A stretch of 60,779 nucleotides of DNA, counting the filler. It is 5 parts of 5 records of this genome, joined end to end, with 100 filler letters (N's around TTAATTAATTAA, not from the genome) between each part and the next. Parts side by side here need not be neighbours in the genome. Positions count along the whole stretch, not along the records: positions 10,509 to 30,939 come from SRR31156797_2527; 4 more parts are not named here. The stretch is one strand, 5' to 3'. Numbering within the stretch: the first letter of the stretch is position 1; each line of letters starts with the position of its first letter. Below are positions 1 through 60,779 of this stretch, in pieces. The translations under genes were made by a program, and so were the position numbers. Below the pieces are notes generated by a model, which was not told the origin of the DNA, made no database searches, and saw nothing but the letters and a program-made list of their open reading frames with translations.

Positions 1-1026
1 TCTTTGCTGAAGTATTTCCAGGTATTCATAGGTTATTGGGCGGTACATTGTTTCGTACGATTGTAAAGCCCATTTTATGGCCTGGTTAATGTTGCCCAGA
101 ATTTCAAAACCAACTGCAATATTATATTCAGCTTTACTTTTTGTCGATTTTGAATTTGTGTTTTCTGCTACGGTTTGCCATACCGAAATAGCCTGTTGCC
201 AGTTCCCGCTTGTTACCAGGCTTTCTGCAGTCTTAAAATCAGTATTTCCTGTTGAAAAATATTTTCGGTTTTCTTCTCTCCAAACGGTGCCAATCTTTTC
301 CGAGAAATCGAGAGCAACTGCAATTCCGGTTTCGTTGAGTGCATTTTTTACCGAAGTCATCCGGTTAAATAATGTTCTGGTCACTCGGTCGGCATCTTCC
401 CAAATTAACGAATCCCGAATAAATTCGCGTATTAATATTTTTTCATTTACCGGATCGTATATCCGGAACATCACTTCGTAATTAATTTTTATTTTTGCCA
501 GATAAGCTTCTACCAGCCCATCCTGAACCGGGTTATAAAAAGTTTCCTTGTCGTAGCTTGTAATTACCTGTGTTTTATAATGATCCATCGATAAAACCGC
601 ATTGGTGTTGTATGTCTCACAAATTGCTTTTACTTCTTCCCAGGGCATTTCAATACTTAAAAAAGAATTTTTTTCAAAATCCAGGAACCGATCAACAGGA
701 ATTACAAAGTCGTACCTGCCCGATTCATATAATAATTCGCCCAAAGCTTTTAATGTTGTGTCAACAGCTTGTAAATCATAGATTACCGTATCTAAATTGA
801 ATTGTTTTTTATAAAAAATATTTTGAAGAGAATCATGATGATGGTTTTCATAATTTCTATCGACTGTCCGGTTTACAAGGGTTAAACTTTGAATATTTTC
901 AGGAAGTTCTTTGCCAGAAGGCTGCGGAATTTCAATGATTAATGTTTCTGTGGTTACACACGAAACAAAAACAATTGCAAAAAGTAGTATTGAAAATAAT
1001 ATTCTTGTTTTTCTGATATGTTCCAT
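1..1026 (-). CDS. Bacteroidota lipoprotein, DUF6340-like with C-terminal TPR-like helices (3' end runs off the window)
   Basis: Not in the ORF track because it has no stop inside the window. My translation from ATG at 1026 gives MEHIRKTRILFSILLFAIVFVSCVTTETLIIEIPQPSGKELPENIQSL..., open to base 1. It has a lipobox-like FVSC and a TPR-like C-terminus (GNWQQAISVWQ...AEYNIAVGFEILGNINQAIKWA). Confidence 0.75.
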   Translation of the reverse strand, partial: MEHIRKTRILFSILLFAIVFVSCVTTETLIIEIPQPSGKELPENIQSLTLVNRTVDRNYENHHHDSLQNIFYKKQFNLDTVIYDLQAVDTTLKALGELLYESGRYDFVIPVDRFLDFEKNSFLSIEMPWEEVKAICETYNTNAVLSMDHYKTQVITSYDKETFYNPVQDGLVEAYLAKIKINYEVMFRIYDPVNEKILIREFIRDSLIWEDADRVTRTLFNRMTSVKNALNETGIAVALDFSEKIGTVWREENRKYFSTGNTDFKTAESLVTSGNWQQAISVWQTVAENTNSKSTKSKAEYNIAVGFEILGNINQAIKWALQSYETMYRPITYEYLEILQQR

Positions 1027-1041
1027 ATTTTATGAAACTGT

Positions 1042-3129
1042 TTAATAAATACCCCAAAACTTCCTCAAAAACCATTCCACCGATAACAATACAAGTAAAA
1101 CAACAAATAACCAGCGTTGGTTTAAAAATTCGTTAATCATTTCCTGAAAATAAATTGTTGGCTTTAACCGGTTATTTTCTTTAATTTCCTCAAACATATC
1201 GTTTATTTGTTGTGGAAGATAGAATGAACCACCGCTTTGCGAGGCCAGCTGAAACATAACCTGGTGGTTGGCACGGGTCATTATATTTTCAATGTTTACA
1301 GCCGTAACCGTAAAATAACCTTCTTCTCGAAATGTTTCATTTTCGAGGGTTACTTCGGCTTGAAAATGATAGTCGCCAATTGGGAAATGTCCCGCATTTA
1401 AATAATAATCATTATTTTGTTTATCAAATGTAAAGGCAAATTCTTCATCGTTCTGATTGGTAATTTTAATGCCAATTTCTTCTGTTGTAATTGGTTCAAA
1501 CACATCGTTATAAACTTCGGCACGAAAAATTAAATTTTCTGTTTCGTTATAAACCGGGTTAAAGTCTATTATAAAATTATCTTCATTTTCGCGTAAAGCA
1601 AGGTATTGAACCAATTGGTTTATCAGTTCATTAAATTGTGCCTGGCTTTGGTTGAAGTAATAATTGAATAATCGCCAGCGCCAGATTCCTTCACCCAGGA
1701 TAAAACCTGTTTTTCTGCCATTTAAACTTCCGGTTGCAATAAGTGGTTTGGCTGTTTCAATGTTTTTAATTCGCTGATAAAAGAGTGTTGAAAATTCCGG
1801 TTCGGTTTCATAATCGGCAAACGGTGCCTGAAGTGGAGGAAACCGGGATAAAATGTCATAAAATTCATCGGTTAATGTAAATGTTCGGTATGCCCGATTT
1901 AATATGGCCTGAACTTCTTCTGCTGAACCGGCAAGAGGTGTTATTGTTATACCTTGGTTTAAAGCATTTAATTGAGGGAGGAACGATTTGTTCCCAACAA
2001 TAAATAGTATCGGCAAACGGCTTTTTTCGGTCGTTTGAATAAGTTCAGATGCCGATGTGCCTGAACTGGGCAACTGGTTTAGAATTAGCAAATTATAATC
2101 TTCGAAATTAGAAGGAAATGGCTCTTCAGTAAAAACCGTAACATCGTATGTAGTTTGAAGTTCAAGCGTGTTTTTTATTGCTCCAATATCGGGATGCGGA
2201 CCATGGGAAAGAATAAGTATTTTTTGCTTGTTTTCCAGGATATTTATTACAAAACCAGAGGTGTTGTTCTTTATGTTGTTTTCATTGTCTGCAATTTCTA
2301 TAGTTGCTGAAAAATGTTTTAACCCGGCAGCACCTGCTTCAAGAATAAATTCATGTGTGTAAAAATAATTATCGTTTGGAGGAATAATAATTGTGCTGGC
2401 AATTTCATTTCCTTCTTGCTGAACAGTAAGTTTTAATGGTGTATTTTGCAATTTTGAAAATGAAACTTCAATTTCAACCGGAAAACGGTTCCCCGAAAAT
2501 GCAGTTCGGTTTGTTCGAACATTTTCAATTCGTGCGTCGGTGGTAATTGTTGTGTCGCCCAATCCGATCGTAAAAATTGGGAAATTTATTTCCCCGGTTG
2601 AATTTACCGGATTTTTCCCCTGATTGAAAATGCCATCGCCAACAACTATTAAAGCGCCAATATTTTCATTAAAATGGTTATTGTTTACCGCCGAAATCAT
2701 TGAACTGTAATCTGAATTTTTATCGTTAAAACTTAGGTCATATTGTAATTTTACCGATTCTCCAAACTGGTAATTTACAACAGAATAGTCGTTGCCCAAT
2801 TCATTGGAGATTTCATTTTGTAAATTTGCGATTTGTAATTTTATTTCATTTGAGTCGAGGCTGGAAATAATTGATTCCGAATTATCCCAGGCTACAATAA
2901 CTACCGGATTTTGAACCTGTTTTTTAAGGCCTTTTAAAAATGGGGAAAGCAATAAAAATGCAATTAAAAAGTAGGCGATAAACCGCAAAACAACAAGAAC
3001 CCGGGTTTGGATTTTTGTTAATGCCTGGTTTTCTTTATTTCTGAAATAAAGAATAAATACAATACCAAGTGAAGCGGCCAGAATAGCTAAAAGTAAAGCC
3101 GGCCAATATGTTGTGCCAAATTCAATCAA
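1042..3129 (-). CDS. Conserved membrane-anchored protein with VWA-like and glutamine-amidotransferase-like regions
   Basis: 695-aa ORF with two N-terminal TM helices, a VAWDNSES MIDAS-like motif, GEGIWRWRL and a C-terminal TM ending EWFLRKFWG. This architecture is typical of a conserved Bacteroidota family. Confidence 0.65.
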   Translation of the reverse strand: MIEFGTTYWPALLLAILAASLGIVFILYFRNKENQALTKIQTRVLVVLRFIAYFLIAFLLLSPFLKGLKKQVQNPVVIVAWDNSESIISSLDSNEIKLQIANLQNEISNELGNDYSVVNYQFGESVKLQYDLSFNDKNSDYSSMISAVNNNHFNENIGALIVVGDGIFNQGKNPVNSTGEINFPIFTIGLGDTTITTDARIENVRTNRTAFSGNRFPVEIEVSFSKLQNTPLKLTVQQEGNEIASTIIIPPNDNYFYTHEFILEAGAAGLKHFSATIEIADNENNIKNNTSGFVINILENKQKILILSHGPHPDIGAIKNTLELQTTYDVTVFTEEPFPSNFEDYNLLILNQLPSSGTSASELIQTTEKSRLPILFIVGNKSFLPQLNALNQGITITPLAGSAEEVQAILNRAYRTFTLTDEFYDILSRFPPLQAPFADYETEPEFSTLFYQRIKNIETAKPLIATGSLNGRKTGFILGEGIWRWRLFNYYFNQSQAQFNELINQLVQYLALRENEDNFIIDFNPVYNETENLIFRAEVYNDVFEPITTEEIGIKITNQNDEEFAFTFDKQNNDYYLNAGHFPIGDYHFQAEVTLENETFREEGYFTVTAVNIENIMTRANHQVMFQLASQSGGSFYLPQQINDMFEEIKENNRLKPTIYFQEMINEFLNQRWLFVVLLVLLSVEWFLRKFWGIY

Positions 3130-3267
3130 TTTTAAACATTTTATTTAAGCCCGTAAATATACACATCTCCTTTTTTTAAATGATGATTAATGTTTAATAT
3201 TACAGCTTATTTTTAGAACCGCATTCTTGTTTTTTTCAATAAAACAAAAATGGTTAAAGAAAATAAA

Positions 3268-5034
3268 ATGAAAAATTTAATTGTAGTAGTTTTTATTCTT
3301 TTTATAGCGTCATGCAATCAGAAATACAATCCGGAAATTTCAATAAGTGATATTCAAAAGAATATAGAATATTTGGCATCCGATTCTTTAGGCGGCAGAA
3401 AGTCGGGGGAGGCTGGCGACAGGTTAGCTGCTGAGTTTATTCGTTCGAAGTTTGAAAATGCCGGACTTCAACTTTTATATTCCAACGGATTACAAACATT
3501 TGGTTTGGTAACATCGGCCGAAATAGGTAAGGGAAATGAATTAAATCTTGAGGGAAATTCTTTCGAAGTCGAGACAGATTATTTACCCTATGCTTTTTCT
3601 GCGAATAGCGAGATTGAAGCACCGGTTGTTTTTGTTGGTTATGGTTTGGACGTAAATAAAGATACGTTGAAATGGAATGATTTTGAGGGAGTCGATATTT
3701 CCGGAAAGTGGATTCTTGCCTTGCAGGGCGATCCCGATATGGATAATGCACAAAGTCCGTTTGTGGAGTTTTCATCGGAAAGAGGAAAAGCGTTAACGGC
3801 ATCCGATAAAAATGCCGCCGGATTAATTCTGGTTGCCGGGCCGGCTTTTAGCGAAAATGATGAGCTTTCATCGTTGTTTTTTGATAAAAACAGCAGTAGG
3901 TATAATATGCCGGTAATACAGGTTACACGCAAAGTTGCCAACGTAATTCTAGCCGGAACTGGTGAAAATATTGCATCCCTGGAAACAAAAATTCTGGAAG
4001 AAAATAAATCGATACAACTGGAGACTAAAACAAATCTTTCAGCAAAAATTAATGTAACCTTAAAAGAAACTGAATCACAAAATGTAGCCGCAATTATTCC
4101 GGGTAACGATGAAGATTTAATAAACGAATACGTTGTAATTGGTGCTCACTACGACCATTTGGGAATGGGAGGGCCGGGTTCGGGGTCGCGTGCGGTTGAT
4201 ACAATTGCTGTTCATAATGGTGCCGATGATAATGCTTCGGGAGTGGCAGCGGTAATTGAAATTGCTGAAAAAGCAGCGTCGTTAAAAAATAACAAAAGAA
4301 GTATTATTTTTGCAGCTTTTGGAGCTGAAGAAATGGGATTAGTTGGATCGAAAGCGTTTACAAACGAACCTCCGGTTGATGTGAAAGAGATGGTTGCCAT
4401 GTTTAATTTAGATATGGTGGGGCGTCTGGATTCGGTATCAAACGGACTAAGTATTGGTGGTACAAAAACGTCAAAAGAAACTGAGGAAATTCTTGAAAAA
4501 TTAAATCCCGGATTTGAATTGGCGTTGTCGGAAGAAGGAGTAGGGCCTTCTGATCATGCCTCTTTCTATCTGCAGGATATTCCGGTATTTTTTATATCAA
4601 CCGGTGCTCATTCCGATTATCATACGCCAAACGATGACGTTGAGTTTATAAATTATGATGGAACGCAAAAAGTAACAGAATATACATATTCGCTTGTGAA
4701 TGAAGTTGCAAATCGCGAAAATAAACTTACATTTCAGGAGGCTGGTGCTAAATTTCAGCGAAGTAGGGGAGGTCGTTTTAAAGTTACGCTGGGAGTGATG
4801 CCCGATTATGCCGGATTGGAAAAACGCGGTATGCGAATTGACGCCGTTACAAAAGGAAAACCGGCTGAAAAAGGAGGAATGAAAAAAGGGGATATTATTA
4901 CTGCAATTGATGGGAAAAAAGTTGGTAATATTTACGATTATATGAACCGTTTACAATCGCTGGAAGCCGGACAAACCATTTCTGTTGACATTCTTCGAAA
5001 CGACAAGGAAACTGTTTTAATAATTCAATTGTAA
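3268..5034 (+). CDS. M28 family peptidase lipoprotein with PA and PDZ domains
   Basis: Lipobox IASC; zinc ligands GAHYDH, GADDNASG, AEEMGL, NLDMVGR, SDH and DYH; C-terminal PDZ (LGVMPDY...GDIITAIDG). The track starts at 3250; the start is taken at the second Met. Confidence 0.9.
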   Translation: MKNLIVVVFILFIASCNQKYNPEISISDIQKNIEYLASDSLGGRKSGEAGDRLAAEFIRSKFENAGLQLLYSNGLQTFGLVTSAEIGKGNELNLEGNSFEVETDYLPYAFSANSEIEAPVVFVGYGLDVNKDTLKWNDFEGVDISGKWILALQGDPDMDNAQSPFVEFSSERGKALTASDKNAAGLILVAGPAFSENDELSSLFFDKNSSRYNMPVIQVTRKVANVILAGTGENIASLETKILEENKSIQLETKTNLSAKINVTLKETESQNVAAIIPGNDEDLINEYVVIGAHYDHLGMGGPGSGSRAVDTIAVHNGADDNASGVAAVIEIAEKAASLKNNKRSIIFAAFGAEEMGLVGSKAFTNEPPVDVKEMVAMFNLDMVGRLDSVSNGLSIGGTKTSKETEEILEKLNPGFELALSEEGVGPSDHASFYLQDIPVFFISTGAHSDYHTPNDDVEFINYDGTQKVTEYTYSLVNEVANRENKLTFQEAGAKFQRSRGGRFKVTLGVMPDYAGLEKRGMRIDAVTKGKPAEKGGMKKGDIITAIDGKKVGNIYDYMNRLQSLEAGQTISVDILRNDKETVLIIQL

Positions 5035-5907
5035 ATGAAAAAATCGTTCTTAATTTTTATTGCTTTTCTTTTTTTTATTTCTGCAGGTAATGCACAACAT
5101 TTTAAGGTAGATAAAACCAGTTTTATATATAAAAAAATTGACGAGAATAACCTGGAAATGGTAATGTATAAACCACAGGTTGCCAACTTAACAAAATTGC
5201 CGGCACTGGTTTTCTTTTTTGGTGGCGGCTGGGTAAGCGGCGATCCTTCTCACTTTGAATTACAGGCTGAATATTTTGCATCGCGGGGAATGGTTGTTTT
5301 TTGCCCCGATTACCGGACTAAAAGTAAACATGGAACAACTCCTTTCGAAAGTGTAAAAGACGCTAAATCGGCCATTCGTTATTTGAAGATTAATGCAACA
5401 GATTTGGGGATCGATTCTGCAAAAATAGTTGCCTCGGGTGGATCGGCTGGTGGACATTTAGCCGCATCTACCGCAATTTTGAAAAATTCGAACGAGGAGA
5501 ACGATAACCTGAGCATATCAACAAAACCGTTTGCATTGGTGCTTTTTAATCCGGTTGTCGATACCGGAAAAAATGGATACGGCCAGGAAAAATTGGATGG
5601 AAGGGAGTTTGAAATTTCACCCGTTCATAATATAACAGCCGGAATTGCGCCTACCTTGATTTTACACGGGAAAAGCGACAAAACAGTGCCTTACGAAAAT
5701 GTTGAGCGGTTTAAACAAACCATGAAACAGGAAGGAAATTCATGTAAACTGATAGGATTTAAAAAACAAAATCATGGATTTTTTAATTACTCAAACAGTC
5801 AAAAATATTTCAAAAAGACAATGGCAAAAACCGAAATTTTTTTAGAGAATTTTAAACTATTAAAAGGTAAAAGCTGGTTGAGACAGTTTGGAAAAGAATT
5901 AAAATAG
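5035..5907 (+). CDS. Secreted alpha/beta hydrolase (esterase/lipase, BD-FAE-like)
   Basis: FFGGGW oxyanion motif, GGSAGG nucleophile elbow, HGKSD and HGFF catalytic Asp/His, signal peptide. Confidence 0.85.
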   Translation: MKKSFLIFIAFLFFISAGNAQHFKVDKTSFIYKKIDENNLEMVMYKPQVANLTKLPALVFFFGGGWVSGDPSHFELQAEYFASRGMVVFCPDYRTKSKHGTTPFESVKDAKSAIRYLKINATDLGIDSAKIVASGGSAGGHLAASTAILKNSNEENDNLSISTKPFALVLFNPVVDTGKNGYGQEKLDGREFEISPVHNITAGIAPTLILHGKSDKTVPYENVERFKQTMKQEGNSCKLIGFKKQNHGFFNYSNSQKYFKKTMAKTEIFLENFKLLKGKSWLRQFGKELK

Positions 5908-5911
5908 CAAA

Positions 5912-6652
5912 TTAAATCCACCCCCTTAATTTATAATAAACAAGTGCTGTAATTTCGCGTGCAATAAGAATTTCGTATTTCAGGTGATTCCATACCTGAT
6001 AGCGTACCGAAATGCTTTTTCCAACATCAGGAACCAGAATCGTGTTTCCTCCCAGTTCATCATCCGAAAACGATAAATCGGCTTCTACAGTATTTTCAAA
6101 AGCAGGCAATGCATTTACTTTTTCAAAACCGGTTTTACGAAAACATAAAACGGCACGCCGCATGTGTTCGGGCGAAGTAACCAGTAAAATCGAATGTTGC
6201 ATTTTTATTAACCCCTGGCAGTTTAAGGCCTGTGCCCTGGTATTTGTTCCTTCGTTTTCAAATGAAATCCGTTCCGGTTGAACACCCCGAAGCATCAATT
6301 CTTTTTTCATTAACTGTGGCGTACTTAAACTATCGGTAAAATCTCCGGGCATGGCAATAATAACATTCGCATTTAAAAAACTTATGGCTGCTTTTTCTAC
6401 ATACCAGCTCCGCATTAATCCCGATTGACTTGGCATACCACCGCCACCAAGCAATACTATTGTTTTTGGTTCATTTAATACTTCCGATTTACTGGTACCC
6501 AGCCAGTGATAACCCCGGTACGGAAGTGTTGTAAACGCCAGAATTAAACATGTTGAAAAGAAAATACCAATCAATACCAATAAATTTCGGAGTATCCTTA
6601 AAAAATGAATATTTTTGATTCTGTTTTTAGCCATCTTTTTGGTTGAAAACAT
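5912..6652 (-). CDS. YdcF/DUF218 family protein
   Basis: IVLLGGG, ENEGTNT, LVTSPEHMRRA and a C-terminal RE..A...Y..RGW; N-terminal TM. The start may be at 6634. Confidence 0.85.
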   Translation of the reverse strand: MFSTKKMAKNRIKNIHFLRILRNLLVLIGIFFSTCLILAFTTLPYRGYHWLGTSKSEVLNEPKTIVLLGGGGMPSQSGLMRSWYVEKAAISFLNANVIIAMPGDFTDSLSTPQLMKKELMLRGVQPERISFENEGTNTRAQALNCQGLIKMQHSILLVTSPEHMRRAVLCFRKTGFEKVNALPAFENTVEADLSFSDDELGGNTILVPDVGKSISVRYQVWNHLKYEILIAREITALVYYKLRGWI

Positions 6653-6684
6653 AAAAATACGTTTAATCTTTTAAATATTACTAC

Positions 6685-8115
6685 TTGAAAACTTCAGATA
6701 AAAACGAAATAATTCAACTTTTTGAACATCAGTTTAATGAAAAGATCGAATCGTTTGAAATGTTGCCACCATCGGGTTCATATCGTGAATATTGCCGGAT
6801 GAAAAATAAAAACCGTTCTGTTATAGGTGCTTTCAATACCGATGTAAAAGAAAACACGGCATTTCTTTCGTTTACCAATCATTTCCTGAAAAAAGATTTA
6901 CCGGTTCCGGAAATTTACGCAGTAAGTTCCGATTTAAAAAAATACCTGCTTGAAGATTTGGGAAACACAACTTTGTTTGATTTTTTAAGTGAGGTGCGCG
7001 AAACCGAGGGTTTTTCTAAAAATATAATTACTGAATATCAGAAGGTTTTAAAAGTGCTTCCGAGATTGCAAATTGTTGCAGGTAAGAATTTAGATTATTC
7101 GGTCTGCTATCCCCGGGCAGCATTCGATAGCCAAAGTATGATGTGGGATTTAAATTATTTCAAATATTATTTTTTGAAACTGGCACAGATTCCCTTCGAC
7201 GAGCAGGCGCTTGAAGACGATTTTCAGGTTTTTAGCGATTATCTGTTAAGTGCTGAATCTGACTTTTTTTTATACCGCGATTTTCAGTCGAGAAATGTAA
7301 TGCTGAAAAACGATGAAGTTTATTTTATCGATTACCAGGGTGGCCGCCGGGGGGCTTTGCAGTACGACTTAGCTTCGCTTTTATACGATGGAAAAGCCGA
7401 TATCCCGCAAAGCGTTCGGAAACAATTGTTCGATTTTTATATTGTTGAACTTCAGAAATATAAAACAGTTAATGAAAAAGAATTTACAGCATATTTTCGG
7501 GGATTTGTCCTAATTCGGATAATGCAGGCAATGGGTGCTTACGGATTCCGTGGTTTTTACGAAAAAAAGGAGCATTTTCTGAAAAGTATTCCTTATGCAT
7601 TAAAAAACCTCGAATTTCTTTTGAAGGATTTGGATTTGCCGGTTGAATTACCTGAATTAATTAAAGTGTTAAAACAGCTTTCAAAATCGGAAGTGTTAAA
7701 AGAGCTGGGGCAGGTAAAAAGTAATTTAACCATTCGGGTTTCCAGTTTTTCTTATAAAAAAGGAATTCCTGAAGATCCTTCGGGAAATGGCGGTGGTTTT
7801 GTTTTCGATTGCAGAGCACTGAATAATCCGGGACGGTATGTTGAATATAAATCGTTAACAGGAAAAGATTTGGCGGTGCAGAAATTTCTGGAACAAAAAT
7901 CGGAAATCGGTATTTTTCTGAATACAGCAAAAGTATTGGTCGACCAAACGGTAAAGGTGTATCTTGAGCGCGGATTTACTCACCTTTCTGTAAATTTTGG
8001 GTGTACCGGAGGACAGCACCGATCGGTTTATTCGGCAGAAAAAATGGCTGAACATTTGCAAAACAATTTCCCGGTAAACGTTGTTCTTATTCATCGTGAA
8101 CAACAAAATATATAA
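6685..8115 (+). CDS. APH/AmgK-like phosphotransferase fused to a RapZ C-terminal-like domain
   Basis: SGSYREY, RDFQSRNVM and IDYQGG kinase motifs; C-terminal SFSYKKGIP...VFDCRAL.NP...FGCTGGQHRSVY is the RapZ-C signature. Confidence 0.85.
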   Translation: MKTSDKNEIIQLFEHQFNEKIESFEMLPPSGSYREYCRMKNKNRSVIGAFNTDVKENTAFLSFTNHFLKKDLPVPEIYAVSSDLKKYLLEDLGNTTLFDFLSEVRETEGFSKNIITEYQKVLKVLPRLQIVAGKNLDYSVCYPRAAFDSQSMMWDLNYFKYYFLKLAQIPFDEQALEDDFQVFSDYLLSAESDFFLYRDFQSRNVMLKNDEVYFIDYQGGRRGALQYDLASLLYDGKADIPQSVRKQLFDFYIVELQKYKTVNEKEFTAYFRGFVLIRIMQAMGAYGFRGFYEKKEHFLKSIPYALKNLEFLLKDLDLPVELPELIKVLKQLSKSEVLKELGQVKSNLTIRVSSFSYKKGIPEDPSGNGGGFVFDCRALNNPGRYVEYKSLTGKDLAVQKFLEQKSEIGIFLNTAKVLVDQTVKVYLERGFTHLSVNFGCTGGQHRSVYSAEKMAEHLQNNFPVNVVLIHREQQNI

Positions 8116-8243
8116 TGGGAAAGGCCGCTTGTAAGAAAAAAGATTTTATAGATAAAGAGAATCCTAAATACCAGTGTAAAAAGTGTGGTGCTTTAGTGAA
8201 AAAGGAAGAAAAAGTGTGTAAACCCAAAAAGTTTAAGCAATAA
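8115..8243 (+). CDS. Small Lys-rich protein with four Cys (42 aa), putative metal-binding
   Basis: Below the track length cut-off. The ATG overlaps the upstream stop (TAATG). Translation: MGKAACKKKDFIDKENPKYQCKKCGALVKKEEKVCKPKKFKQ. Confidence 0.65.
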   Translation: MGKAACKKKDFIDKENPKYQCKKCGALVKKEEKVCKPKKFKQ

Positions 8244-8324
8244 AAGCATTTTCCTTGGCTGTTATATCCGATTTTCGGATTCTGTTTTTTATTTTCGCGA
8301 AAATATTTCATTAAATTTTGATTC

Positions 8325-9035
8325 ATGGGAAGAGCATTTGAATACAGAAGAGCAGCAAAAGAGAAACGCTGGGACAAAATGTCGAAGATATTTCCAAAAC
8401 TCTCGAAAAAAATTACAATTGCCGCCAAAGAAGGAGGCCCCGAGCCTGATTTAAATGCAGCTTTGAGAACGGCTATTTTAAATGCCAAAGCGCAAAATAT
8501 GCCAAAATCGAATATCGATGCGGCTATTAAACGTGCTTCGGGAAAAGATGCAGCAAATTTTACTGAGGTAAATTACGAAGGAAAAGGACCGCATGGTGTT
8601 TTGGTATTTGTAGAATGCGCTACCGACAATACAACGCGTACCGTTGCCAATGTAAAAAGTTATTTCAATAAAGCCGGTGGTGGTCTGGTTCCTACTGGTT
8701 CGCTCGAATTTATGTTTGCACGAAAAGCTGTTTTTGAATTTGAAAAACCTGCTGAAACGGATGTAGAAGAATTGGAGCTTGAACTGATTGATGCCGGTCT
8801 GGAAGAAATTGAAGAACATGAAAATGAATTCTTTGCCTATTCCGATTATACCAGTTTTGGCGACCTGGGGCATGCCTTGGAAAATCTAAATATAGAAGTT
8901 AAAAAAGCATTATTAAAACGGTTTGCCAACGACCCGGTTGAATTCTCAGAAGAACAGCTGGAAGACATTGAAAAAATGCTGGACAAACTGGAAGAAGACG
9001 ACGATGTTCAGGCTGTTTACACAAATATCGCATAG
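8325..9035 (+). CDS. yebC: YebC/PmpR family protein
   Basis: [37 protein letters not shown] and [10 protein letters not shown] motifs. Confidence 0.95.
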
Positions 9036-9059
9036 ATTTTAAAAACATATATTGTTCTG

Positions 9060-9087
9060 ATCGCGGTTGAATAGCCGCGATTTTTTT
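9060..9087 (+). terminator. Intrinsic terminator after yebC
   Basis: ATCGCGG...CCGCGAT stem followed by a T-run. Confidence 0.7.
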
Positions 9088-9200
9088 ATCCCTGAATTCA
9101 CAGTGCGTTAATCACCGGTTACCTGCTATATTTTATGGTTCATCTAAAAAATGGAAAAGATTAAATCCGATTGATTATTTTTATCCTCAAACCATATTAC

Positions 9201-10408
9201 ATGCTATCAGTACCTGCCTATATTAAACACTTCGAAGAAATCTGGGAAAAAAGTCCGGAGATTCTGCCAACATTCGAAAAGTTATATTCAGTAAAAGAAC
9301 ATAAGCAACGCGAAAATCATTTTGCCGAATTTCAGAAAAAGATGAACGGACTAAAGTCGAAAAAGAAATTTGATGCGTTAAGAAACAGCGATCCCGGAAA
9401 AACATTCTTTCCGGTTTTTAAATCGTTTCTTGAAATGGTTTTCGATTTTGAAAAAGACCAGCTTGAAATTATTCTTTCCGATAAGTTTAAAGATGTAAGC
9501 AAAGATTTTTTTTATAAAGCACGCGAATTTGGCCCCGAACTTTCTCCTGAAAATATATACCAGGGAATGCGAAATGTGTGGATTATGAATGGTATTCAGC
9601 TGATGATGGATGTGCCCGTAGAAATTACACCGTCTATTTTTGGTTATAGCATGATTTATCCGTACAGCGATAATTACCTCGACGATCCGGATATTTCAAA
9701 CGAGGAAAAACAACGGTTTAGCGATCGTTTTAATGCACGGTTACATGGCGAATATGTTATTCCGCAAAACCATACAGAATTTCAACTTTATAAATTAGTT
9801 GAAATGTTTGAAATGGAATATTCGCGAAAAGAGTTTCCAAAGGTTTACGAAAGTTTATATGCCATTCAGCAGGGGCAGACCAACAGCCTGAAATTAAACA
9901 GTACAAATCATCTCACAGGAGAAGAAATACGATACATCTGTTTCGAAAAAGGCGGCGCTTCTGTTCTTGCCGATGGATATCTGGTGGCTGGAAGATTGAC
10001 GGAAATCCAGGAACAGGCACTTTTTGGTTATGGTGTTTATTTGCAGTTGCTCGACGATATTCAGGATGTAAAAGAAGATTCTGACGCAAGTACACGTACA
10101 ATGTTTTCATGCTTGCCCGGGAGAGGTCTCGATGAATTTGTAAATAAAACCATTCATTTTGGTCGTCTGGCATTAGAAGAAATGCACTGTTTTCAAAGTA
10201 CCGATGTTGATGTTTTTTTAAGTTTGATGAACCGGAGTATAGAAACGATGATTATTGAATCGGTTGGGATGAACGAAAATCATTATTCTGAAAAATACCT
10301 GGATGAACTTGAAAAACATTCACCCATTCGTTTTGAGTTTGTCAGAAAAAAACGAAGTCAGTCGAAATCGCAACGTTTTTCAATGTTTCGTAAATATTTC
10401 GAGCAAGC
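9201..10408 (+). CDS. Class 1 isoprenoid-synthase-fold protein (truncated by contig end)
   Basis: Asp-rich motifs YSDNYLDD and QLLDDIQDVKED plus KGGASV. No stop before the spacer. ATG at 9201 is preferred over TTG at 9171. Confidence 0.65.
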
Positions 10409-10508
10409 NNNNNNNNNNNNNNNNNNNNNNNNNNNNNNNNNNNNNNNNNNNNTTAATTAATTAANNNNNNNNNNNNNNNNNNNNNNNNNNNNNNNNNNNN
10501 NNNNNNNN
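10409..10508. other. Artificial contig-joining spacer
   Basis: 44 N + TTAATTAATTAA (stops in all six frames) + 44 N; identical at four places. Confidence 0.98.
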
Positions 10509-11322
10509 ACTCGCACTCAACGCTGCGATTGAGGCGGCAAGAGCTGGTGAAGCTGGAAGAGGCTTTGCTGTGGTTGCTGATGAGGTGAGAAAACTTGCTG
10601 AAAAGACTCAGGACTCTACTGAAGACATCAGAAAGATGGTTCAGGAGATGCAAAACAGGGTTAAAATAGCTGACAGTGAGGCTGTAAACGTAACTGAACT
10701 TGTTGCGCAACAAACAGATGTAGATACACAGACAAGCGAAAACTTTACTAATATTCTGGCATCTGTAGAGAATCTCTCCAGTAATATCCTAAGCGTCTCA
10801 AGCGCTGTAGACGAGCAATCAGCAGTGACAACCCAGATAGCATCAAGCGTTGAAACTGTTTCGCAGTCGTCAGGTAAGTCGAAAGATGAGCTTACAGTAT
10901 TAAATGACAACATCCAGTCACTTATCGGGCACATAATGGACACTAGCGGTCTGTTTAGCCAGTATAAGCTGAAGAATCCTACATCGATGTTCTCACTCGC
11001 TAAGCTTCAGCACCTTATATATATTAATAAGGTATATGCTGTTTATCTCGGAACAAGAAGCGAAACTTCTGATATCACTGTAGACCACCACAACTGTGCA
11101 TTCGGTAAGTTTTATTACACTACAGGGATAGAAGCTTTTGGTAATACAGCAGAATTTAAATCACTCGAGCCTATACATAAGGATGTACACAGCACTGCTG
11201 CTGAAATAGTTAGTGCGGTTCATTCTGGTGACAGGGAAACAGCAAAAATCAAATTACACGAACTGTTTGGAATAGCGGAGAATCTTATGATGCATTTAAA
11301 CAAGATCATTGATAACAGGTGA
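10509..11322 (+). CDS. Methyl-accepting chemotaxis protein with C-terminal CZB zinc-binding domain (5' truncated)
   Basis: The frame is open from the contig start: [36 protein letters not shown] ligands: H..., [12 protein letters not shown] and HKDVH. Confidence 0.9.
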
Positions 11323-11425
11323 TACAGCATAATATTTAGTTCACTAAACAGAAATTTAATACTTTATCAGTATATCAATTTAGAATAATTATGGTATAAT
11401 TCACATTATTTTTTAGAGGTGTGTT

Positions 11426-12448
11426 TTGCCCGACATTCTAAATACTTTAAGCACTGACAATAGTATATACTATGCAGTGCTTAACCCGGATGACAACTCT
11501 GTCGAGGATATTAGCGACAACCTCAAAGAGTTAGCTGGCGTTACTGATTACAAAAATAAAATGCTCAGGCAAGTTATGGGGTGCATCACAAAAGAGGAAT
11601 GTGAGCACAGTGCTGTCAAACTTAGCCTAGAAAACAGAGATAAGGTCATACACCTATTCAGGTGCGCCTCTCTCGGGAAAGATTTATTTGTTATCAAATA
11701 TAAAACCTATATTAATAACGAACTACGTCACGCTATGATCTTTACAGACACAGACAACTTTTCCCCTAACACCGAGCTTTTAACCAACCTTGATAAAGTA
11801 ATAAATCACGAGATACGAAATTCACTTAACCTTATGTCTGTAATAAATCAAAATCTTACAGAAGGTCTGAATCTAAATGAGCTGGAAGATTTCGATGAAA
11901 TGCTTTCTCTGTCTAATGAAAATATAAATACTATACAAAAAATTCTGGCGATCTATTTCGATATAAAAGACAGTATGCTCAACGACAATTTAAATAACAA
12001 TGGCTCAATTAGAGTCGATGATATTATAGACGAGCTGATCCGTGACCATGAGGCACTAGTAGTAAAAAGAAAATTACAAATTAGCATCTCTTATTCGGAA
12101 AATAGTTTAACAAACGAAGACTGTAGCCTTAACCTAAATAAAGGGCTTCTGTATCTTCTCTTCTCTAATCTGGTCGATAACGCATTTAAATATTCACCTG
12201 AATCAAGCGTTGTCAACTTCACCTTTCACCAGACAAAAGAATTTATAACCGTGGATATAATAAATGACGGTCAAATTAATGAAGAGATCTCTGAATTCTT
12301 TTTCAGTAAAGATATAAAAGGGGAAAACAGCGGCGGAACAGGCTTTGGAACTTACTGCAGCAAACTGATCACCGGGCTATTCAAAGGTAAGATTAATATG
12401 CGTCAGTCAGATAAAAAAATCATAGTCTCTGTCACTCTCCCTTGTTAA
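11426..12448 (+). CDS. Cytoplasmic sensor histidine kinase
   Basis: H-box INHEIRNSL, N-box NLVDNAFKYS, G-box GGTGFGTY; RBS AGAGGTG before a TTG start. Confidence 0.8.
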   Translation: MPDILNTLSTDNSIYYAVLNPDDNSVEDISDNLKELAGVTDYKNKMLRQVMGCITKEECEHSAVKLSLENRDKVIHLFRCASLGKDLFVIKYKTYINNELRHAMIFTDTDNFSPNTELLTNLDKVINHEIRNSLNLMSVINQNLTEGLNLNELEDFDEMLSLSNENINTIQKILAIYFDIKDSMLNDNLNNNGSIRVDDIIDELIRDHEALVVKRKLQISISYSENSLTNEDCSLNLNKGLLYLLFSNLVDNAFKYSPESSVVNFTFHQTKEFITVDIINDGQINEEISEFFFSKDIKGENSGGTGFGTYCSKLITGLFKGKINMRQSDKKIIVSVTLPC

Positions 12449-12462
12449 GCATCCATAGGTAA

Positions 12463-13830
12463 TCATTTACCCCGGATAGTGTCTGTTTTAAATTTAAAGG
12501 TTGCTCTAACACCATCAGAGCCATCAAGAGTGTAAACACACTTCATCTTGTCAGCCATACTATCTATTATCATAAGCCCGAAGCCACCCCTACCGTCAAG
12601 TTTACCGAAATCACATCCAACTCCGTTATCTTTATATAATAAAACTGCCTCACCGCCAGCAGCAGCGAAATTAATGCTAATCTCAGGCTTACTTATTGTT
12701 TCATCGAAAGCATATTTATAAGAATTAGTCAGCAACTCATTAATTATCAATCCGCAAGATAAAGCCTCGGTTCCCGATAGGGTTTCAGAAACAAGGTTAT
12801 ATGAAATATCAACTTTGCTACCGGTTTCGTATATGTGGGTCATCATGAAGTTCAAAATGACTTTGCTGATATACTCTTTAGAGTCCACACCGGTTATATG
12901 ATTTTGTGACTCAAACATATTATGCATCTCAGACATAGTCAGCAATCTGCCCTGAATATCCAAAAGAGCATCATTATCCTCACTTCCTAAATTAGAATTT
13001 ACATGAATATCTATAATGCTTGCTATAATCTGTAAATTATTCTTAACTCTATGATTAAGTTCCTTAAGAACAACCCCTTTCTCAGCATTTACCTTCTCTT
13101 CAACAGCCATCATTTTTTTCATTCTAAAAAAAGTGTAAAAGAGAAATGCTGTGCCTACTGCCCATATAACAAAACTCATCAAAAACATTGATGTAGCCTT
13201 TACTTCAACAGATTCATAATAGTGCGAGAGTGGAACTTTAACGCTTATCCCGCCACGAATATCTCCAACCTTATAGCCCTGGTGAGCATGACATTTTAAG
13301 CATTGCTCATCTATCATAAATGGTCTCATAAATCGCAAATACTGCTTCCCGCTGATTAAGGTCTTCTCAGTAACCTGCTTCTCCCCTTTGTGAAGCTTCA
13401 TTAGTGCAGCGTATTCCCATTCGTCTGGTTTATTATTCGGATTCAAGAGTTTATCACTTGTAAGATGCCCCTGTATAACATCTTCTCCTGACATCTCAAA
13501 GACTTGCCTAAGCATATATGCCGGATTTACTAACGTAAGTTTCATACCGTCAGTGGTAACAACATCTCTGTTTTTAACATAGTAAAGATACGGATTCGGC
13601 GGGGTAATATCACTAGCTGGAACATATACACCACCACGCTTTGTTACCCAGTCCCGATACAGTTTATCCTTAAGGAAAGTTAGCTCTGCCTCTTTTGTGG
13701 CTATATTGATTATACTTGTATGATAATTGTCGTACTGTATGCAACAGAATGACAGCACCAGAGATGTCCAGAAAAGAAAAAGTGTCATAAAATAATATTT
13801 AAATTTCCTTGTGTTTATAGACATTTGCAA
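12463..13830 (-). CDS. Membrane histidine kinase with Tll0287/DUF3365 c-type-heme sensor and HisKA_2 kinase
   Basis: GGVYVP...NPAYM...NPNNKPDEWE...CLKCH...GDIRGGIS periplasmic domain between two TMs; ELNHRVKNNLQII H-box; NELLTNSYKYAF and DNGVG. Confidence 0.85.
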   Translation of the reverse strand: MQMSINTRKFKYYFMTLFLFWTSLVLSFCCIQYDNYHTSIINIATKEAELTFLKDKLYRDWVTKRGGVYVPASDITPPNPYLYYVKNRDVVTTDGMKLTLVNPAYMLRQVFEMSGEDVIQGHLTSDKLLNPNNKPDEWEYAALMKLHKGEKQVTEKTLISGKQYLRFMRPFMIDEQCLKCHAHQGYKVGDIRGGISVKVPLSHYYESVEVKATSMFLMSFVIWAVGTAFLFYTFFRMKKMMAVEEKVNAEKGVVLKELNHRVKNNLQIIASIIDIHVNSNLGSEDNDALLDIQGRLLTMSEMHNMFESQNHITGVDSKEYISKVILNFMMTHIYETGSKVDISYNLVSETLSGTEALSCGLIINELLTNSYKYAFDETISKPEISINFAAAGGEAVLLYKDNGVGCDFGKLDGRGGFGLMIIDSMADKMKCVYTLDGSDGVRATFKFKTDTIRGK

Positions 13831-13994
13831 ACCTCAAACATATTATACCATGTGTTTACTTATTATAAAATAGCCTCTTAGAATAAAACATTTGTTATAA
13901 AATATTTTGCGCATAAGCCAATAACCATGTTGTTTTTTAAGCATTTGATGTATTGACTGTATTTTGGTATTATGCCAATTCGGCTGGAGGCTTT

Positions 13995-15857
13995 ATGAAC
14001 CTAGTTTCAATCGATAAAATTTCTAAAACAATGGGGGATAAAACCCTATTTAAAAACGTATCATTCGGCATCGACTCAGGTCAAAAGACAGCTCTTATCG
14101 GTGTTAACGGGTGTGGTAAATCAACACTGCTCAAAATTATGGCGGGAATAAAGCAAGCGGACAGCGGGCTTGTATCACGTAATAAAGAGTGCAGAATAAA
14201 CTATCTGCCTCAGCTCCCTGAACACGATCCCAGCATGACCATACTGGACTATATTATGTCTGGTGAATCAGAGCTTGTTAAGCTAATACGCCATTACGAA
14301 GAGCTTTGCGCTTCACCAGAAGATACTGACCTTTATCAGAATGACCTAGATAAAACCATGGAAGAGATGACAAAGCTTGATGCGTGGCAGTACGAGCACG
14401 AGGTAAAATCTATCCTCGGTGAGCTAGGTATCAATGACGTGTCGCTAAGAATGGGCACTCTCTCTGGTGGAATGCTTAAAAAGACTGCACTAGCACAGGC
14501 TTTGATAGATGAGGGGAACCTCCTAATACTAGATGAGCCGACTAACCATCTAGATATTGAAACAGTTGATTGGCTACAGAGTTACCTTTCGAAAACGTCT
14601 AAGTCGATTATCATGGTGACTCACGACAGGTATTTTCTGGACTCAATATGTAATAATATCATTGAGATAGACAGGGGCGGAATATATACATTCGGCGGTA
14701 ACTACTCTTACTATCTTGAAAAAAAATCGGAAATCGAAAACTCAATCCAGCGTGAAGAGGACAGAATTCAGAACATACTCCGAAATGAGCTGAAATGGCT
14801 TAAAGCTGGAGTAAAAGCACGCACTACCAAACAGAAGGCACGTAAAGAGCGTGCCATAGAGATGATGAATCGACCTAAGATTAAGAAAGAGCAGGAACTT
14901 GAGCTTGAGATAGCCGGTAAAAGGCTTGGCAAGCAGATCCTCGAAGTGGAAGAAATATCTAAATCTTACGGCAAAAATGAAGTCATAAAACCTTTTACAT
15001 ATACATTCAAACACAAAGAGAGACTCGGCATAGTCGGTCCAAACGGAGCAGGAAAAAGTACATTCCTTCGCTTGCTTACCTCCGAAGAATCTAGTGATAC
15101 AGGAGAAGTTCGTGCAGGAATCAACACAACCTTCGCAGTTTTCGACCAGCATAGTAAAACGCTACCCCCCGACACAAGGCTCATAGATGTTGTCCGAGAG
15201 GAGAAGGAGACCATTCATCTTCCTAACGGGAAAACAATCAGTGCAGGACAGATGCTGGAGAAATTCCTATTCCCTTCTGTAATGCACCATACGCCAGTGC
15301 ATAAACTTTCCGGTGGTGAAAAACGTAGGCTCCACCTAATTCTGATTCTTATGCAAAACCCTAATTTCCTCATTATGGACGAACCGACAAACAATCTGGA
15401 TATCAAAACTCTCTCTGTACTTGAAGACTTCCTTGATAATTTCCCTGGGTGCCTGCTTGTTGTATCCCACGACAGGTGCTTTATGAACAGGGTAGCAGAT
15501 AACCTCTTAATATTTGACGGCAAAGGAAATATTGAGACCTTCTTCGGAGATTACGACGACTATATAATAGAAAAGCAGGAACGTGAAGCTGCTTCGAAGA
15601 GAGAAGTAAAAGAGAAGGTTCAAACAAAAGAGACCAAGACGAAAAACAAGCTTACCTATAATGAGAAAAAAGAGCTGGAAGCTATAGAACCTGAGATAGA
15701 GGCTCTTGAGGGAGAGAAAACCGAGCTTGAATCTGTGCTTTCAAAAGGCGGTTCAAATTATTCCGAGCTTGCAAAAGCACAGCAGAAAATTGATGAAATC
15801 GAAGAGACAATACTCGAAAAGATGGAAAGATATGAGTTTCTTTTAGAGAAAGAATAA
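13995..15857 (+). CDS. ABC-F family ATPase (Uup-like)
   Basis: Two ABC cassettes (GVNGCGKS, GPNGAGKS, LSGG, DEPTNHLD), no TM, C-terminal KLTYNEKKEL coiled coil; RBS GGAGG before ATG 13995. Confidence 0.9.
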   Translation: MNLVSIDKISKTMGDKTLFKNVSFGIDSGQKTALIGVNGCGKSTLLKIMAGIKQADSGLVSRNKECRINYLPQLPEHDPSMTILDYIMSGESELVKLIRHYEELCASPEDTDLYQNDLDKTMEEMTKLDAWQYEHEVKSILGELGINDVSLRMGTLSGGMLKKTALAQALIDEGNLLILDEPTNHLDIETVDWLQSYLSKTSKSIIMVTHDRYFLDSICNNIIEIDRGGIYTFGGNYSYYLEKKSEIENSIQREEDRIQNILRNELKWLKAGVKARTTKQKARKERAIEMMNRPKIKKEQELELEIAGKRLGKQILEVEEISKSYGKNEVIKPFTYTFKHKERLGIVGPNGAGKSTFLRLLTSEESSDTGEVRAGINTTFAVFDQHSKTLPPDTRLIDVVREEKETIHLPNGKTISAGQMLEKFLFPSVMHHTPVHKLSGGEKRRLHLILILMQNPNFLIMDEPTNNLDIKTLSVLEDFLDNFPGCLLVVSHDRCFMNRVADNLLIFDGKGNIETFFGDYDDYIIEKQEREAASKREVKEKVQTKETKTKNKLTYNEKKELEAIEPEIEALEGEKTELESVLSKGGSNYSELAKAQQKIDEIEETILEKMERYEFLLEKE

Positions 15858-16535
15858 ATGACCTTAGCCAGCTTACTATCAGAAATAAACACTAACATTT
15901 TGAATGATTTAATAAGCTCTGAGCCTATTTATGAGAGCAAGATACTGAAGGCTGTTTTTGGCGACCTGAACATTATCGGTATGCCCGCCGTTGAGCTATA
16001 CAGATACCACTTCGCCCTATTCCATAAGCTTTACACTATGCAGAACGAATATGCTAAAGAAGGTAAATACCTTCACGTGCACTTCATGCGCACAGCTCTT
16101 TACGACTACCCCAAAGGTGGTGAGTGCGCCTATTTCCATGACGATAAAATGAGCTTCTGCTGCCAGCAGATAGCCGACGGAAGCACACATTGCGAGGTTC
16201 ACAGCGAACAGCTTGGAGAATCGGCGGTGGAGTCACTCTCACTTAAATACTTTTATCTCGATACAGAAAATTATGACAAGCTCGACAGTGTAACAGCAGA
16301 GAGCCTACTCTCCGGTGCTTGGGAAATACTAAGCTCTGATAACAGCTTAAGCGATGCATACGTCACACTTGGACTCCACGGACACGAGAACTCTCAAACA
16401 GTTAAGCTCCGCTTTCGGGAGCTCATAAAAGAGCACCACCCAGATCAGGGGGGCGACCGAGACAGATTTATGGATATAAACCGAGCCTATAGGTTTATAA
16501 TCAAATGGCTCGAAGACTCAACAACTCTCAAATAA
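15858..16535 (+). CDS. DnaJ-related protein with C-terminal J domain
   Basis: LYRYHFALFHKLY and FYLD (DNAJ-related region); AYVTLGL...HHPDQGG J-domain motif. Confidence 0.8.
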   Translation: MTLASLLSEINTNILNDLISSEPIYESKILKAVFGDLNIIGMPAVELYRYHFALFHKLYTMQNEYAKEGKYLHVHFMRTALYDYPKGGECAYFHDDKMSFCCQQIADGSTHCEVHSEQLGESAVESLSLKYFYLDTENYDKLDSVTAESLLSGAWEILSSDNSLSDAYVTLGLHGHENSQTVKLRFRELIKEHHPDQGGDRDRFMDINRAYRFIIKWLEDSTTLK

Positions 16536-16556
16536 AAGCCCGACCTTAGCCGGGCT
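16534..16556 (-). terminator. Intrinsic terminator between convergent genes
   Basis: AGCCCG-loop-CGGGCT stem with an A-run on its left, which reads as a U-tail on the minus strand. Confidence 0.55.
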
Positions 16557-16562
16557 CCATGT

Positions 16563-17294
16563 TTATTTCAAAAGTGTATTAATATATTCTGTAAATCTCG
16601 ACCATGATTTCATGTCGGCTTCTTTGTGGTATCTGTTTGAGCCGAAAACAGTAAATGCGTGTGGTGCGCCGCTATAGGTGTGCATCTCATGCTTAACTCC
16701 AGCCTTTTCAAGAGTGTCAGCCAGCACAGCGAAATCAGCCATACTCACAGCCTTATCAGCCGTTCCGTGGAAGACTACAACCTCCCCGTTAGTCATGGAA
16801 TAATCTTGTCCATCTGGTGTCTTGAGCCCGCCATGAAATGATATAAACGCTTTCATAGGGATGCCCGTCCGAGCAAATTCTAAAGTAACAGCACCACCGA
16901 AACAGTAGCCTATAACAACGGCGTTGCTAACATTAGCTCCGAGTTTTTCCGCATATGCGACACCCCCCGTGAGCAGTGCACGCATCTTTGCCCTATCTTT
17001 ATAAAGCATACCAGTGAGCTTCTTTTTATCCGCTGTCTCAGTTGGGCGAACACCCTTACCATACATATCTATGGCGAAAGCGGAATACCCTAGCTCATTT
17101 AGCATCTTAACTCTTTTAACTTCATAATCTGTCAGACCGTCCCAATCGTGCACTATAAACACCAGTGGAGCAGACTTCGATACAGGTGAATAGTACCCCT
17201 CATAGTCCACACCGCTAAGGTTGTAAGTTACAGATTTTGCATAAACTGCCGGAACCATCATCATAACCGCTAAAAACGTAAGGAGATATCTCAT
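16563..17294 (-). CDS. Secreted dienelactone hydrolase family protein
   Basis: VHDWDG, GYCFGG, HGTAD and HAFT motifs; signal peptide; RBS AGAGGTG supports the ATG at 17294. Confidence 0.88.
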   Translation of the reverse strand: MRYLLTFLAVMMMVPAVYAKSVTYNLSGVDYEGYYSPVSKSAPLVFIVHDWDGLTDYEVKRVKMLNELGYSAFAIDMYGKGVRPTETADKKKLTGMLYKDRAKMRALLTGGVAYAEKLGANVSNAVVIGYCFGGAVTLEFARTGIPMKAFISFHGGLKTPDGQDYSMTNGEVVVFHGTADKAVSMADFAVLADTLEKAGVKHEMHTYSGAPHAFTVFGSNRYHKEADMKSWSRFTEYINTLLK

Positions 17295-17383
17295 ACAGCA
17301 CCTCTTAATCAAACAATATCAGTATTATTATAATTAATTATGCCATTGAAATATTCAATGATTATATTTGAAAGATATTCAAT

Positions 17384-17857
17384 TTATTGTGTAACGATCT
17401 CTCTCCCTCTTGATGTGAAAGAAATTCCGTGCTGGCCTTGTGTTCCGATCATTATTGATTCAACGATAGGAGGGTTAATCAGCTTGTCAGAATTCCATTT
17501 GATGAGGAAGTTCGCACCTGAGCCTCCGCTTCTGTCCTTTTGAGGGATAACAAAACGTATCGACTCAAACGCTTTAACAGAAACAGGCTTCTCTATTAAG
17601 CTCTTCTGAAGCTTCCCCTCTGATTCGTAATAACCTATTTCAGAAACTTCGAAGCTGTTAGACGGATCAATATTCCTTATGCTTAATGTCACCGTGAGGA
17701 GATATGGTCTCTCTTTGTTTCCAAAATATATATGTGAGTAAGCAGGAACATAAAGCACCTGACCTTTTGATAAATCAGCTTTCGGGTCGGCTGCATATGA
17801 TGTAAAAGCTGAAAAAATAAAAATAATAGAAAAAATAATACCCTTTAGTTTATTCAT
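17384..17857 (-). CDS. DUF3124 domain protein
   Basis: LYVPAYSHIY, LTVTLSIRNID, GGSGANF and ISFTSRG motifs; signal peptide. Confidence 0.85.
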   Translation of the reverse strand: MNKLKGIIFSIIFIFSAFTSYAADPKADLSKGQVLYVPAYSHIYFGNKERPYLLTVTLSIRNIDPSNSFEVSEIGYYESEGKLQKSLIEKPVSVKAFESIRFVIPQKDRSGGSGANFLIKWNSDKLINPPIVESIMIGTQGQHGISFTSRGREIVTQ

Positions 17858-18095
17858 GTGCTGGCTCCTTTAAAACTAAAATCTAATTTGTGTGTATTAG
17901 CTCAACCGCTGTCAATTCAACCGATAGAAAAGTAAATTGACCACTCTAGCAATATAGTCATATGTAGTAGGATTATCAACCAAAACACAGGTTTATAATA
18001 AAATTAATTTTTGTTTTAAAACGTATTAATTTTTTGTTGAATTTTTCACTAAAAGGTCAATAATAGAAATACGAATACTTATTAGGAGTTAGAAA

Positions 18096-18269
18096 ATGAA
18101 TAAAAAGAATGAAACAGCTTGCTGTTCAATGGACAAAGGCGAGGTATTTCCCGGAGCTGTACTGAATCAAAAATTCTCAAGCGAACTTCAAGCGCAGAAA
18201 GAGATGAAGGCTAAGCAAATCAGAGCTTGCCACAAAGAGATGCTGGATAATTATAACTGCTCACATTAA
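18096..18269 (+). CDS. Small hypothetical ORF (57 aa), possibly a decayed gene
   Basis: RBS AGGAG at 18084-18088. Translation: MNKKNETACCSMDKGEVFPGAVLNQKFSSELQAQKEMKAKQIRACHKEMLDNYNCSH. A terminator follows. Confidence 0.45.
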   Translation: MNKKNETACCSMDKGEVFPGAVLNQKFSSELQAQKEMKAKQIRACHKEMLDNYNCSH

Positions 18270-18335
18270 TATGGAAATTAGCGGAGATGGCTTTTACTAA
18301 GCTCTATCCACTGAATTTTATTTACTAAATCAAAT

Positions 18336-18365
18336 GCCGCTTTCGCTCAGGAGGCGGCTTTTTTT
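18336..18365 (+). terminator. Intrinsic terminator
   Basis: GCCGC...GCGGC stem followed by a T7 run. Confidence 0.65.
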
Positions 18366-18391
18366 ACACTACATCATCAAAGCTATAAGCC

Positions 18392-19264
18392 CTAGGAATA
18401 CTCTTTTATCCAGTCCAGAAATATATTCGCTTTTGCATGACCAGGTAAGGGTGATTTTAAATAGTAATAGCTTCCTGTGTTGAATATTTTTCCTTTATGG
18501 ATGCTCACCAAACTTCCATTATCGAGATACTGTTTAAGAAATAGTACAGGGAGCAAAGCTATCCCAAGCCCATGGATTGCCGCCTGAATAGCCAGTATGG
18601 TATTGTCCAAAGTGATTGGAGTTTCAATAGAATTAATGTTCTTACCCTCACTCCTAAACCATAGAGGCCAAAGATCCTGCCTAGAGTTAATCATAATTAG
18701 AGGGAAGCTACATATATTAGAATTTTCTTCAAAATTGTACTTTTGTATAAAAGATGGGCTACAGACTAACGCCGAATATTCTGTCAGAAAATCCTCACCT
18801 TTCAGACCTGAAAACTGGCTGGGGTCTCTTCTTATATATAGATCAATGTCCCTGTGAACAAAGACCGACTCAGAGCTTGTTGTCACCTGAAGCTCTAGGT
18901 CCGGATTCTGTTTCTGAAAATCATTTATCTTAGGCAGAAGCCAGTGCATAGCAAATGTTAGAGGTGTCTCTATATGAATAGTTTCTTTATTATTATATGT
19001 TTGAATCTCATGAGTCGCCTTGTGCAGTGTATCAAGGGAGAGACCTATTTTTGAAAAAAGGATTTTACCTTCTTTGGTCAATTCAACGTGTTTAGACTTT
19101 CTTTTAAACAGTTTCTTCCCGACATGATCCTCTAAATGTTTAATCTGCCTACTGACAGCACCGGGTGTAACACATAGTTCTTCTGCTGCTTTTTTAAAAC
19201 TGCCGAGTCTTGCTGACACCTCAAAAACGTTTACAGCATTAAGTGGAGTATTGCCTAAGCTCAT
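18392..19264 (-). CDS. LysR-type regulator (GcvA-like), putative PalR
   Basis: FEVSARLGSFKKAAEELCVTPGAVSRQIKHLE helix-turn-helix plus a substrate-binding domain; divergent from the phosphonoalanine operon. Confidence 0.88.
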   Translation of the reverse strand: MSLGNTPLNAVNVFEVSARLGSFKKAAEELCVTPGAVSRQIKHLEDHVGKKLFKRKSKHVELTKEGKILFSKIGLSLDTLHKATHEIQTYNNKETIHIETPLTFAMHWLLPKINDFQKQNPDLELQVTTSSESVFVHRDIDLYIRRDPSQFSGLKGEDFLTEYSALVCSPSFIQKYNFEENSNICSFPLIMINSRQDLWPLWFRSEGKNINSIETPITLDNTILAIQAAIHGLGIALLPVLFLKQYLDNGSLVSIHKGKIFNTGSYYYLKSPLPGHAKANIFLDWIKEYS

Positions 19265-19433
19265 TACACATTCCAAAGTTCAATATATTTTTAAAAGATT
19301 AGCTTATTATTTTGCCATAGGTCAAGTGAATTGAGGTTTTTAATTTTCAGACAATATTTCAGGCGTCTCATCAAATACTATCAACTATACCAAATAAATA
19401 TGTTTACTAGAACCTTATAGTCTCATTATGCTT

Positions 19434-19466
19434 TTGTCACATAATTGTTCTACACTTGTCAAAGAT
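19434..19466 (+). promoter_or_regulatory. Pho-box-like 11-bp tandem repeats
   Basis: TTGTCAC-ATAA, TTGTTCT-ACAC and TTGTCAA-AGAT start at 19434, 19445 and 19456. They resemble the PhoB CTGTCAT-N4 unit. Confidence 0.35.
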
Positions 19467-19641
19467 GTCATGTATTGACTAAATATCAATTTATAACTTT
19501 GATTTTAATCGTTTGTTGTGTTCATCTAAAAATGCTAAACAGTCCCGAAGAGCAAATTAGCAGTGTCAGAAAATTGTTAAATATATCAAACATATGTAAA
19601 ACATCTGACTCTGCTTTCAATATAATAAGCGAGATAAAACT

Positions 19642-20718
19642 ATGTCACATATAAGCTGCAGAAATATTTCTATAAAATACGGCAAAAACACAGTCATCGA
19701 TAAAATGAATCTAGAGATTGAAGATGGTAGCTTTTTCACACTGCTCGGTCCCAGCGGATGCGGGAAAACCACTCTGTTGAGAGCTATCGCCGGATTCATT
19801 AACCCAAGTGCCGGAAGCATTTATTTCGACAGGGACAACATCACGAATGTTCCTGCTCATAAAAGAAATATAGGATTTGTTTTTCAGGGGCACGCCCTAT
19901 TTCCGAATTTAAATGTGTTCGATAATATCGCTTACGGACTGAGAGCAAGAAAGGTACGCGAAAGAGAGATATCCGGCATGGTCTCAGAAGCGGTTGAGAT
20001 GGTTGGTCTAAAAGGCTTTTCCGACAGATTTCCATCCGAGATGAGCGGCGGACAGCAGCAGAGGGTTGCTCTTGCGCGAGCTCTTGTTATTCGCCCATCA
20101 GTTCTTCTTATGGATGAGCCGCTATCGAGCCTCGATACAAAACTAAGATGCCAGATGCGCAACGTCATAGCAGATATTCAAAAAGAGATAGGCATAACAA
20201 CTGTTTTTGTTACCCATGACCAGGAGGAGGCGCTGGATCTTGCTACAAATATTGCTGTTCTCAAAGATGGTGCAATCGAACAGGTAGGTTCTCCCTATAA
20301 AATCTATACAGAGCCTGAGACGGCATTTGTTGCTGACTTTATAGGTTCTGCTAACCTCATAAAGGTTGATGATGTCCGCGGCATTAAGCCTGGACTTGCA
20401 ACATGTAAACTGAATAACGGTAAATATATAAAAGCAAGTATTGATGCTGATTCAAAGCTGAACGGTTCCGGCGCTTTTCTGGTCGCCCGTCCGGAAGAGC
20501 TTTCCATCAGAAATGAAAATACTGAATCAGGCAACTGCATAAAAGGAACCCTCGTAAGGACGCAGTACCTGGGATATAAAACAACCAGCACTGTCAGAGT
20601 GCATAACGAGCTGGATATAATAGTAGACGAGATAAACTCAGACATAATACATAAGAGCGAAAACGGAACTGATGTGTATGTGCACATACCAGAAACCAGC
20701 CGACTGGTAAGGGGCTGA
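19642..20718 (+). CDS. ABC importer ATP-binding subunit (PotA/FbpC/PhnT type), putative phosphonoalanine uptake
   Basis: GPSGCGKT, MSGGQQQR, DEPLSSLD, VTHDQEEA and a C-terminal TOBE-like region. Confidence 0.9.
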   Translation: MSHISCRNISIKYGKNTVIDKMNLEIEDGSFFTLLGPSGCGKTTLLRAIAGFINPSAGSIYFDRDNITNVPAHKRNIGFVFQGHALFPNLNVFDNIAYGLRARKVREREISGMVSEAVEMVGLKGFSDRFPSEMSGGQQQRVALARALVIRPSVLLMDEPLSSLDTKLRCQMRNVIADIQKEIGITTVFVTHDQEEALDLATNIAVLKDGAIEQVGSPYKIYTEPETAFVADFIGSANLIKVDDVRGIKPGLATCKLNNGKYIKASIDADSKLNGSGAFLVARPEELSIRNENTESGNCIKGTLVRTQYLGYKTTSTVRVHNELDIIVDEINSDIIHKSENGTDVYVHIPETSRLVRG

Positions 20719-20722
20719 TACT

Positions 20723-22360
20723 ATGAGAAGAAATAGCCCTTGGTACTGGCTGACACTCTTTTCATGCCTGTTCCTTTTTATCTGTGTGCTTCTGCCAGCT
20801 TTTAATCTTATCTTCTCAAGTTTTCAGGCGGCTGACGGCACTTTGACGTTAGACGGTTTCAGAACATTCTTTGCCGAAGATGTGTATGTCAAAGGTCTGA
20901 GAAATTCATTAATACTCTCCATCGTAGTAACTATTTTATCCATAATGCTGGGTGTTCCACTCGCATTCATAACCGTCAGGTACAACATACCTATGAAAAC
21001 AGTTTTGAGTATTCTCCCTATAACAATAATTGTCATACCTGAGCTTATAACGACTCAGGCATGGCTTGTGGTTTTCGGATACAACGGTTTCCTGACCAAC
21101 TTCCTAAGCGGATACAACATAGACCTGCCTAACTTTTACGGTTGGTTCGGTCTGATATTTGTACTGACACTCACATACTACGTTCATGTATATATGGGCG
21201 CACTGGCGGCTTTAAGAAGCTTTGACGTACAGCTCGAAGAGGCAGCTCAGAGTCTCGGCAGAACACCGCTCATAGCACGTATAAAAACAATGATACCTCT
21301 CGTCGCCCCAGCTATCTTCTCAAGCGGGCTTGTCATCTTCACACTGGTTTTGGGTGACTTCTCCGTAGCGATAATCCTAGGTCACGGCGTACCTCTACTA
21401 TCAGTATTAACCTATAATAGTTTCCTAAGCGAGATCGGTCTTAACCCCATTATGCAGAGCACCCTAGCCACTGTCTCCATACTTATCGTCGCAGGAGTTC
21501 TCTTTTTTCAGAAGAGAGTTTTCGGTAAAAGAAATTACCAGATGACACAGGGTAGAAGCTGGATTCCTGTAAACCTGACAGGGATAAAGGGAAAAGCCGC
21601 TCTCAGCTATGTTTTCATACTTGTTGCGCTCACTCTGATGCCCCTGCTTCTTATAATGATCGCCTCAGTTACAAAGTCCATAGGACCTGTCATGCACTGG
21701 GGAGAGTTCACTCTCAGCCATTTTGAACGTGTATGGATATACGGCAGAGACATTTTAGTAAACTCACTGACATACGCATCACTTGCGACACTATTTGGCG
21801 TAATTTTCGGCTCCGTGGCTTCATATCTTATAATTAAGAAGAAGAATATATTTACAGGCGGGCTTGATTTTCTTGTGATGCTCCCTCTTGCCATATCAGG
21901 AACAGTGCTCGGTATATCTCTTGCACAGGCGTTTAATTCCGGTTTAATCGTTCTCACAGGAACCCCTGTTATAATGGTTTTAGCTATGATTATCAGAAGG
22001 CTACCTTTCGCTGTCAGAAACGCTTCAGCAAATCTTTATAACATTTCAGACTCTATAGAAGAGGCATCTATAAGCCTCGGAGTTCCACAGCTTAAAAGCT
22101 TTTTAAAGGTTGTCATACCGCTTATGGCTCCGGGCATAGCGTCTGCGGCTGTTCTTATGTGGGCTATGACAATGGCAGAATTAAATTCAACTCTGATTGT
22201 TTATCAGGCAGGTCAGGAGACACTCCCAATACAGATATTTCGATTAATAGACAGCGACCTTATGGGGCAGGCATCGGCCTTTGGGGTTTTGATGATCAGT
22301 ACAATCCTGCTACCGATTTTTGTGGCAGTAAAGTTCTTTAAAATAAAGTTGTTCAAGTAG
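20723..22360 (+). CDS. ABC importer fused double permease (FbpB type)
   Basis: About 12 hydrophobic segments and two EAA loops (LEEAAQSLG, IEEASISLG). Confidence 0.9.
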   Translation: MRRNSPWYWLTLFSCLFLFICVLLPAFNLIFSSFQAADGTLTLDGFRTFFAEDVYVKGLRNSLILSIVVTILSIMLGVPLAFITVRYNIPMKTVLSILPITIIVIPELITTQAWLVVFGYNGFLTNFLSGYNIDLPNFYGWFGLIFVLTLTYYVHVYMGALAALRSFDVQLEEAAQSLGRTPLIARIKTMIPLVAPAIFSSGLVIFTLVLGDFSVAIILGHGVPLLSVLTYNSFLSEIGLNPIMQSTLATVSILIVAGVLFFQKRVFGKRNYQMTQGRSWIPVNLTGIKGKAALSYVFILVALTLMPLLLIMIASVTKSIGPVMHWGEFTLSHFERVWIYGRDILVNSLTYASLATLFGVIFGSVASYLIIKKKNIFTGGLDFLVMLPLAISGTVLGISLAQAFNSGLIVLTGTPVIMVLAMIIRRLPFAVRNASANLYNISDSIEEASISLGVPQLKSFLKVVIPLMAPGIASAAVLMWAMTMAELNSTLIVYQAGQETLPIQIFRLIDSDLMGQASAFGVLMISTILLPIFVAVKFFKIKLFK

Positions 22361-22387
22361 AAAAATTAAAAAAAAAGGAGAAAAAGT

Positions 22388-23380
22388 ATGAAAAAGCTTT
22401 TCAACCGACTCTTTGTGACAACATGTATGGCTGCGCTACTCAGTTTGGTTTCTGTCAGCACAGCTAGTGCGGCAGAGGTAACACTTTACGCAGCAAACAG
22501 CGAAGACTCTATCCAGACTGTTCTGGATGTGGTCAGAAAACAAGCACCTGACCTTAAGGTTAATGTTATCAGAGCAAAAACAGGCGCTCTTCTTCAGAGG
22601 ATTGTAGCTGAAAAGAAGAAACCTGTCGGTGATGTTTTCTGGAGCAGTGGTTTTGGAACACTTGCGAGCTACACTGATGTGGCAAAGTCCTATAATTCAA
22701 AAGCGGCTTCTGCAATACCTTCATCAATGCACGGCCCTGAAAACAAGTGGCTCGGATCTAACGTCCACGTTGTAGTGCTCATGGTAAATAAAAAACAGCT
22801 TAAAGGGAGCGCACCTAAAGGGTGGGAAGATATCCTCTTCGGAGATGGAAAAGAGAGAGTCGCTTTCGCAGACCCTTCAGCTTCAAGCTCAGCTTACCTT
22901 CAGCTCTTCGGAATATACAAAAAATACGGCGAGGAAGGCGTTAAAAAACTTGCTGAAAAAGTCATAGTCACAGGCGGTTCAAGCAGTGTTTACAAAGGTG
23001 TGGCGCAGGGCGAATACGCAGTAGGTATCACTATCGAATACGCAGCTTACCGCTATGTTGCTGGTGGTCAGAAATCTATTAAACTTGTGTACCCTAAAGA
23101 GGGAACTTTCCTCTCGCCAGAAGGTATGTTCATCATTAAAAACGCACCTCACAGTAAAGAAGCTAAAAGACTTTTCGAAATTATGGCTTCGAAAGCTGCA
23201 CAGGAAAAGATATTTGAAAAGAGCTATAGAAGACCTACAAGGTCAGATGTGGAAGTTTCAAAAATATCGTCACTTCCTGACTACAGTGAGATAAACATCT
23301 TTGAAATCGATCAGACAGAAGCCGGAGCGAATAAAAACAGGGTTATCAAACTCTGGAAAAATGCACTCGCTTCAAAATAA
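22388..23380 (+). CDS. ABC importer periplasmic binding protein (AfuA/PhnS type)
   Basis: Signal peptide ending ASA-AE; TGALLQRI...DVFW, ADPSASSSAY, YPKEGT and RRPTRSDV motifs; RBS AAGGAG. Confidence 0.88.
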   Translation: MKKLFNRLFVTTCMAALLSLVSVSTASAAEVTLYAANSEDSIQTVLDVVRKQAPDLKVNVIRAKTGALLQRIVAEKKKPVGDVFWSSGFGTLASYTDVAKSYNSKAASAIPSSMHGPENKWLGSNVHVVVLMVNKKQLKGSAPKGWEDILFGDGKERVAFADPSASSSAYLQLFGIYKKYGEEGVKKLAEKVIVTGGSSSVYKGVAQGEYAVGITIEYAAYRYVAGGQKSIKLVYPKEGTFLSPEGMFIIKNAPHSKEAKRLFEIMASKAAQEKIFEKSYRRPTRSDVEVSKISSLPDYSEINIFEIDQTEAGANKNRVIKLWKNALASK

Positions 23381-23390
23381 TATTTAAATA

Positions 23391-23422
23391 GCTGCGGTCT
23401 GTCTGTACTTTCAGGCCGCAGT
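23391..23422 (+). promoter_or_regulatory. Intra-operon stem-loop after the binding-protein gene
   Basis: GCTGCGGTCTG-N10-CAGGCCGCAGT inverted repeat with only a short T tail. Confidence 0.5.
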
Positions 23423-23439
23423 TTAAAACAAAACAACTG

Positions 23440-24651
23440 GTGAAATATATGATACAAATTGCAAAAAGGCTCTCCGGCGTAAAACCCTCGCAAACAAAAG
23501 CAATCGCTCAAAAAGCTGCCGAACGGAAAGCTCAGGGGTATGATGTCATATCTCTAAATGTCGGCGAACCGGACTTTGATACATCTGAAAACATTATCAA
23601 TGCTGGCATATCCGCCATGAAAGAGGGTCACACAAGATACACTTTGGTGCCGGGGGTGCTACCGCTCAGAGAAGTTATCTCCACTTCCCTGGAAAATGAT
23701 CACGGCATCAGATATACACCAGAAGAGATAACTGTCTGCACCGGTGCTAAGCAAGTGCTCTATAACGCCCTTTTAGCTACAATTGATCAGGGTGACGAAG
23801 TAATACTTATCGCTCCATGCTGGCCGTCATATCCAGATATGGTCTCCCTTGCAGGTGGCGTACCAGTCATCGTAAACTCTTCAAGAAGAAATGATTTCTT
23901 ACCTGACTTAAAAGATATAGAATCTAAAATCTCAGGCAAAACCAAGTGGATACTCATGAATTACCCGAACAACCCTACTGGGGCAATCCTGAATGATGAC
24001 TACCTTGAGCAGTTCGCAGATATTCTCTCACGTAATCCACACGTGTCTATCCTGTCTGATGATGTTTATGAAAAGATAGTTTATCCCGGCGAACAGTTCA
24101 AGCACCTGCTCACAATCGCTCCTAAGCTGAAAGACCGCTGTTTAATGGTGAACAGTGTCTCTAAAGCGTACTGTATGACAGGCTGGAGGATAGGATACGG
24201 AGCAGGTCCTGCAGAACTCATCAAAACCATGAACATGATCCAGTCCCAGACAACATCTCATGCGACATCCATATCACAATATGCCGCCATAGAAGCCCTC
24301 AGCGGACCACAAACAAGCCTCAAAGAGATGGTTGCACACTACTATAAAAGAGCGAAATTCGCACATGAAAAGCTAAATAGTATTAATGGTATAAAATGCC
24401 TCATGCCTAAAGGTACATTCTACCTATTACCAGACTGTTCAGAGATATCAGGTATGAGGAAACCGGACGGAAATTTAATAAAAAATGATATAGATTTCTC
24501 AGCATACTTAATGGAAGAAGCTGGAGTTGCAGTGGTTCCCGGCAGCTCTTTCTTCGCAGAAAACAGCTTCAGAGTTTCATCTGCTACATCTATGGAAAAC
24601 CTCGCTTCCGCTCTCGATAAGATTGCAGAAGCTGTAAATAAATTAAAATAA
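23440..24651 (+). CDS. Class I/II PLP aminotransferase (AspC-like), putative phosphonoalanine aminotransferase (PalB-like)
   Basis: GEPDFDT, NYPNNPTG, DDVY and SVSKAYCMTGWRIGY (PLP Lys). It lies 9 bp upstream of the phosphonopyruvate hydrolase gene. The start may be ATG 23449. Confidence 0.85.
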   Translation: MKYMIQIAKRLSGVKPSQTKAIAQKAAERKAQGYDVISLNVGEPDFDTSENIINAGISAMKEGHTRYTLVPGVLPLREVISTSLENDHGIRYTPEEITVCTGAKQVLYNALLATIDQGDEVILIAPCWPSYPDMVSLAGGVPVIVNSSRRNDFLPDLKDIESKISGKTKWILMNYPNNPTGAILNDDYLEQFADILSRNPHVSILSDDVYEKIVYPGEQFKHLLTIAPKLKDRCLMVNSVSKAYCMTGWRIGYGAGPAELIKTMNMIQSQTTSHATSISQYAAIEALSGPQTSLKEMVAHYYKRAKFAHEKLNSINGIKCLMPKGTFYLLPDCSEISGMRKPDGNLIKNDIDFSAYLMEEAGVAVVPGSSFFAENSFRVSSATSMENLASALDKIAEAVNKLK

Positions 24652-24660
24652 GAGAGATAA

Positions 24661-25533
24661 ATGAATAAAAACAAAAATATCAAACAGATTATTGATGATA
24701 ATGGGTTATTTCATGCTATGTCAGCTCATAACGCTCTCTCTGCCAAATTGGCACAAGAGGCAGGTTTCAACGGAATATGGGCTAGCGGATTCGAACTTTC
24801 GGCAGCACACGGTATACCTGATGCGAGCCTGCTCTCTATGACACAACACCTCGAAAGCACACGCTCCATAGCATCACAGGTTTCCATACCGGTTATAGCT
24901 GATATAGACACAGGATATGGTAACGCCATAAATGTTATGCATGTAACCGAAGCTTACGAACAGGCTGGGGCATCCGCCATAGTTATGGAAGATAAGAAAT
25001 TCCCGAAAGATACAAGCCTTCTTGAAGGCGGAAGACAGGAGCTTGTTTCTATCAGTGAGTTTCAAGGAAAGATAGAAGCCGCAATAACTGCAAGAGAGTC
25101 ATCAGATTTCCTTATTATAGCCAGAACAGAAGCTCTTATAGCTGGTCAGGGGGTCGAAGAAGCCCTCAAGCGTGCATACTCATATGCCAATTCTGGAGCT
25201 GATATGATTCTGGTTCACTCTAAATCAGATAAACCTGATGAGATATTACTCTTTATAGACAAGTGGGATGGTCGCATACCTATTGTGTTGGTTCCAACAA
25301 GCTATCCGGAGCTCACCGAGGAGAGGATGAAAAAAAGTGGTAAAGTCGGTGTCGTAATTTATGGAAACCATGCTGTAAGAGCGGCGGTCACTGCTATGCA
25401 GGAAATATTCGCTGAAATCCGCAATGACGGCGGGATACACAACGTTAATAGTAAAATTGTTTCTGTTAAGGAAATTTTCAGGTTGCAGGAGGTTGCAAAA
25501 ATGAAGGATAATGAAAAGAAATTTATAAAGTAA
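24661..25533 (+). CDS. palA: Phosphonopyruvate hydrolase (ICL/PEP-mutase superfamily)
   Basis: 290 aa with [39 protein letters not shown] and [12 protein letters not shown]. The K-D-T-S loop is the hydrolase type, whereas PEP mutase has K-x-N-S. It is collinear with Variovorax Pal2 PPH as I recall that sequence. Confidence 0.88.
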
Positions 25534-25553
25534 ATTTATTCAGAGAGGATCAT

Positions 25554-26831
25554 GTGGATAATTTAACCTTACAACCTATATCGAAAATTAATGGCACTAT
25601 AGACCTGCCCGGCTCAAAAAGTATATCTAACCGTGTCCTACTTCTGGCTACGCTTGCAGAGGGCGAAACAAAACTTGAGAACCTGCTGCACAGCGACGAC
25701 GTGAAACACATGCTGAACGCCCTTAAAATACTCGGGATAGAATATACAAAATCTGATGATAATACTTACAGTATTTCAGGTGCTAAAAAGATAGAAATCG
25801 ACAAACCTGTTGAGCTTTACCTCGGCAATGCCGGTACAGCTATGAGATCACTCTCTGCTGCTCTCGCTTTTTCAAAGGGAGAGTTTACACTTACCGGCGA
25901 CCCCAGAATGCTGGAAAGACCTATTAAAGACCTTGTAGATGCACTCACATCAGCAGGGGCAGATATAAAATACTTACAGAATGACGGCTACCCTCCCCTA
26001 AAGATAAAAGGCTCCGGATTAAAGGACGCCAGAATGAAAGTTAAAGGGGACATATCGAGCCAGTTTTTGACGGCACTCCTTATTGCCGCACCCCTGACAG
26101 GCAGTTCTGTTGTGATAGATGTTGAAGGGGAGCTTGTCTCAAAACCTTATATATTGATGACTATCGACCTTATGGAAAGATTTGGCGTTCATGTTAAAAA
26201 CAGTAATTACCAAAGCTTCACTGTCGAAGGCGGGCAGTCTTACGTTTCGCCCGGCTTTTTAAAGGTTGAGGGTGATGCTTCGTCTGCTTCATATTTTCTC
26301 GCTGCCGGTGCTATAGCCGGAGGGAAAGTCAGGGTTAACGGTGTCGGGTCTGAAAGCATACAGGGTGACAAAAATTTTGCTGAGGTGCTGGGGCTGATGG
26401 GGGCTGATGTTCTCTATGGTAAAGATTTTGTCGAAGTTTCGAAGTCAGGTCCCTTAAAAGGGGTAGATATAGACATGAACAGCATGCCTGATGCCGCTAT
26501 GACAATAGCTGTGGCTGCGCTGTTTGCTGATGGTAAGACAGCTATCAGAAACATATATAACTGGCGTGTTAAAGAGTGTGACAGGCTTGCTGCTATGGCT
26601 ACTGAGCTAAGGAAAGTCGGCGCAGAAGTTGTTGAAGGTGATGACTATATCGAGATTACACCTCCTGAGGAGATAAAATACGGTGTAATAGACACCTATG
26701 ACGACCACAGGATGGCGATGTGTTTCTCTCTGGTCGCTCTAGGGAGTGCACCCGTGACCATAAACGACCCGGCGTGTGTGAATAAAACATTTCCAGAGTA
26801 TTTTGATTATTTTTCTAAGCTAACCTCTTAG
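25554..26831 (+). CDS. aroA: 3-phosphoshikimate 1-carboxyvinyltransferase (class I EPSP synthase) with Ser at the E. coli P101 position
   Basis: [63 protein letters not shown] and KTFP; GTG start with RBS GAGAGGA, 20 bp after palA. Confidence 0.95.
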
Positions 26832-26861
26832 ATAATCACTGCGGAATCTTCTGAGGTTTTA

Positions 26862-28076
26862 TTAAAAATATTTTTTTAAGCGGAGTTCGATCTTCCCTGA
26901 AACAGGCTTTTCACCATACTCAGTATATCTCTCTCTCGAGAGTGCTGTCGCTTTAACTTTCAGCTCGTAGTTTGTAAAACCGGTGTATTTGATCTCAGGC
27001 GATGCAGAAAAACTCCCGTCGTCAGCATTTAAAATCATAGTAAAAGCTGGAGTCAGATAAAGTATACCAAACGGCTCTTTCACTGACATTCTGAAGTAAA
27101 TATAGTCCTTCATGGCAAAGTTTTTAAGAACAGCCCTGTCTGCCTTGTAGAGATTTTCCATCTCACTTTCAGTAAAGCCTTCAGACCTATGATAGTATTC
27201 TCCTATCACTGTAACCTCACTGTCTGTAAGATATCTGAAACCTAGCAGGTAGTTATCAGAAGTTTCTTCTGTACTGCCCATAGGTGTATAAAGCTCATAG
27301 CTATGCAGCCTTGCATACTCTCCGTGCATTTCGAATGCTGAGGTGATGTTTTTAGAAAAATCAAAACCGTATTTTGAGCCGCCCGAATCCACCGTGGAAA
27401 ACATAAAATCTATATCAGTATCATGTAAAAGCAGATAAAGCTTTCCCGCATAACCAACCCCGTCCGCACCGGACATACTGCGGTTCATATCGTCATTTAC
27501 ATAGTAAACAACCGGCGTGACAGAAAAATTTTTAAGGGCTCCGCCAACGTTCTTTATGTATTCCGCTGAAAGGAGATAACGACCTTCAAGAATCGCCTCC
27601 GGATCGTCCGGATTCTTCTGCCTGTCGATAAGTGCTGCGGGGCTGAAAGCGTAGCCTTTACCCCACTTTATATTCTTCTTTCCGGCATACATTGTGAGAT
27701 TCTGTGATGCAGACCAACCTGCATAGCCTTCCAGAAATTTTGTAATCTGCCTGTACTCGCCTGTATCTTCTCTGCTGCCTAATGTATCTGAGATGAAGTT
27801 TAATTTAATATCCTCAAGCTCATAGGAGCCATTCAGGCGCAGCCTGGCATCAGCTGTCCACGCAGTGTCCTGAGGCTCTACGCTTTTGAACTTCGCATCG
27901 TAGCCGGCAGTATTTTTATCATAACTGTAAGCTGTCGAAATAAACTCCGCATAACCTCCGAAAGTGTAAGGTTTCTTCTCTATTTCGCTAAGGTCAAAAG
28001 TGTATTCCGATGCATAAGTATTAGCAGAAAAAAGCAGGCTGAGCGCTAAAACCCAGCCTGTCCTTAACATTTTCAT
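26862..28076 (-). CDS. Putative outer-membrane beta-barrel protein of an ABC exporter cluster
   Basis: Signal peptide, GKKNIKWGKGYAFSP motif, amphipathic strands and C-terminal aromatic end (KKYF); overlaps the upstream gene by 4 bp. Confidence 0.6.
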   Translation of the reverse strand: MKMLRTGWVLALSLLFSANTYASEYTFDLSEIEKKPYTFGGYAEFISTAYSYDKNTAGYDAKFKSVEPQDTAWTADARLRLNGSYELEDIKLNFISDTLGSREDTGEYRQITKFLEGYAGWSASQNLTMYAGKKNIKWGKGYAFSPAALIDRQKNPDDPEAILEGRYLLSAEYIKNVGGALKNFSVTPVVYYVNDDMNRSMSGADGVGYAGKLYLLLHDTDIDFMFSTVDSGGSKYGFDFSKNITSAFEMHGEYARLHSYELYTPMGSTEETSDNYLLGFRYLTDSEVTVIGEYYHRSEGFTESEMENLYKADRAVLKNFAMKDYIYFRMSVKEPFGILYLTPAFTMILNADDGSFSASPEIKYTGFTNYELKVKATALSRERYTEYGEKPVSGKIELRLKKYF

Positions 28077-28801
28077 CTGATTTCCTGCATACGTGACATA
28101 AAATCCATGGTGAATATCTCATCGGGAAATGCCCTGCTCTTAACCTTTGCAAAAATCATAACTGACTTATAGCCTTTATAAAGCGGTGAGTCGGTTTCTA
28201 TTACCGCAGGACGCTTTATACCGTCGCCAAAGTCTTTCACATCGCTGAAATGAAGTGTTTTTATCAGCATTTTCTCATCTGTCATACAATTAATTTCCAC
28301 TGGCAGCATGGTCTTTTTGTCCGCAGTAATGTTCACTCTGGCGTATGCTACAGTCTTTGTTTTCGCCTTAAGGCTGAGTAGAAGCTTATCGCCCTCTTCT
28401 GTCAGCTTTTCAACATCATACTCCTGAGCGTAATCCAGCCTCATGATATCTGCGTTGTTGAACACACCGCCTATGACAGACTGAAGGCTTGTAATCCTTA
28501 CCGGTCTTCCGACATTCGGGATGTAAAGCCACATATTATCTCCTAACCGGAGCGTACTCCGCCCTGTTTCACTTGCAGGTGCCAGAAACAGCGACGCTAT
28601 CTTCTCATCCCCTTTCTTAACAGTGTAGAGGACAAATTCCCTTCTGTCGCCGTCCGGCTGTATGTTGATAAGCTTTCTGTATGATTCGTAGCTTTCAGGC
28701 GAGAGATTGCGGTCTATCATCTTTAAAATATCTTCCGGAGTCTCTGCGAAAGCTGTTACAGCAAAAATAGTTAGCAGAGCAGTTAATAGTATCTTTTTCA
28801 C
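28073..28801 (-). CDS. Outer-membrane lipoprotein-sorting protein (LolA-like)
   Basis: FLAPASETGRSTLRLGDNMWLYIPNVGRPVRITSLQS and FNNADI motifs; signal peptide. Confidence 0.8.
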   Translation of the reverse strand: MKKILLTALLTIFAVTAFAETPEDILKMIDRNLSPESYESYRKLINIQPDGDRREFVLYTVKKGDEKIASLFLAPASETGRSTLRLGDNMWLYIPNVGRPVRITSLQSVIGGVFNNADIMRLDYAQEYDVEKLTEEGDKLLLSLKAKTKTVAYARVNITADKKTMLPVEINCMTDEKMLIKTLHFSDVKDFGDGIKRPAVIETDSPLYKGYKSVMIFAKVKSRAFPDEIFTMDFMSRMQEIR

Positions 28802-28809
28802 ATTATCAC

Positions 28810-30048
28810 CTATACGTGCCTGAGAGCTTTTATCGGATCCATACGCGACGCTTTGAAAGCTGGCTGGATACTCGCTATCACAGCAACGATAATCACTGTC
28901 ACAGATATTGTAATCAGCTGTGTATAATCCACAGATGCTGTAAGGAGCATATTCTCATTCCTGCCGAAACTAAATGTAAGCTCAGAAGCGTTTATCGCTG
29001 CCACGGCTATAACACTTGCTGCACTTCCGACAACTGCACCAAATATCCCGAGCAGAAGCCCCTCTGTGATAAACATAAGATTTATTTTAAGCGGGCTAGT
29101 CCCTATCGCCGCTGCTGTGCCTATCTCTCTCATACGCTCATACACAGCCATTATCATAACATTCAGAATGGATATCATAACCACCGCTACGAGAAGCATT
29201 TTTACAAAGAATGTCATAAGGTCTATCATCTTTACGATGTTTGAAAATGGTGAGATAGCCTCCCATGAATGCACATGAAAAGGTTCCTTTCCCATAGGGT
29301 TTACAAATCCGCCCACCTTCTCCTGAAACTTCTTCTCGAAAGCGTGGAGATTATTAAAATCTTTAAGTCTGATAGCTATTTCACTTATCTGAGGCTCATC
29401 CATGCGGAGTATCTCTATTGCGTCTTTTATATGTACATAGCCATCACGACCGCCAGGACCTGTGGCACTCTCAACAACACCTGAAACCTTTAGCTGTTTA
29501 CCGTTTACAGAGCCGTCCTGATTGGTGGCTATAACAACGACTGTATCACCTACCTTCACCTTAAGGGATTTTGCAAAAAGCTCAGGAACTATTATCTGAC
29601 CAGGCAGAAGCTCTTTGCTCCCCTCAGATATTCTGGCAGGGAGGAGTGGCGTAACTTTAAACTCCTTTTCAGGGTCAATACCGTTCAGTCGCATATTTGA
29701 TGTCTCTGAAAATGTAGAGAACATTCCACCGAATTTTATACGATAGGATACTGCCTCTATCTCATCAAATTCAGATGCTAATTCCTCATATTTATTTACC
29801 ATCATAGGTTTCATATTCATATGCAGAGGCAGGGTCTCTATAGCTCCCATATAGCCTTTTCTGTGCACCTGAATATGACCTGTCATAGAATCTGTGATCT
29901 GCGAAACCATCATAGCTTTGAACGAGCCTGTGACCGACACAAAAACAGATACAAACAAGACACCTATCACAACAAGAGAAACAGTGAGGAGCGTCCTTCT
30001 GCTGTATCTGAAAAGGTTTCTGGATGATATCTTCAGTATGTTTAACAT
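28810..30048 (-). CDS. MacB/FtsX-type ABC permease
   Basis: RNLFRYSRRTLLT, large periplasmic loop, AVYERMREIGT and PAFKASRMDPIKALR. Confidence 0.9.
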   Translation of the reverse strand: MLNILKISSRNLFRYSRRTLLTVSLVVIGVLFVSVFVSVTGSFKAMMVSQITDSMTGHIQVHRKGYMGAIETLPLHMNMKPMMVNKYEELASEFDEIEAVSYRIKFGGMFSTFSETSNMRLNGIDPEKEFKVTPLLPARISEGSKELLPGQIIVPELFAKSLKVKVGDTVVVIATNQDGSVNGKQLKVSGVVESATGPGGRDGYVHIKDAIEILRMDEPQISEIAIRLKDFNNLHAFEKKFQEKVGGFVNPMGKEPFHVHSWEAISPFSNIVKMIDLMTFFVKMLLVAVVMISILNVMIMAVYERMREIGTAAAIGTSPLKINLMFITEGLLLGIFGAVVGSAASVIAVAAINASELTFSFGRNENMLLTASVDYTQLITISVTVIIVAVIASIQPAFKASRMDPIKALRHV

Positions 30049-30722
30049 GACAGCACCCCGTCTTCCATTGTGTAGATTTTCTCTGCTATATCGACAACCT
30101 TAGGGTCGTGGGTGGAGAAGATAAAGCTTGTGCCGAACTCATCCCGCATGGATTTCATAAGGCTTATTATCTTCATCGATGTCTCGTTATCCAGATTTGC
30201 AGTAGGTTCATCAGCAAGGATGATAGAAGGCTCAGTAACAAGAGCTCTCGCTACCGCTGTTCTCTGCTTCTGTCCGCCTGAAAGCTGCGCCGGACGCTTT
30301 GAAGCGTGCTCTAGTATTCCTACGGCTGAAAGAACTTTCTCTATCCGCTTTTTTCTGATATCAGCAGGCAGATTCTGAACCATTATCAGCGGGTATTCCA
30401 CATTCTCATAAACACTGAGAACAGGCATAAGATTAAAATCCTGAAAAATAAACCCGATGTTTTCCCCGCGAAATTTCGCTGCCTGATTACGGTTTAAGTC
30501 AGACGGGTTCTGCCCGCACACAGTTATGCTACCCTCTGTAGGGCTATCCAGACAGCCTATGATGTTAAGTAGAGTGGTTTTACCGCTTCCTGACGGCCCC
30601 ACAAAGCTCACAAAAGAAGCCTCTTCAATAGTAAAACTGACATCTTTCAATGCCTGAACAGGGGCTGTACCACCACCCATGTCATAAGTTTTTATAATGC
30701 AATCAGCATTTACAAGTCCCAT
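30042..30722 (-). CDS. LolD-type ABC ATP-binding protein
   Basis: GPSGSGKT, LSGGQKQR, ADEPTANLD and STHD; RBS GGAGGTG supports ATG 30722. Confidence 0.92.
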   Translation of the reverse strand: MGLVNADCIIKTYDMGGGTAPVQALKDVSFTIEEASFVSFVGPSGSGKTTLLNIIGCLDSPTEGSITVCGQNPSDLNRNQAAKFRGENIGFIFQDFNLMPVLSVYENVEYPLIMVQNLPADIRKKRIEKVLSAVGILEHASKRPAQLSGGQKQRTAVARALVTEPSIILADEPTANLDNETSMKIISLMKSMRDEFGTSFIFSTHDPKVVDIAEKIYTMEDGVLSC

Positions 30723-30939
30723 ACACACCTCCAATCTGGAAGAATAATGCAATTACAATGCCATATCTGATCATTTGATTTATAGGCTGTTGCAATATTT
30801 TTATGTGCATATTCTGCACACTATATGTAATTTTAGCACGTTTTAAGAAAGGTTAATTAAATATTGAATCACGACAGTATTAGTAAATTAAGAATAGTAA
30901 GCAGACTGCGACGTCCTCCCATTAAATCAGACAGAAGCT

Positions 30940-31039
30940 NNNNNNNNNNNNNNNNNNNNNNNNNNNNNNNNNNNNNNNNNNNNTTAATTAATTAANNNNN
31001 NNNNNNNNNNNNNNNNNNNNNNNNNNNNNNNNNNNNNNN
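30940..31039. other. Artificial contig-joining spacer
   Basis: Same N44-TTAATTAATTAA-N44 linker. Confidence 0.98.
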
Positions 31040-31765
31040 CAGATCCACCATGCCGTGCTGCATGAGATGACCGCCCGCATTGTCCGTGATCACCGTGTGA
31101 TTAATCCCGTGTTTTCCCAGTTCCCAGGCGGTCAGGCGGGCGCCCTGGTTCAAAGGCCTTGTTTCATCCACCCAAACATGAACGTCAATGTTATGGTCAA
31201 AAGCCGTATAGATGGGGGCGGTGGCCGTACCGTATTCCACACAGGCCAGCCAGCCAGCATTGCAGTGGGTCAGGATATTGACCGGTTGGCCGCTTTTCTT
31301 TCGGCTGATATCCTCAATGATGGATAAACCGTATCGACCGATCTCCTGACAATTAAAGGCTTCTTCCTCAACCACTTCCAGGGCTTCCGACAGTGCGGCC
31401 GTTACGCGGGTGTTGTAATCGATTTCTTTGAGCACAACATTCCGAACCCGGTCCACACCCCAGAAAAGGTTCATGGCTGTGGGCCTGGCATCCTTGAGGC
31501 GTTTACATTCCGTTTCAAGGTAATCATTGTCCGCCCCCCTGTTGTTTTCCTGCACAAGGCTCACATAAACCCCCAAAGCACCGGTGGCGCCAATGAGGGG
31601 TGCACCCCTAACAACCATCTCTTTGATGGCGTAAATGACATCATCCACCGTGTTTAAGTCCTTAATAATAAATTCATGGGGAAGAAACCGCTGGTCAATG
31701 ACCTGAACGGTTTCGGATGCCTTATCAAACCAGACGGGCCGCATCTCCTTTCCATCTACTTTCAT
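31040..31765 (-). CDS. mtnA: S-methyl-5-thioribose-1-phosphate isomerase (3' truncated)
   Basis: IDQRFLP, MVVRGAPLIG, RPTAMNL, LTHCNAGWLA, GTA and DETRPLNQGARLTAWEL motifs. Confidence 0.93.
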
Positions 31766-31896
31766 ATTCAATTCTCCGGTATATCATTTGGATTCATAAC
31801 GCTTTTAAATCACATATCACCACAAATGCCATTATGCGACCATATCACACCTGATTATGGTTTGGCGACTTCCCTATTTATGCCTCCCCACAAATC

Positions 31897-32754
31897 CTAC
31901 TTCAGCATACCCCTCAGACACTCCAGGTTCCGTCGATCCCAGTCGATACCCCCCTCTTTCTTGGGGGTTTCCAGGATTTTCGGTATATGGGCCAGACGTT
32001 CGTCGTTCATGATCAGGGAGAACCCCGAAAACCCGATCTTCCCTTTTCCGATATGGGTGTGGCGGTCAACCCTGGAACCCAGGTCCTGCAGGGCGTCGTT
32101 GAGATGGATCACTTTGAGCCGGTCCAAGCCCAAGACAGCATCAAAAGTAGCCATGGTCTTGTGATAGCTTGCTTCGGTGCGGATGTCATAGCCGGCGGCG
32201 AAAATATGGCAGGTATCGAGGCAAAAACCGAGGCGCTCGGGCTGTTCCACCCTTTCGACAATGGCGGCGAGCTGTTCGAAGGTATGCCCCAGCGTCGTGC
32301 CCTGGCCGGCACAGGTTTCCAGCAGGAGCCGCGGGCCGTTTCCTTGGTTTTCACCAAGCACCCGGTTGATGCCTTCGGCAATCCGTTTGATACCCGCGGC
32401 CTCGCCGGCCTCCATATGAGCGCCGGGGTGATGGACCACCATGGGGATGCAGAGTTGGAAAGCCCGCTTCATTTCGTGGATCAGGGCGCTACAGGAGCGA
32501 TCGAATTTTTTCTTTTCCGGCGAGCCGAGATTGATCAGGTAAGCCGTGTGGGAAGCGATGGCGGTAATGCCCGTCTCCTGTCGTGCCCGGTGGAAGGTCT
32601 CAATATCCTGGTCGGTCAGAACCCTTTCTTTCCAGGTACTGGCATTTTTAGTGAAGATCTGGGCTGCCGTGCAGCGATAGTCTCCGGCCGTATACAAAGC
32701 CTTGTGAAGGCCGCCGGCAATGGAAAAATGGGCACCGAGAATCGGAGAAAACAC
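31897..32754 (-). CDS. nfo: Endonuclease IV
   Basis: LGAHFSIAGG, QIFTKN, HTAYLINL, HPG, LLETCAGQG, DTCHIFAAGYD, HLND, DRH and LETPK motifs. Confidence 0.95.
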   Translation of the reverse strand: MFSPILGAHFSIAGGLHKALYTAGDYRCTAAQIFTKNASTWKERVLTDQDIETFHRARQETGITAIASHTAYLINLGSPEKKKFDRSCSALIHEMKRAFQLCIPMVVHHPGAHMEAGEAAGIKRIAEGINRVLGENQGNGPRLLLETCAGQGTTLGHTFEQLAAIVERVEQPERLGFCLDTCHIFAAGYDIRTEASYHKTMATFDAVLGLDRLKVIHLNDALQDLGSRVDRHTHIGKGKIGFSGFSLIMNDERLAHIPKILETPKKEGGIDWDRRNLECLRGMLK

Positions 32755-32960
32755 CTGAATTCACCCCTTGAAAAATATGAAGAGAGTCTCACCAAAGCAA
32801 ACCTATAAGTCAAGGTAAAATCGAAGGTCGTTTAAATGTTGACATGAAAAGAAACTCATGGATAATTAGAATAAACGGGTTGTTTTAGGAAAACAGCCGA
32901 ATTCAAGTTTCCTTGTCGGATCTCAACCTATGACGCTACCTAAAATGAAAGGGGGGCTCC

Positions 32961-33413
32961 ATGAACGACAATACCGTTGAAATTAGACTCATGAAGGCTG
33001 AAGACTATGACGCCGTGGTTGGGATTGACGCGAAAGTACTCAAGTCTTCGCGGCCGGAGTATTATAATGTGAAATTTGAAAAGCTTTTCAAAACCAAAGA
33101 TTATCTGCCGGCATCCTTGGTGGCGGAGCAAAAAGATGGAACGGTCGTGGGATTCGTAATGGGGGAAATCTTTATCGGAGAATACGGTATTTTCCAGGAG
33201 GCGGCCACCCTGGATACCATCGGCGTTGACCCCGATTGCCAGCAAAGGGGTATCGGCGAACAGCTGATTAACGAATTTATGGAACATTTAAAAAAGCTCG
33301 GTGTAAAAAAAATAAGCACATTGGTTGCCTGGAACGATTCCAATCTGATACAATTTTTCAACGCCAACCAATTTAGTCCCTCAAAAACCATTTACCTGGA
33401 AAGAACTGTTTGA
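32961..33413 (+). CDS. GNAT family N-acetyltransferase
   Basis: IGVDPDCQQRGIG acetyl-CoA-binding motif A; G-rich RBS. Confidence 0.88.
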   Translation: MNDNTVEIRLMKAEDYDAVVGIDAKVLKSSRPEYYNVKFEKLFKTKDYLPASLVAEQKDGTVVGFVMGEIFIGEYGIFQEAATLDTIGVDPDCQQRGIGEQLINEFMEHLKKLGVKKISTLVAWNDSNLIQFFNANQFSPSKTIYLERTV

Positions 33414-33439
33414 TTCCTGGGATCATGATGAAGATATCC

Positions 33440-33491
33440 CCGAAGAAGCGCTCATCAAAGATTATTGGATACTGAATCAGCGTTTCTTCGG
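33440..33491. repeat. Intergenic inverted repeat (13-bp arms)
   Basis: CCGAAGAAGCGCT ... AGCGTTTCTTCGG downstream of the GNAT gene. Confidence 0.45.
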
Positions 33492-33672
33492 ATAGTCCCA
33501 TCCTCCATTTAAAGAAATTCAACCTAATTTCCGATCATTTACAAACAAATTAACATCACAGCCTAATAATCCGGAATTCGTAAAGAAAAGTTCCTGCCGG
33601 AAATTTTTCAGCGTGAAGTCCCTGATGGGTGATTTCACTCTTAAAGCCGTAATCTCGGGGAAGGAGGCAATA

Positions 33673-33969
33673 ATGGCCATTAAAGTGCTCATTACCAGAC
33701 GTTTTAAAGACGAATTCGTTCATGAGGCCCATTATCATAACGCGGAAATTCGAGCCCTTGCTACCGTTCAACCCGGCTATGTATCCGGAAAGACAATTAT
33801 CAACATCGACAATCCCAACGAAATGATCATTGTCAGCACCTGGGAAAGCAAAGAAGATTGGGACAACTGGTACAAAAAAGAAGTCAGGCAGGATTTTTAC
33901 AAGAAGTTGAGACTTTCGCTTGAAGAGGGAGAAAAAATATCCTTTTACAAGTCGGCCGCTAGAAAATAA
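33673..33969 (+). CDS. Antibiotic biosynthesis monooxygenase (ABM) family protein
   Basis: MAIKVLITRR...QPGYVSGKT...VSTWESKEDWDNW; RBS AAGGAGG before ATG 33673. Confidence 0.85.
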   Translation: MAIKVLITRRFKDEFVHEAHYHNAEIRALATVQPGYVSGKTIINIDNPNEMIIVSTWESKEDWDNWYKKEVRQDFYKKLRLSLEEGEKISFYKSAARK

Positions 33970-33991
33970 GGCATTGACAACTGGAGGGTAC

Positions 33992-34061
33992 GGGGACGCT
34001 CTTACTATTTAAACATTTGGTGATATCAAAACAATGAAGTTGAAAAGTTGAGAACGTCCCC
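33992..34061. repeat. REP/MITE-like inverted-repeat element
   Basis: GGGGACGCTCT (33992-34002) and AGAACGTCCCC (34051-34061) are complementary with one mismatch and flank an AT-rich spacer. Confidence 0.45.
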
Positions 34062-34137
34062 CCCTCGAGGGAAACAAAATCGAATCGAAATGATCCGCCC
34101 TTCCACGGAATTGATCATGGGTTATAAGGTTCGGCCC

Positions 34138-34296
34138 TCATTGTCCATGGTATATTTCGTGGAAAAGTTTTTCAAACCAAGGGGGTTTGTTAAAGAGAAC
34201 ACCCATAAGGATCACTCCGAGAATCGGGAAGGGGATGACCATATCCACAACACTCAGCAGAATCAATACAGCGAGGATCTTCGTTCTGGCGCTCAT
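34138..34296 (-). CDS. Small membrane protein (52 aa)
   Basis: MSARTKILAVLILLSVVDMVIPFPILGVILMGVLFNKPPWFEKLFHEIYHGQ: a hydrophobic hairpin, downstream of and co-oriented with the SBP genes. Confidence 0.55.
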   Translation of the reverse strand: MSARTKILAVLILLSVVDMVIPFPILGVILMGVLFNKPPWFEKLFHEIYHGQ

Positions 34297-34371
34297 TCCA
34301 TGAACTTCCTTTCCCATTCCCGGTTTGTGCTCATTATGCACAGCCCTGAAAAGCCCAGGGTTGCGGTTACA

Positions 34372-35733
34372 TCAACCCGTCCCGTATAGCCGGATGAATT
34401 TCTTCTCGGCGCTCAGGGCAGCGGATTTGGGCGTCTTTTGACCGGTGCAGACCTGGGCGAACATGTCCACGATGACGTATTCGCTCATGGCCGCCGCGGA
34501 GGGCGGCCCCATGGGGCCTGCATAGCCGTTCCACAACATTCTTCCCATACACTCGCGGTAGGGGGTAATTCGGGGATCTTTGTTCCAGGCCGGAAGATCG
34601 TAATAGGCCTTCAGGGTTTGGGTGACGAATCCCCAGGTTCCGCTTTCCCACAGGGCGTACTGGGGCTTTTCGAACATGAAGAGAAGATAATGCTTGGCGG
34701 CGTTGGGAACGCGGGAATGCTTGAAGATGAAGGCCTGGCTGAATAGCGACAGCTCCGTGGGATGTCCCACCGGTCCCACTGGAAAATTCATTGTCCTCAA
34801 ATCCTTGTAAATCTTCGGGTATTTTCGCATGGATACGAAAAATATGCTGTTGCCGTTGGGCGTCAGGGAGATTTCGCCTTCCAAAAATGCTTTGTTGTTA
34901 TGGGGATCAAGCCAATTTTCAACGCCCGGGATCATGGTCTCGTAAAGCTCCCGGGATGTTTCCAGGGCAAGGAGGGTCTCTTTGCTGTTGATGGCGATGG
35001 TTTTGCCGTCCGCTTCAACGGCCTTTCCCCCGAAGGACCATAACCACCAGTGGGTCCAGACGTTGGCATCGCCGATGGCATGGCCCAGGGCAAAACCGGT
35101 GGGATGTCTTTTGGCCTTCAGTGCCTTACAGCACTTAATGAACCCTTCCATATCGTCAGGCACACTTTCAAAGCCGGCCTCCCGGACCCAGCTTTCCCTG
35201 TAATTCAGGCATATGCCCGCGCTCCCGATGGGCAGGGCGATCCACTTGTTGGTTCGGGAAGACCGCCCGTAGATCTCACAGACCGGGTACCAGCCGCCAT
35301 ATTTTTTTCCGAGATAGTCGGCCACATCGCTCACATCCACCAGCCGGTCGGGGTAGAGATGCGGGTCGTCGAACCAGCCCAGGACGATATCGTGGCCCGC
35401 TCCCAGAGTGGATTCCATGGCGGCCCTGGCCCGTACATCCTCCCAGTAGATGAAGTCCGTGATCACCTTGCCCCCGGTCGCACGCTCCCATTTTTTCGTA
35501 TTGGCCATCCAGATGTCCTCGTCGCTCTTCACGAATCCCATCCAGCGCAGGACCTTGATGACCGGCCGCGGCTCCAGGGTGAACCGGGGCGGGGCTGCCG
35601 CTACGGCGAGAGCGGGATTTCCCTGGAACAAACCCTGCAGGCCCAGGGCCGACAGACCCGCGCCCGCCAATCCCGCGCCCGCTCTCTTTAAAAAGTCTCT
35701 GCGGGTGAGCGGGCCGTTGTCTCCTCTGGTCAT
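34372..35733 (-). CDS. Tat-exported sugar-type (SBP_bac_1/8) solute-binding protein
   Basis: Twin-arginine TRRDFLK; WMGFVKSDE, DDPHLYPD, GFALGHAIGDAN and NNKAFL motifs. Confidence 0.85.
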   Translation of the reverse strand: MTRGDNGPLTRRDFLKRAGAGLAGAGLSALGLQGLFQGNPALAVAAAPPRFTLEPRPVIKVLRWMGFVKSDEDIWMANTKKWERATGGKVITDFIYWEDVRARAAMESTLGAGHDIVLGWFDDPHLYPDRLVDVSDVADYLGKKYGGWYPVCEIYGRSSRTNKWIALPIGSAGICLNYRESWVREAGFESVPDDMEGFIKCCKALKAKRHPTGFALGHAIGDANVWTHWWLWSFGGKAVEADGKTIAINSKETLLALETSRELYETMIPGVENWLDPHNNKAFLEGEISLTPNGNSIFFVSMRKYPKIYKDLRTMNFPVGPVGHPTELSLFSQAFIFKHSRVPNAAKHYLLFMFEKPQYALWESGTWGFVTQTLKAYYDLPAWNKDPRITPYRECMGRMLWNGYAGPMGPPSAAAMSEYVIVDMFAQVCTGQKTPKSAALSAEKKFIRLYGTG

Positions 35734-35800
35734 AAATCGTCCCTCTTAAAGGCTTTCGGAGAGCAGAAGATACCGCCCCTTCAAATTCATTTCACCCCAT

Positions 35801-37156
35801 TTACCCATAAAGCCGCGCCAACCTTTTTTCCGCATGGAGGGCCGCGGCTTTAGGGGTTCTCCTTTGGAGGCACACATCGACAATCATATTCGGAATGATG
35901 CAGTCGCTCATGGCGGCGGCCGACGCCGTCCCGAGAGGACCCGCATGGCCGTTGGGCAACATCGTGCCCAGGCACTCCCGGTAAGGGGCAAGCCGGGAAT
36001 CCGATTCCCATGTGGGGAGACGGCGAAACCCCTTAAGGCTCTGGGTGACGTAACCCAAAGAACCGTTGATCCAGTTGCCGTACTGTTCGGCCTCAAACAT
36101 GAACAGGAGATAATGTTTGGCGGCATTGGGCATCAAGGCGTGTTTGAAGATGAAAGCCGGGCTGATAAGGGAAAGTTCGGAAGGTCTGCCAACGGGTCCC
36201 ATGGGAAAGTTCATGGTCCCCAGGTCCGCGTCAATGTGAGGGTAATGATGTTTTGCGGCGTACAGAATGCTGGCGCCGTTGTTGGTTGCCGATATTTCCC
36301 CGGCCAGGAAGGCCTTGTTATTGTCGGGATCCCGCCAGTTCAACACGTCCGGGATCATGGTGTCATAGAGTTCCCGGGCCGCTTCGAGGGCCAGGAGGGT
36401 CTCTTCGCTGTTGATGGCGATGGTCCTGCCGTCCGATTCAACGGCCTTGCCTCCGAAGGACCACAACCACCAATGGGTCCAGGAATTGCGATCGCCCACG
36501 GCGTGTCCCAAGGCGAATCCCGTGGGATGGCCTTTGGCTTTAAGGGCCTTGCAACACTTGAGGAACCCCTCGATGCGGCCGGGAACGGTTTCAAATCCCG
36601 CCTCCCGAACCCAGCTTTTTCGAAAGTTGATGCATTGACCGGAACAGCCTATCGGCAATGCAATCCATCTTTGGGTGTGGGTGTCCCGGCCGTAGGTTTT
36701 GCAGACCGGGTACCAGCCGCCGTACTTTTTATCAAGATAGTCCGCAAGCGCCGTTAAATCCATAAGCTTGTCCGGATAGAGGTGCGGGTCGTCAAACCAG
36801 CCCAGGACGAGATCATGGCCCGTTCCGAGGGTCGCCTCCATGGCCGCCCTGGGCCTTACGTCGTTAAAGGGGACGAAGTCGGTGATAACACGTCCGCCGG
36901 TCAGCTTTTCCCAGCGCCTGGTATTGGAGAGCCAGGCGTCCTCATCCCCCTGGACGAAGGCCCGCCACCGCAGGACCTTGACCATGGGATTCGACTCGAC
37001 GGCAAGTGATGGAGGTGAGATTGCACTGGCCGTTGCCTCTTTTCCCCTGAGGGTTAGAGCGGAGACAAGACTTGCCGCTGATAATCCCGCCAATCCTCCG
37101 GCCGAGCGCCTCAAAAACTCTCTTCGGGAGATGGGTCTCGATATCTGCTTGCCCAT
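35801..37156 (-). CDS. Tat-exported sugar-type solute-binding protein (paralog of the neighbour)
   Basis: SRREFLR signal; shares long blocks with 34372-35733 (LGWFDDPHLYPD, KKYGGWYPVC, WTHWWLWSFGGKAVE). Confidence 0.85.
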   Translation of the reverse strand: MGKQISRPISRREFLRRSAGGLAGLSAASLVSALTLRGKEATASAISPPSLAVESNPMVKVLRWRAFVQGDEDAWLSNTRRWEKLTGGRVITDFVPFNDVRPRAAMEATLGTGHDLVLGWFDDPHLYPDKLMDLTALADYLDKKYGGWYPVCKTYGRDTHTQRWIALPIGCSGQCINFRKSWVREAGFETVPGRIEGFLKCCKALKAKGHPTGFALGHAVGDRNSWTHWWLWSFGGKAVESDGRTIAINSEETLLALEAARELYDTMIPDVLNWRDPDNNKAFLAGEISATNNGASILYAAKHHYPHIDADLGTMNFPMGPVGRPSELSLISPAFIFKHALMPNAAKHYLLFMFEAEQYGNWINGSLGYVTQSLKGFRRLPTWESDSRLAPYRECLGTMLPNGHAGPLGTASAAAMSDCIIPNMIVDVCLQRRTPKAAALHAEKRLARLYG

Positions 37157-37456
37157 ATGGAATCCTTTTTGTTATTTTTGCTGATTTCGTACCAAGTATT
37201 CAGGCGCCGGCATTCGGAATAAAGGAGGAGGCCGCTTCGGGCCTGAAAAAAATCCTTCGGCGTGGACCGATATCGCCTTGGCGGCGGATCAGGGGTATCT
37301 GATCCCGGTTGATTATGATATGTATGTGTATATTAAGTGCGTTCGAACCCGTTATCAATTATAGTGATTTTGCTCATCATGTAAATAGAAAAGCTGTTCA
37401 GACCGGTTCCCCTGACCCGTTTTCCAAATCATATCTAATTTTGGAGGATAGAATCC

Positions 37457-39913
37457 ATGTTTCGCGAAGCAAGCATTTGGAAACTGACGTTCATGGGGTT
37501 TCTGGTTGTCATTCTGATCCTTACCCTCTCCCTCGGTGCATTCTTTATCCATGAGGAGTATCGCCGTTTTGACGCTGATTCGGCTGCGCTTGAAAAAGGG
37601 TATTTGAAGGCAAGAAAGGAACACATACGCAAAGACGTCCAAGAGATTATTGAACTCAACCGGTTTGAAGACAAACGGGCGGAAAGGAGAGTTAAAGAGA
37701 GATTGCGCAATCGGGTTATGGAAGCCTACGCCATTGCCATGGACCTCTACGAAAAAAATCGGGACCGGCGCAAGGGTGAAGTGATAAAATTGATTGTCAG
37801 AGATGAACTTCAGGATATGCGGTTCGATAACGGTCAAGGCTATTACTTCGCCACCACCGGCGATGAAGGGGATGAGGTCATTGCCGCCGGGCCGGAACTG
37901 GCCGGACGGGAACTCAAAAACGTTTCTGATACGTCCGCGGAAGCCGTTGTCAGGACCATGGTTGGAATGGTGACCGACAGCGAGGAAGGCTTTTTTAGCT
38001 ACATGGCCCCAAAACCGAGATTCCCGGGAGCGGAATTTCCCAAGCTCTCCTTTATCAAGTATTTCGAACCTTTTGGCTGGTACATCGGCACAGGGGTCTA
38101 TCTGGACGACCTAAAACGTGATGTTCAGAGATATATTCTGGAGCGAATGTATCGCAAGCAGGCGGAACCCGGCAGAGCTCTCTTTATATTCCGCTATGAC
38201 GGAACCGTATTGTACCATGATCAAAAACAGTACATCGGGCGCAACATGCTTCATCAGACGGATGCGGAGGGACGGGAGGTTTACCGGGAACTGCTCCACG
38301 CGGGTCGAGAGCCGGGCGGGGGATATGTTTCATATGCTAGGGAAAACCCGGCCAAGGGCCGACCGGCGTCGAAGATAGCATACGCCGACAATTACCCGGA
38401 TTGGCGGTGGATCATTGCCATGGATGTGAACACGGATGATATCGGTGAAGCCCTGGAACGGAAAAAGGCAGCCCTGGGACGACAGGTCAACAGTTATGTG
38501 GGCAAAATCATGCTGATGCTTTTAGGGTTTATCGCCGTGGGAACCCTTTTGTCCTTTTATTTTTCCAAGAAGCTCGGCAAGGAGTTTGAGGTATTCAAAA
38601 CTTTCTTCCGGGATGCCGCCGCAAAGCTTAAGGAGATCGATGGGAACAGCCTGAACACACGGGAGTTCCGGGAGATGGCTGTTTCGGCCAACCGGATGAT
38701 CGAGGGACGCAAACAGGCGGAAGAAGAGATGAAACGCTTACAGAATCTGCTGAACAACATTATCGACTCCATGCCCTCCCTGTTGGTGGGGGTGGACCTG
38801 AACGGAATGGTGACCCAGTGGAACAAGGGCGCCGAAGAAGCAACGGGCATGGCATCCGGCGAGGCCAGGGGGCGCATGCTGGGCGACGTTTTCCCCCAAC
38901 TGGCAGGTCAAATGAATCGGGTTCGGCAGGCCATCCGGAATCGGGAGACGCAAATCGAGGAAAAGCGGGCATGGGCGTACGACGGCGAAACGCGGTTTGA
39001 AGATGTCACAATCTACCCGCTCATGAGCAACGGCGTGGAGGGGGCCGTCATAAGGGTGGACGATGTGACCGATCGGGTGCGCATGGAAGAGATGATGATC
39101 CAGTCCGAGAAGATGCTGTCCGTGGGGGGGTTGGCGGCCGGCATGGCCCATGAGATCAACAACCCGCTTGCCGGCATCCTGCAGAACGCCCAGGTGGTTC
39201 TGAACCGGGTTTCAAAGGATCTGCCGGCAAACCGCCAGGCGGCCGCGGCCTGCGGGACAAGCATGGAGACCATTAAATCCTTTATGGAAAAACGGGAGAT
39301 CCCGAAGATGCTTGAAGCCATAAGGTCTTCAGGGGGGCGGGCGGCCCATATCGTTGAAAACATGCTCAGTTTCAGCCGGAAAAGCGAGTCCGTATTTCAT
39401 TCTCACGCCCTTTCCGATCTTCTGGACAAGACAGTGGATTTGGCTTCCAAGGATTATGATCTCAAAAAGCGATACGATTTCAGACAAATCGAAATCGTGC
39501 GGGAATACGACCCGGACCTGCCGGATGTGGTCTGCGAAGGAACCAAGATCCAGCAGGTGATATTAAACCTGCTTAAAAATGCGGCCCAGTCCATGGCAAA
39601 GCAGATTGACCGGGCTGAACCGCAGCGCATTGCCCTCAGACTTATCAAAGACGGTCCCATGGCGCGGATTGAAGTTGAAGACAACGGTTCCGGCATGAGT
39701 GAAAAGGATCGCAAGCGGATTTTTGAACCGTTCTTCACGACCAAAGACGTGGGAGAGGGGACCGGGCTCGGTCTATCGGTCTCCTACTTTATCATTGTCG
39801 AGAACCACGGCGGCAGCATGGCCGTTGAATCGGCCCCGGGAAAGGGGTCCAAATTCATCATACGCCTGCCGCTTTCAAAGAACGAAGAGTTTAAACTTAA
39901 AACTGAAAAGTAG
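37457..39913 (+). CDS. Sensor histidine kinase with Cache and PAS domains
   Basis: Two TMs flanking tandem Cache-like domains (MRFDNGQGYYF, GWYIGTGVY, GGGYVSY); PAS; AAGMAHEINNPL, NLLKNAAQ and FFTTK...GTGLGL. Confidence 0.92.
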   Translation: MFREASIWKLTFMGFLVVILILTLSLGAFFIHEEYRRFDADSAALEKGYLKARKEHIRKDVQEIIELNRFEDKRAERRVKERLRNRVMEAYAIAMDLYEKNRDRRKGEVIKLIVRDELQDMRFDNGQGYYFATTGDEGDEVIAAGPELAGRELKNVSDTSAEAVVRTMVGMVTDSEEGFFSYMAPKPRFPGAEFPKLSFIKYFEPFGWYIGTGVYLDDLKRDVQRYILERMYRKQAEPGRALFIFRYDGTVLYHDQKQYIGRNMLHQTDAEGREVYRELLHAGREPGGGYVSYARENPAKGRPASKIAYADNYPDWRWIIAMDVNTDDIGEALERKKAALGRQVNSYVGKIMLMLLGFIAVGTLLSFYFSKKLGKEFEVFKTFFRDAAAKLKEIDGNSLNTREFREMAVSANRMIEGRKQAEEEMKRLQNLLNNIIDSMPSLLVGVDLNGMVTQWNKGAEEATGMASGEARGRMLGDVFPQLAGQMNRVRQAIRNRETQIEEKRAWAYDGETRFEDVTIYPLMSNGVEGAVIRVDDVTDRVRMEEMMIQSEKMLSVGGLAAGMAHEINNPLAGILQNAQVVLNRVSKDLPANRQAAAACGTSMETIKSFMEKREIPKMLEAIRSSGGRAAHIVENMLSFSRKSESVFHSHALSDLLDKTVDLASKDYDLKKRYDFRQIEIVREYDPDLPDVVCEGTKIQQVILNLLKNAAQSMAKQIDRAEPQRIALRLIKDGPMARIEVEDNGSGMSEKDRKRIFEPFFTTKDVGEGTGLGLSVSYFIIVENHGGSMAVESAPGKGSKFIIRLPLSKNEEFKLKTEK

Positions 39914-39995
39914 GGAATAAAAACCGCGGGTTGACGGCATCCCATGCAATATTGCCGACCCGGGTTTCTTCATGGCCCATGTGAAAGAGGGAATA

Positions 39996-40391
39996 ATGGC
40001 AAAGGTGATTCGCATGCTTGTTGTAGATGACGAGCCCCACATTCGAACCAGCCTGAAGAATTACTTTGAGGATGAGGGGCTCACCGTTGTGACATCTGAA
40101 AGCGCCGAGGAAGCGCTGGAAATTCTGAACAGCACACCGGTGGATATTGTTGTTGTCGATATACGACTGCCGAAAATGGACGGAAACAGCATGATCATGA
40201 AAGCACACCGGATCCGACCGAGTGCGCAATTCCTTGTTTTTACGGGTTCCACAGAGTATCATCTTCCGACGTCCATTGAACGTATCGGCGTGAGCCCTGA
40301 AGATGTATTTCTTAAACCGATCTCGGATTTAAAAGTGATGGCGGAAGCGATTCATCGAAAATGTGAAAAGGAGCGCCTCAAGGATGGATGA
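39996..40391 (+). CDS. Single-domain response regulator
   Basis: LVVDDE, VVDIRLPKMDG and FLKP receiver motifs. Confidence 0.88.
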   Translation: MAKVIRMLVVDDEPHIRTSLKNYFEDEGLTVVTSESAEEALEILNSTPVDIVVVDIRLPKMDGNSMIMKAHRIRPSAQFLVFTGSTEYHLPTSIERIGVSPEDVFLKPISDLKVMAEAIHRKCEKERLKDG

Positions 40392-41305
40392 GGATTCCAT
40401 AACCACAATCTTGACCATTGAGGATGAGGCCTCTGTGCGGATGAGTATGGCGGCCTATCTTGAGGATCACGGCTATAGGGTTCTCGAGGCGGAAAACGGA
40501 CGGGCCGGGATCGAGCTTGTCAGGGGTGGGTCCGTCGATCTCATCCTGGTGGATTTGCGCATGCCCGAGGTGGACGGTCTGGAAGTACTGTCCCTTGTGT
40601 CCGAAGAATCCCCCGGAACGCCGACCATCGTGGTTTCAGGAACAGGCGTCATCGGGGACGCCGTCGAGGCGTTGCATCGCGGTGCATGGGATTATGTCCT
40701 CAAACCCATAAAAAATATGGAAGTTCTCCTGCACGCCATCAGAAAGGCACTGGAAAGATCCAGGCTGTTGATGGAGAATCAGAGGCATCAGGAACGCCTC
40801 GAAGAACTGGTAAAGGCCCGAACCGCCGAACTTGAAAAGGAAATTGACGAGCGTAAGCAGGCCGAGGAGGCACTGCGCATTGAGCGGGACAACCTGGAAA
40901 CGATCACGCGAAACATGGGGGCGGGTCTTGCGGTCATCTCGAAGGATTATCGGACGGTGTGGGCCAATGAGGTTCTGAAGGAAACTTTTGGAAAAATTGA
41001 AGGGAAGACCTGCTTCGGGGCCTACAACCAGCGCGCCGGGATTTGTCCGGGATGCGGCGTTCGAGAGGTTTTTGAGAAAGGCAAAGAACAGGTTGTGCAT
41101 GAACAAGTGGGGAAGGACGCTAAAGGGCGAACCATCTGGTCGGAAATCATTTCAACGCCGATAAAAGACGCAAATGGAAACACGACCGCCGCACTGGAAC
41201 TTGTGGTGCCCATTACCGAACGAAAAAGGGCCGATGAGGATAAAAAGAAACTCCAGGCACAGCTCCAACAGGCCCAAAAAATGGAGGCCATCGGCACGTT
41301 GGCCG
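40384..41305 (+). CDS. Hybrid receiver-PAS-histidine kinase (3' truncated)
   Basis: LTIEDE, VDLRMPEVDG and LKP; PAS region with a CPGC motif; ends QAQKMEAIGTLA, just before the H-box, at the spacer. Confidence 0.88.
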
Positions 41306-41405
41306 NNNNNNNNNNNNNNNNNNNNNNNNNNNNNNNNNNNNNNNNNNNNTTAATTAATTAANNNNNNNNNNNNNNNNNNNNNNNNNNNNNNNNNNNNNNN
41401 NNNNN
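41306..41405. other. Artificial contig-joining spacer
   Basis: Same linker. Confidence 0.98.
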
Positions 41406-41728
41406 CGGTCTTTGTCCACTATGCCAAAGACGGTCTTAAGAATCTTATCTATCCCGGCTTTACTGTTGGAACTAGATATAATGTAAATGTTTTTCCTGTT
41501 ACAAAACTGTTTATTGGTTCCGGTCTGGCTTTTATTGCAGGTATCGATTATTTTTCAAAAGAAGATGAGGTTGATGCTTTTTTCTCTCCGGGATTTTATT
41601 TAAAACTAGGATCTGTTTTTCTCACGGGAAAATATCTTTCTCTTGGGCTGGAAACAGAATACATTTGGTCAATGACCCATCTAAATCATATTTTCTCTGT
41701 AAATTTCAGGATAGATCTTTTGTTATAA
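41406..41728 (+). CDS. C-terminal part of a putative outer-membrane beta-barrel protein (5' truncated)
   Basis: Open frame from 41408: VFVHYAKDGLKNLIYPGFTVGTRYNVN...PGFYLKLGSVF...LSLGLETEYIWSM...FSVNFRIDLLL*, with an alternating hydrophobic strand pattern. Not in the track. Confidence 0.55.
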
Positions 41729-41734
41729 AAAAGA

Positions 41735-42922
41735 TTAACGGTCAGTTTTAGTGACAATGGTTCTAATTCCATAGTGATCAGAAATAGAGTATTTCTTTGT
41801 TGTTTTATTCTCTTCATCTACAAGGGTGAACCTGTTAAGGAAGACTCTTTCAGAGAAAAACTCAAGATTTGTTTTTTTATTAAATATTATGTGGTCCGGA
41901 ACAGACTCTTTTTTTGCCTGAGACATTGGGTTTTCCGGGCAGACAGTACATTCAATATGATCATCTTCATCTACATCAAAATATGGGTCATACCATCCAT
42001 CAGCTTCGAAGAGACTTATTGGTCCCGGGTTGTTTTCAAGAATGTTCTCCCCTCCTTGTACGTTGCTTTGAAGATCGCCCATTACAACAGTGAGGTCTGC
42101 ATCTTTTGATTGAGCTACGTCCATTATTTCCTGAACCTGAAGAAGTTGCTCCTGAGCCCAACTTTCATTAATGCCTTCATATTCTTCTTTTTCTTTGCTC
42201 AAGCCCGTGCATATTACATGGATCATACCAAGACCTTCTTTGCTATCATCAGAAATGACAGCTGAAACAGCAACCTGTAATGTGCCTGTCGATGAAAGTT
42301 TTTCCAGCTTATATACTCCACTTTCAAAATGAAGTTTTGTAGCTAAGATCACACCATTTCTTCCTTCATTATCGTAAATGATCTCATCTTCCTGGGTGCA
42401 GTTTCCTAGCAGATCTGTAATGTCACCGGATATTCCGCCAATTCCTTCTCCCAACAGGCAGTTTCTGCAGTCAGCCGGCAATGCAAGCATTTCTCCCCAA
42501 CAGTTGGTAACAACACAGGTCGGGTCAGCATCTTCACTTAAACAGTTACTCATATAGCAAGCCATAACAGGAGCAAGATCGTTTTGTGAACAAGAAGGAG
42601 GGATGATCTGCGGCTCTTTGTTATCAGTTATAGAGTGGTTTACTCCGTAGCCTTTGTCATTTAAAGCCTTTTTAACATCTTTAACGTCTTCAGATGTCAA
42701 AACTCCCTGAATACAAACAATGTCAGAGTCTGCTTCAAGAAGAACTGTTTCAATTTTTTTGGCCCGCTCTTCATAAAGAGGAAGGTCATCAGTAAGATTC
42801 ATGTTGAAAGTTGTAAGAGATAATGTTTTGTCTCCTTTAGTAAATCCACCCAGGTCGTTGTCGCAACCTAGAAAGAAAAGGGAAACAAAAACAAGAAAAA
42901 AAACAAGGTGAAAGCTTTTCAT
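41735..42922 (-). CDS. Endonuclease/exonuclease/phosphatase (EEP) fold lipoprotein with Cys-rich insert
   Basis: Lipobox FLGC; TTFNMNL, DIVCIQG, VMGDLQS, PDHI and SDHYGI are EEP motifs, some degenerate. Confidence 0.75.
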   Translation of the reverse strand: MKSFHLVFFLVFVSLFFLGCDNDLGGFTKGDKTLSLTTFNMNLTDDLPLYEERAKKIETVLLEADSDIVCIQGVLTSEDVKDVKKALNDKGYGVNHSITDNKEPQIIPPSCSQNDLAPVMACYMSNCLSEDADPTCVVTNCWGEMLALPADCRNCLLGEGIGGISGDITDLLGNCTQEDEIIYDNEGRNGVILATKLHFESGVYKLEKLSSTGTLQVAVSAVISDDSKEGLGMIHVICTGLSKEKEEYEGINESWAQEQLLQVQEIMDVAQSKDADLTVVMGDLQSNVQGGENILENNPGPISLFEADGWYDPYFDVDEDDHIECTVCPENPMSQAKKESVPDHIIFNKKTNLEFFSERVFLNRFTLVDEENKTTKKYSISDHYGIRTIVTKTDR

Positions 42923-42937
42923 CACGGCCTCATATTT

Positions 42938-44680
42938 TTATTCATAGTAAAGTGCACGAACGATCTCGTTGAAAGTAGTAACACCGTCAGCGAGTTTTCT
43001 GATAGCAGACTCCCTTAAAGTCATCATTCCATCAAGGATTGCGTTGTTTCTAAGTTCGTCAGTTGTTGCTTGAGAAGAGATAAGTCCTCTCATTTTTGGA
43101 GTTATAGGCATAAACTCAATTATTGCTGTTCTGCCTTTAAACCCTGTATATCTGCATTTGACACAGCCTTCAGAATCTCGAATTCTATAGTTGTTATCAA
43201 CAGGCAGGTTTAAGGTGATCTTTTCTTCTTCGCTCATATCTCTTTCGTAAGAACAATGTGGACAGACTTTTCTTACAAGTCTTTGTGCAACGATCGCGTT
43301 TATTACACTGGCAACCATGAATGGCTCAACATCAAGTTCCCTAAACCTTTCAATGGTCGTTGCCGTATCGTTTGTGTGTAGTGTGGAGATCACCAGGTGT
43401 CCTGTCAGCGCCGCCTGAACAGCATTCGCCGCGGTCTCTTTGTCTCTGATCTCTCCTATCATTACAATGTCCGGATCCTGTCTGAGTATATGCTTTAAAG
43501 AGCTTGAGAAGGTAATTCCGGCTCTGTTGTTCACACCCATCTGATTGATTTCATCGATAACGATCTCTATGGGATCTTCGACAGATATGATGTTGATCTC
43601 TGGAGATGCCATATTTTTTAGTGTTGAATATAGCGTGGTGGTTTTTCCGCTTCCGGTAGGCCCTGTGACAAGAACCATTCCATACTCTTTTTTAAGAGCA
43701 GTTTCGAACATCTTTTCCTGTTCGGGAGAAAACCCGATTTTAGAGATTCCTTTAATGAAAGCACCAGCTTCCAGAATTCTAAGAACCATTTTCTCGCCAG
43801 TTACAACAGGTACCGTGCTTGCTCTAAGTTCAACCTCTATTCCCGTTTCAGTGACAACTTTAATTCTTCCATCCTGAGGTCTTCTTTTTTCTGCTATATC
43901 CATTTTAGCGAGCATTTTTAATCTGCTGAGAAAAGGGAGGTGAGCTTCAAATGGAAAGCTGTAGATAGTATGAAGAAGTCCGTCCAGTCTAAATCGGATC
44001 AAAGTCTGATCTCTTTTCGGTTCAATATGAATATCGCTTGCACCTTGATCTATAGCGTATTTAAGCATATAGTCTACAGCATTAATAATATGCTTGTCAT
44101 CCATGTTCTTTGCCTGGCCGAGATCTGTCAGGTTTTCAAGATTATTGATGCCGTCTTTTGATCTGTCCTCGGCTGCTGCTTTAATAGACTTCTTAAATCC
44201 GAAAAGATCACTGATTATATCTTCAATGCTTTTTGCAGAGGATACTACAGGTACGATCTCGCAGGAGGTCGTGCTGCCAAGCTGATCAATTATGTCCATC
44301 CTAAAAGGATTTGCCATTGCTAGACGAATAACTCCATCCTTTTTGCTTAGTGGAAGGACTCTATTTATTCTCCCGTAGGATGCACTAATGGTTTTAACTG
44401 TCATCTGTGAATCGATCTTTAAGGGGTCAATAACGTGATAGTCACAACCTGCTCGGGCCGCGATCAGTTTGAGAAGCTGTTCTTCTTCAAGATCTATTTT
44501 TTCCTTTTCACAGATGAAAAGTAAAAGGTCTGTAATAAAAGCAGACCTTTTATAGGTGTTCTCATACATCGAGTTATAGTAATCTTTTTTTGCAGAGATC
44601 ACCTTTTTCTGGTGGTTTGTTAATACGGAATATTCTTCAAGAATATCAAGAAGTAACGGTAGCCCAAGCTCTAGTTTCAT
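42938..44680 (-). CDS. GspE/PilB family secretion/pilus assembly ATPase
   Basis: ASDIHIEP, DIAEKRRPQDG, Walker A GPTGSGKTTT, EDPIE, RQDPD, GEIRD, TGHLVISTLH and CxxC zinc motifs. Confidence 0.93.
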   Translation of the reverse strand: MKLELGLPLLLDILEEYSVLTNHQKKVISAKKDYYNSMYENTYKRSAFITDLLLFICEKEKIDLEEEQLLKLIAARAGCDYHVIDPLKIDSQMTVKTISASYGRINRVLPLSKKDGVIRLAMANPFRMDIIDQLGSTTSCEIVPVVSSAKSIEDIISDLFGFKKSIKAAAEDRSKDGINNLENLTDLGQAKNMDDKHIINAVDYMLKYAIDQGASDIHIEPKRDQTLIRFRLDGLLHTIYSFPFEAHLPFLSRLKMLAKMDIAEKRRPQDGRIKVVTETGIEVELRASTVPVVTGEKMVLRILEAGAFIKGISKIGFSPEQEKMFETALKKEYGMVLVTGPTGSGKTTTLYSTLKNMASPEINIISVEDPIEIVIDEINQMGVNNRAGITFSSSLKHILRQDPDIVMIGEIRDKETAANAVQAALTGHLVISTLHTNDTATTIERFRELDVEPFMVASVINAIVAQRLVRKVCPHCSYERDMSEEEKITLNLPVDNNYRIRDSEGCVKCRYTGFKGRTAIIEFMPITPKMRGLISSQATTDELRNNAILDGMMTLRESAIRKLADGVTTFNEIVRALYYE

Positions 44681-46428
44681 TAACTAGCGTCCTCTTCATT
44701 GTTATCAAAATCACTCATTGCCTCACTAATTTTTTTGAGGATTTGAGAGTTCTTGTCATTAGCAGTCTTGAGCTCGTTAAGTTCAGCGGTTGCCTTTTCA
44801 AGCTCATCTTTGCTTTCCTGTATGCTTTTCTCGAACTTTTCACTTTGTTCCAGAATGTTTTTCTCAAATTCTTCTTTCTTTTCAGAAGCTGCTTTTTCAA
44901 GTTCTTCTGTTTTTGCTTTCAGCTCTTCATTTTCAGCTGTAATATTTTCAAGCATTTCAAGCTTTTCTGCATTTTTATCAAGCTCATCATTTAAGTCCTT
45001 AACACGGTCTCTCTTTTCAATAAGCTTTTCTTCGATTTCATTCTTTTCTTTCTGGACAACTTCAAATTGCTCAGCTATTTCTGCACTTTGAGCCACAGTT
45101 TCCTGAAGCTCTTCGACTTCGCTCTTAAGGTCTTCAATTTCAGAGTCTTTTTCTTCCGTTGCTTTTTCCATTTCAGCCATGCTTGTTGAAAGAGCAGCCT
45201 TATCAATGTCGAGCTTCTGTTTGGCAGCCATTATCTCTTCGTTCTCTTTTTGGAGGTCAGAGATCTTCGCGTCATATTCTTCAGTGATTTCCGCCGTTTT
45301 GTCTTCCAGGTCTTTTTTAAGGCCTTCGATCTCTGTTTTTGAAGATTCCTGAAGTTCAGCAAGCTCTTCCTGAGCTTTTTCCATTTTTTCAACTGACTCT
45401 GCTTTTTCTTTAGTAGAAGATTCCACTTCACTCTCAACTTTTCGAACTCTTTCTTTCATTTCCTTGTTGTAGACAGAAAGCACATCGTTTTGATCTTTAA
45501 GGTCACTTACTTTTTCTTTAAGAGCCTGAATTTCCTCACTGTCACCCTGCGATTTTGATTCTTCCAGATCTTTAAGCTCTTTTTTAAGTGTTTCATTCTT
45601 TTCTTTGAGCTCTTCAATGTCGTCAGTGAACATTCCAACACTTGCCTCGAGCTTTTCCGACTTCGTTTTGATCTCATCTCTATCTTTTGTCACTGTTGCA
45701 AGTTCAGTTTGAATTTTTTCCAACTCTTCGCTGTTTGCTGAGTTTTCAGATATAGAACTTTCTATTTCAACGATCTTTTCTTCAAGCTCCTGAACCTGAA
45801 ATCCCTTTTGGGCCACAGCATCTTTAAGTTCTCCGTTTTCCACTTGAAGTTTCTCAAGATTTTCTGAAAGGTCAGTGTTAAGTATTGCAAGACCTTCATT
45901 TTCTTTTTTCAACTCATCAGTGTTTTCTGAAGGAGGAGCTTCTGTTTTAGATGAAAGCTTTTCCTCAAGGTCTGCTATCTTTTTCTGAAGTTCTTCAACT
46001 ATCGCATTATTTTCACTTGACTCTTGTGCAACAGGAGCATCGCCCATGTCTTCAAGAAAAGGATAGATCGCATGAGTTACTGCAAGAATTGTCTCATTAT
46101 CAACAGGGATATTCAGATAATAATCTGCCTTGTAATCAAACTGGCGGTGTCTATCAAAAACATCTTCGGTAGCATCGCTTGAAGTTATAAGTATTGGAGT
46201 GTTTGAATACTCCTGTATCTCTCTGATCTTTTTACAGAGCATAAAGCCTTTCATGCCCGGGTTTTCAACCCTGATAATAAAAACGTCTATATTGTTCTTC
46301 CCGATAATTTCCTGAACCTGTTCTTCTGAACTAGTAAGGAATACATTGAAATCGTAATCAGAAAAGAGTGATTCCAAGGTCTTTGCCATTTTTGTGTCAG
46401 CTTCGTAAGCAAGAAGATTTCTGCTCAT
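44680..46428 (-). CDS. FrzS/AglZ-like pseudo-receiver plus long coiled-coil protein
   Basis: Receiver fold with the phospho-acceptor Asp replaced (IIRVENP), GFMLCKKI and HRQ...ADYY; about 440 aa of Glu/Lys-rich heptads follow. Confidence 0.7.
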   Translation of the reverse strand: MSRNLLAYEADTKMAKTLESLFSDYDFNVFLTSSEEQVQEIIGKNNIDVFIIRVENPGMKGFMLCKKIREIQEYSNTPILITSSDATEDVFDRHRQFDYKADYYLNIPVDNETILAVTHAIYPFLEDMGDAPVAQESSENNAIVEELQKKIADLEEKLSSKTEAPPSENTDELKKENEGLAILNTDLSENLEKLQVENGELKDAVAQKGFQVQELEEKIVEIESSISENSANSEELEKIQTELATVTKDRDEIKTKSEKLEASVGMFTDDIEELKEKNETLKKELKDLEESKSQGDSEEIQALKEKVSDLKDQNDVLSVYNKEMKERVRKVESEVESSTKEKAESVEKMEKAQEELAELQESSKTEIEGLKKDLEDKTAEITEEYDAKISDLQKENEEIMAAKQKLDIDKAALSTSMAEMEKATEEKDSEIEDLKSEVEELQETVAQSAEIAEQFEVVQKEKNEIEEKLIEKRDRVKDLNDELDKNAEKLEMLENITAENEELKAKTEELEKAASEKKEEFEKNILEQSEKFEKSIQESKDELEKATAELNELKTANDKNSQILKKISEAMSDFDNNEEDAS

Positions 46429-46447
46429 AACGTTCCTCTAATTTATT

Positions 46448-46921
46448 TCAGTTTATAAGTCTAGATAATGTCTTTTTTACAGTTTTTATTGAGTCAAGAC
46501 CATTGTCTCGAAGTATTTTTAAAAACTTAGGTCCACCCATTTTCAATATCTTTAAGTATCCATAAGCTACTATCTTTAACAGTCCGATATGTATGCTGAT
46601 CTCAGTATGATCTCTTGTTTCCGGATCCATCATTACTTCAATAGCGTTATCAAGAAAATCCTGAGGGTTGTCATGAAAGTCTTCAAGGACGTTTATGGCT
46701 GCAGAGTGTGGAAGGGTGAGGGTGATATCCGGTTTGTGTCCTGAAAGGAATTTTGAAGCGTATATTTTTCCTCTACTTTGGTGGATGAGAACGTCTTCAG
46801 GCAGATCTGTTGCGATCCTGATAGAAGCCTTTGAAGAAAAAGAAAGAAAAGTTTCCTGCGCCCCTTTATTTTCCTTTAAATATGTTCCAATATTCTGTTT
46901 CATTTCATCCCATAGCACCAA
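46448..46921 (-). CDS. Hypothetical protein (weak SCP2-like PDITLTL motif)
   Basis: 157-aa ORF packed into the minus-strand gene string. Confidence 0.55.
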   Translation of the reverse strand: MVLWDEMKQNIGTYLKENKGAQETFLSFSSKASIRIATDLPEDVLIHQSRGKIYASKFLSGHKPDITLTLPHSAAINVLEDFHDNPQDFLDNAIEVMMDPETRDHTEISIHIGLLKIVAYGYLKILKMGGPKFLKILRDNGLDSIKTVKKTLSRLIN

Positions 46922-46964
46922 AGATGAGAATTTTTACCATAGGGGCTGTCTTTTTGCAAGGAAA

Positions 46965-47768
46965 TTAAGAGTTTCGGGTAGACAGGATCGCCCTTTTTAT
47001 TTCATTTTTATTAGTTTTTGGATAGATCTTAGACGCAAGTGTCAGTGCATCTTTGGAGCTTATTTGGTATTTCTTAATAAAATCAATAACATCAGAGTCA
47101 ATGTAAAAAGGTTTTTCCTCTTCCAAGGCTGGTTCTGCAACAACGGTAAACTCTCCTTTTTCAGTGATTTTTTCCCCTGAATATTCAAAGATCTCCTCAA
47201 ACTGTTTTGTCAGCTCTCTTCCGACAACTGCTCGCGACTTTCTCATTTTAAGCATTTCAAGAAGGTTTGATACCCTGTTAGGGGATTCATAAAAAACAAC
47301 GGGGATACCTTTTGAAAGTAAAGAGTCAAGTTTGTCCTCACGTGCTTTTCCTTTTGATGGAAGAAATCCGGCAAAAAGATAAGAGTCACCAAGTGATCCT
47401 GAACATGAAAAAGCAGCAGCTGCGGCACTAGGTCCCGGAATTGGAAGAACCTTCAGTTTCTGGTCAAGAGCCTCTCTGACAAGATGTTTCCCGGGATCGC
47501 TCACTGCGGGAGTTCCCGCATCACTTATCATTGCAATGTTCTGTCCATCTTTTAGTGATTCAATGTGGGTATCTATAGAGCTTTTTTCATTAAACTTATG
47601 ATAAGGATACATTTTCTTTTTAACACAGATCAGGTTAAGAAGTCTGCCGGAAACCCTAGTATCTTCTGCAATAATGTAGTCTACCATTTTCAGTGTTTCA
47701 ACTGCTCTTGAAGAAATGTCAGACATATTTCCAATTGGTGTAGCAACGACAAAAAGAGTACCGCTCAT
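46965..47768 (-). CDS. rsmI: 16S rRNA (cytidine1402-2'-O)-methyltransferase
   Basis: LFVVATPIGN, AEDTR, SDAGTPAVSDPG, GFLP, YESPNR, RELTK and KGEF motifs. Confidence 0.95.
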   Translation of the reverse strand: MSGTLFVVATPIGNMSDISSRAVETLKMVDYIIAEDTRVSGRLLNLICVKKKMYPYHKFNEKSSIDTHIESLKDGQNIAMISDAGTPAVSDPGKHLVREALDQKLKVLPIPGPSAAAAAFSCSGSLGDSYLFAGFLPSKGKAREDKLDSLLSKGIPVVFYESPNRVSNLLEMLKMRKSRAVVGRELTKQFEEIFEYSGEKITEKGEFTVVAEPALEEEKPFYIDSDVIDFIKKYQISSKDALTLASKIYPKTNKNEIKRAILSTRNS

Positions 47769-47810
47769 AAATTTCTCCCTGAAAAAACTTGAAACAGTAT
47801 AATGCGAAAA

Positions 47811-48194
47811 TCAATTTACATCAAATGCTGCTTCAAGATAGTCTATATCCCAACCCCCGGAAGGGCTTTTAATGAGTGCTGCGACATCGAATCTTATGTT
47901 AAATGTCTGAAGACAAACTCGTTTTTCCTGAATATAAAAAAGAGCTGTTTTGATAATGTGTCTGATCTTTGAAGGGCCGATCGTTTCCATTGGAGTTCCA
48001 CCATCCCAGAACTGTCTCTCCCAGCTTCTGACCTCAACAAAAACAATAGAGTCATCTTTCTGAGCAATAATGTCGATCTCGCCACCTCGAATGTAGTAGT
48101 TTCTATCAAGAATGATATATCCCTGCTCTTTTAACCAGTTAGCAGTAAAAAGTTCAGCTTGAGCTCCATATTCTCGGGTGTTTTGTGATGGCAC
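47811..48194 (-). CDS. yraN: YraN/UPF0102 family protein
   Basis: GAQAE...GYIILDRNY...GEIDIIA...VFVEVR...RFDV...YLEAAF. Confidence 0.9.
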   Translation of the reverse strand: MPSQNTREYGAQAELFTANWLKEQGYIILDRNYYIRGGEIDIIAQKDDSIVFVEVRSWERQFWDGGTPMETIGPSKIRHIIKTALFYIQEKRVCLQTFNIRFDVAALIKSPSGGWDIDYLEAAFDVN

Positions 48195-48262
48195 GGGCTT
48201 CTCCGTAATTCAAATTAGAGATATCGTAGTTTAAATTAAGTCGGTGGTCAAGAAAAGAGAGG

Positions 48263-48721
48263 CTATCGTCCAGCGTCTTTCATAAGTCTGGCTACATCGC
48301 GTTTTACATCCTTTGCTTTAATATCATGGCGCTTATCAAAAGATGTTTTTCCGCGAGCAAGACCTATGCGAAGTTTTGCCTTGCCGTTTTTTAGATATAT
48401 TTCTATTGGAACGACAGTAAGTCCTCGTTCTTTCACTTTTGAATCCCATTTTCGGATCTCTCTTTTATTTAAAAGGAGTTTTCTTTTGCGATTCTCATCA
48501 TGATTCCACCTGTTTCCGGCAGTATAAGGAGCAATGTGAAATCCAACGAACCATGCTTCAAGTTTTACTATGTCAATAAAGCTGTCACGAAAAGAAACTT
48601 TTCCATCACGAACAGATTTGATCTCGGTGCCGACAAGTGCGATCCCTGCATCAAGCTTATCGATGATTTCGTATGTTCTGAATATCTTTTTATTTCTTGC
48701 AATAACTTTTACTTTTTCCAT
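48263..48721 (-). CDS. smpB: SsrA-binding protein
   Basis: NKK, AGIALVGTEIKSVR, RKLLLNKREI and GLARGK..FDKR motifs. Confidence 0.95.
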   Translation of the reverse strand: MEKVKVIARNKKIFRTYEIIDKLDAGIALVGTEIKSVRDGKVSFRDSFIDIVKLEAWFVGFHIAPYTAGNRWNHDENRKRKLLLNKREIRKWDSKVKERGLTVVPIEIYLKNGKAKLRIGLARGKTSFDKRHDIKAKDVKRDVARLMKDAGR

Positions 48722-48780
48722 AAAGCCTCAAATAACAACGTTAGACCTGCCGAGTATATTCAAAAAAGTGTAAATTTGTA

Positions 48781-48921
48781 GAAAACCCGAAAAGATCAGG
48801 ATTTCAGGAATAAAATAATCTCCAACGGTGTTTGTAACTACAGAAACACGAGCCGTTCGGCAGAGTCCTTTTCTTATCACGCCAAAACTCCACACATCAA
48901 TCCCCCGCTCAGGGGGTTTTC
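48781..48921. ncRNA. Candidate structured RNA (long rod with central bubble), family unassigned
   Basis: Nested complementary blocks GAAAACCC/GGGTTTTC, GGATT/AATCC, CCAACGG/CCGTTCGG and GTGTTT/AAACAC in the intergenic region upstream of smpB. Confidence 0.35.
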
Positions 48922-49025
48922 TTTGTATTTTTTGGGTGGTATGTTGAGGAAATTTATTTGCAATTCGGGTGGTGAGGAGTATGTTTTTGTGAGTGAGAAA
49001 TATAACCAATATTTAAGGTAGAAAA

Positions 49026-50303
49026 ATGAATCGAAATGATGAAAACCAGAAGATTAAAAGTTTTCTAAAGCAAGTAGAAGTCTTAATTGATAAACAAAAT
49101 GAGATTAAAAAAGCAACTGGTGAAAACTTTAACATTTTTTCCGTTTTAAAAATGGAAAGAAATGAGGTTGAAACTCACTCTGCTTTAATTTTTGAGCTAA
49201 TAAATCCTTCAGGATCTCATTCTCAAGGGAGACAGTTTCTTGATGAGTTTGTAAGAGATGTTTTAGGTGAAGAGAATTTTAAAACAGATGAATATATCAA
49301 TGTTGAGCGAGAAAAATTTTGTGGAAAAGAAGGCCGAATTGACTTGTGGATTGAAAATGATGAAAAAAATCTAATTATTGAAATGAAAATTGATGCTGGT
49401 GATCAAGAAAATCAGCTAAAAAGATATAAAAAGTACGCTGAAAAGCAGAATAAAGGATATCAGATTTTTTATCTAACGTTATTTGGGAATGAAGCTTCTG
49501 AAAAAAGTAAAGGCAAAGGAAAGGGAAAAGTAGAGTGCAAGGACATTTCTTTTCAGGTTGATGTTTTAGGTTGGATTGAAAATTCAATTAAATTGGTCAC
49601 TTTGAAACCTGTTTTAAGGGAAACGCTGCGCCAGTATTCAGTTTTAATTAGAAAAATTACAAACTTAGCTTCACAGGAGAGTGAAATGGAAATAATCAAT
49701 ACTCTTTTAAAAGACAGTAACTTAATCGTTGCTGATCAAATTGCAAAGTCTCTTCCTCGTGCGAAAGCTGAAGTGGAATATGAATTCTGGAAATCACTAT
49801 ATGATAAAATTGAATCTGATGAGGAAATGCCTTTTAGATATGACTGGTTTATATTTGAAAAATTTGATTTTAAAAATAAGGATGATGATATAATTGGTGA
49901 AATTGTTAAAGAAAGAAATAAGAAAAACGGCGAGATGGGGCTTCATTATTATGTTGGTGATGTGAAAAAAGATAAATATAAACTTTATCTTGATGTTAGT
50001 GCAAACACAGTAGGCAAAATTTTATTTAGTCTGTTTTTATGGGATGATGAAAAAGAGGAAATGCCTAAAACTTGGAGTAAATATAGAGATTTGAAGAAAG
50101 TTCTGGAGGGTCTGGGATTCTCTAAATCTGCTGAACAAAAGACCATATACATTCCTTATTCATATGAAGATATTTTTGAATATCACTGTAAAGGAGACCT
50201 GGCTGAACTTGCTGATAAAATTAAAGATAAGTTTGTTGATGTGTCAAAAACAGTTTACAATTCTAAGGAGTTGAGAAAACTTGTCGAAATAAAGTCAAAA
50301 TAA
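49026..50303 (+). CDS. PD-(D/E)XK nuclease family protein (PDDEXK_4-like)
   Basis: NFNIF...E..HSALI...NPSGSH.QG..FL, GRIDLWIE and IIEMKIDAGDQENQLKRY. Confidence 0.85.
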   Translation: MNRNDENQKIKSFLKQVEVLIDKQNEIKKATGENFNIFSVLKMERNEVETHSALIFELINPSGSHSQGRQFLDEFVRDVLGEENFKTDEYINVEREKFCGKEGRIDLWIENDEKNLIIEMKIDAGDQENQLKRYKKYAEKQNKGYQIFYLTLFGNEASEKSKGKGKGKVECKDISFQVDVLGWIENSIKLVTLKPVLRETLRQYSVLIRKITNLASQESEMEIINTLLKDSNLIVADQIAKSLPRAKAEVEYEFWKSLYDKIESDEEMPFRYDWFIFEKFDFKNKDDDIIGEIVKERNKKNGEMGLHYYVGDVKKDKYKLYLDVSANTVGKILFSLFLWDDEKEEMPKTWSKYRDLKKVLEGLGFSKSAEQKTIYIPYSYEDIFEYHCKGDLAELADKIKDKFVDVSKTVYNSKELRKLVEIKSK

Positions 50304-50308
50304 CCCAC

Positions 50309-50809
50309 TCAATTCTTCAATCTCATCACCGGCCCTCCACCAAAATCTTTCCCGACTGAATAAACTCCGTTCTGGTTGATCCAATACCGTTTCTCGTGAG
50401 CATAATTAAGGCAGACTCGTCTTTTGATTTCTTTTGATACCTGAATAGCGTATTCAACCATCTCTTTTTCAGACAAGTTCTGAGGGACATCTTTCCTTCC
50501 ATAGACTCCCGGGATCCATCTGACAACAATGTAAGGTTTAAGCGGTGGCAGAGAATCGATCCATTCCCTGACTCTTTTTGCCATCTGCTCTTCACATTCA
50601 GTCCTTTCTTCCTGCGTGACTTCAAGAAACTCCATGACTTTTGCAACTACGGGTTCGATCATGTCTCCATCTTCAATAGAATCAACGCGGCGAATACCTT
50701 TGCTGATGTTTGAATACCCGAGTTTCAAAGCGAACTCTTTCTTTGTTAAACCCAAATCCTTCCTTCTTTTTTCGAGAAGTTTTCCAAAAATTTTCTGCTG
50801 ATAGTTCAT
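50309..50809 (-). CDS. XRE-type helix-turn-helix protein
   Basis: FGKLLEKRRKDLGLTKKEFALKLGY N-terminal HTH; RBS GGAGG. Confidence 0.7.
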   Translation of the reverse strand: MNYQQKIFGKLLEKRRKDLGLTKKEFALKLGYSNISKGIRRVDSIEDGDMIEPVVAKVMEFLEVTQEERTECEEQMAKRVREWIDSLPPLKPYIVVRWIPGVYGRKDVPQNLSEKEMVEYAIQVSKEIKRRVCLNYAHEKRYWINQNGVYSVGKDFGGGPVMRLKN

Positions 50810-51036
50810 TAGAACCTCCTTTTAGCAGTTTTTATAAAGCGCCCGCAAGTTGAGATAAATCGGCGCATCCATATGATATTATATCAAGATTTTAAAATAT
50901 AAACAAATGAAAGATTCAATCTTCGCTTAACTTCATCAGACAACTTCAGTTAGGTTTGGATTTAAAAAATACCAAAGCCTTGACTTGAAATCTCGAATCA
51001 ATATTATGACAAGGTGAGTTTGCAGGCGAGGGGGCG

Positions 51037-51573
51037 ATGAGCGTTAAAAAAAACAATAAAGAAACTTCTCAATATCAGGAAATGTTATTAGGGGTAGTTG
51101 GACTTTTAGAAGAAGCTAGGCGAACTTCTGCTCGTGCAGTAAACCGTATTATAACTGCAACGTACTGGGAAGTTGGCAGAAGAATCGTGACATATGAACA
51201 GGAAGGAAAAAAAAGAGCTGAATATGGAAAAGAGCTGCTAAAGAAGCTGTCAGATGACTTAAAAAAGCAATTTGGCAGGGGATTTGGGTGGCGAAATATT
51301 TATCAAATGCGTCAGTTTTTTATAGTTTATCATCCTGAAAAGATTTTGCAGACAGTGTCTGCAGAATTGCAACTTGCTGAAATGTCGAATCAATTCCCGC
51401 TTCCATGGTCTCATTACGTGCGACTTTTATCAGTGAAAAATGATAAGGCGAGAGCATTCTACGAAAAGGAAGCTCTTCGTGGTGGCTGGTCTGAGAGACA
51501 GCTTGATCGACAGATTTCATCACTTTTTTACGAAAGAGCGGTTTCTTCAAAAAACAAATCCGCAATGTTAAAA
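51037..51573 (+). CDS. DUF1016 (YhcG-like) protein, N-terminal part (truncated)
   Basis: YWEVGRRIV, RAEYG...LS.DL...FGRGF, LPWSHY, RAFYEKEA..GGWS.RQL.RQI. Confidence 0.9.
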
Positions 51574-51673
51574 NNNNNNNNNNNNNNNNNNNNNNNNNNN
51601 NNNNNNNNNNNNNNNNNTTAATTAATTAANNNNNNNNNNNNNNNNNNNNNNNNNNNNNNNNNNNNNNNNNNNN
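51574..51673. other. Artificial contig-joining spacer
   Basis: Same linker. Confidence 0.98.
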
Positions 51674-51687
51674 TTATTGGCAAAATA

Positions 51688-51794
51688 TTTCACGCAAAGT
51701 TCGCAGAGCAATATTCCGCAACGCACGCTAAGAGTAAAGAGAGGTATAATTTTTTCACACTCTGCGTTTTTAATATTGTGGTCTTTGCGTGAAA
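51688..51794. repeat. Palindromic intergenic element (CACGCAAAG...CTTTGCGTG type)
   Basis: TTTCACGCAAAG (51688-51699) and CTTTGCGTGAAA (51783-51794) form perfect arms; internal CGCAGAG/CTCTGCG arms are also present. Confidence 0.6.
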
Positions 51795-51895
51795 ATTTTC
51801 TGGCTTGACCAGGTTAGGAGATACATTTTTGAACTCATTTCCCTGTTTATTTGCCTATTTTTGAAAATGATTTTTGCCCATCAAGATTTTGTCAT

Positions 51896-53728
51896 ATGAG
51901 GATAACACTACTTTTTATTTTTGCGGTTTCAATTTTCGCATCAGCTTTTGCCCAACATCAACCATCTGAAAATGAGATAAAAAATTCCGGAAATTACCTC
52001 TGGGGTGTTGGTAAGGGTGATTCATACCGCCAGGCCGATAAAAATGCGCTTGATCACTTGATCTCGCAAATCACAGTTCAGGTAGAAAGCTATTTTGAAG
52101 GTAAGACAACCGAGCGTGAAGGAGATATCACTGAGTTTGCCGAGCTGGTGGTGAAAACCTATTCCAATGTTACAGTGGAGTCAGCCAGGAGCATGTTGCT
52201 CGATGAGAAGCGTGGAAAATATTCGGTGATGCGGTATATTTCCTTGAATGACCTGGACAGGTTGTTCGAAAACCGTGAGCGCAAAGTCAAGGCTTATGTT
52301 CGATCCGGGCTAGCAGCTGAAAAAGACCTTCGAATTGGCGATGCGCTCAAAAATTATTACTGGGCTCTCGTATTGCTTCAAAGCCATAAGGACCGGGACA
52401 AAATCATGTTTGATTTTCCCGAAACAGGAGAAAGGCTTTTGAGTTCTGCACTGCCGGAAGTCATCAATAATGTATTTGCTGATCTGGATTTTACGGTTCA
52501 GTTTATCGATGACCGGCCGGACGAAAAGTATAAAGCCGTACACATGAAAATTACCTACAACGGCGAGCCGGTGGATAACCTCGACTATTACACCTGGCGG
52601 GGTACCGGGTATTCAAACCTGATCAGCATGCGGAGTGGAATTGGAATTGCTGAATTTTTTGGCGATAACACCAAAAAGGTGGAGGAGGTGAAATTGCTCG
52701 TCGAATACCAGTACGAGCATAAAACCACTTTCGACCTTGAAGTGGATGCGGTTTATAAAAATATCAATATTCCATACATGAACCGGTGCGAATTTATTAT
52801 ATGCCTGCCCGGGCCGGTTATGGAGGCAGCCGAACCGATTAAAGCTGCTTCTGAAAAGATTGAGTACGCTGAAATAACAAAGATTGATAAACCAAGGAAG
52901 ATCAGGAAAACGCTAAACAGGATTTTAGAAACTGTTGAATCGGGTGAGATTAACGAAGTATTTGAATATTTTACGCCCGGTGGCCTGGTCATGTATAATG
53001 ACCTGATTGCAAACGGCAACGTGAAAGTAATGCCACAGTTAGACACCCTTCACCTTGTGGAACTTGAAACAGAAACCATGGTCCGCTCTGTCCCCATGAA
53101 ATTTGCTTACCAGAACAATTCGCGTGAATTTGTGGAAGAGGTGGTTTTTACTTTTAATGATGAGCACATGATTGATGCGGTTTCTTTTGCCATCAGCGAT
53201 AAAGCCATTTCTGATATTGTTTCACGCAGCAGCAGGTTTGGCTCCACAGAGGATAAATACCAGCTCATCAGCTTTCTGGAACATTACAAAACGGCCTACT
53301 GCCTCAAGCGTCTCGACCACATCGAATCCATTTTTGCAGACAACGCCCTGATCATTGTGGGGCATGTGGTAAAAACTGCCGAGTCCATCGAGGGGATGTA
53401 TGCCATGGCAGGAAATGATCAGGTAAAGTTTATCGAACTCTCCAAATCAGAATACATGGAAAGACTGCGAAAGGTTTTCAATTCCAACGAATTTGTGAAT
53501 ATTCATTTTGAAGACAACATCGTGAAAAAGGTGAACGGCGATTCCAAAATCTATGGCATCCAGATCAAGCAGGACTATTATTCTGCAACCTACGCCGACA
53601 AAGGCTACCTCTTCCTGATGATTGACCTGAACGATTCCCTGAACCCCAAAATCTATGTACGCACCTGGCAACCCGAGCGCAATCCAGACGGCAGTATCTT
53701 TGGGCTGGATGATTTTTTTGTGAATTAA
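51896..53728 (+). CDS. Exported protein with N-terminal LPP20-like domain
   Basis: Signal peptide ending AFA; YLWGVG...ADKNAL..LISQI.V.V pattern; C-terminal YADKGYLFL...PKIYVRTWQP. Confidence 0.65.
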   Translation: MRITLLFIFAVSIFASAFAQHQPSENEIKNSGNYLWGVGKGDSYRQADKNALDHLISQITVQVESYFEGKTTEREGDITEFAELVVKTYSNVTVESARSMLLDEKRGKYSVMRYISLNDLDRLFENRERKVKAYVRSGLAAEKDLRIGDALKNYYWALVLLQSHKDRDKIMFDFPETGERLLSSALPEVINNVFADLDFTVQFIDDRPDEKYKAVHMKITYNGEPVDNLDYYTWRGTGYSNLISMRSGIGIAEFFGDNTKKVEEVKLLVEYQYEHKTTFDLEVDAVYKNINIPYMNRCEFIICLPGPVMEAAEPIKAASEKIEYAEITKIDKPRKIRKTLNRILETVESGEINEVFEYFTPGGLVMYNDLIANGNVKVMPQLDTLHLVELETETMVRSVPMKFAYQNNSREFVEEVVFTFNDEHMIDAVSFAISDKAISDIVSRSSRFGSTEDKYQLISFLEHYKTAYCLKRLDHIESIFADNALIIVGHVVKTAESIEGMYAMAGNDQVKFIELSKSEYMERLRKVFNSNEFVNIHFEDNIVKKVNGDSKIYGIQIKQDYYSATYADKGYLFLMIDLNDSLNPKIYVRTWQPERNPDGSIFGLDDFFVN

Positions 53729-53779
53729 GGAGATGCGTGATTGAGCGGCTAAGTATTTGAAAATGTAAACATATCAACG

Positions 53780-54440
53780 TTGTGTGGCATTTAAAATAGA
53801 ACATGATAAACCTTAAGATTAAAGCTATAAATACAACTAAAAAGCAAGATGAGATAATTTCTCAATTATGTTGGAAAACAAACCAGGTTAATAGTTTATG
53901 GTATGCAAAAACCAATACATTTTCTTCAGATTCAAACCGACCATTGATTGGGAAAATAAATGCAGGAAATAATCAATTTAAAATCACCAGACTTCGACCT
54001 TTTGTTCAGTCTTTTCTTCCGAGCGTTGTTGTAAAAGGAGAAATTAAAGACACAAAAAAAGAATCCATCTTAATATTAAGATTTCAACCAGGTTTTTTAA
54101 CAACCCTATTCTTAATGTTTCTAATTTGGCCATTAAGTTTAGTTATCTATCATATTGCAATTTCTGACACTAACGATATAATTTGGGTTGGTTTATTTTG
54201 GATTCTTGTTTTTCCAGCTATGATAATTTCGCTACTGTTTTATGAGGTAAATAAAACAATGAGAATAATTAATAGAGAATTAGATTTGAAAAATGAATAA
54301 AAAAAACGACCGTACAACAAAGTACGTATTGCAATTCGGGGTTGGTAGGGTTAGCAACTGTGTATTCTTGCCTCGCAATCCTGTCTTGTGGGATATGAAC
54401 GCTCACCGAAATCTGCTCCGCAATATGTACTAACTAACCG
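53780..54440 (+). mobile_element. Integron-type gene cassette-like unit (single ORF plus attC-like site), no integrase in window
   Basis: Left boundary G/TTGTGTGG at 53779, AT-rich ORF 53803-54300 and attC-like site 54310-54446. The left-boundary sequence is complementary to the cassette's own inverse core CCGTACAAC. Confidence 0.55.
53803..54300 (+). CDS. Hypothetical membrane protein (two C-terminal TMs)
   Basis: 165-aa ORF, visibly more AT-rich than the large flanking genes, with two hydrophobic segments near the C-terminus. Confidence 0.65.
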   Translation: MINLKIKAINTTKKQDEIISQLCWKTNQVNSLWYAKTNTFSSDSNRPLIGKINAGNNQFKITRLRPFVQSFLPSVVVKGEIKDTKKESILILRFQPGFLTTLFLMFLIWPLSLVIYHIAISDTNDIIWVGLFWILVFPAMIISLLFYEVNKTMRIINRELDLKNE

Positions 54441-54446
54441 TTAAGC
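54310..54446 (+). repeat. attC-like recombination site
   Basis: R''-like GTACAAC (54312-54318), inner arms AGTACGTATTGC (54321-54332) and GCAATATGTACT (54420-54431), and R' GTTAAGC (54440-54446), which fits GTTRRRY. Confidence 0.6.
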
Positions 54447-54554
54447 TTACAAAAGTGGCCTCATGTTAAAAAGCTTTTTTTTCGAAGTAATCCGGGTCAA
54501 TGAAAGAAAATCACCAAATAATAAATTTGTATTTTTGAACCAAAACAGAGTAAA

Positions 54555-54797
54555 ATGGATTTACAAACAAGAAAATTGGTATTAATTCAGGAATTCTTAA
54601 AAGTTCAAAGTGAAGATGTTATTTCCCGCCTTGAAAAAGTCCTGATGAAAGGAAACATTGATATTGATCAAGACGCTCCAAAACCTATGACGATTAATGA
54701 ATTTAATTCTCGAATTGACCAATCAATGGATGATTCTAAAAATGGACGATTGGTAAGGTCAGATGAGATTAAAGCCAAAATTGACAAATGGAATTAA
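54555..54797 (+). CDS. Putative antitoxin of a RelE/ParE-type TA pair
   Basis: 80 aa MDLQTRKL..IQEFL...PMTINEFNSRIDQSMDDSKNGR...KW; overlaps the toxin start. Confidence 0.7.
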   Translation: MDLQTRKLVLIQEFLKVQSEDVISRLEKVLMKGNIDIDQDAPKPMTINEFNSRIDQSMDDSKNGRLVRSDEIKAKIDKWN

Positions 54798-55105
54798 AGA
54801 TTTTTTGGACTGATTTCTCCCTTAGGGAACTTGAAAGTATTTATGACTATTACCGTGAAAAGGCAGGTTTTAGCGTAGCAAAAAAACTTGTTAATGGAAT
54901 ATATAATGAAACACTCAAATTAATAAGGCAGCCCAAGATTGGCCAGGTTGAGGAACTGTTGAAAAACCGAAATTAAGAATTTAGGTATTTGGTTTATAAA
55001 AATTACAAAATAATCTATTGGATTAATTATGCAAATAACCAGGTTGAGATAATTGATGTTTTTGATACAAGGCAGAACCCTGTAAAAATTGAAAGAACAA
55101 AATAA
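54788..55105 (+). pseudogene. RelE/ParE family toxin interrupted by an in-frame TAA
   Basis: MELKIFWTDFSLRELESIYDYY...PKIGQVEELLKNRN, TAA at 54974-54976, then the same frame continues EFRYLVYKNYKIIYWIN...EIIDVFDTRQNPVKI to TAA at 55103-55105. Confidence 0.82.
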
Positions 55106-55281
55106 AGGAACCTCTTTATAATCAAATAATCATCTAACCTGATTAGTATTTAACTTGTCAAAACTAATTTCAATTTCCCAAAATTCAATTTCTTACCACC
55201 ACTTTCCCAAATCCAATCACTTGTCTATTTTTGCTGGCGATTTCAAAAACTGTAAACATTTTAAAACGAATACATTGAGAT

Positions 55282-56967
55282 ATGAAAAAACTGATTGAAT
55301 GCGTGCCCAACTTCAGTGAAGGCAGCGACATGGGAATCATCAAACAAATCACCGATGAAATTGAAGCTGTTGAAGGTGTAAAACTCCTGGACGTTGATCC
55401 CGGAAAAGCAACCAACCGCACTGTTGTTACCATGGTAGGCACACCGGATGAGGTTTGCGAAGCAGCATTCCGCGCTGTGAAAAAAGCCTCGCAGATCATT
55501 GATATGAGCAAGCACAAAGGTGAACATCCGCGTATGGGAGCTACGGATGTTTGTCCGCTGGTTCCGGTTGCAAACATCACCATGGAAGAAACTGTGGAAT
55601 ATGCCCATAAGCTGGCAAAGCGCATTGGTGAGGAACTTGAAATTCCGGTTTACTGTTATGAGAATGCTGCCCGCGAAGAGAAGCGCCACAACCTGGCAAC
55701 CTGCCGCTCCGGTGAATATGAAGGCCTTCCGGATAAACTCCAAAAACCGGAGTGGAAGCCTGATTTCGGGCCGGCAAAATTCAATGCCAAATCCGGTGCC
55801 ACTGCAGTTGGCGCGCGTGATTTCCTGGTAGCTTACAATATCAATCTTAATACCACGTCAACCCGCCGCGCAAACGCCATCGCCTTTGATATCCGCGAAC
55901 GAGGCCGTGTGAAGCGTGAAGGTAATCCTATTACAGGTAAAATTGTTTTGGATGAAAATGGAAAAAAAGTAAACATCCCCGGATCACTCAAGGCTGTGAA
56001 GGGTATTGGCTGGTATATCGAAGAATACGGCATCGCGCAGATCAGCCTCAACCTCACCAACATCAGCATTACACCTGTACATGTGGCGTTTGAGGAAGCC
56101 AGTAAAAAAGCGCAGGAACGTGGCATCAGGGTTACCGGTTCTGAGTTGGTAGGTTTGATTCCCTTACAGGCCATGCTGGATGCCGGAAAGCATTTCCTGA
56201 GAAAGCAAAAGCGCTCGGTGGGTGTTTCTGAAGATGAACTGATTAAGATTGCAGTGAAGTCTTTGGGCCTGGACGATCTGAAACCTTTCAACCCCAAAGA
56301 ACGGATCATCGAGTATATGATTTCCGATGAATCGGGCAAAAAGCTCGTGGACATGAACCTGGTTGAATTTGCCAACGAAACAGCTTCGGAATCTCCGGCG
56401 CCTGGTGGTGGTTCCATTTCGGCCTATGCCGGAGCACTGGGCATTTCGCTGGGTACCATGGTGGCCAACCTGTCATCGCACAAGCGAGGCTGGGACGACC
56501 GTTGGGAAGAGTTTTCCAACTGGGCTGAAAAAGGCCAGGCCATCAAGGATGAACTGCTGCACCTGGTGGACGAAGATACCAATGCCTTCAACAAAATTAT
56601 GGATGCTTTTGGATTGCCAAAAGGTTCTGATGACGAAAAGGCCGCCCGTAAGCAGGCCATCGAAGATGCTTCGAAATACGCCATGGAAGTACCGTTTAAA
56701 GTGATGCAAAAATGCCTGGAATCCATGCAGGTGATGAAAGCCATGGCAGAGGTTGGAAATCCAAACTCTGTTTCTGACGCCGGCGTTGGTGCACTTTGTG
56801 CCCGAGCTGCCGTTCGTGGTGCCTTCATGAATGTGCGGATCAATGCATCAGGTGTTGAGGATAAAGACTTTGTAAATGACTTGCTCACCAGAGGTAAAGA
56901 AGTTGAAAATAAGGCTAAAGAGATGGAAATTGAGATCGTAGGGCAGGTTGACGAGAAGATTAAATAG
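55282..56967 (+). CDS. ftcD: Bifunctional glutamate formimidoyltransferase / formiminotetrahydrofolate cyclodeaminase
   Basis: ECVPNFSEG, HKGEHPRMGATDVCP, GARDFLVAYN and SELVGLIP; cyclodeaminase part PAPGGGS, DTNAF, NPNSVSDAGVG and NVRIN. Confidence 0.95.
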   Translation: MKKLIECVPNFSEGSDMGIIKQITDEIEAVEGVKLLDVDPGKATNRTVVTMVGTPDEVCEAAFRAVKKASQIIDMSKHKGEHPRMGATDVCPLVPVANITMEETVEYAHKLAKRIGEELEIPVYCYENAAREEKRHNLATCRSGEYEGLPDKLQKPEWKPDFGPAKFNAKSGATAVGARDFLVAYNINLNTTSTRRANAIAFDIRERGRVKREGNPITGKIVLDENGKKVNIPGSLKAVKGIGWYIEEYGIAQISLNLTNISITPVHVAFEEASKKAQERGIRVTGSELVGLIPLQAMLDAGKHFLRKQKRSVGVSEDELIKIAVKSLGLDDLKPFNPKERIIEYMISDESGKKLVDMNLVEFANETASESPAPGGGSISAYAGALGISLGTMVANLSSHKRGWDDRWEEFSNWAEKGQAIKDELLHLVDEDTNAFNKIMDAFGLPKGSDDEKAARKQAIEDASKYAMEVPFKVMQKCLESMQVMKAMAEVGNPNSVSDAGVGALCARAAVRGAFMNVRINASGVEDKDFVNDLLTRGKEVENKAKEMEIEIVGQVDEKIK

Positions 56968-56992
56968 ATATTTCCAAAATTTTGGATAGCCA

Positions 56993-57044
56993 TAGATACG
57001 CGATACATCGCGTATCTGCATTTATGATTCATCGCATCTCTGCA
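56993..57044. repeat. REP-like palindrome (GTAG-family style) with a degenerate half copy
   Basis: AGATACGCGAT-AC-ATCGCGTATCT perfect palindrome at 56994-57017, then CATCGCATCTCTGCA. Confidence 0.6.
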
Positions 57045-57065
57045 GAATCATACATTATAAAAAAC

Positions 57066-57099
57066 AAAACCCGGATCAGGCTAAACTGTCCGGGTTTTT
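57066..57099. terminator. Bidirectional intrinsic terminator between ftcD and tatC
   Basis: AAAACCCGGA...TCCGGGTTTTT. Confidence 0.75.
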
Positions 57100-57205
57100 A
57101 TTTGGAGATAAAATATAAGTGAGCTAAATATCAAGTTTATTGTAATTAATTTCAACAGAAGGATGATTCTAAAACCTTTCAATTAAAGCAGGATTTTAAC
57201 CTTAT

Positions 57206-58054
57206 CTATAAATTATCCCTGGGGTATACCCTTTTAGCCACAACAATACTCACTTCATAAAGCAATAGCAACGGAATACACACCATCACCTGGCTTATGA
57301 TATCCGGCGGGGTAATGATGGCAGATAAAATCAACAGAACTACGATCATGATCCTGCGTTGTTTTTTTAGCCAGGCCGGATCTGCGATACCGTATTTTGC
57401 CAGGAAATATATAAATACAGGGAGTTCAAAAAATATGCCCACACCCAGTACCAATGATGCAATTGTGCTGATATACGAACCCAACATCACATTGTTTTGA
57501 ACATCGTCACTTACAAAATAGGTACCCAGGAAATTCACCGTCAGCGGAACAATCAGAAAGTAACTGAAAAGGAGTCCGACAACAAATAGGAAACTTCCCG
57601 AAACAATCGTGGCAAGGGTTGTTCTACGGTTTTTGATTTTAAGAATAAAAGCCAGGAAGCTCCAGACCTGGTATAAAATATACGGAAATGAAAGGATTAC
57701 TCCGGCAATAAGAGAAACATACAGGTGGGTAAGGAATTGCCCGGCCATGTTCACGTTGATGACCGTGAGTGATTCGGCACTAAAGCACAGGTTTTCAATA
57801 TCGTATTTCTCACCGATGTAGCATAAAATACGGTTTGTGATAAAGTCTTCAGTTTTGGGTGCCAGCAGAATCTTGTCGAAAATTATTTCCTGATTTGTAA
57901 ATGCCAGCACCGCAAACAGCACAGCAGCAATCACCGACCTGATCATCCGTTTCCGCAACTCCAGGAGGTACTCACGATAGTTTCGCTTTTTGGGCGGTTT
58001 TCGGGGCGTGATTTTCCCGACAGGTTTTTTATTGCTGATCATCTCTTCGGCCAT
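57206..58054 (-). CDS. tatC: Twin-arginine translocase subunit TatC
   Basis: LLELRKRMIRS, FPYILYQVWSF, FSYFLIVP, FELP and SAIITPPDIISQ...LYEVSI; ATG 58054 preferred. Confidence 0.92.
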   Translation of the reverse strand: MAEEMISNKKPVGKITPRKPPKKRNYREYLLELRKRMIRSVIAAVLFAVLAFTNQEIIFDKILLAPKTEDFITNRILCYIGEKYDIENLCFSAESLTVINVNMAGQFLTHLYVSLIAGVILSFPYILYQVWSFLAFILKIKNRRTTLATIVSGSFLFVVGLLFSYFLIVPLTVNFLGTYFVSDDVQNNVMLGSYISTIASLVLGVGIFFELPVFIYFLAKYGIADPAWLKKQRRIMIVVLLILSAIITPPDIISQVMVCIPLLLLYEVSIVVAKRVYPRDNL

Positions 58055-58095
58055 ACGGCTGCGAAAATACAAATTGTATAAAGAGGATAACAAAT

Positions 58096-58118
58096 AAAAA
58101 AGCCGGCTTAAACCGGCT
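58096..58118 (-). terminator. Intrinsic terminator after the rhodanese/YeeE cluster
   Basis: The minus strand reads AGCCGGTTTAAGCCGGCTTTTTT. Confidence 0.7.
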
Positions 58119-58157
58119 CACATGAACATACAGAATTTATAATGTATTTTACTTTTT

Positions 58158-58206
58158 GCGCTACGCTCTACGCAATATGCCCCAGGCGCTAAGCGCATAC
58201 CGCTAA
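58158..58206. repeat. Degenerate heptamer tandem repeat
   Basis: GCGCTAC GCTCTAC GCAATAT GCCCCAG GCGCTAA GCGCATA CCGCTAA. Confidence 0.5.
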
Positions 58207-58841
58207 CAACCGCCTTCTACAACAATTTTCTTTTTCTTGCGTTTTGGAATGACTACTTCCGGTGCATCCTCTGAAGCTGCCGCTGCAGTTGAAGCTTTCA
58301 TCAATTCCATTATGGCTGCAAAATCGTATGCCGGTTCTTCAACCATATACTTCGGAACGTCAGGCATGTCGTAAGGATCGAGTGATTCGTTGGCATAGTA
58401 GCTCCATCCGCCCTTCATAACTTTTACATTGTTGTGGCCCAATTGCTTGAGCAATAACCACGGGCCTGTGGCTGCTGCTTCTGTGCTATGGTAAAGCACA
58501 ACGATTAATGAATCTTCAGCAGCCTGCTTAAAATATTCCAGTGCCGGTTCAGCCAGCAAATCAGTTTGTGGGATATTCACTGAGGTCGGGACGTTTCCTT
58601 TAACAAATTCATATGGATTTCTGAGATCGACATACACATATCCGGGCTCATCGAATTCTGTATAGTATGCCACATCTTCAGGCAGAATCTGGTACTCGGC
58701 TTCAAAAAGGTAGTCAAGCGTTTCCTGGGGGGTGCTTTCCCATTCTAGTCCGCCTTTTTGGGTTGAGATCAATCCGACAGCTAAAACAGCCACAAAAATC
58801 AATACGACTATAACCAGTGGTTTTGTTCCTTTATCTTTCAT
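58203..58841 (-). CDS. Membrane-anchored rhodanese-like protein with C-terminal KKKK-IVVEGGC tail
   Basis: N-terminal TM; VDLRNPYEFVKGNVP and VKVMKGGW rhodanese motifs; the active-site position reads VLYHS (no Cys); ends EGGC-stop. Confidence 0.8.
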   Translation of the reverse strand: MKDKGTKPLVIVVLIFVAVLAVGLISTQKGGLEWESTPQETLDYLFEAEYQILPEDVAYYTEFDEPGYVYVDLRNPYEFVKGNVPTSVNIPQTDLLAEPALEYFKQAAEDSLIVVLYHSTEAAATGPWLLLKQLGHNNVKVMKGGWSYYANESLDPYDMPDVPKYMVEEPAYDFAAIMELMKASTAAAASEDAPEVVIPKRKKKKIVVEGGC

Positions 58842-58918
58842 TATCAAAAATTTTAATCGTCTAAAAAAAAACTTGAATATTAAAAATCCACATCTACAGG
58901 TGGGAAGCATTTTTTGGA

Positions 58919-59533
58919 TTAGCATCCACCTTCAACTACGTTTTTCTTTTTTTTGCGTGAAAACTGGATTTCTTCAGCCGGAACATCACTGGCAACATTT
59001 ACGTTTCCACCGGTAAAATACTGACTGGCACCGAGCCTGAACTGGTAAAGGTCGAAAACTTCCTGCGGCTCGGTTTCTGCAGGGCGTGAGGGCTTGATGA
59101 TGGTTTCGATCCATTTGTTTAACCCACCACGAAGCACATAAAGCCGCTCATGTCCTTCACGGGCAGCAATAATCCATGCTTTGTTTGCTTCCACATCACC
59201 ATTAGAATAGAAAATGAAATCTTTTCCAGGTGTGTTGAATAGTTCAACGGCCACTTCTGTGCAAATATCCGAAGTTGGAATACTTTCCGCTCCCGGCAAT
59301 CCAAAATCCATAAAATCATAAGGATCACGCACATCAATAAGTTGAATGGACGGATCGCCTTCGATGATTCTCCTTGCCACTTCATCTGTGGTGATATATC
59401 GCGTTCCCTCGTTTAATTCGGTCAGAATGGATTCTGGAGGCCGCTCATCAGACCTCTTATTGGCCTCAAGAACAAACAGGCCAATGCTAAGTAAAATGGT
59501 GATAAATGCTAGAAATAAATAGGTTTTATTCAT
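58919..59533 (-). CDS. Membrane-anchored rhodanese-like protein with C-terminal KKKK-NVVEGGC tail
   Basis: N-terminal TM; LIDVRDPYDF...LPGAESIP and YVLRGGLNKW; the active-site position reads IFYSN (no Cys); ends EGGC-stop. Confidence 0.82.
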   Translation of the reverse strand: MNKTYLFLAFITILLSIGLFVLEANKRSDERPPESILTELNEGTRYITTDEVARRIIEGDPSIQLIDVRDPYDFMDFGLPGAESIPTSDICTEVAVELFNTPGKDFIFYSNGDVEANKAWIIAAREGHERLYVLRGGLNKWIETIIKPSRPAETEPQEVFDLYQFRLGASQYFTGGNVNVASDVPAEEIQFSRKKKKNVVEGGC

Positions 59534-59545
59534 GACTTACACGGG

Positions 59546-60136
59546 TTAATATTCAACTTTTTTAATGCGTTTTTGTATGGCGGTGGCAACAACAAAAGCG
59601 GCCAGTGCAACACCAATTAAAATGATCATGAAAATGCTCATGGGTATGCCAAGGCTTTCATAAACAGTAATGTTGCCAAGGTAAGTGGAGTTATAAAAAT
59701 CTTCGAACAGGGGATAGAGTTCTGAAAAGAAGAAAATACCAAGCATCATGGAAAGTGAAAACACAATCGCATCAATCTTACCAATGGCTGCACCACAATA
59801 ACTTGTTCCCGGGCAATAACCACCCATGATAAATCCCAGACCCATGATCACACCGCCAACAATGGCCGGAGTGATGTATGCAGGGTTGATATAAATTAAG
59901 CTAAGATCCATCCAGCCCAGGTAGCCAAAATAATAAATGCCCAATGCTGCTGTGATAGCTGCAGTAAAAAAGACTTTCAGTACCGTAAAATCGTAGCCGT
60001 AAAATACACCGGCTAGTTTGCGGCTTGAAGAGAATCCTGAAGATTCAAGGATGAACCCGAATCCGATGCCAATAAGCAAAGCGAAAACATTGTTCCAGCT
60101 CGAATCGATAATATCTAATGGAATGAGAGGTCCCAT
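59546..60136 (-). CDS. YeeE/YedE family sulfur-compound transporter subunit
   Basis: GIGFGFILESSGF, FYGYDFTVLKVFFTA and GGVIMGLGFIMGGYCPGTS motifs. Confidence 0.88.
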   Translation of the reverse strand: MGPLIPLDIIDSSWNNVFALLIGIGFGFILESSGFSSSRKLAGVFYGYDFTVLKVFFTAAITAALGIYYFGYLGWMDLSLIYINPAYITPAIVGGVIMGLGFIMGGYCPGTSYCGAAIGKIDAIVFSLSMMLGIFFFSELYPLFEDFYNSTYLGNITVYESLGIPMSIFMIILIGVALAAFVVATAIQKRIKKVEY

Positions 60137-60157
60137 AATTTGTCTAGTTTTTAATGA

Positions 60158-60676
60158 TTAAATCCAGTTTTTTCTAAAGAAATAGGCCAGGGCAAAACCG
60201 GTACCGAAAATGGAAAGCATGGCAATAAACCCGCCAAGTGAAAGCGTGGCCATTCCGCTTAGTGCAGCGCCACTGGTGCATCCCCTGCCAAATTGTGAGC
60301 CAATTCCAAAAGCCAGCCCGCCAAATGCAGCAAAAGCCAGCCGACGGCCAGCCGTAATTTTGGGTGAATGCTCAATTTTAAACTTTAATCTTCCGGCAAT
60401 TGCACCTGAAAGCAAAGCACCAGCAAGGATGCCGATTACTTCAAATACAAGCCACTCGTTCATGGGATGGTTGTCATCGCTGATAAAGCGACTGTAATAA
60501 GTTGATTCCTGTGCGTGTTCGGGTGCAACTTTGTTGGTAATGGCAACAACCGTGCTTTTGGCCGCGCCACTGGCTCCCAGTCCGCGTCCGGTAATGTAAA
60601 ATGTGGCCAGCAGAAGCAGTCCAAGCATCACACCACCAAAGTATGGATTCCAGTATATTTTCGATTTGTCTTTCAT
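60158..60676 (-). CDS. YeeE/YedE family sulfur-compound transporter subunit
   Basis: YWNPYFGG, GLGASG and GGLAFGIGSQFGRGCTSGAALSG motifs. Confidence 0.88.
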   Translation of the reverse strand: MKDKSKIYWNPYFGGVMLGLLLLATFYITGRGLGASGAAKSTVVAITNKVAPEHAQESTYYSRFISDDNHPMNEWLVFEVIGILAGALLSGAIAGRLKFKIEHSPKITAGRRLAFAAFGGLAFGIGSQFGRGCTSGAALSGMATLSLGGFIAMLSIFGTGFALAYFFRKNWI

Positions 60677-60684
60677 GAGATTGA

Positions 60685-60726
60685 GTTATCCGTTATTTGT
60701 TATTGGTTAATCGTTATTTTTTATTG
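60685..60726. repeat. Heptamer tandem repeat (GTTATTN x6)
   Basis: GTTATCC GTTATTT GTTATTG GTTAATC GTTATTT TTTATTG. Confidence 0.6.
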
Positions 60727-60779
60727 TAGATACGCACGGCCAATTTCTTTTCTCGTTGAGACGCACGGCCGTGCGTCTT
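60726..60779. repeat. REP-like palindrome(s), cut by the window end
   Basis: GTAGATACGCACGGCC half copy followed by the palindrome AGACGCACGGCCGTGCGTCT. Confidence 0.6.

What the first reader, a model, noticed from the sequence alone, without database searches (positions are those of the whole stretch)
25824..25853. The aroA carries the glyphosate-tolerance substitution (E. coli P101S / plant P106S equivalent)
Seen: the PEP-site motif reads [10 protein letters not shown], and codon TCA at 25848-25850 gives Ser99. Known: class I EPSPS normally has [10 protein letters not shown], and Pro-to-Ser at this position is the established glyphosate-tolerance mutation in Salmonella/E. coli aroA and in resistant weeds. 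The Gly96 and Thr97 equivalents (G94, T95) are wild type, so it is not the TIPS double variant. The C-terminal motif is also slightly atypical (RVKECDR rather than RVKETDR). Inference: this is a naturally occurring tolerant allele. Its position beside C-P catabolic genes suggests selection by a phosphonate, either natural or the herbicide.
Basis: partly seen in the sequence, partly recalled or inferred. Interest (0 to 1): 0.8.

Follow-up and report, generated by a model that had tools for sequence, protein, structure and literature searches.

The report
Natural Ser-variant EPSP synthase after palA
This is an intact EPSP synthase gene that naturally carries serine at the site of a known weak glyphosate-tolerance mutation and sits just after a phosphonoalanine-degradation operon, but serine there is common in nature, so it is mostly ordinary.

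Summary
aroA (25554-26831, +) reads [11 protein letters not shown]. Ser99 (TCA, 25848-25850) aligns with E. coli Pro101, and Cys342 (RVKECDR) aligns with Thr342. G94 and T95 are wild type, and all 20 ligand residues I checked are conserved. The gene starts 20 bp after a phosphonopyruvate hydrolase gene (palA), at the end of a LysR/ABC-importer/aminotransferase/palA cluster.

Ser at this site is a recurrent natural state. A capped scan of species genomes returned 92 Ser and 3 Thr EPSPS loci, from Fibrobacterota, Rubritalea, SAR324, Burkholderiales, insect symbionts and others. None had a palA homologue in the DNA held, and the contexts I sampled are housekeeping ones (tyrA-aroA-cmk, serC-aroA-cmk). 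Among the 150 best family representatives, 9 have Ser and 21 have Cys342. Among close homologues, Ser and Cys are confined to three sequences. The nearest of these (87% identical) is probably not next to a palA.

The enzyme is probably modestly glyphosate-tolerant by analogy, which is untested. Nothing points to herbicide or phosphonate selection. The palA-aroA adjacency is unusual and unexplained. A co-expressed phosphonate-insensitive isozyme remains a minority possibility.

The parts
18392..19276 (-). LysR-family regulator, divergent from the pal genes
   Evidence: hits only LysR-family models (best GcvA subfamily, 241 bits, below cutoff). It occupies the same position as the LysR gene of the Variovorax pal cluster.
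19642..20718 (+). ABC importer ATPase (PhnT2-like)
   Evidence: TIGR03265 at 356 bits, below the cutoff of 457.7.
20723..22360 (+). Fused two-domain ABC permease (PhnU2-like)
   Evidence: TIGR03262 at 174 bits, below cutoff.
22388..23380 (+). Periplasmic substrate-binding protein (PhnS2-like)
   Evidence: TIGR03261 at 136.7 bits, below cutoff. SBP_bac_6, and a weak Phosphonate-bd hit.
23440..24651 (+). Class I/II PLP aminotransferase, candidate phosphonoalanine transaminase (PalB)
   Evidence: PF00155 at 236.7 bits; aspartate-transaminase-like, 465 bits, below cutoff. It has the same position as the aminotransferase upstream of palA in Variovorax and Mesorhizobium.
24661..25533 (+). Phosphonopyruvate hydrolase (PalA)
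   Evidence: TIGR02321 at 409.5 bits (cutoff 374.4); the PEP mutase model scores 287 (cutoff 319.55); full-length alignment to Variovorax PPH (2dua), 372 bits, with FPKDTSL as in PPH where the PEP mutase 5unc has FPKVNSF.
25543..25549 (+). Shine-Dalgarno-like GAGAGGA, 4 nt before the GTG start of aroA; the palA stop to aroA start gap is 20 nt
   Evidence: Read directly.
25554..26831 (+). aroA, class I EPSP synthase, 425 aa
25824..25853 (+). [10 protein letters not shown] motif, the region named in the finding
25848..25850 (+). TCA = Ser99, equivalent to E. coli Pro101
26577..26579 (+). TGT = Cys342, equivalent to E. coli Thr342 and next to Glu341
26862..30752 (-). Convergent cluster that closes the unit: porin-like protein, LolA-like protein, MacB/FtsX permease, ABC ATPase

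Best explanation
The gene encodes a catalytically intact class I EPSP synthase. Its Ser99 and Cys342 are ordinary natural variants of the family. They are not signs of herbicide or phosphonate selection.

By analogy with the E. coli and Salmonella Pro101Ser enzymes, Ser99 probably lowers glyphosate affinity modestly while keeping catalysis. That step is inferred, not shown.

The gene lies 20 bp after palA, at the 3' end of a phosphonoalanine-utilisation cluster (LysR regulator, ABC importer, aminotransferase, PalA). It is probably co-transcribed with that cluster. I read the adjacency as a lineage-specific gene-order accident or a loose co-expression. I do not read it as a dedicated role in C-P catabolism.
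For: Intact enzyme:
- TIGR01356 scores 483 bits.
- The protein is 59-66% identical to solved and named EPSPS.
- All 20 canonical S3P/PEP/glyphosate-contact residues are conserved (the residue list is recalled).

Ser is a common natural state:
95 are EPSPS, 92 with Ser and 3 with Thr, spread over at least six phylum-level groups.
- 0 of the 95 have a palA homologue in the DNA held. 67 had up to 2 kb of flank and 28 had about 300 bp.
- Flanks were annotated in six loci. Four are housekeeping: Rubritalea tyrA-aroA-cmk, Mycoavidus pheA-tyrA-aroA-cmk, Sodalis serC-aroA-cmk, Gillettellia aroA-cmk. The Fibrobacter and SAR324 loci showed neither aromatic-pathway nor phosphonate genes.
- Among the 150 best 50%-identity cluster representatives, position 99 is F 82, P 43, S 9, L 7, T 3, I 1, gap 5. 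Position 342 is T 107, C 21, S 20, gap 2.
- On a 40-row tree at least 5 Pro/non-Pro changes are needed.

pal linkage is not general:
- The canonical Variovorax operon ends at palA.
- 55 plasmid records with PalA/Ppm-like genes share no accession with the 30 listed of 36 aroA-bearing records.
- The best PalA homologues are only 72-77% identical. None of the 120 listed sits on a contig of 946,813 bp, which is the longest contig holding P0002, the 87% Ser/Cys relative.

No compositional sign of recent insertion: aroA GC3 is 0.43, against 0.35-0.51 for its neighbours.

Low tolerance of P101 variants is stated in PMC4709569 (passage). Pro101Ser is listed as a Salmonella resistance mutation in PMC11718153 (Table 3 passage).
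Against: - The 20-nt gap, same strand and good ribosome-binding site make co-transcription with an inducible catabolic operon likely, which is odd for a sole housekeeping aroA.
- The simple scan found no sigma-70-like site on the + strand between 23930 and 25701 (weak evidence, since the consensus may not apply to this host).
- Among close homologues Ser and Cys are rare. 3 of 163 carry them, the same three for both residues.
- The branch to P0001+P0002 is long: 0.56-1.16 substitutions per site, with 29 private positions.
- The usual aroA neighbours (cmk, tyrA, serC, rpsA) are absent here.
- aroA's nearest Atlas clusters are Pseudomonadota. The downstream gene's nearest clusters are Thermodesulfobacteriota, and the best named PalA is from Desulfovibrio. 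This would fit an acquired extra copy.
- Whether the genome has a second aroA is unknown. None is in the window.
Confidence: 0.6

Rival explanations
1. Protective isozyme. This EPSPS is a dedicated copy co-expressed with the pal operon. Its Ser99 (possibly with Cys342) makes the PEP site less sensitive to the phosphonates that accumulate during growth on phosphonoalanine. By my recollection phosphonoalanine is a constitutional isomer of glyphosate and phosphonopyruvate is an isomer of PEP. The copy would keep aromatic amino-acid synthesis running, as a resistant-target gene inside a catabolic cluster.
For: - 20-nt spacing, same strand, ribosome-binding site, and no terminator-like site between palA and aroA.
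- aroA is displaced from its usual housekeeping neighbours (against 66 and 74).
- Long private branch.
- Taxonomic discordance between aroA and its neighbours.
- The substitution is the one known to reduce binding of a phosphonate PEP-site inhibitor.
Against: - No recurrence. 0 of 95 Ser/Thr EPSPS loci have palA in the DNA held.
- pal clusters seen elsewhere lack aroA.
- The 87% relative is probably not palA-linked.
- Ser-type enzymes are plain housekeeping genes in other lineages.
- I found no report that phosphonoalanine or phosphonopyruvate inhibits EPSPS. 0 papers hold 'phosphonopyruvate hydrolase' with 'EPSP synthase'. The 2 papers with phosphonoalanine, glyphosate and EPSP, and the 8 with phosphonopyruvate and 5-enolpyruvylshikimate, were seen as listings and showed no such claim. 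Two of them I searched by term, PMC10574752 and PMC4943196, and the passages shown held no such claim.
- A second aroA has not been shown.
Confidence: 0.2
2. Herbicide-selected allele. Ser99 was fixed recently under glyphosate exposure, as in Salmonella mutants and resistant weeds.
For: The substitution is identical to the laboratory and field resistance mutation.
Against: - The same Ser is shared with homologues that are 87% and 65% identical, so it predates any recent exposure.
- Ser is fixed across whole old lineages such as Fibrobacterota and Rubritalea.
- No glyphosate-degradation genes (C-P lyase, gox) were seen among the ORFs of at least 150 aa that I annotated on the contig.
Confidence: 0.03
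3. Recruited AroA homologue with new chemistry. It would act together with the PEP-mutase-family enzyme next to it, as proposed for the AroA-PPM pair of the Streptomyces arseno-organic gene cluster.
For: There is a precedent for an aroA homologue transcriptionally coupled to a PEP mutase (PMC4943196, passages read).
Against: - This protein is 59-66% identical to genuine EPSPS and keeps every S3P- and PEP-contact residue checked. The Streptomyces recruits form a divergent clade.
- The neighbour is a hydrolase by model score and by the PPH-type FPKDTSL motif, not a mutase.
- The ORFs annotated on the contig gave no phosphonopyruvate decarboxylase, PKS or arsenic genes.
Confidence: 0.03
4. Sequencing or assembly error: the true codon is CCA.
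For: Draft assembly. The window is five contigs joined by N linkers.
Against: Two independent database sequences have Ser at the same site together with the same Cys342.
Confidence: 0.02

Closest known systems
E. coli / Salmonella EPSPS Pro101Ser (PDB 2qfs/2qft; Salmonella aroA mutant)
   Same: Class I enzyme about 59% identical to this one. It has the same Ser at the aligned position, with Gly96 and Thr97 unchanged. It is listed as a bacterial glyphosate-resistance mutation (PMC11718153; PMC3371024).
   Different: There Ser is a selected or engineered mutation in a Pro-type background. Here it is the natural state of a small lineage and is accompanied by Cys342. No kinetics exist for this enzyme.
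Natural Ser-type class I EPSPS of Fibrobacterota, Rubritalea, SAR324, Burkholderiales and Enterobacterales endosymbionts
   Same: They have [10 protein letters not shown] with an otherwise canonical motif. They are 44-61% identical to this protein.
   Different: They have Thr342, or Ser in SAR324. Four of the six loci whose flanks I annotated lie in tyrA/serC-aroA-cmk type contexts. None is beside palA in the DNA held.
Variovorax pal (phosphonoalanine degradation) operon
   Same: It has a divergent LysR gene, an ABC importer (binding protein, ATPase, fused permease), an aminotransferase and a 290-aa PalA. PalA here is about 60% identical and collinear (PMC3266647 and PMC10574752, passages).
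   Different: The order of the transporter genes differs. The Variovorax operon stops at palA, and the next gene is a convergent esterase. Here aroA follows after 20 nt.
AroA-PPM pair of the Streptomyces arseno-organic gene cluster (SLI_1096/1097)
   Same: An EPSPS-family gene sits next to, and is probably co-transcribed with, a PEP-mutase-superfamily gene (PMC4943196).
   Different: That cluster is biosynthetic, with a divergent AroA clade, a true mutase, Ppd and PKS. Here the AroA is canonical and sits after a hydrolase in an import and catabolism cluster.
TIPS (T97I/P101S) and class II (CP4) glyphosate-insensitive EPSPS
   Same: They are the same enzyme family. TIPS shares the Ser.
   Different: Thr95 (equivalent to Thr97) is unchanged and Gly94 (equivalent to Gly96) is Gly. 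The chains deposited under 2gg4/2pqb, which I recall to be CP4 EPSPS, match only at E about 1e-32, against 1e-161 to 1e-167 for E. coli and Vibrio chains.

Membership tests
Class I EPSP synthase (aroA, TIGR01356 / PF00275) | Family HMM score above the curated cutoff over the full length | tested here: met
   483.2 bits against a cutoff of 287.25, covering residues 14-423.
Class I EPSP synthase (aroA, TIGR01356 / PF00275) | Conserved S3P/PEP-contact residues (K22, S23, R27, N94, G96, T97, R124, S169, S170, Q171, S197, Y200, D313, N336, K340, E341, R344, H385, R386, K411 in E. coli numbering; list recalled) | tested here: met
   20 of 20 are identical at the aligned positions (numbering from the alignment).
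Class I EPSP synthase (aroA, TIGR01356 / PF00275) | EPSPS catalytic activity | not testable with these tools
   Needs complementation of an aroA deletion or an enzyme assay.
Pro101Ser-type glyphosate-tolerant EPSPS | Ser at the position aligned with E. coli Pro101 | tested here: met
   Ser99 pairs with Pro101 of 1g6s and with Ser of 2qfs.
Pro101Ser-type glyphosate-tolerant EPSPS | Raised Ki for glyphosate relative to a Pro-type enzyme | not testable with these tools
   Inferred by analogy only. A paper passage calls the tolerance of P101 variants relatively low (PMC4709569).
Pro101Ser-type glyphosate-tolerant EPSPS | Ser arose under inhibitor selection (derived and recent) | tested here: not met
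   Ser is shared with 87% and 65% identical homologues. It is fixed in several old lineages in housekeeping contexts.
TIPS double variant | Ile at the Thr97 equivalent together with Ser at the Pro101 equivalent | tested here: not met
   Residue 95 is Thr.
Class II (CP4-like) EPSPS | Closest similarity to class II enzymes, with Ala at the Gly96-equivalent site | tested here: not met
   Gly94 is present. The chains 2gg4/2pqb, which I recall to be CP4 EPSPS, match at E 1e-32 to 1e-33, against 1e-161 to 1e-167 for E. coli and Vibrio chains.
pal (phosphonoalanine) catabolic operon | PalA above the equivalog cutoff, an adjacent aminotransferase, an ABC importer and a divergent LysR gene | tested here: met
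   The architecture compares with Variovorax.
pal (phosphonoalanine) catabolic operon | aroA is a conserved member of the operon | tested here: not met
   It is absent after palA in Variovorax and Mesorhizobium. There is no accession overlap between PalA-bearing and aroA-bearing plasmid records among those listed. 0 of 95 Ser/Thr EPSPS loci have palA in the DNA held.
pal (phosphonoalanine) catabolic operon | aroA is co-transcribed with palA in this genome | tested here: inconclusive
   20-nt gap, same strand, no terminator-like or promoter-like site in between. No expression data.
Recruited AroA of PPM-containing biosynthetic clusters | Divergent AroA clade next to a true PEP mutase and Ppd | tested here: not met
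   The AroA is canonical. The neighbour is a hydrolase. No Ppd was found among the annotated ORFs.

The most novel reading that the evidence does not exclude
The EPSPS is a second, pal-operon-driven isozyme. Its PEP site (Ser99, perhaps with Cys342 next to the catalytic Glu341) is insensitive to imported phosphonoalanine and to the phosphonopyruvate made from it. This would be a resistant-target gene embedded in a catabolic operon, of the kind otherwise known from antibiotic biosynthetic clusters. It would imply that natural phosphonates, not the herbicide, shaped the Pro101 site in several bacterial lineages.
Probability: 0.15. Interest if true: 0.7.

Novelty: new member of a known kind. Interest (0 to 1): 0.25.

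Why it matters
If only the ordinary reading holds, the practical lesson is about interpretation. Ser at the Pro101 site is a widespread natural state of class I EPSPS. It is fixed in Fibrobacterota and Rubritalea, is found in several symbionts, and occurs in about 6% of the diverse representatives examined. A Ser at this position in a genome scan, or in a screen that classes microbes as glyphosate-sensitive, should therefore not be read as evidence of herbicide exposure.

If the minority reading holds, it would show that natural phosphonate metabolism selects EPSPS variants. It would also give a natural rationale for the 'glyphosate-tolerance' position.

Tried and rejected
It recovered neither the window's own genome nor the genome encoding P0002 (best identity to P0001 was 61%). 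The context of the closest Ser/Cys relatives therefore could not be read. 25 of the 120 rows were by-catch: 24 loci of an unrelated Clostridia protein that also contains [10 protein letters not shown], and 1 chance match.

Accessions and contigs stayed unknown.

3. Is the Ser/Cys trio one clade? A 57-row quick tree said yes (SH-aLRT 95). A 40-row tree that included Ser-type lineages split it: P0045 with the Pro-type P0126 (99), and P0001+P0002 elsewhere. With the two trait columns removed, the AU test did not reject monophyly (p 0.39, delta lnL 5.2). One origin against two is unresolved. Only 3 private shared positions support the trio, and 3 of 40 random-third controls reach that number.

4. 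The promoter and terminator scan found no more than shuffles give: 21 against 16.9 +/- 4.3, and 9 against 6.6 +/- 3.1.

5. GC3 and codon usage give no boundary between palA and aroA.

6. A search for inverted repeats in the lysR-pal intergenic region gave nothing interpretable.

7. The kinetic paper on P101S (PMC2665107) is not held, so I quote no Ki values.

8. The Atlas searches gave only phylum-level hints. The tool text warns against using it for taxonomy.

No supplementary files were consulted.

Full report
WHAT IS THERE. The ORF 25554-26831 (+ strand, GTG start, 425 aa) translates to a protein that contains [18 protein letters not shown] and [11 protein letters not shown]. Ser99 is TCA at 25848-25850. 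Cys342 is TGT at 26577-26579. The protein scores 483.2 bits on NCBIfam TIGR01356 aroA (cutoff 287.25). It matches the solved Vibrio and E. coli enzymes at E 1e-161 to 1e-167. In the printed alignment to E. coli EPSPS (1g6s), Ser99 pairs with Pro101 and Cys342 pairs with Thr342. The E. coli chain with Ser at that site (2qfs) scores marginally better than wild type. Gly94 and Thr95, the Gly96 and Thr97 equivalents, are unchanged. All 20 ligand-contact residues I checked are conserved (the residue list is recalled).

SURROUNDINGS. The window is not one piece of DNA. It is five contigs joined by N44-TTAATTAATTAA-N44 linkers. aroA lies on the 20.4-kb contig 10509-30939.

Upstream on the same strand lie:
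- an ABC ATPase, a fused permease and a binding protein, all PhnT2/U2/S2-like but below cutoffs;
- a class I/II aminotransferase;
- a 290-aa phosphonopyruvate hydrolase (TIGR02321 at 409.5 bits, cutoff 374.4).

The hydrolase is collinear with the Variovorax PPH structure 2dua. It carries the PPH-type FPKDTSL where a PEP mutase has FPKVNSF. A LysR gene is divergent.

This is the pal (phosphonoalanine) cluster described for Variovorax and Burkholderia (PMC3266647 and PMC10574752, passages read). The Variovorax paradoxus copy has the same components and ends at palA. Here aroA starts 20 nt after the palA stop and is preceded by GAGAGGA. It is followed by a convergent cluster of porin-like, LolA-like, MacB/FtsX and ABC genes. 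No terminator-like or + strand promoter-like site lies between palA and aroA, but the scan as a whole found no more than shuffles give.

HOW COMMON IS SER AMONG CLOSE HOMOLOGUES? Rare. I had 163 sequences in hand: the query plus 162 hits from two searches. Of these, 159 have Pro, 3 have Ser, and 1 did not match my pattern. The same 3 (P0001, P0002 at 87% identity, P0045 at 65%) are the only ones with RVKECDR. A profile of the three scored P0002 at 919 bits and P0045 at 875 bits, and the next hit at 728 bits. No further member was found among the 8000 candidates scored.

HOW COMMON IS SER ACROSS THE FAMILY? Common. I scanned one genome per species for GNAGTAMR followed by a W-S-N codon. 95 rows are EPSPS, 92 with Ser and 3 with Thr. 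They come from Fibrobacterota (the majority), Rubritalea, a Crocinitomicaceae MAG, SAR324, Planctomycetota, several Burkholderiales, and Enterobacterales insect symbionts. The other 25 rows are by-catch.

None of the 95 has a PalA homologue in the DNA held. 67 loci had up to 2 kb on each side and 28 had about 300 bp. I annotated flanks in six of them:
- Rubritalea has tyrA-aroA-cmk.
- Mycoavidus has pheA-tyrA-aroA-cmk.
- Sodalis has serC-aroA-cmk.
- Gillettellia has aroA-cmk.
- The Fibrobacter and SAR324 loci showed no aromatic-pathway and no phosphonate genes.

In the unindexed search of 1.84 billion cluster representatives, the 150 best are 40-62% identical to the query. At position 99 they have F 82, P 43, S 9, L 7, T 3, I 1, gap 5. 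At position 342 they have T 107, C 21, S 20, gap 2. One of them combines Ser and Cys, and two combine Pro and Cys. Neither residue is exceptional, and the two are not strictly coupled.

IS THE SER TIED TO PAL? I found no support for this.
- The 95 Ser/Thr loci above have no palA in the DNA held.
- 55 plasmid records with PalA- or PEP-mutase-like genes share no accession with the 30 listed of 36 records that carry an aroA homologue.
- The two pal loci I opened have no aroA.
- The best PalA homologues in the 5.8-billion-cluster database are 72-77% identical (first named: Desulfovibrio sp. Fe33). None of the 120 listed lies on a contig of 946,813 bp, the longest contig carrying P0002. The nearest Ser/Cys relative is therefore probably not next to a PalA orthologue. 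This is an inference from contig lengths.

ORIGIN OF THE SER/CYS TRIO. This is unresolved. A 57-row tree joins the three (SH-aLRT 95), with the Pro-type P0126 as sister and a very long stem (1.16) to P0001+P0002. A 40-row tree with Ser-type lineages added pairs P0045 with P0126 (99) and places P0001+P0002 elsewhere. Without the trait columns, the AU test does not reject monophyly (p 0.39). The trio shares only three private positions, a number that 3 of 40 controls reach.

HOST AND COPY NUMBER. No second aroA lies in the window. The rest of the genome is not available. The gene downstream resembles Thermodesulfobacteriota porin-like clusters. The best named PalA is from Desulfovibrio. aroA's nearest clusters and hits are Pseudomonadota. 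This could mean an acquired copy. However, a 60%-identical Pro-type aroA is the housekeeping gene (pheST-ispH-aroA-rpsA) in a Sulfurovum, so this type is not confined to Pseudomonadota. The composition of aroA matches its neighbours.

MECHANISM AND VERDICT. Shown: an intact class I EPSPS with natural Ser99 and Cys342, placed immediately after palA. Inferred: modestly reduced glyphosate binding, by analogy with Pro101Ser. That mutation is listed as a Salmonella resistance mutation (PMC11718153, Table 3 passage). P101 substitutions are described as giving relatively low tolerance with high catalytic efficiency (PMC4709569, passage). The structural explanation, that the change shifts the Gly96-Thr97 helix, is recalled from Healy-Fried et al. 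2007, which I did not read.

I put 0.6 on the ordinary reading: natural variant, with adjacency that is incidental or merely co-transcriptional. I put 0.2 on a pal-co-expressed phosphonate-insensitive isozyme. That idea rests on the tight spacing, the displaced context and the long branch. It lacks recurrence and any published evidence that phosphonoalanine or phosphonopyruvate inhibits EPSPS. The searches found no such report. I saw the papers as listings and searched two of them, PMC10574752 and PMC4943196, by term. A related precedent is an AroA homologue coupled to a PEP mutase in a Streptomyces arseno-organic cluster (PMC4943196, passages). It differs in every defining feature I tested.

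NOVELTY. This is a new member of a known kind. No paper in the library searched holds 'phosphonopyruvate hydrolase' together with 'EPSP synthase', or EPSPS, Fibrobacter and glyphosate together. The wide natural spread of Ser at this site, and the palA-aroA adjacency, may therefore be unremarked. Neither changes what is known about the enzyme.

NOT CHECKED:
- reads;
- the rest of the genome;
- the contigs of P0002 and P0045;
- the closed metagenome and viral collections;
- supplementary files.

Noticed in passing
window 10409-10508, 30940-31039, 41306-41405, 51574-51673: The window is five contigs joined by N44-TTAATTAATTAA-N44 linkers. Genes on different segments are not shown to be neighbours in the genome. 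The ORF 30992-31771 (-) runs into a linker and is an artefact of the joining.
   Followed up: yes
window 31040-41305: This contig has GC 0.52-0.59, against 0.35-0.45 for the other four. It may be bin contamination or a foreign island.
   Followed up: no
L010, L014, L015, L020, L023, L027, L034, L035, L041, L066, L072, L080 and 12 more (Clostridia MAGs): A conserved protein unrelated to EPSPS contains the same decapeptide [10 protein letters not shown] within ...[24 protein letters not shown].... I did not identify its family.
   Followed up: no
L026 (Crocinitomicaceae MAG) against L070, L004, L065 (Rubritalea): The EPSPS of the Bacteroidota MAG nests inside the Rubritalea clade on a very short branch. 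This suggests MAG contamination or recent transfer.
   Followed up: no
L001, L013, L017 (one Fibrobacter MAG, three contigs): Three different contigs of the same MAG each carry a Ser-type EPSPS. These are either paralogues or mixed strains in the bin.
   Followed up: no
window 26862-30752 (-): A four-gene cluster converges on aroA. It holds a 404-aa protein with no Pfam or NCBIfam hit whose nearest Atlas clusters are 'porin'/hypothetical proteins of Thermodesulfobacteriota (score 0.99), a LolA-like protein, a MacB/FtsX permease and an ABC ATPase.
   Followed up: partly
P0338 and P0288 (representative proteins): P0338 (564 aa, 52% identical) independently combines Ser at the Pro101 site with RVKECDR. 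P0288 (716 aa, 59% identical) has Pro with RVKECDR. Both are longer than a plain EPSPS and may be fusions.
   Followed up: no
best 150 family representatives: Phe, not Pro, is the commonest residue at the Pro101-equivalent position among the more distant EPSPS representatives (82 of 150).
   Followed up: no
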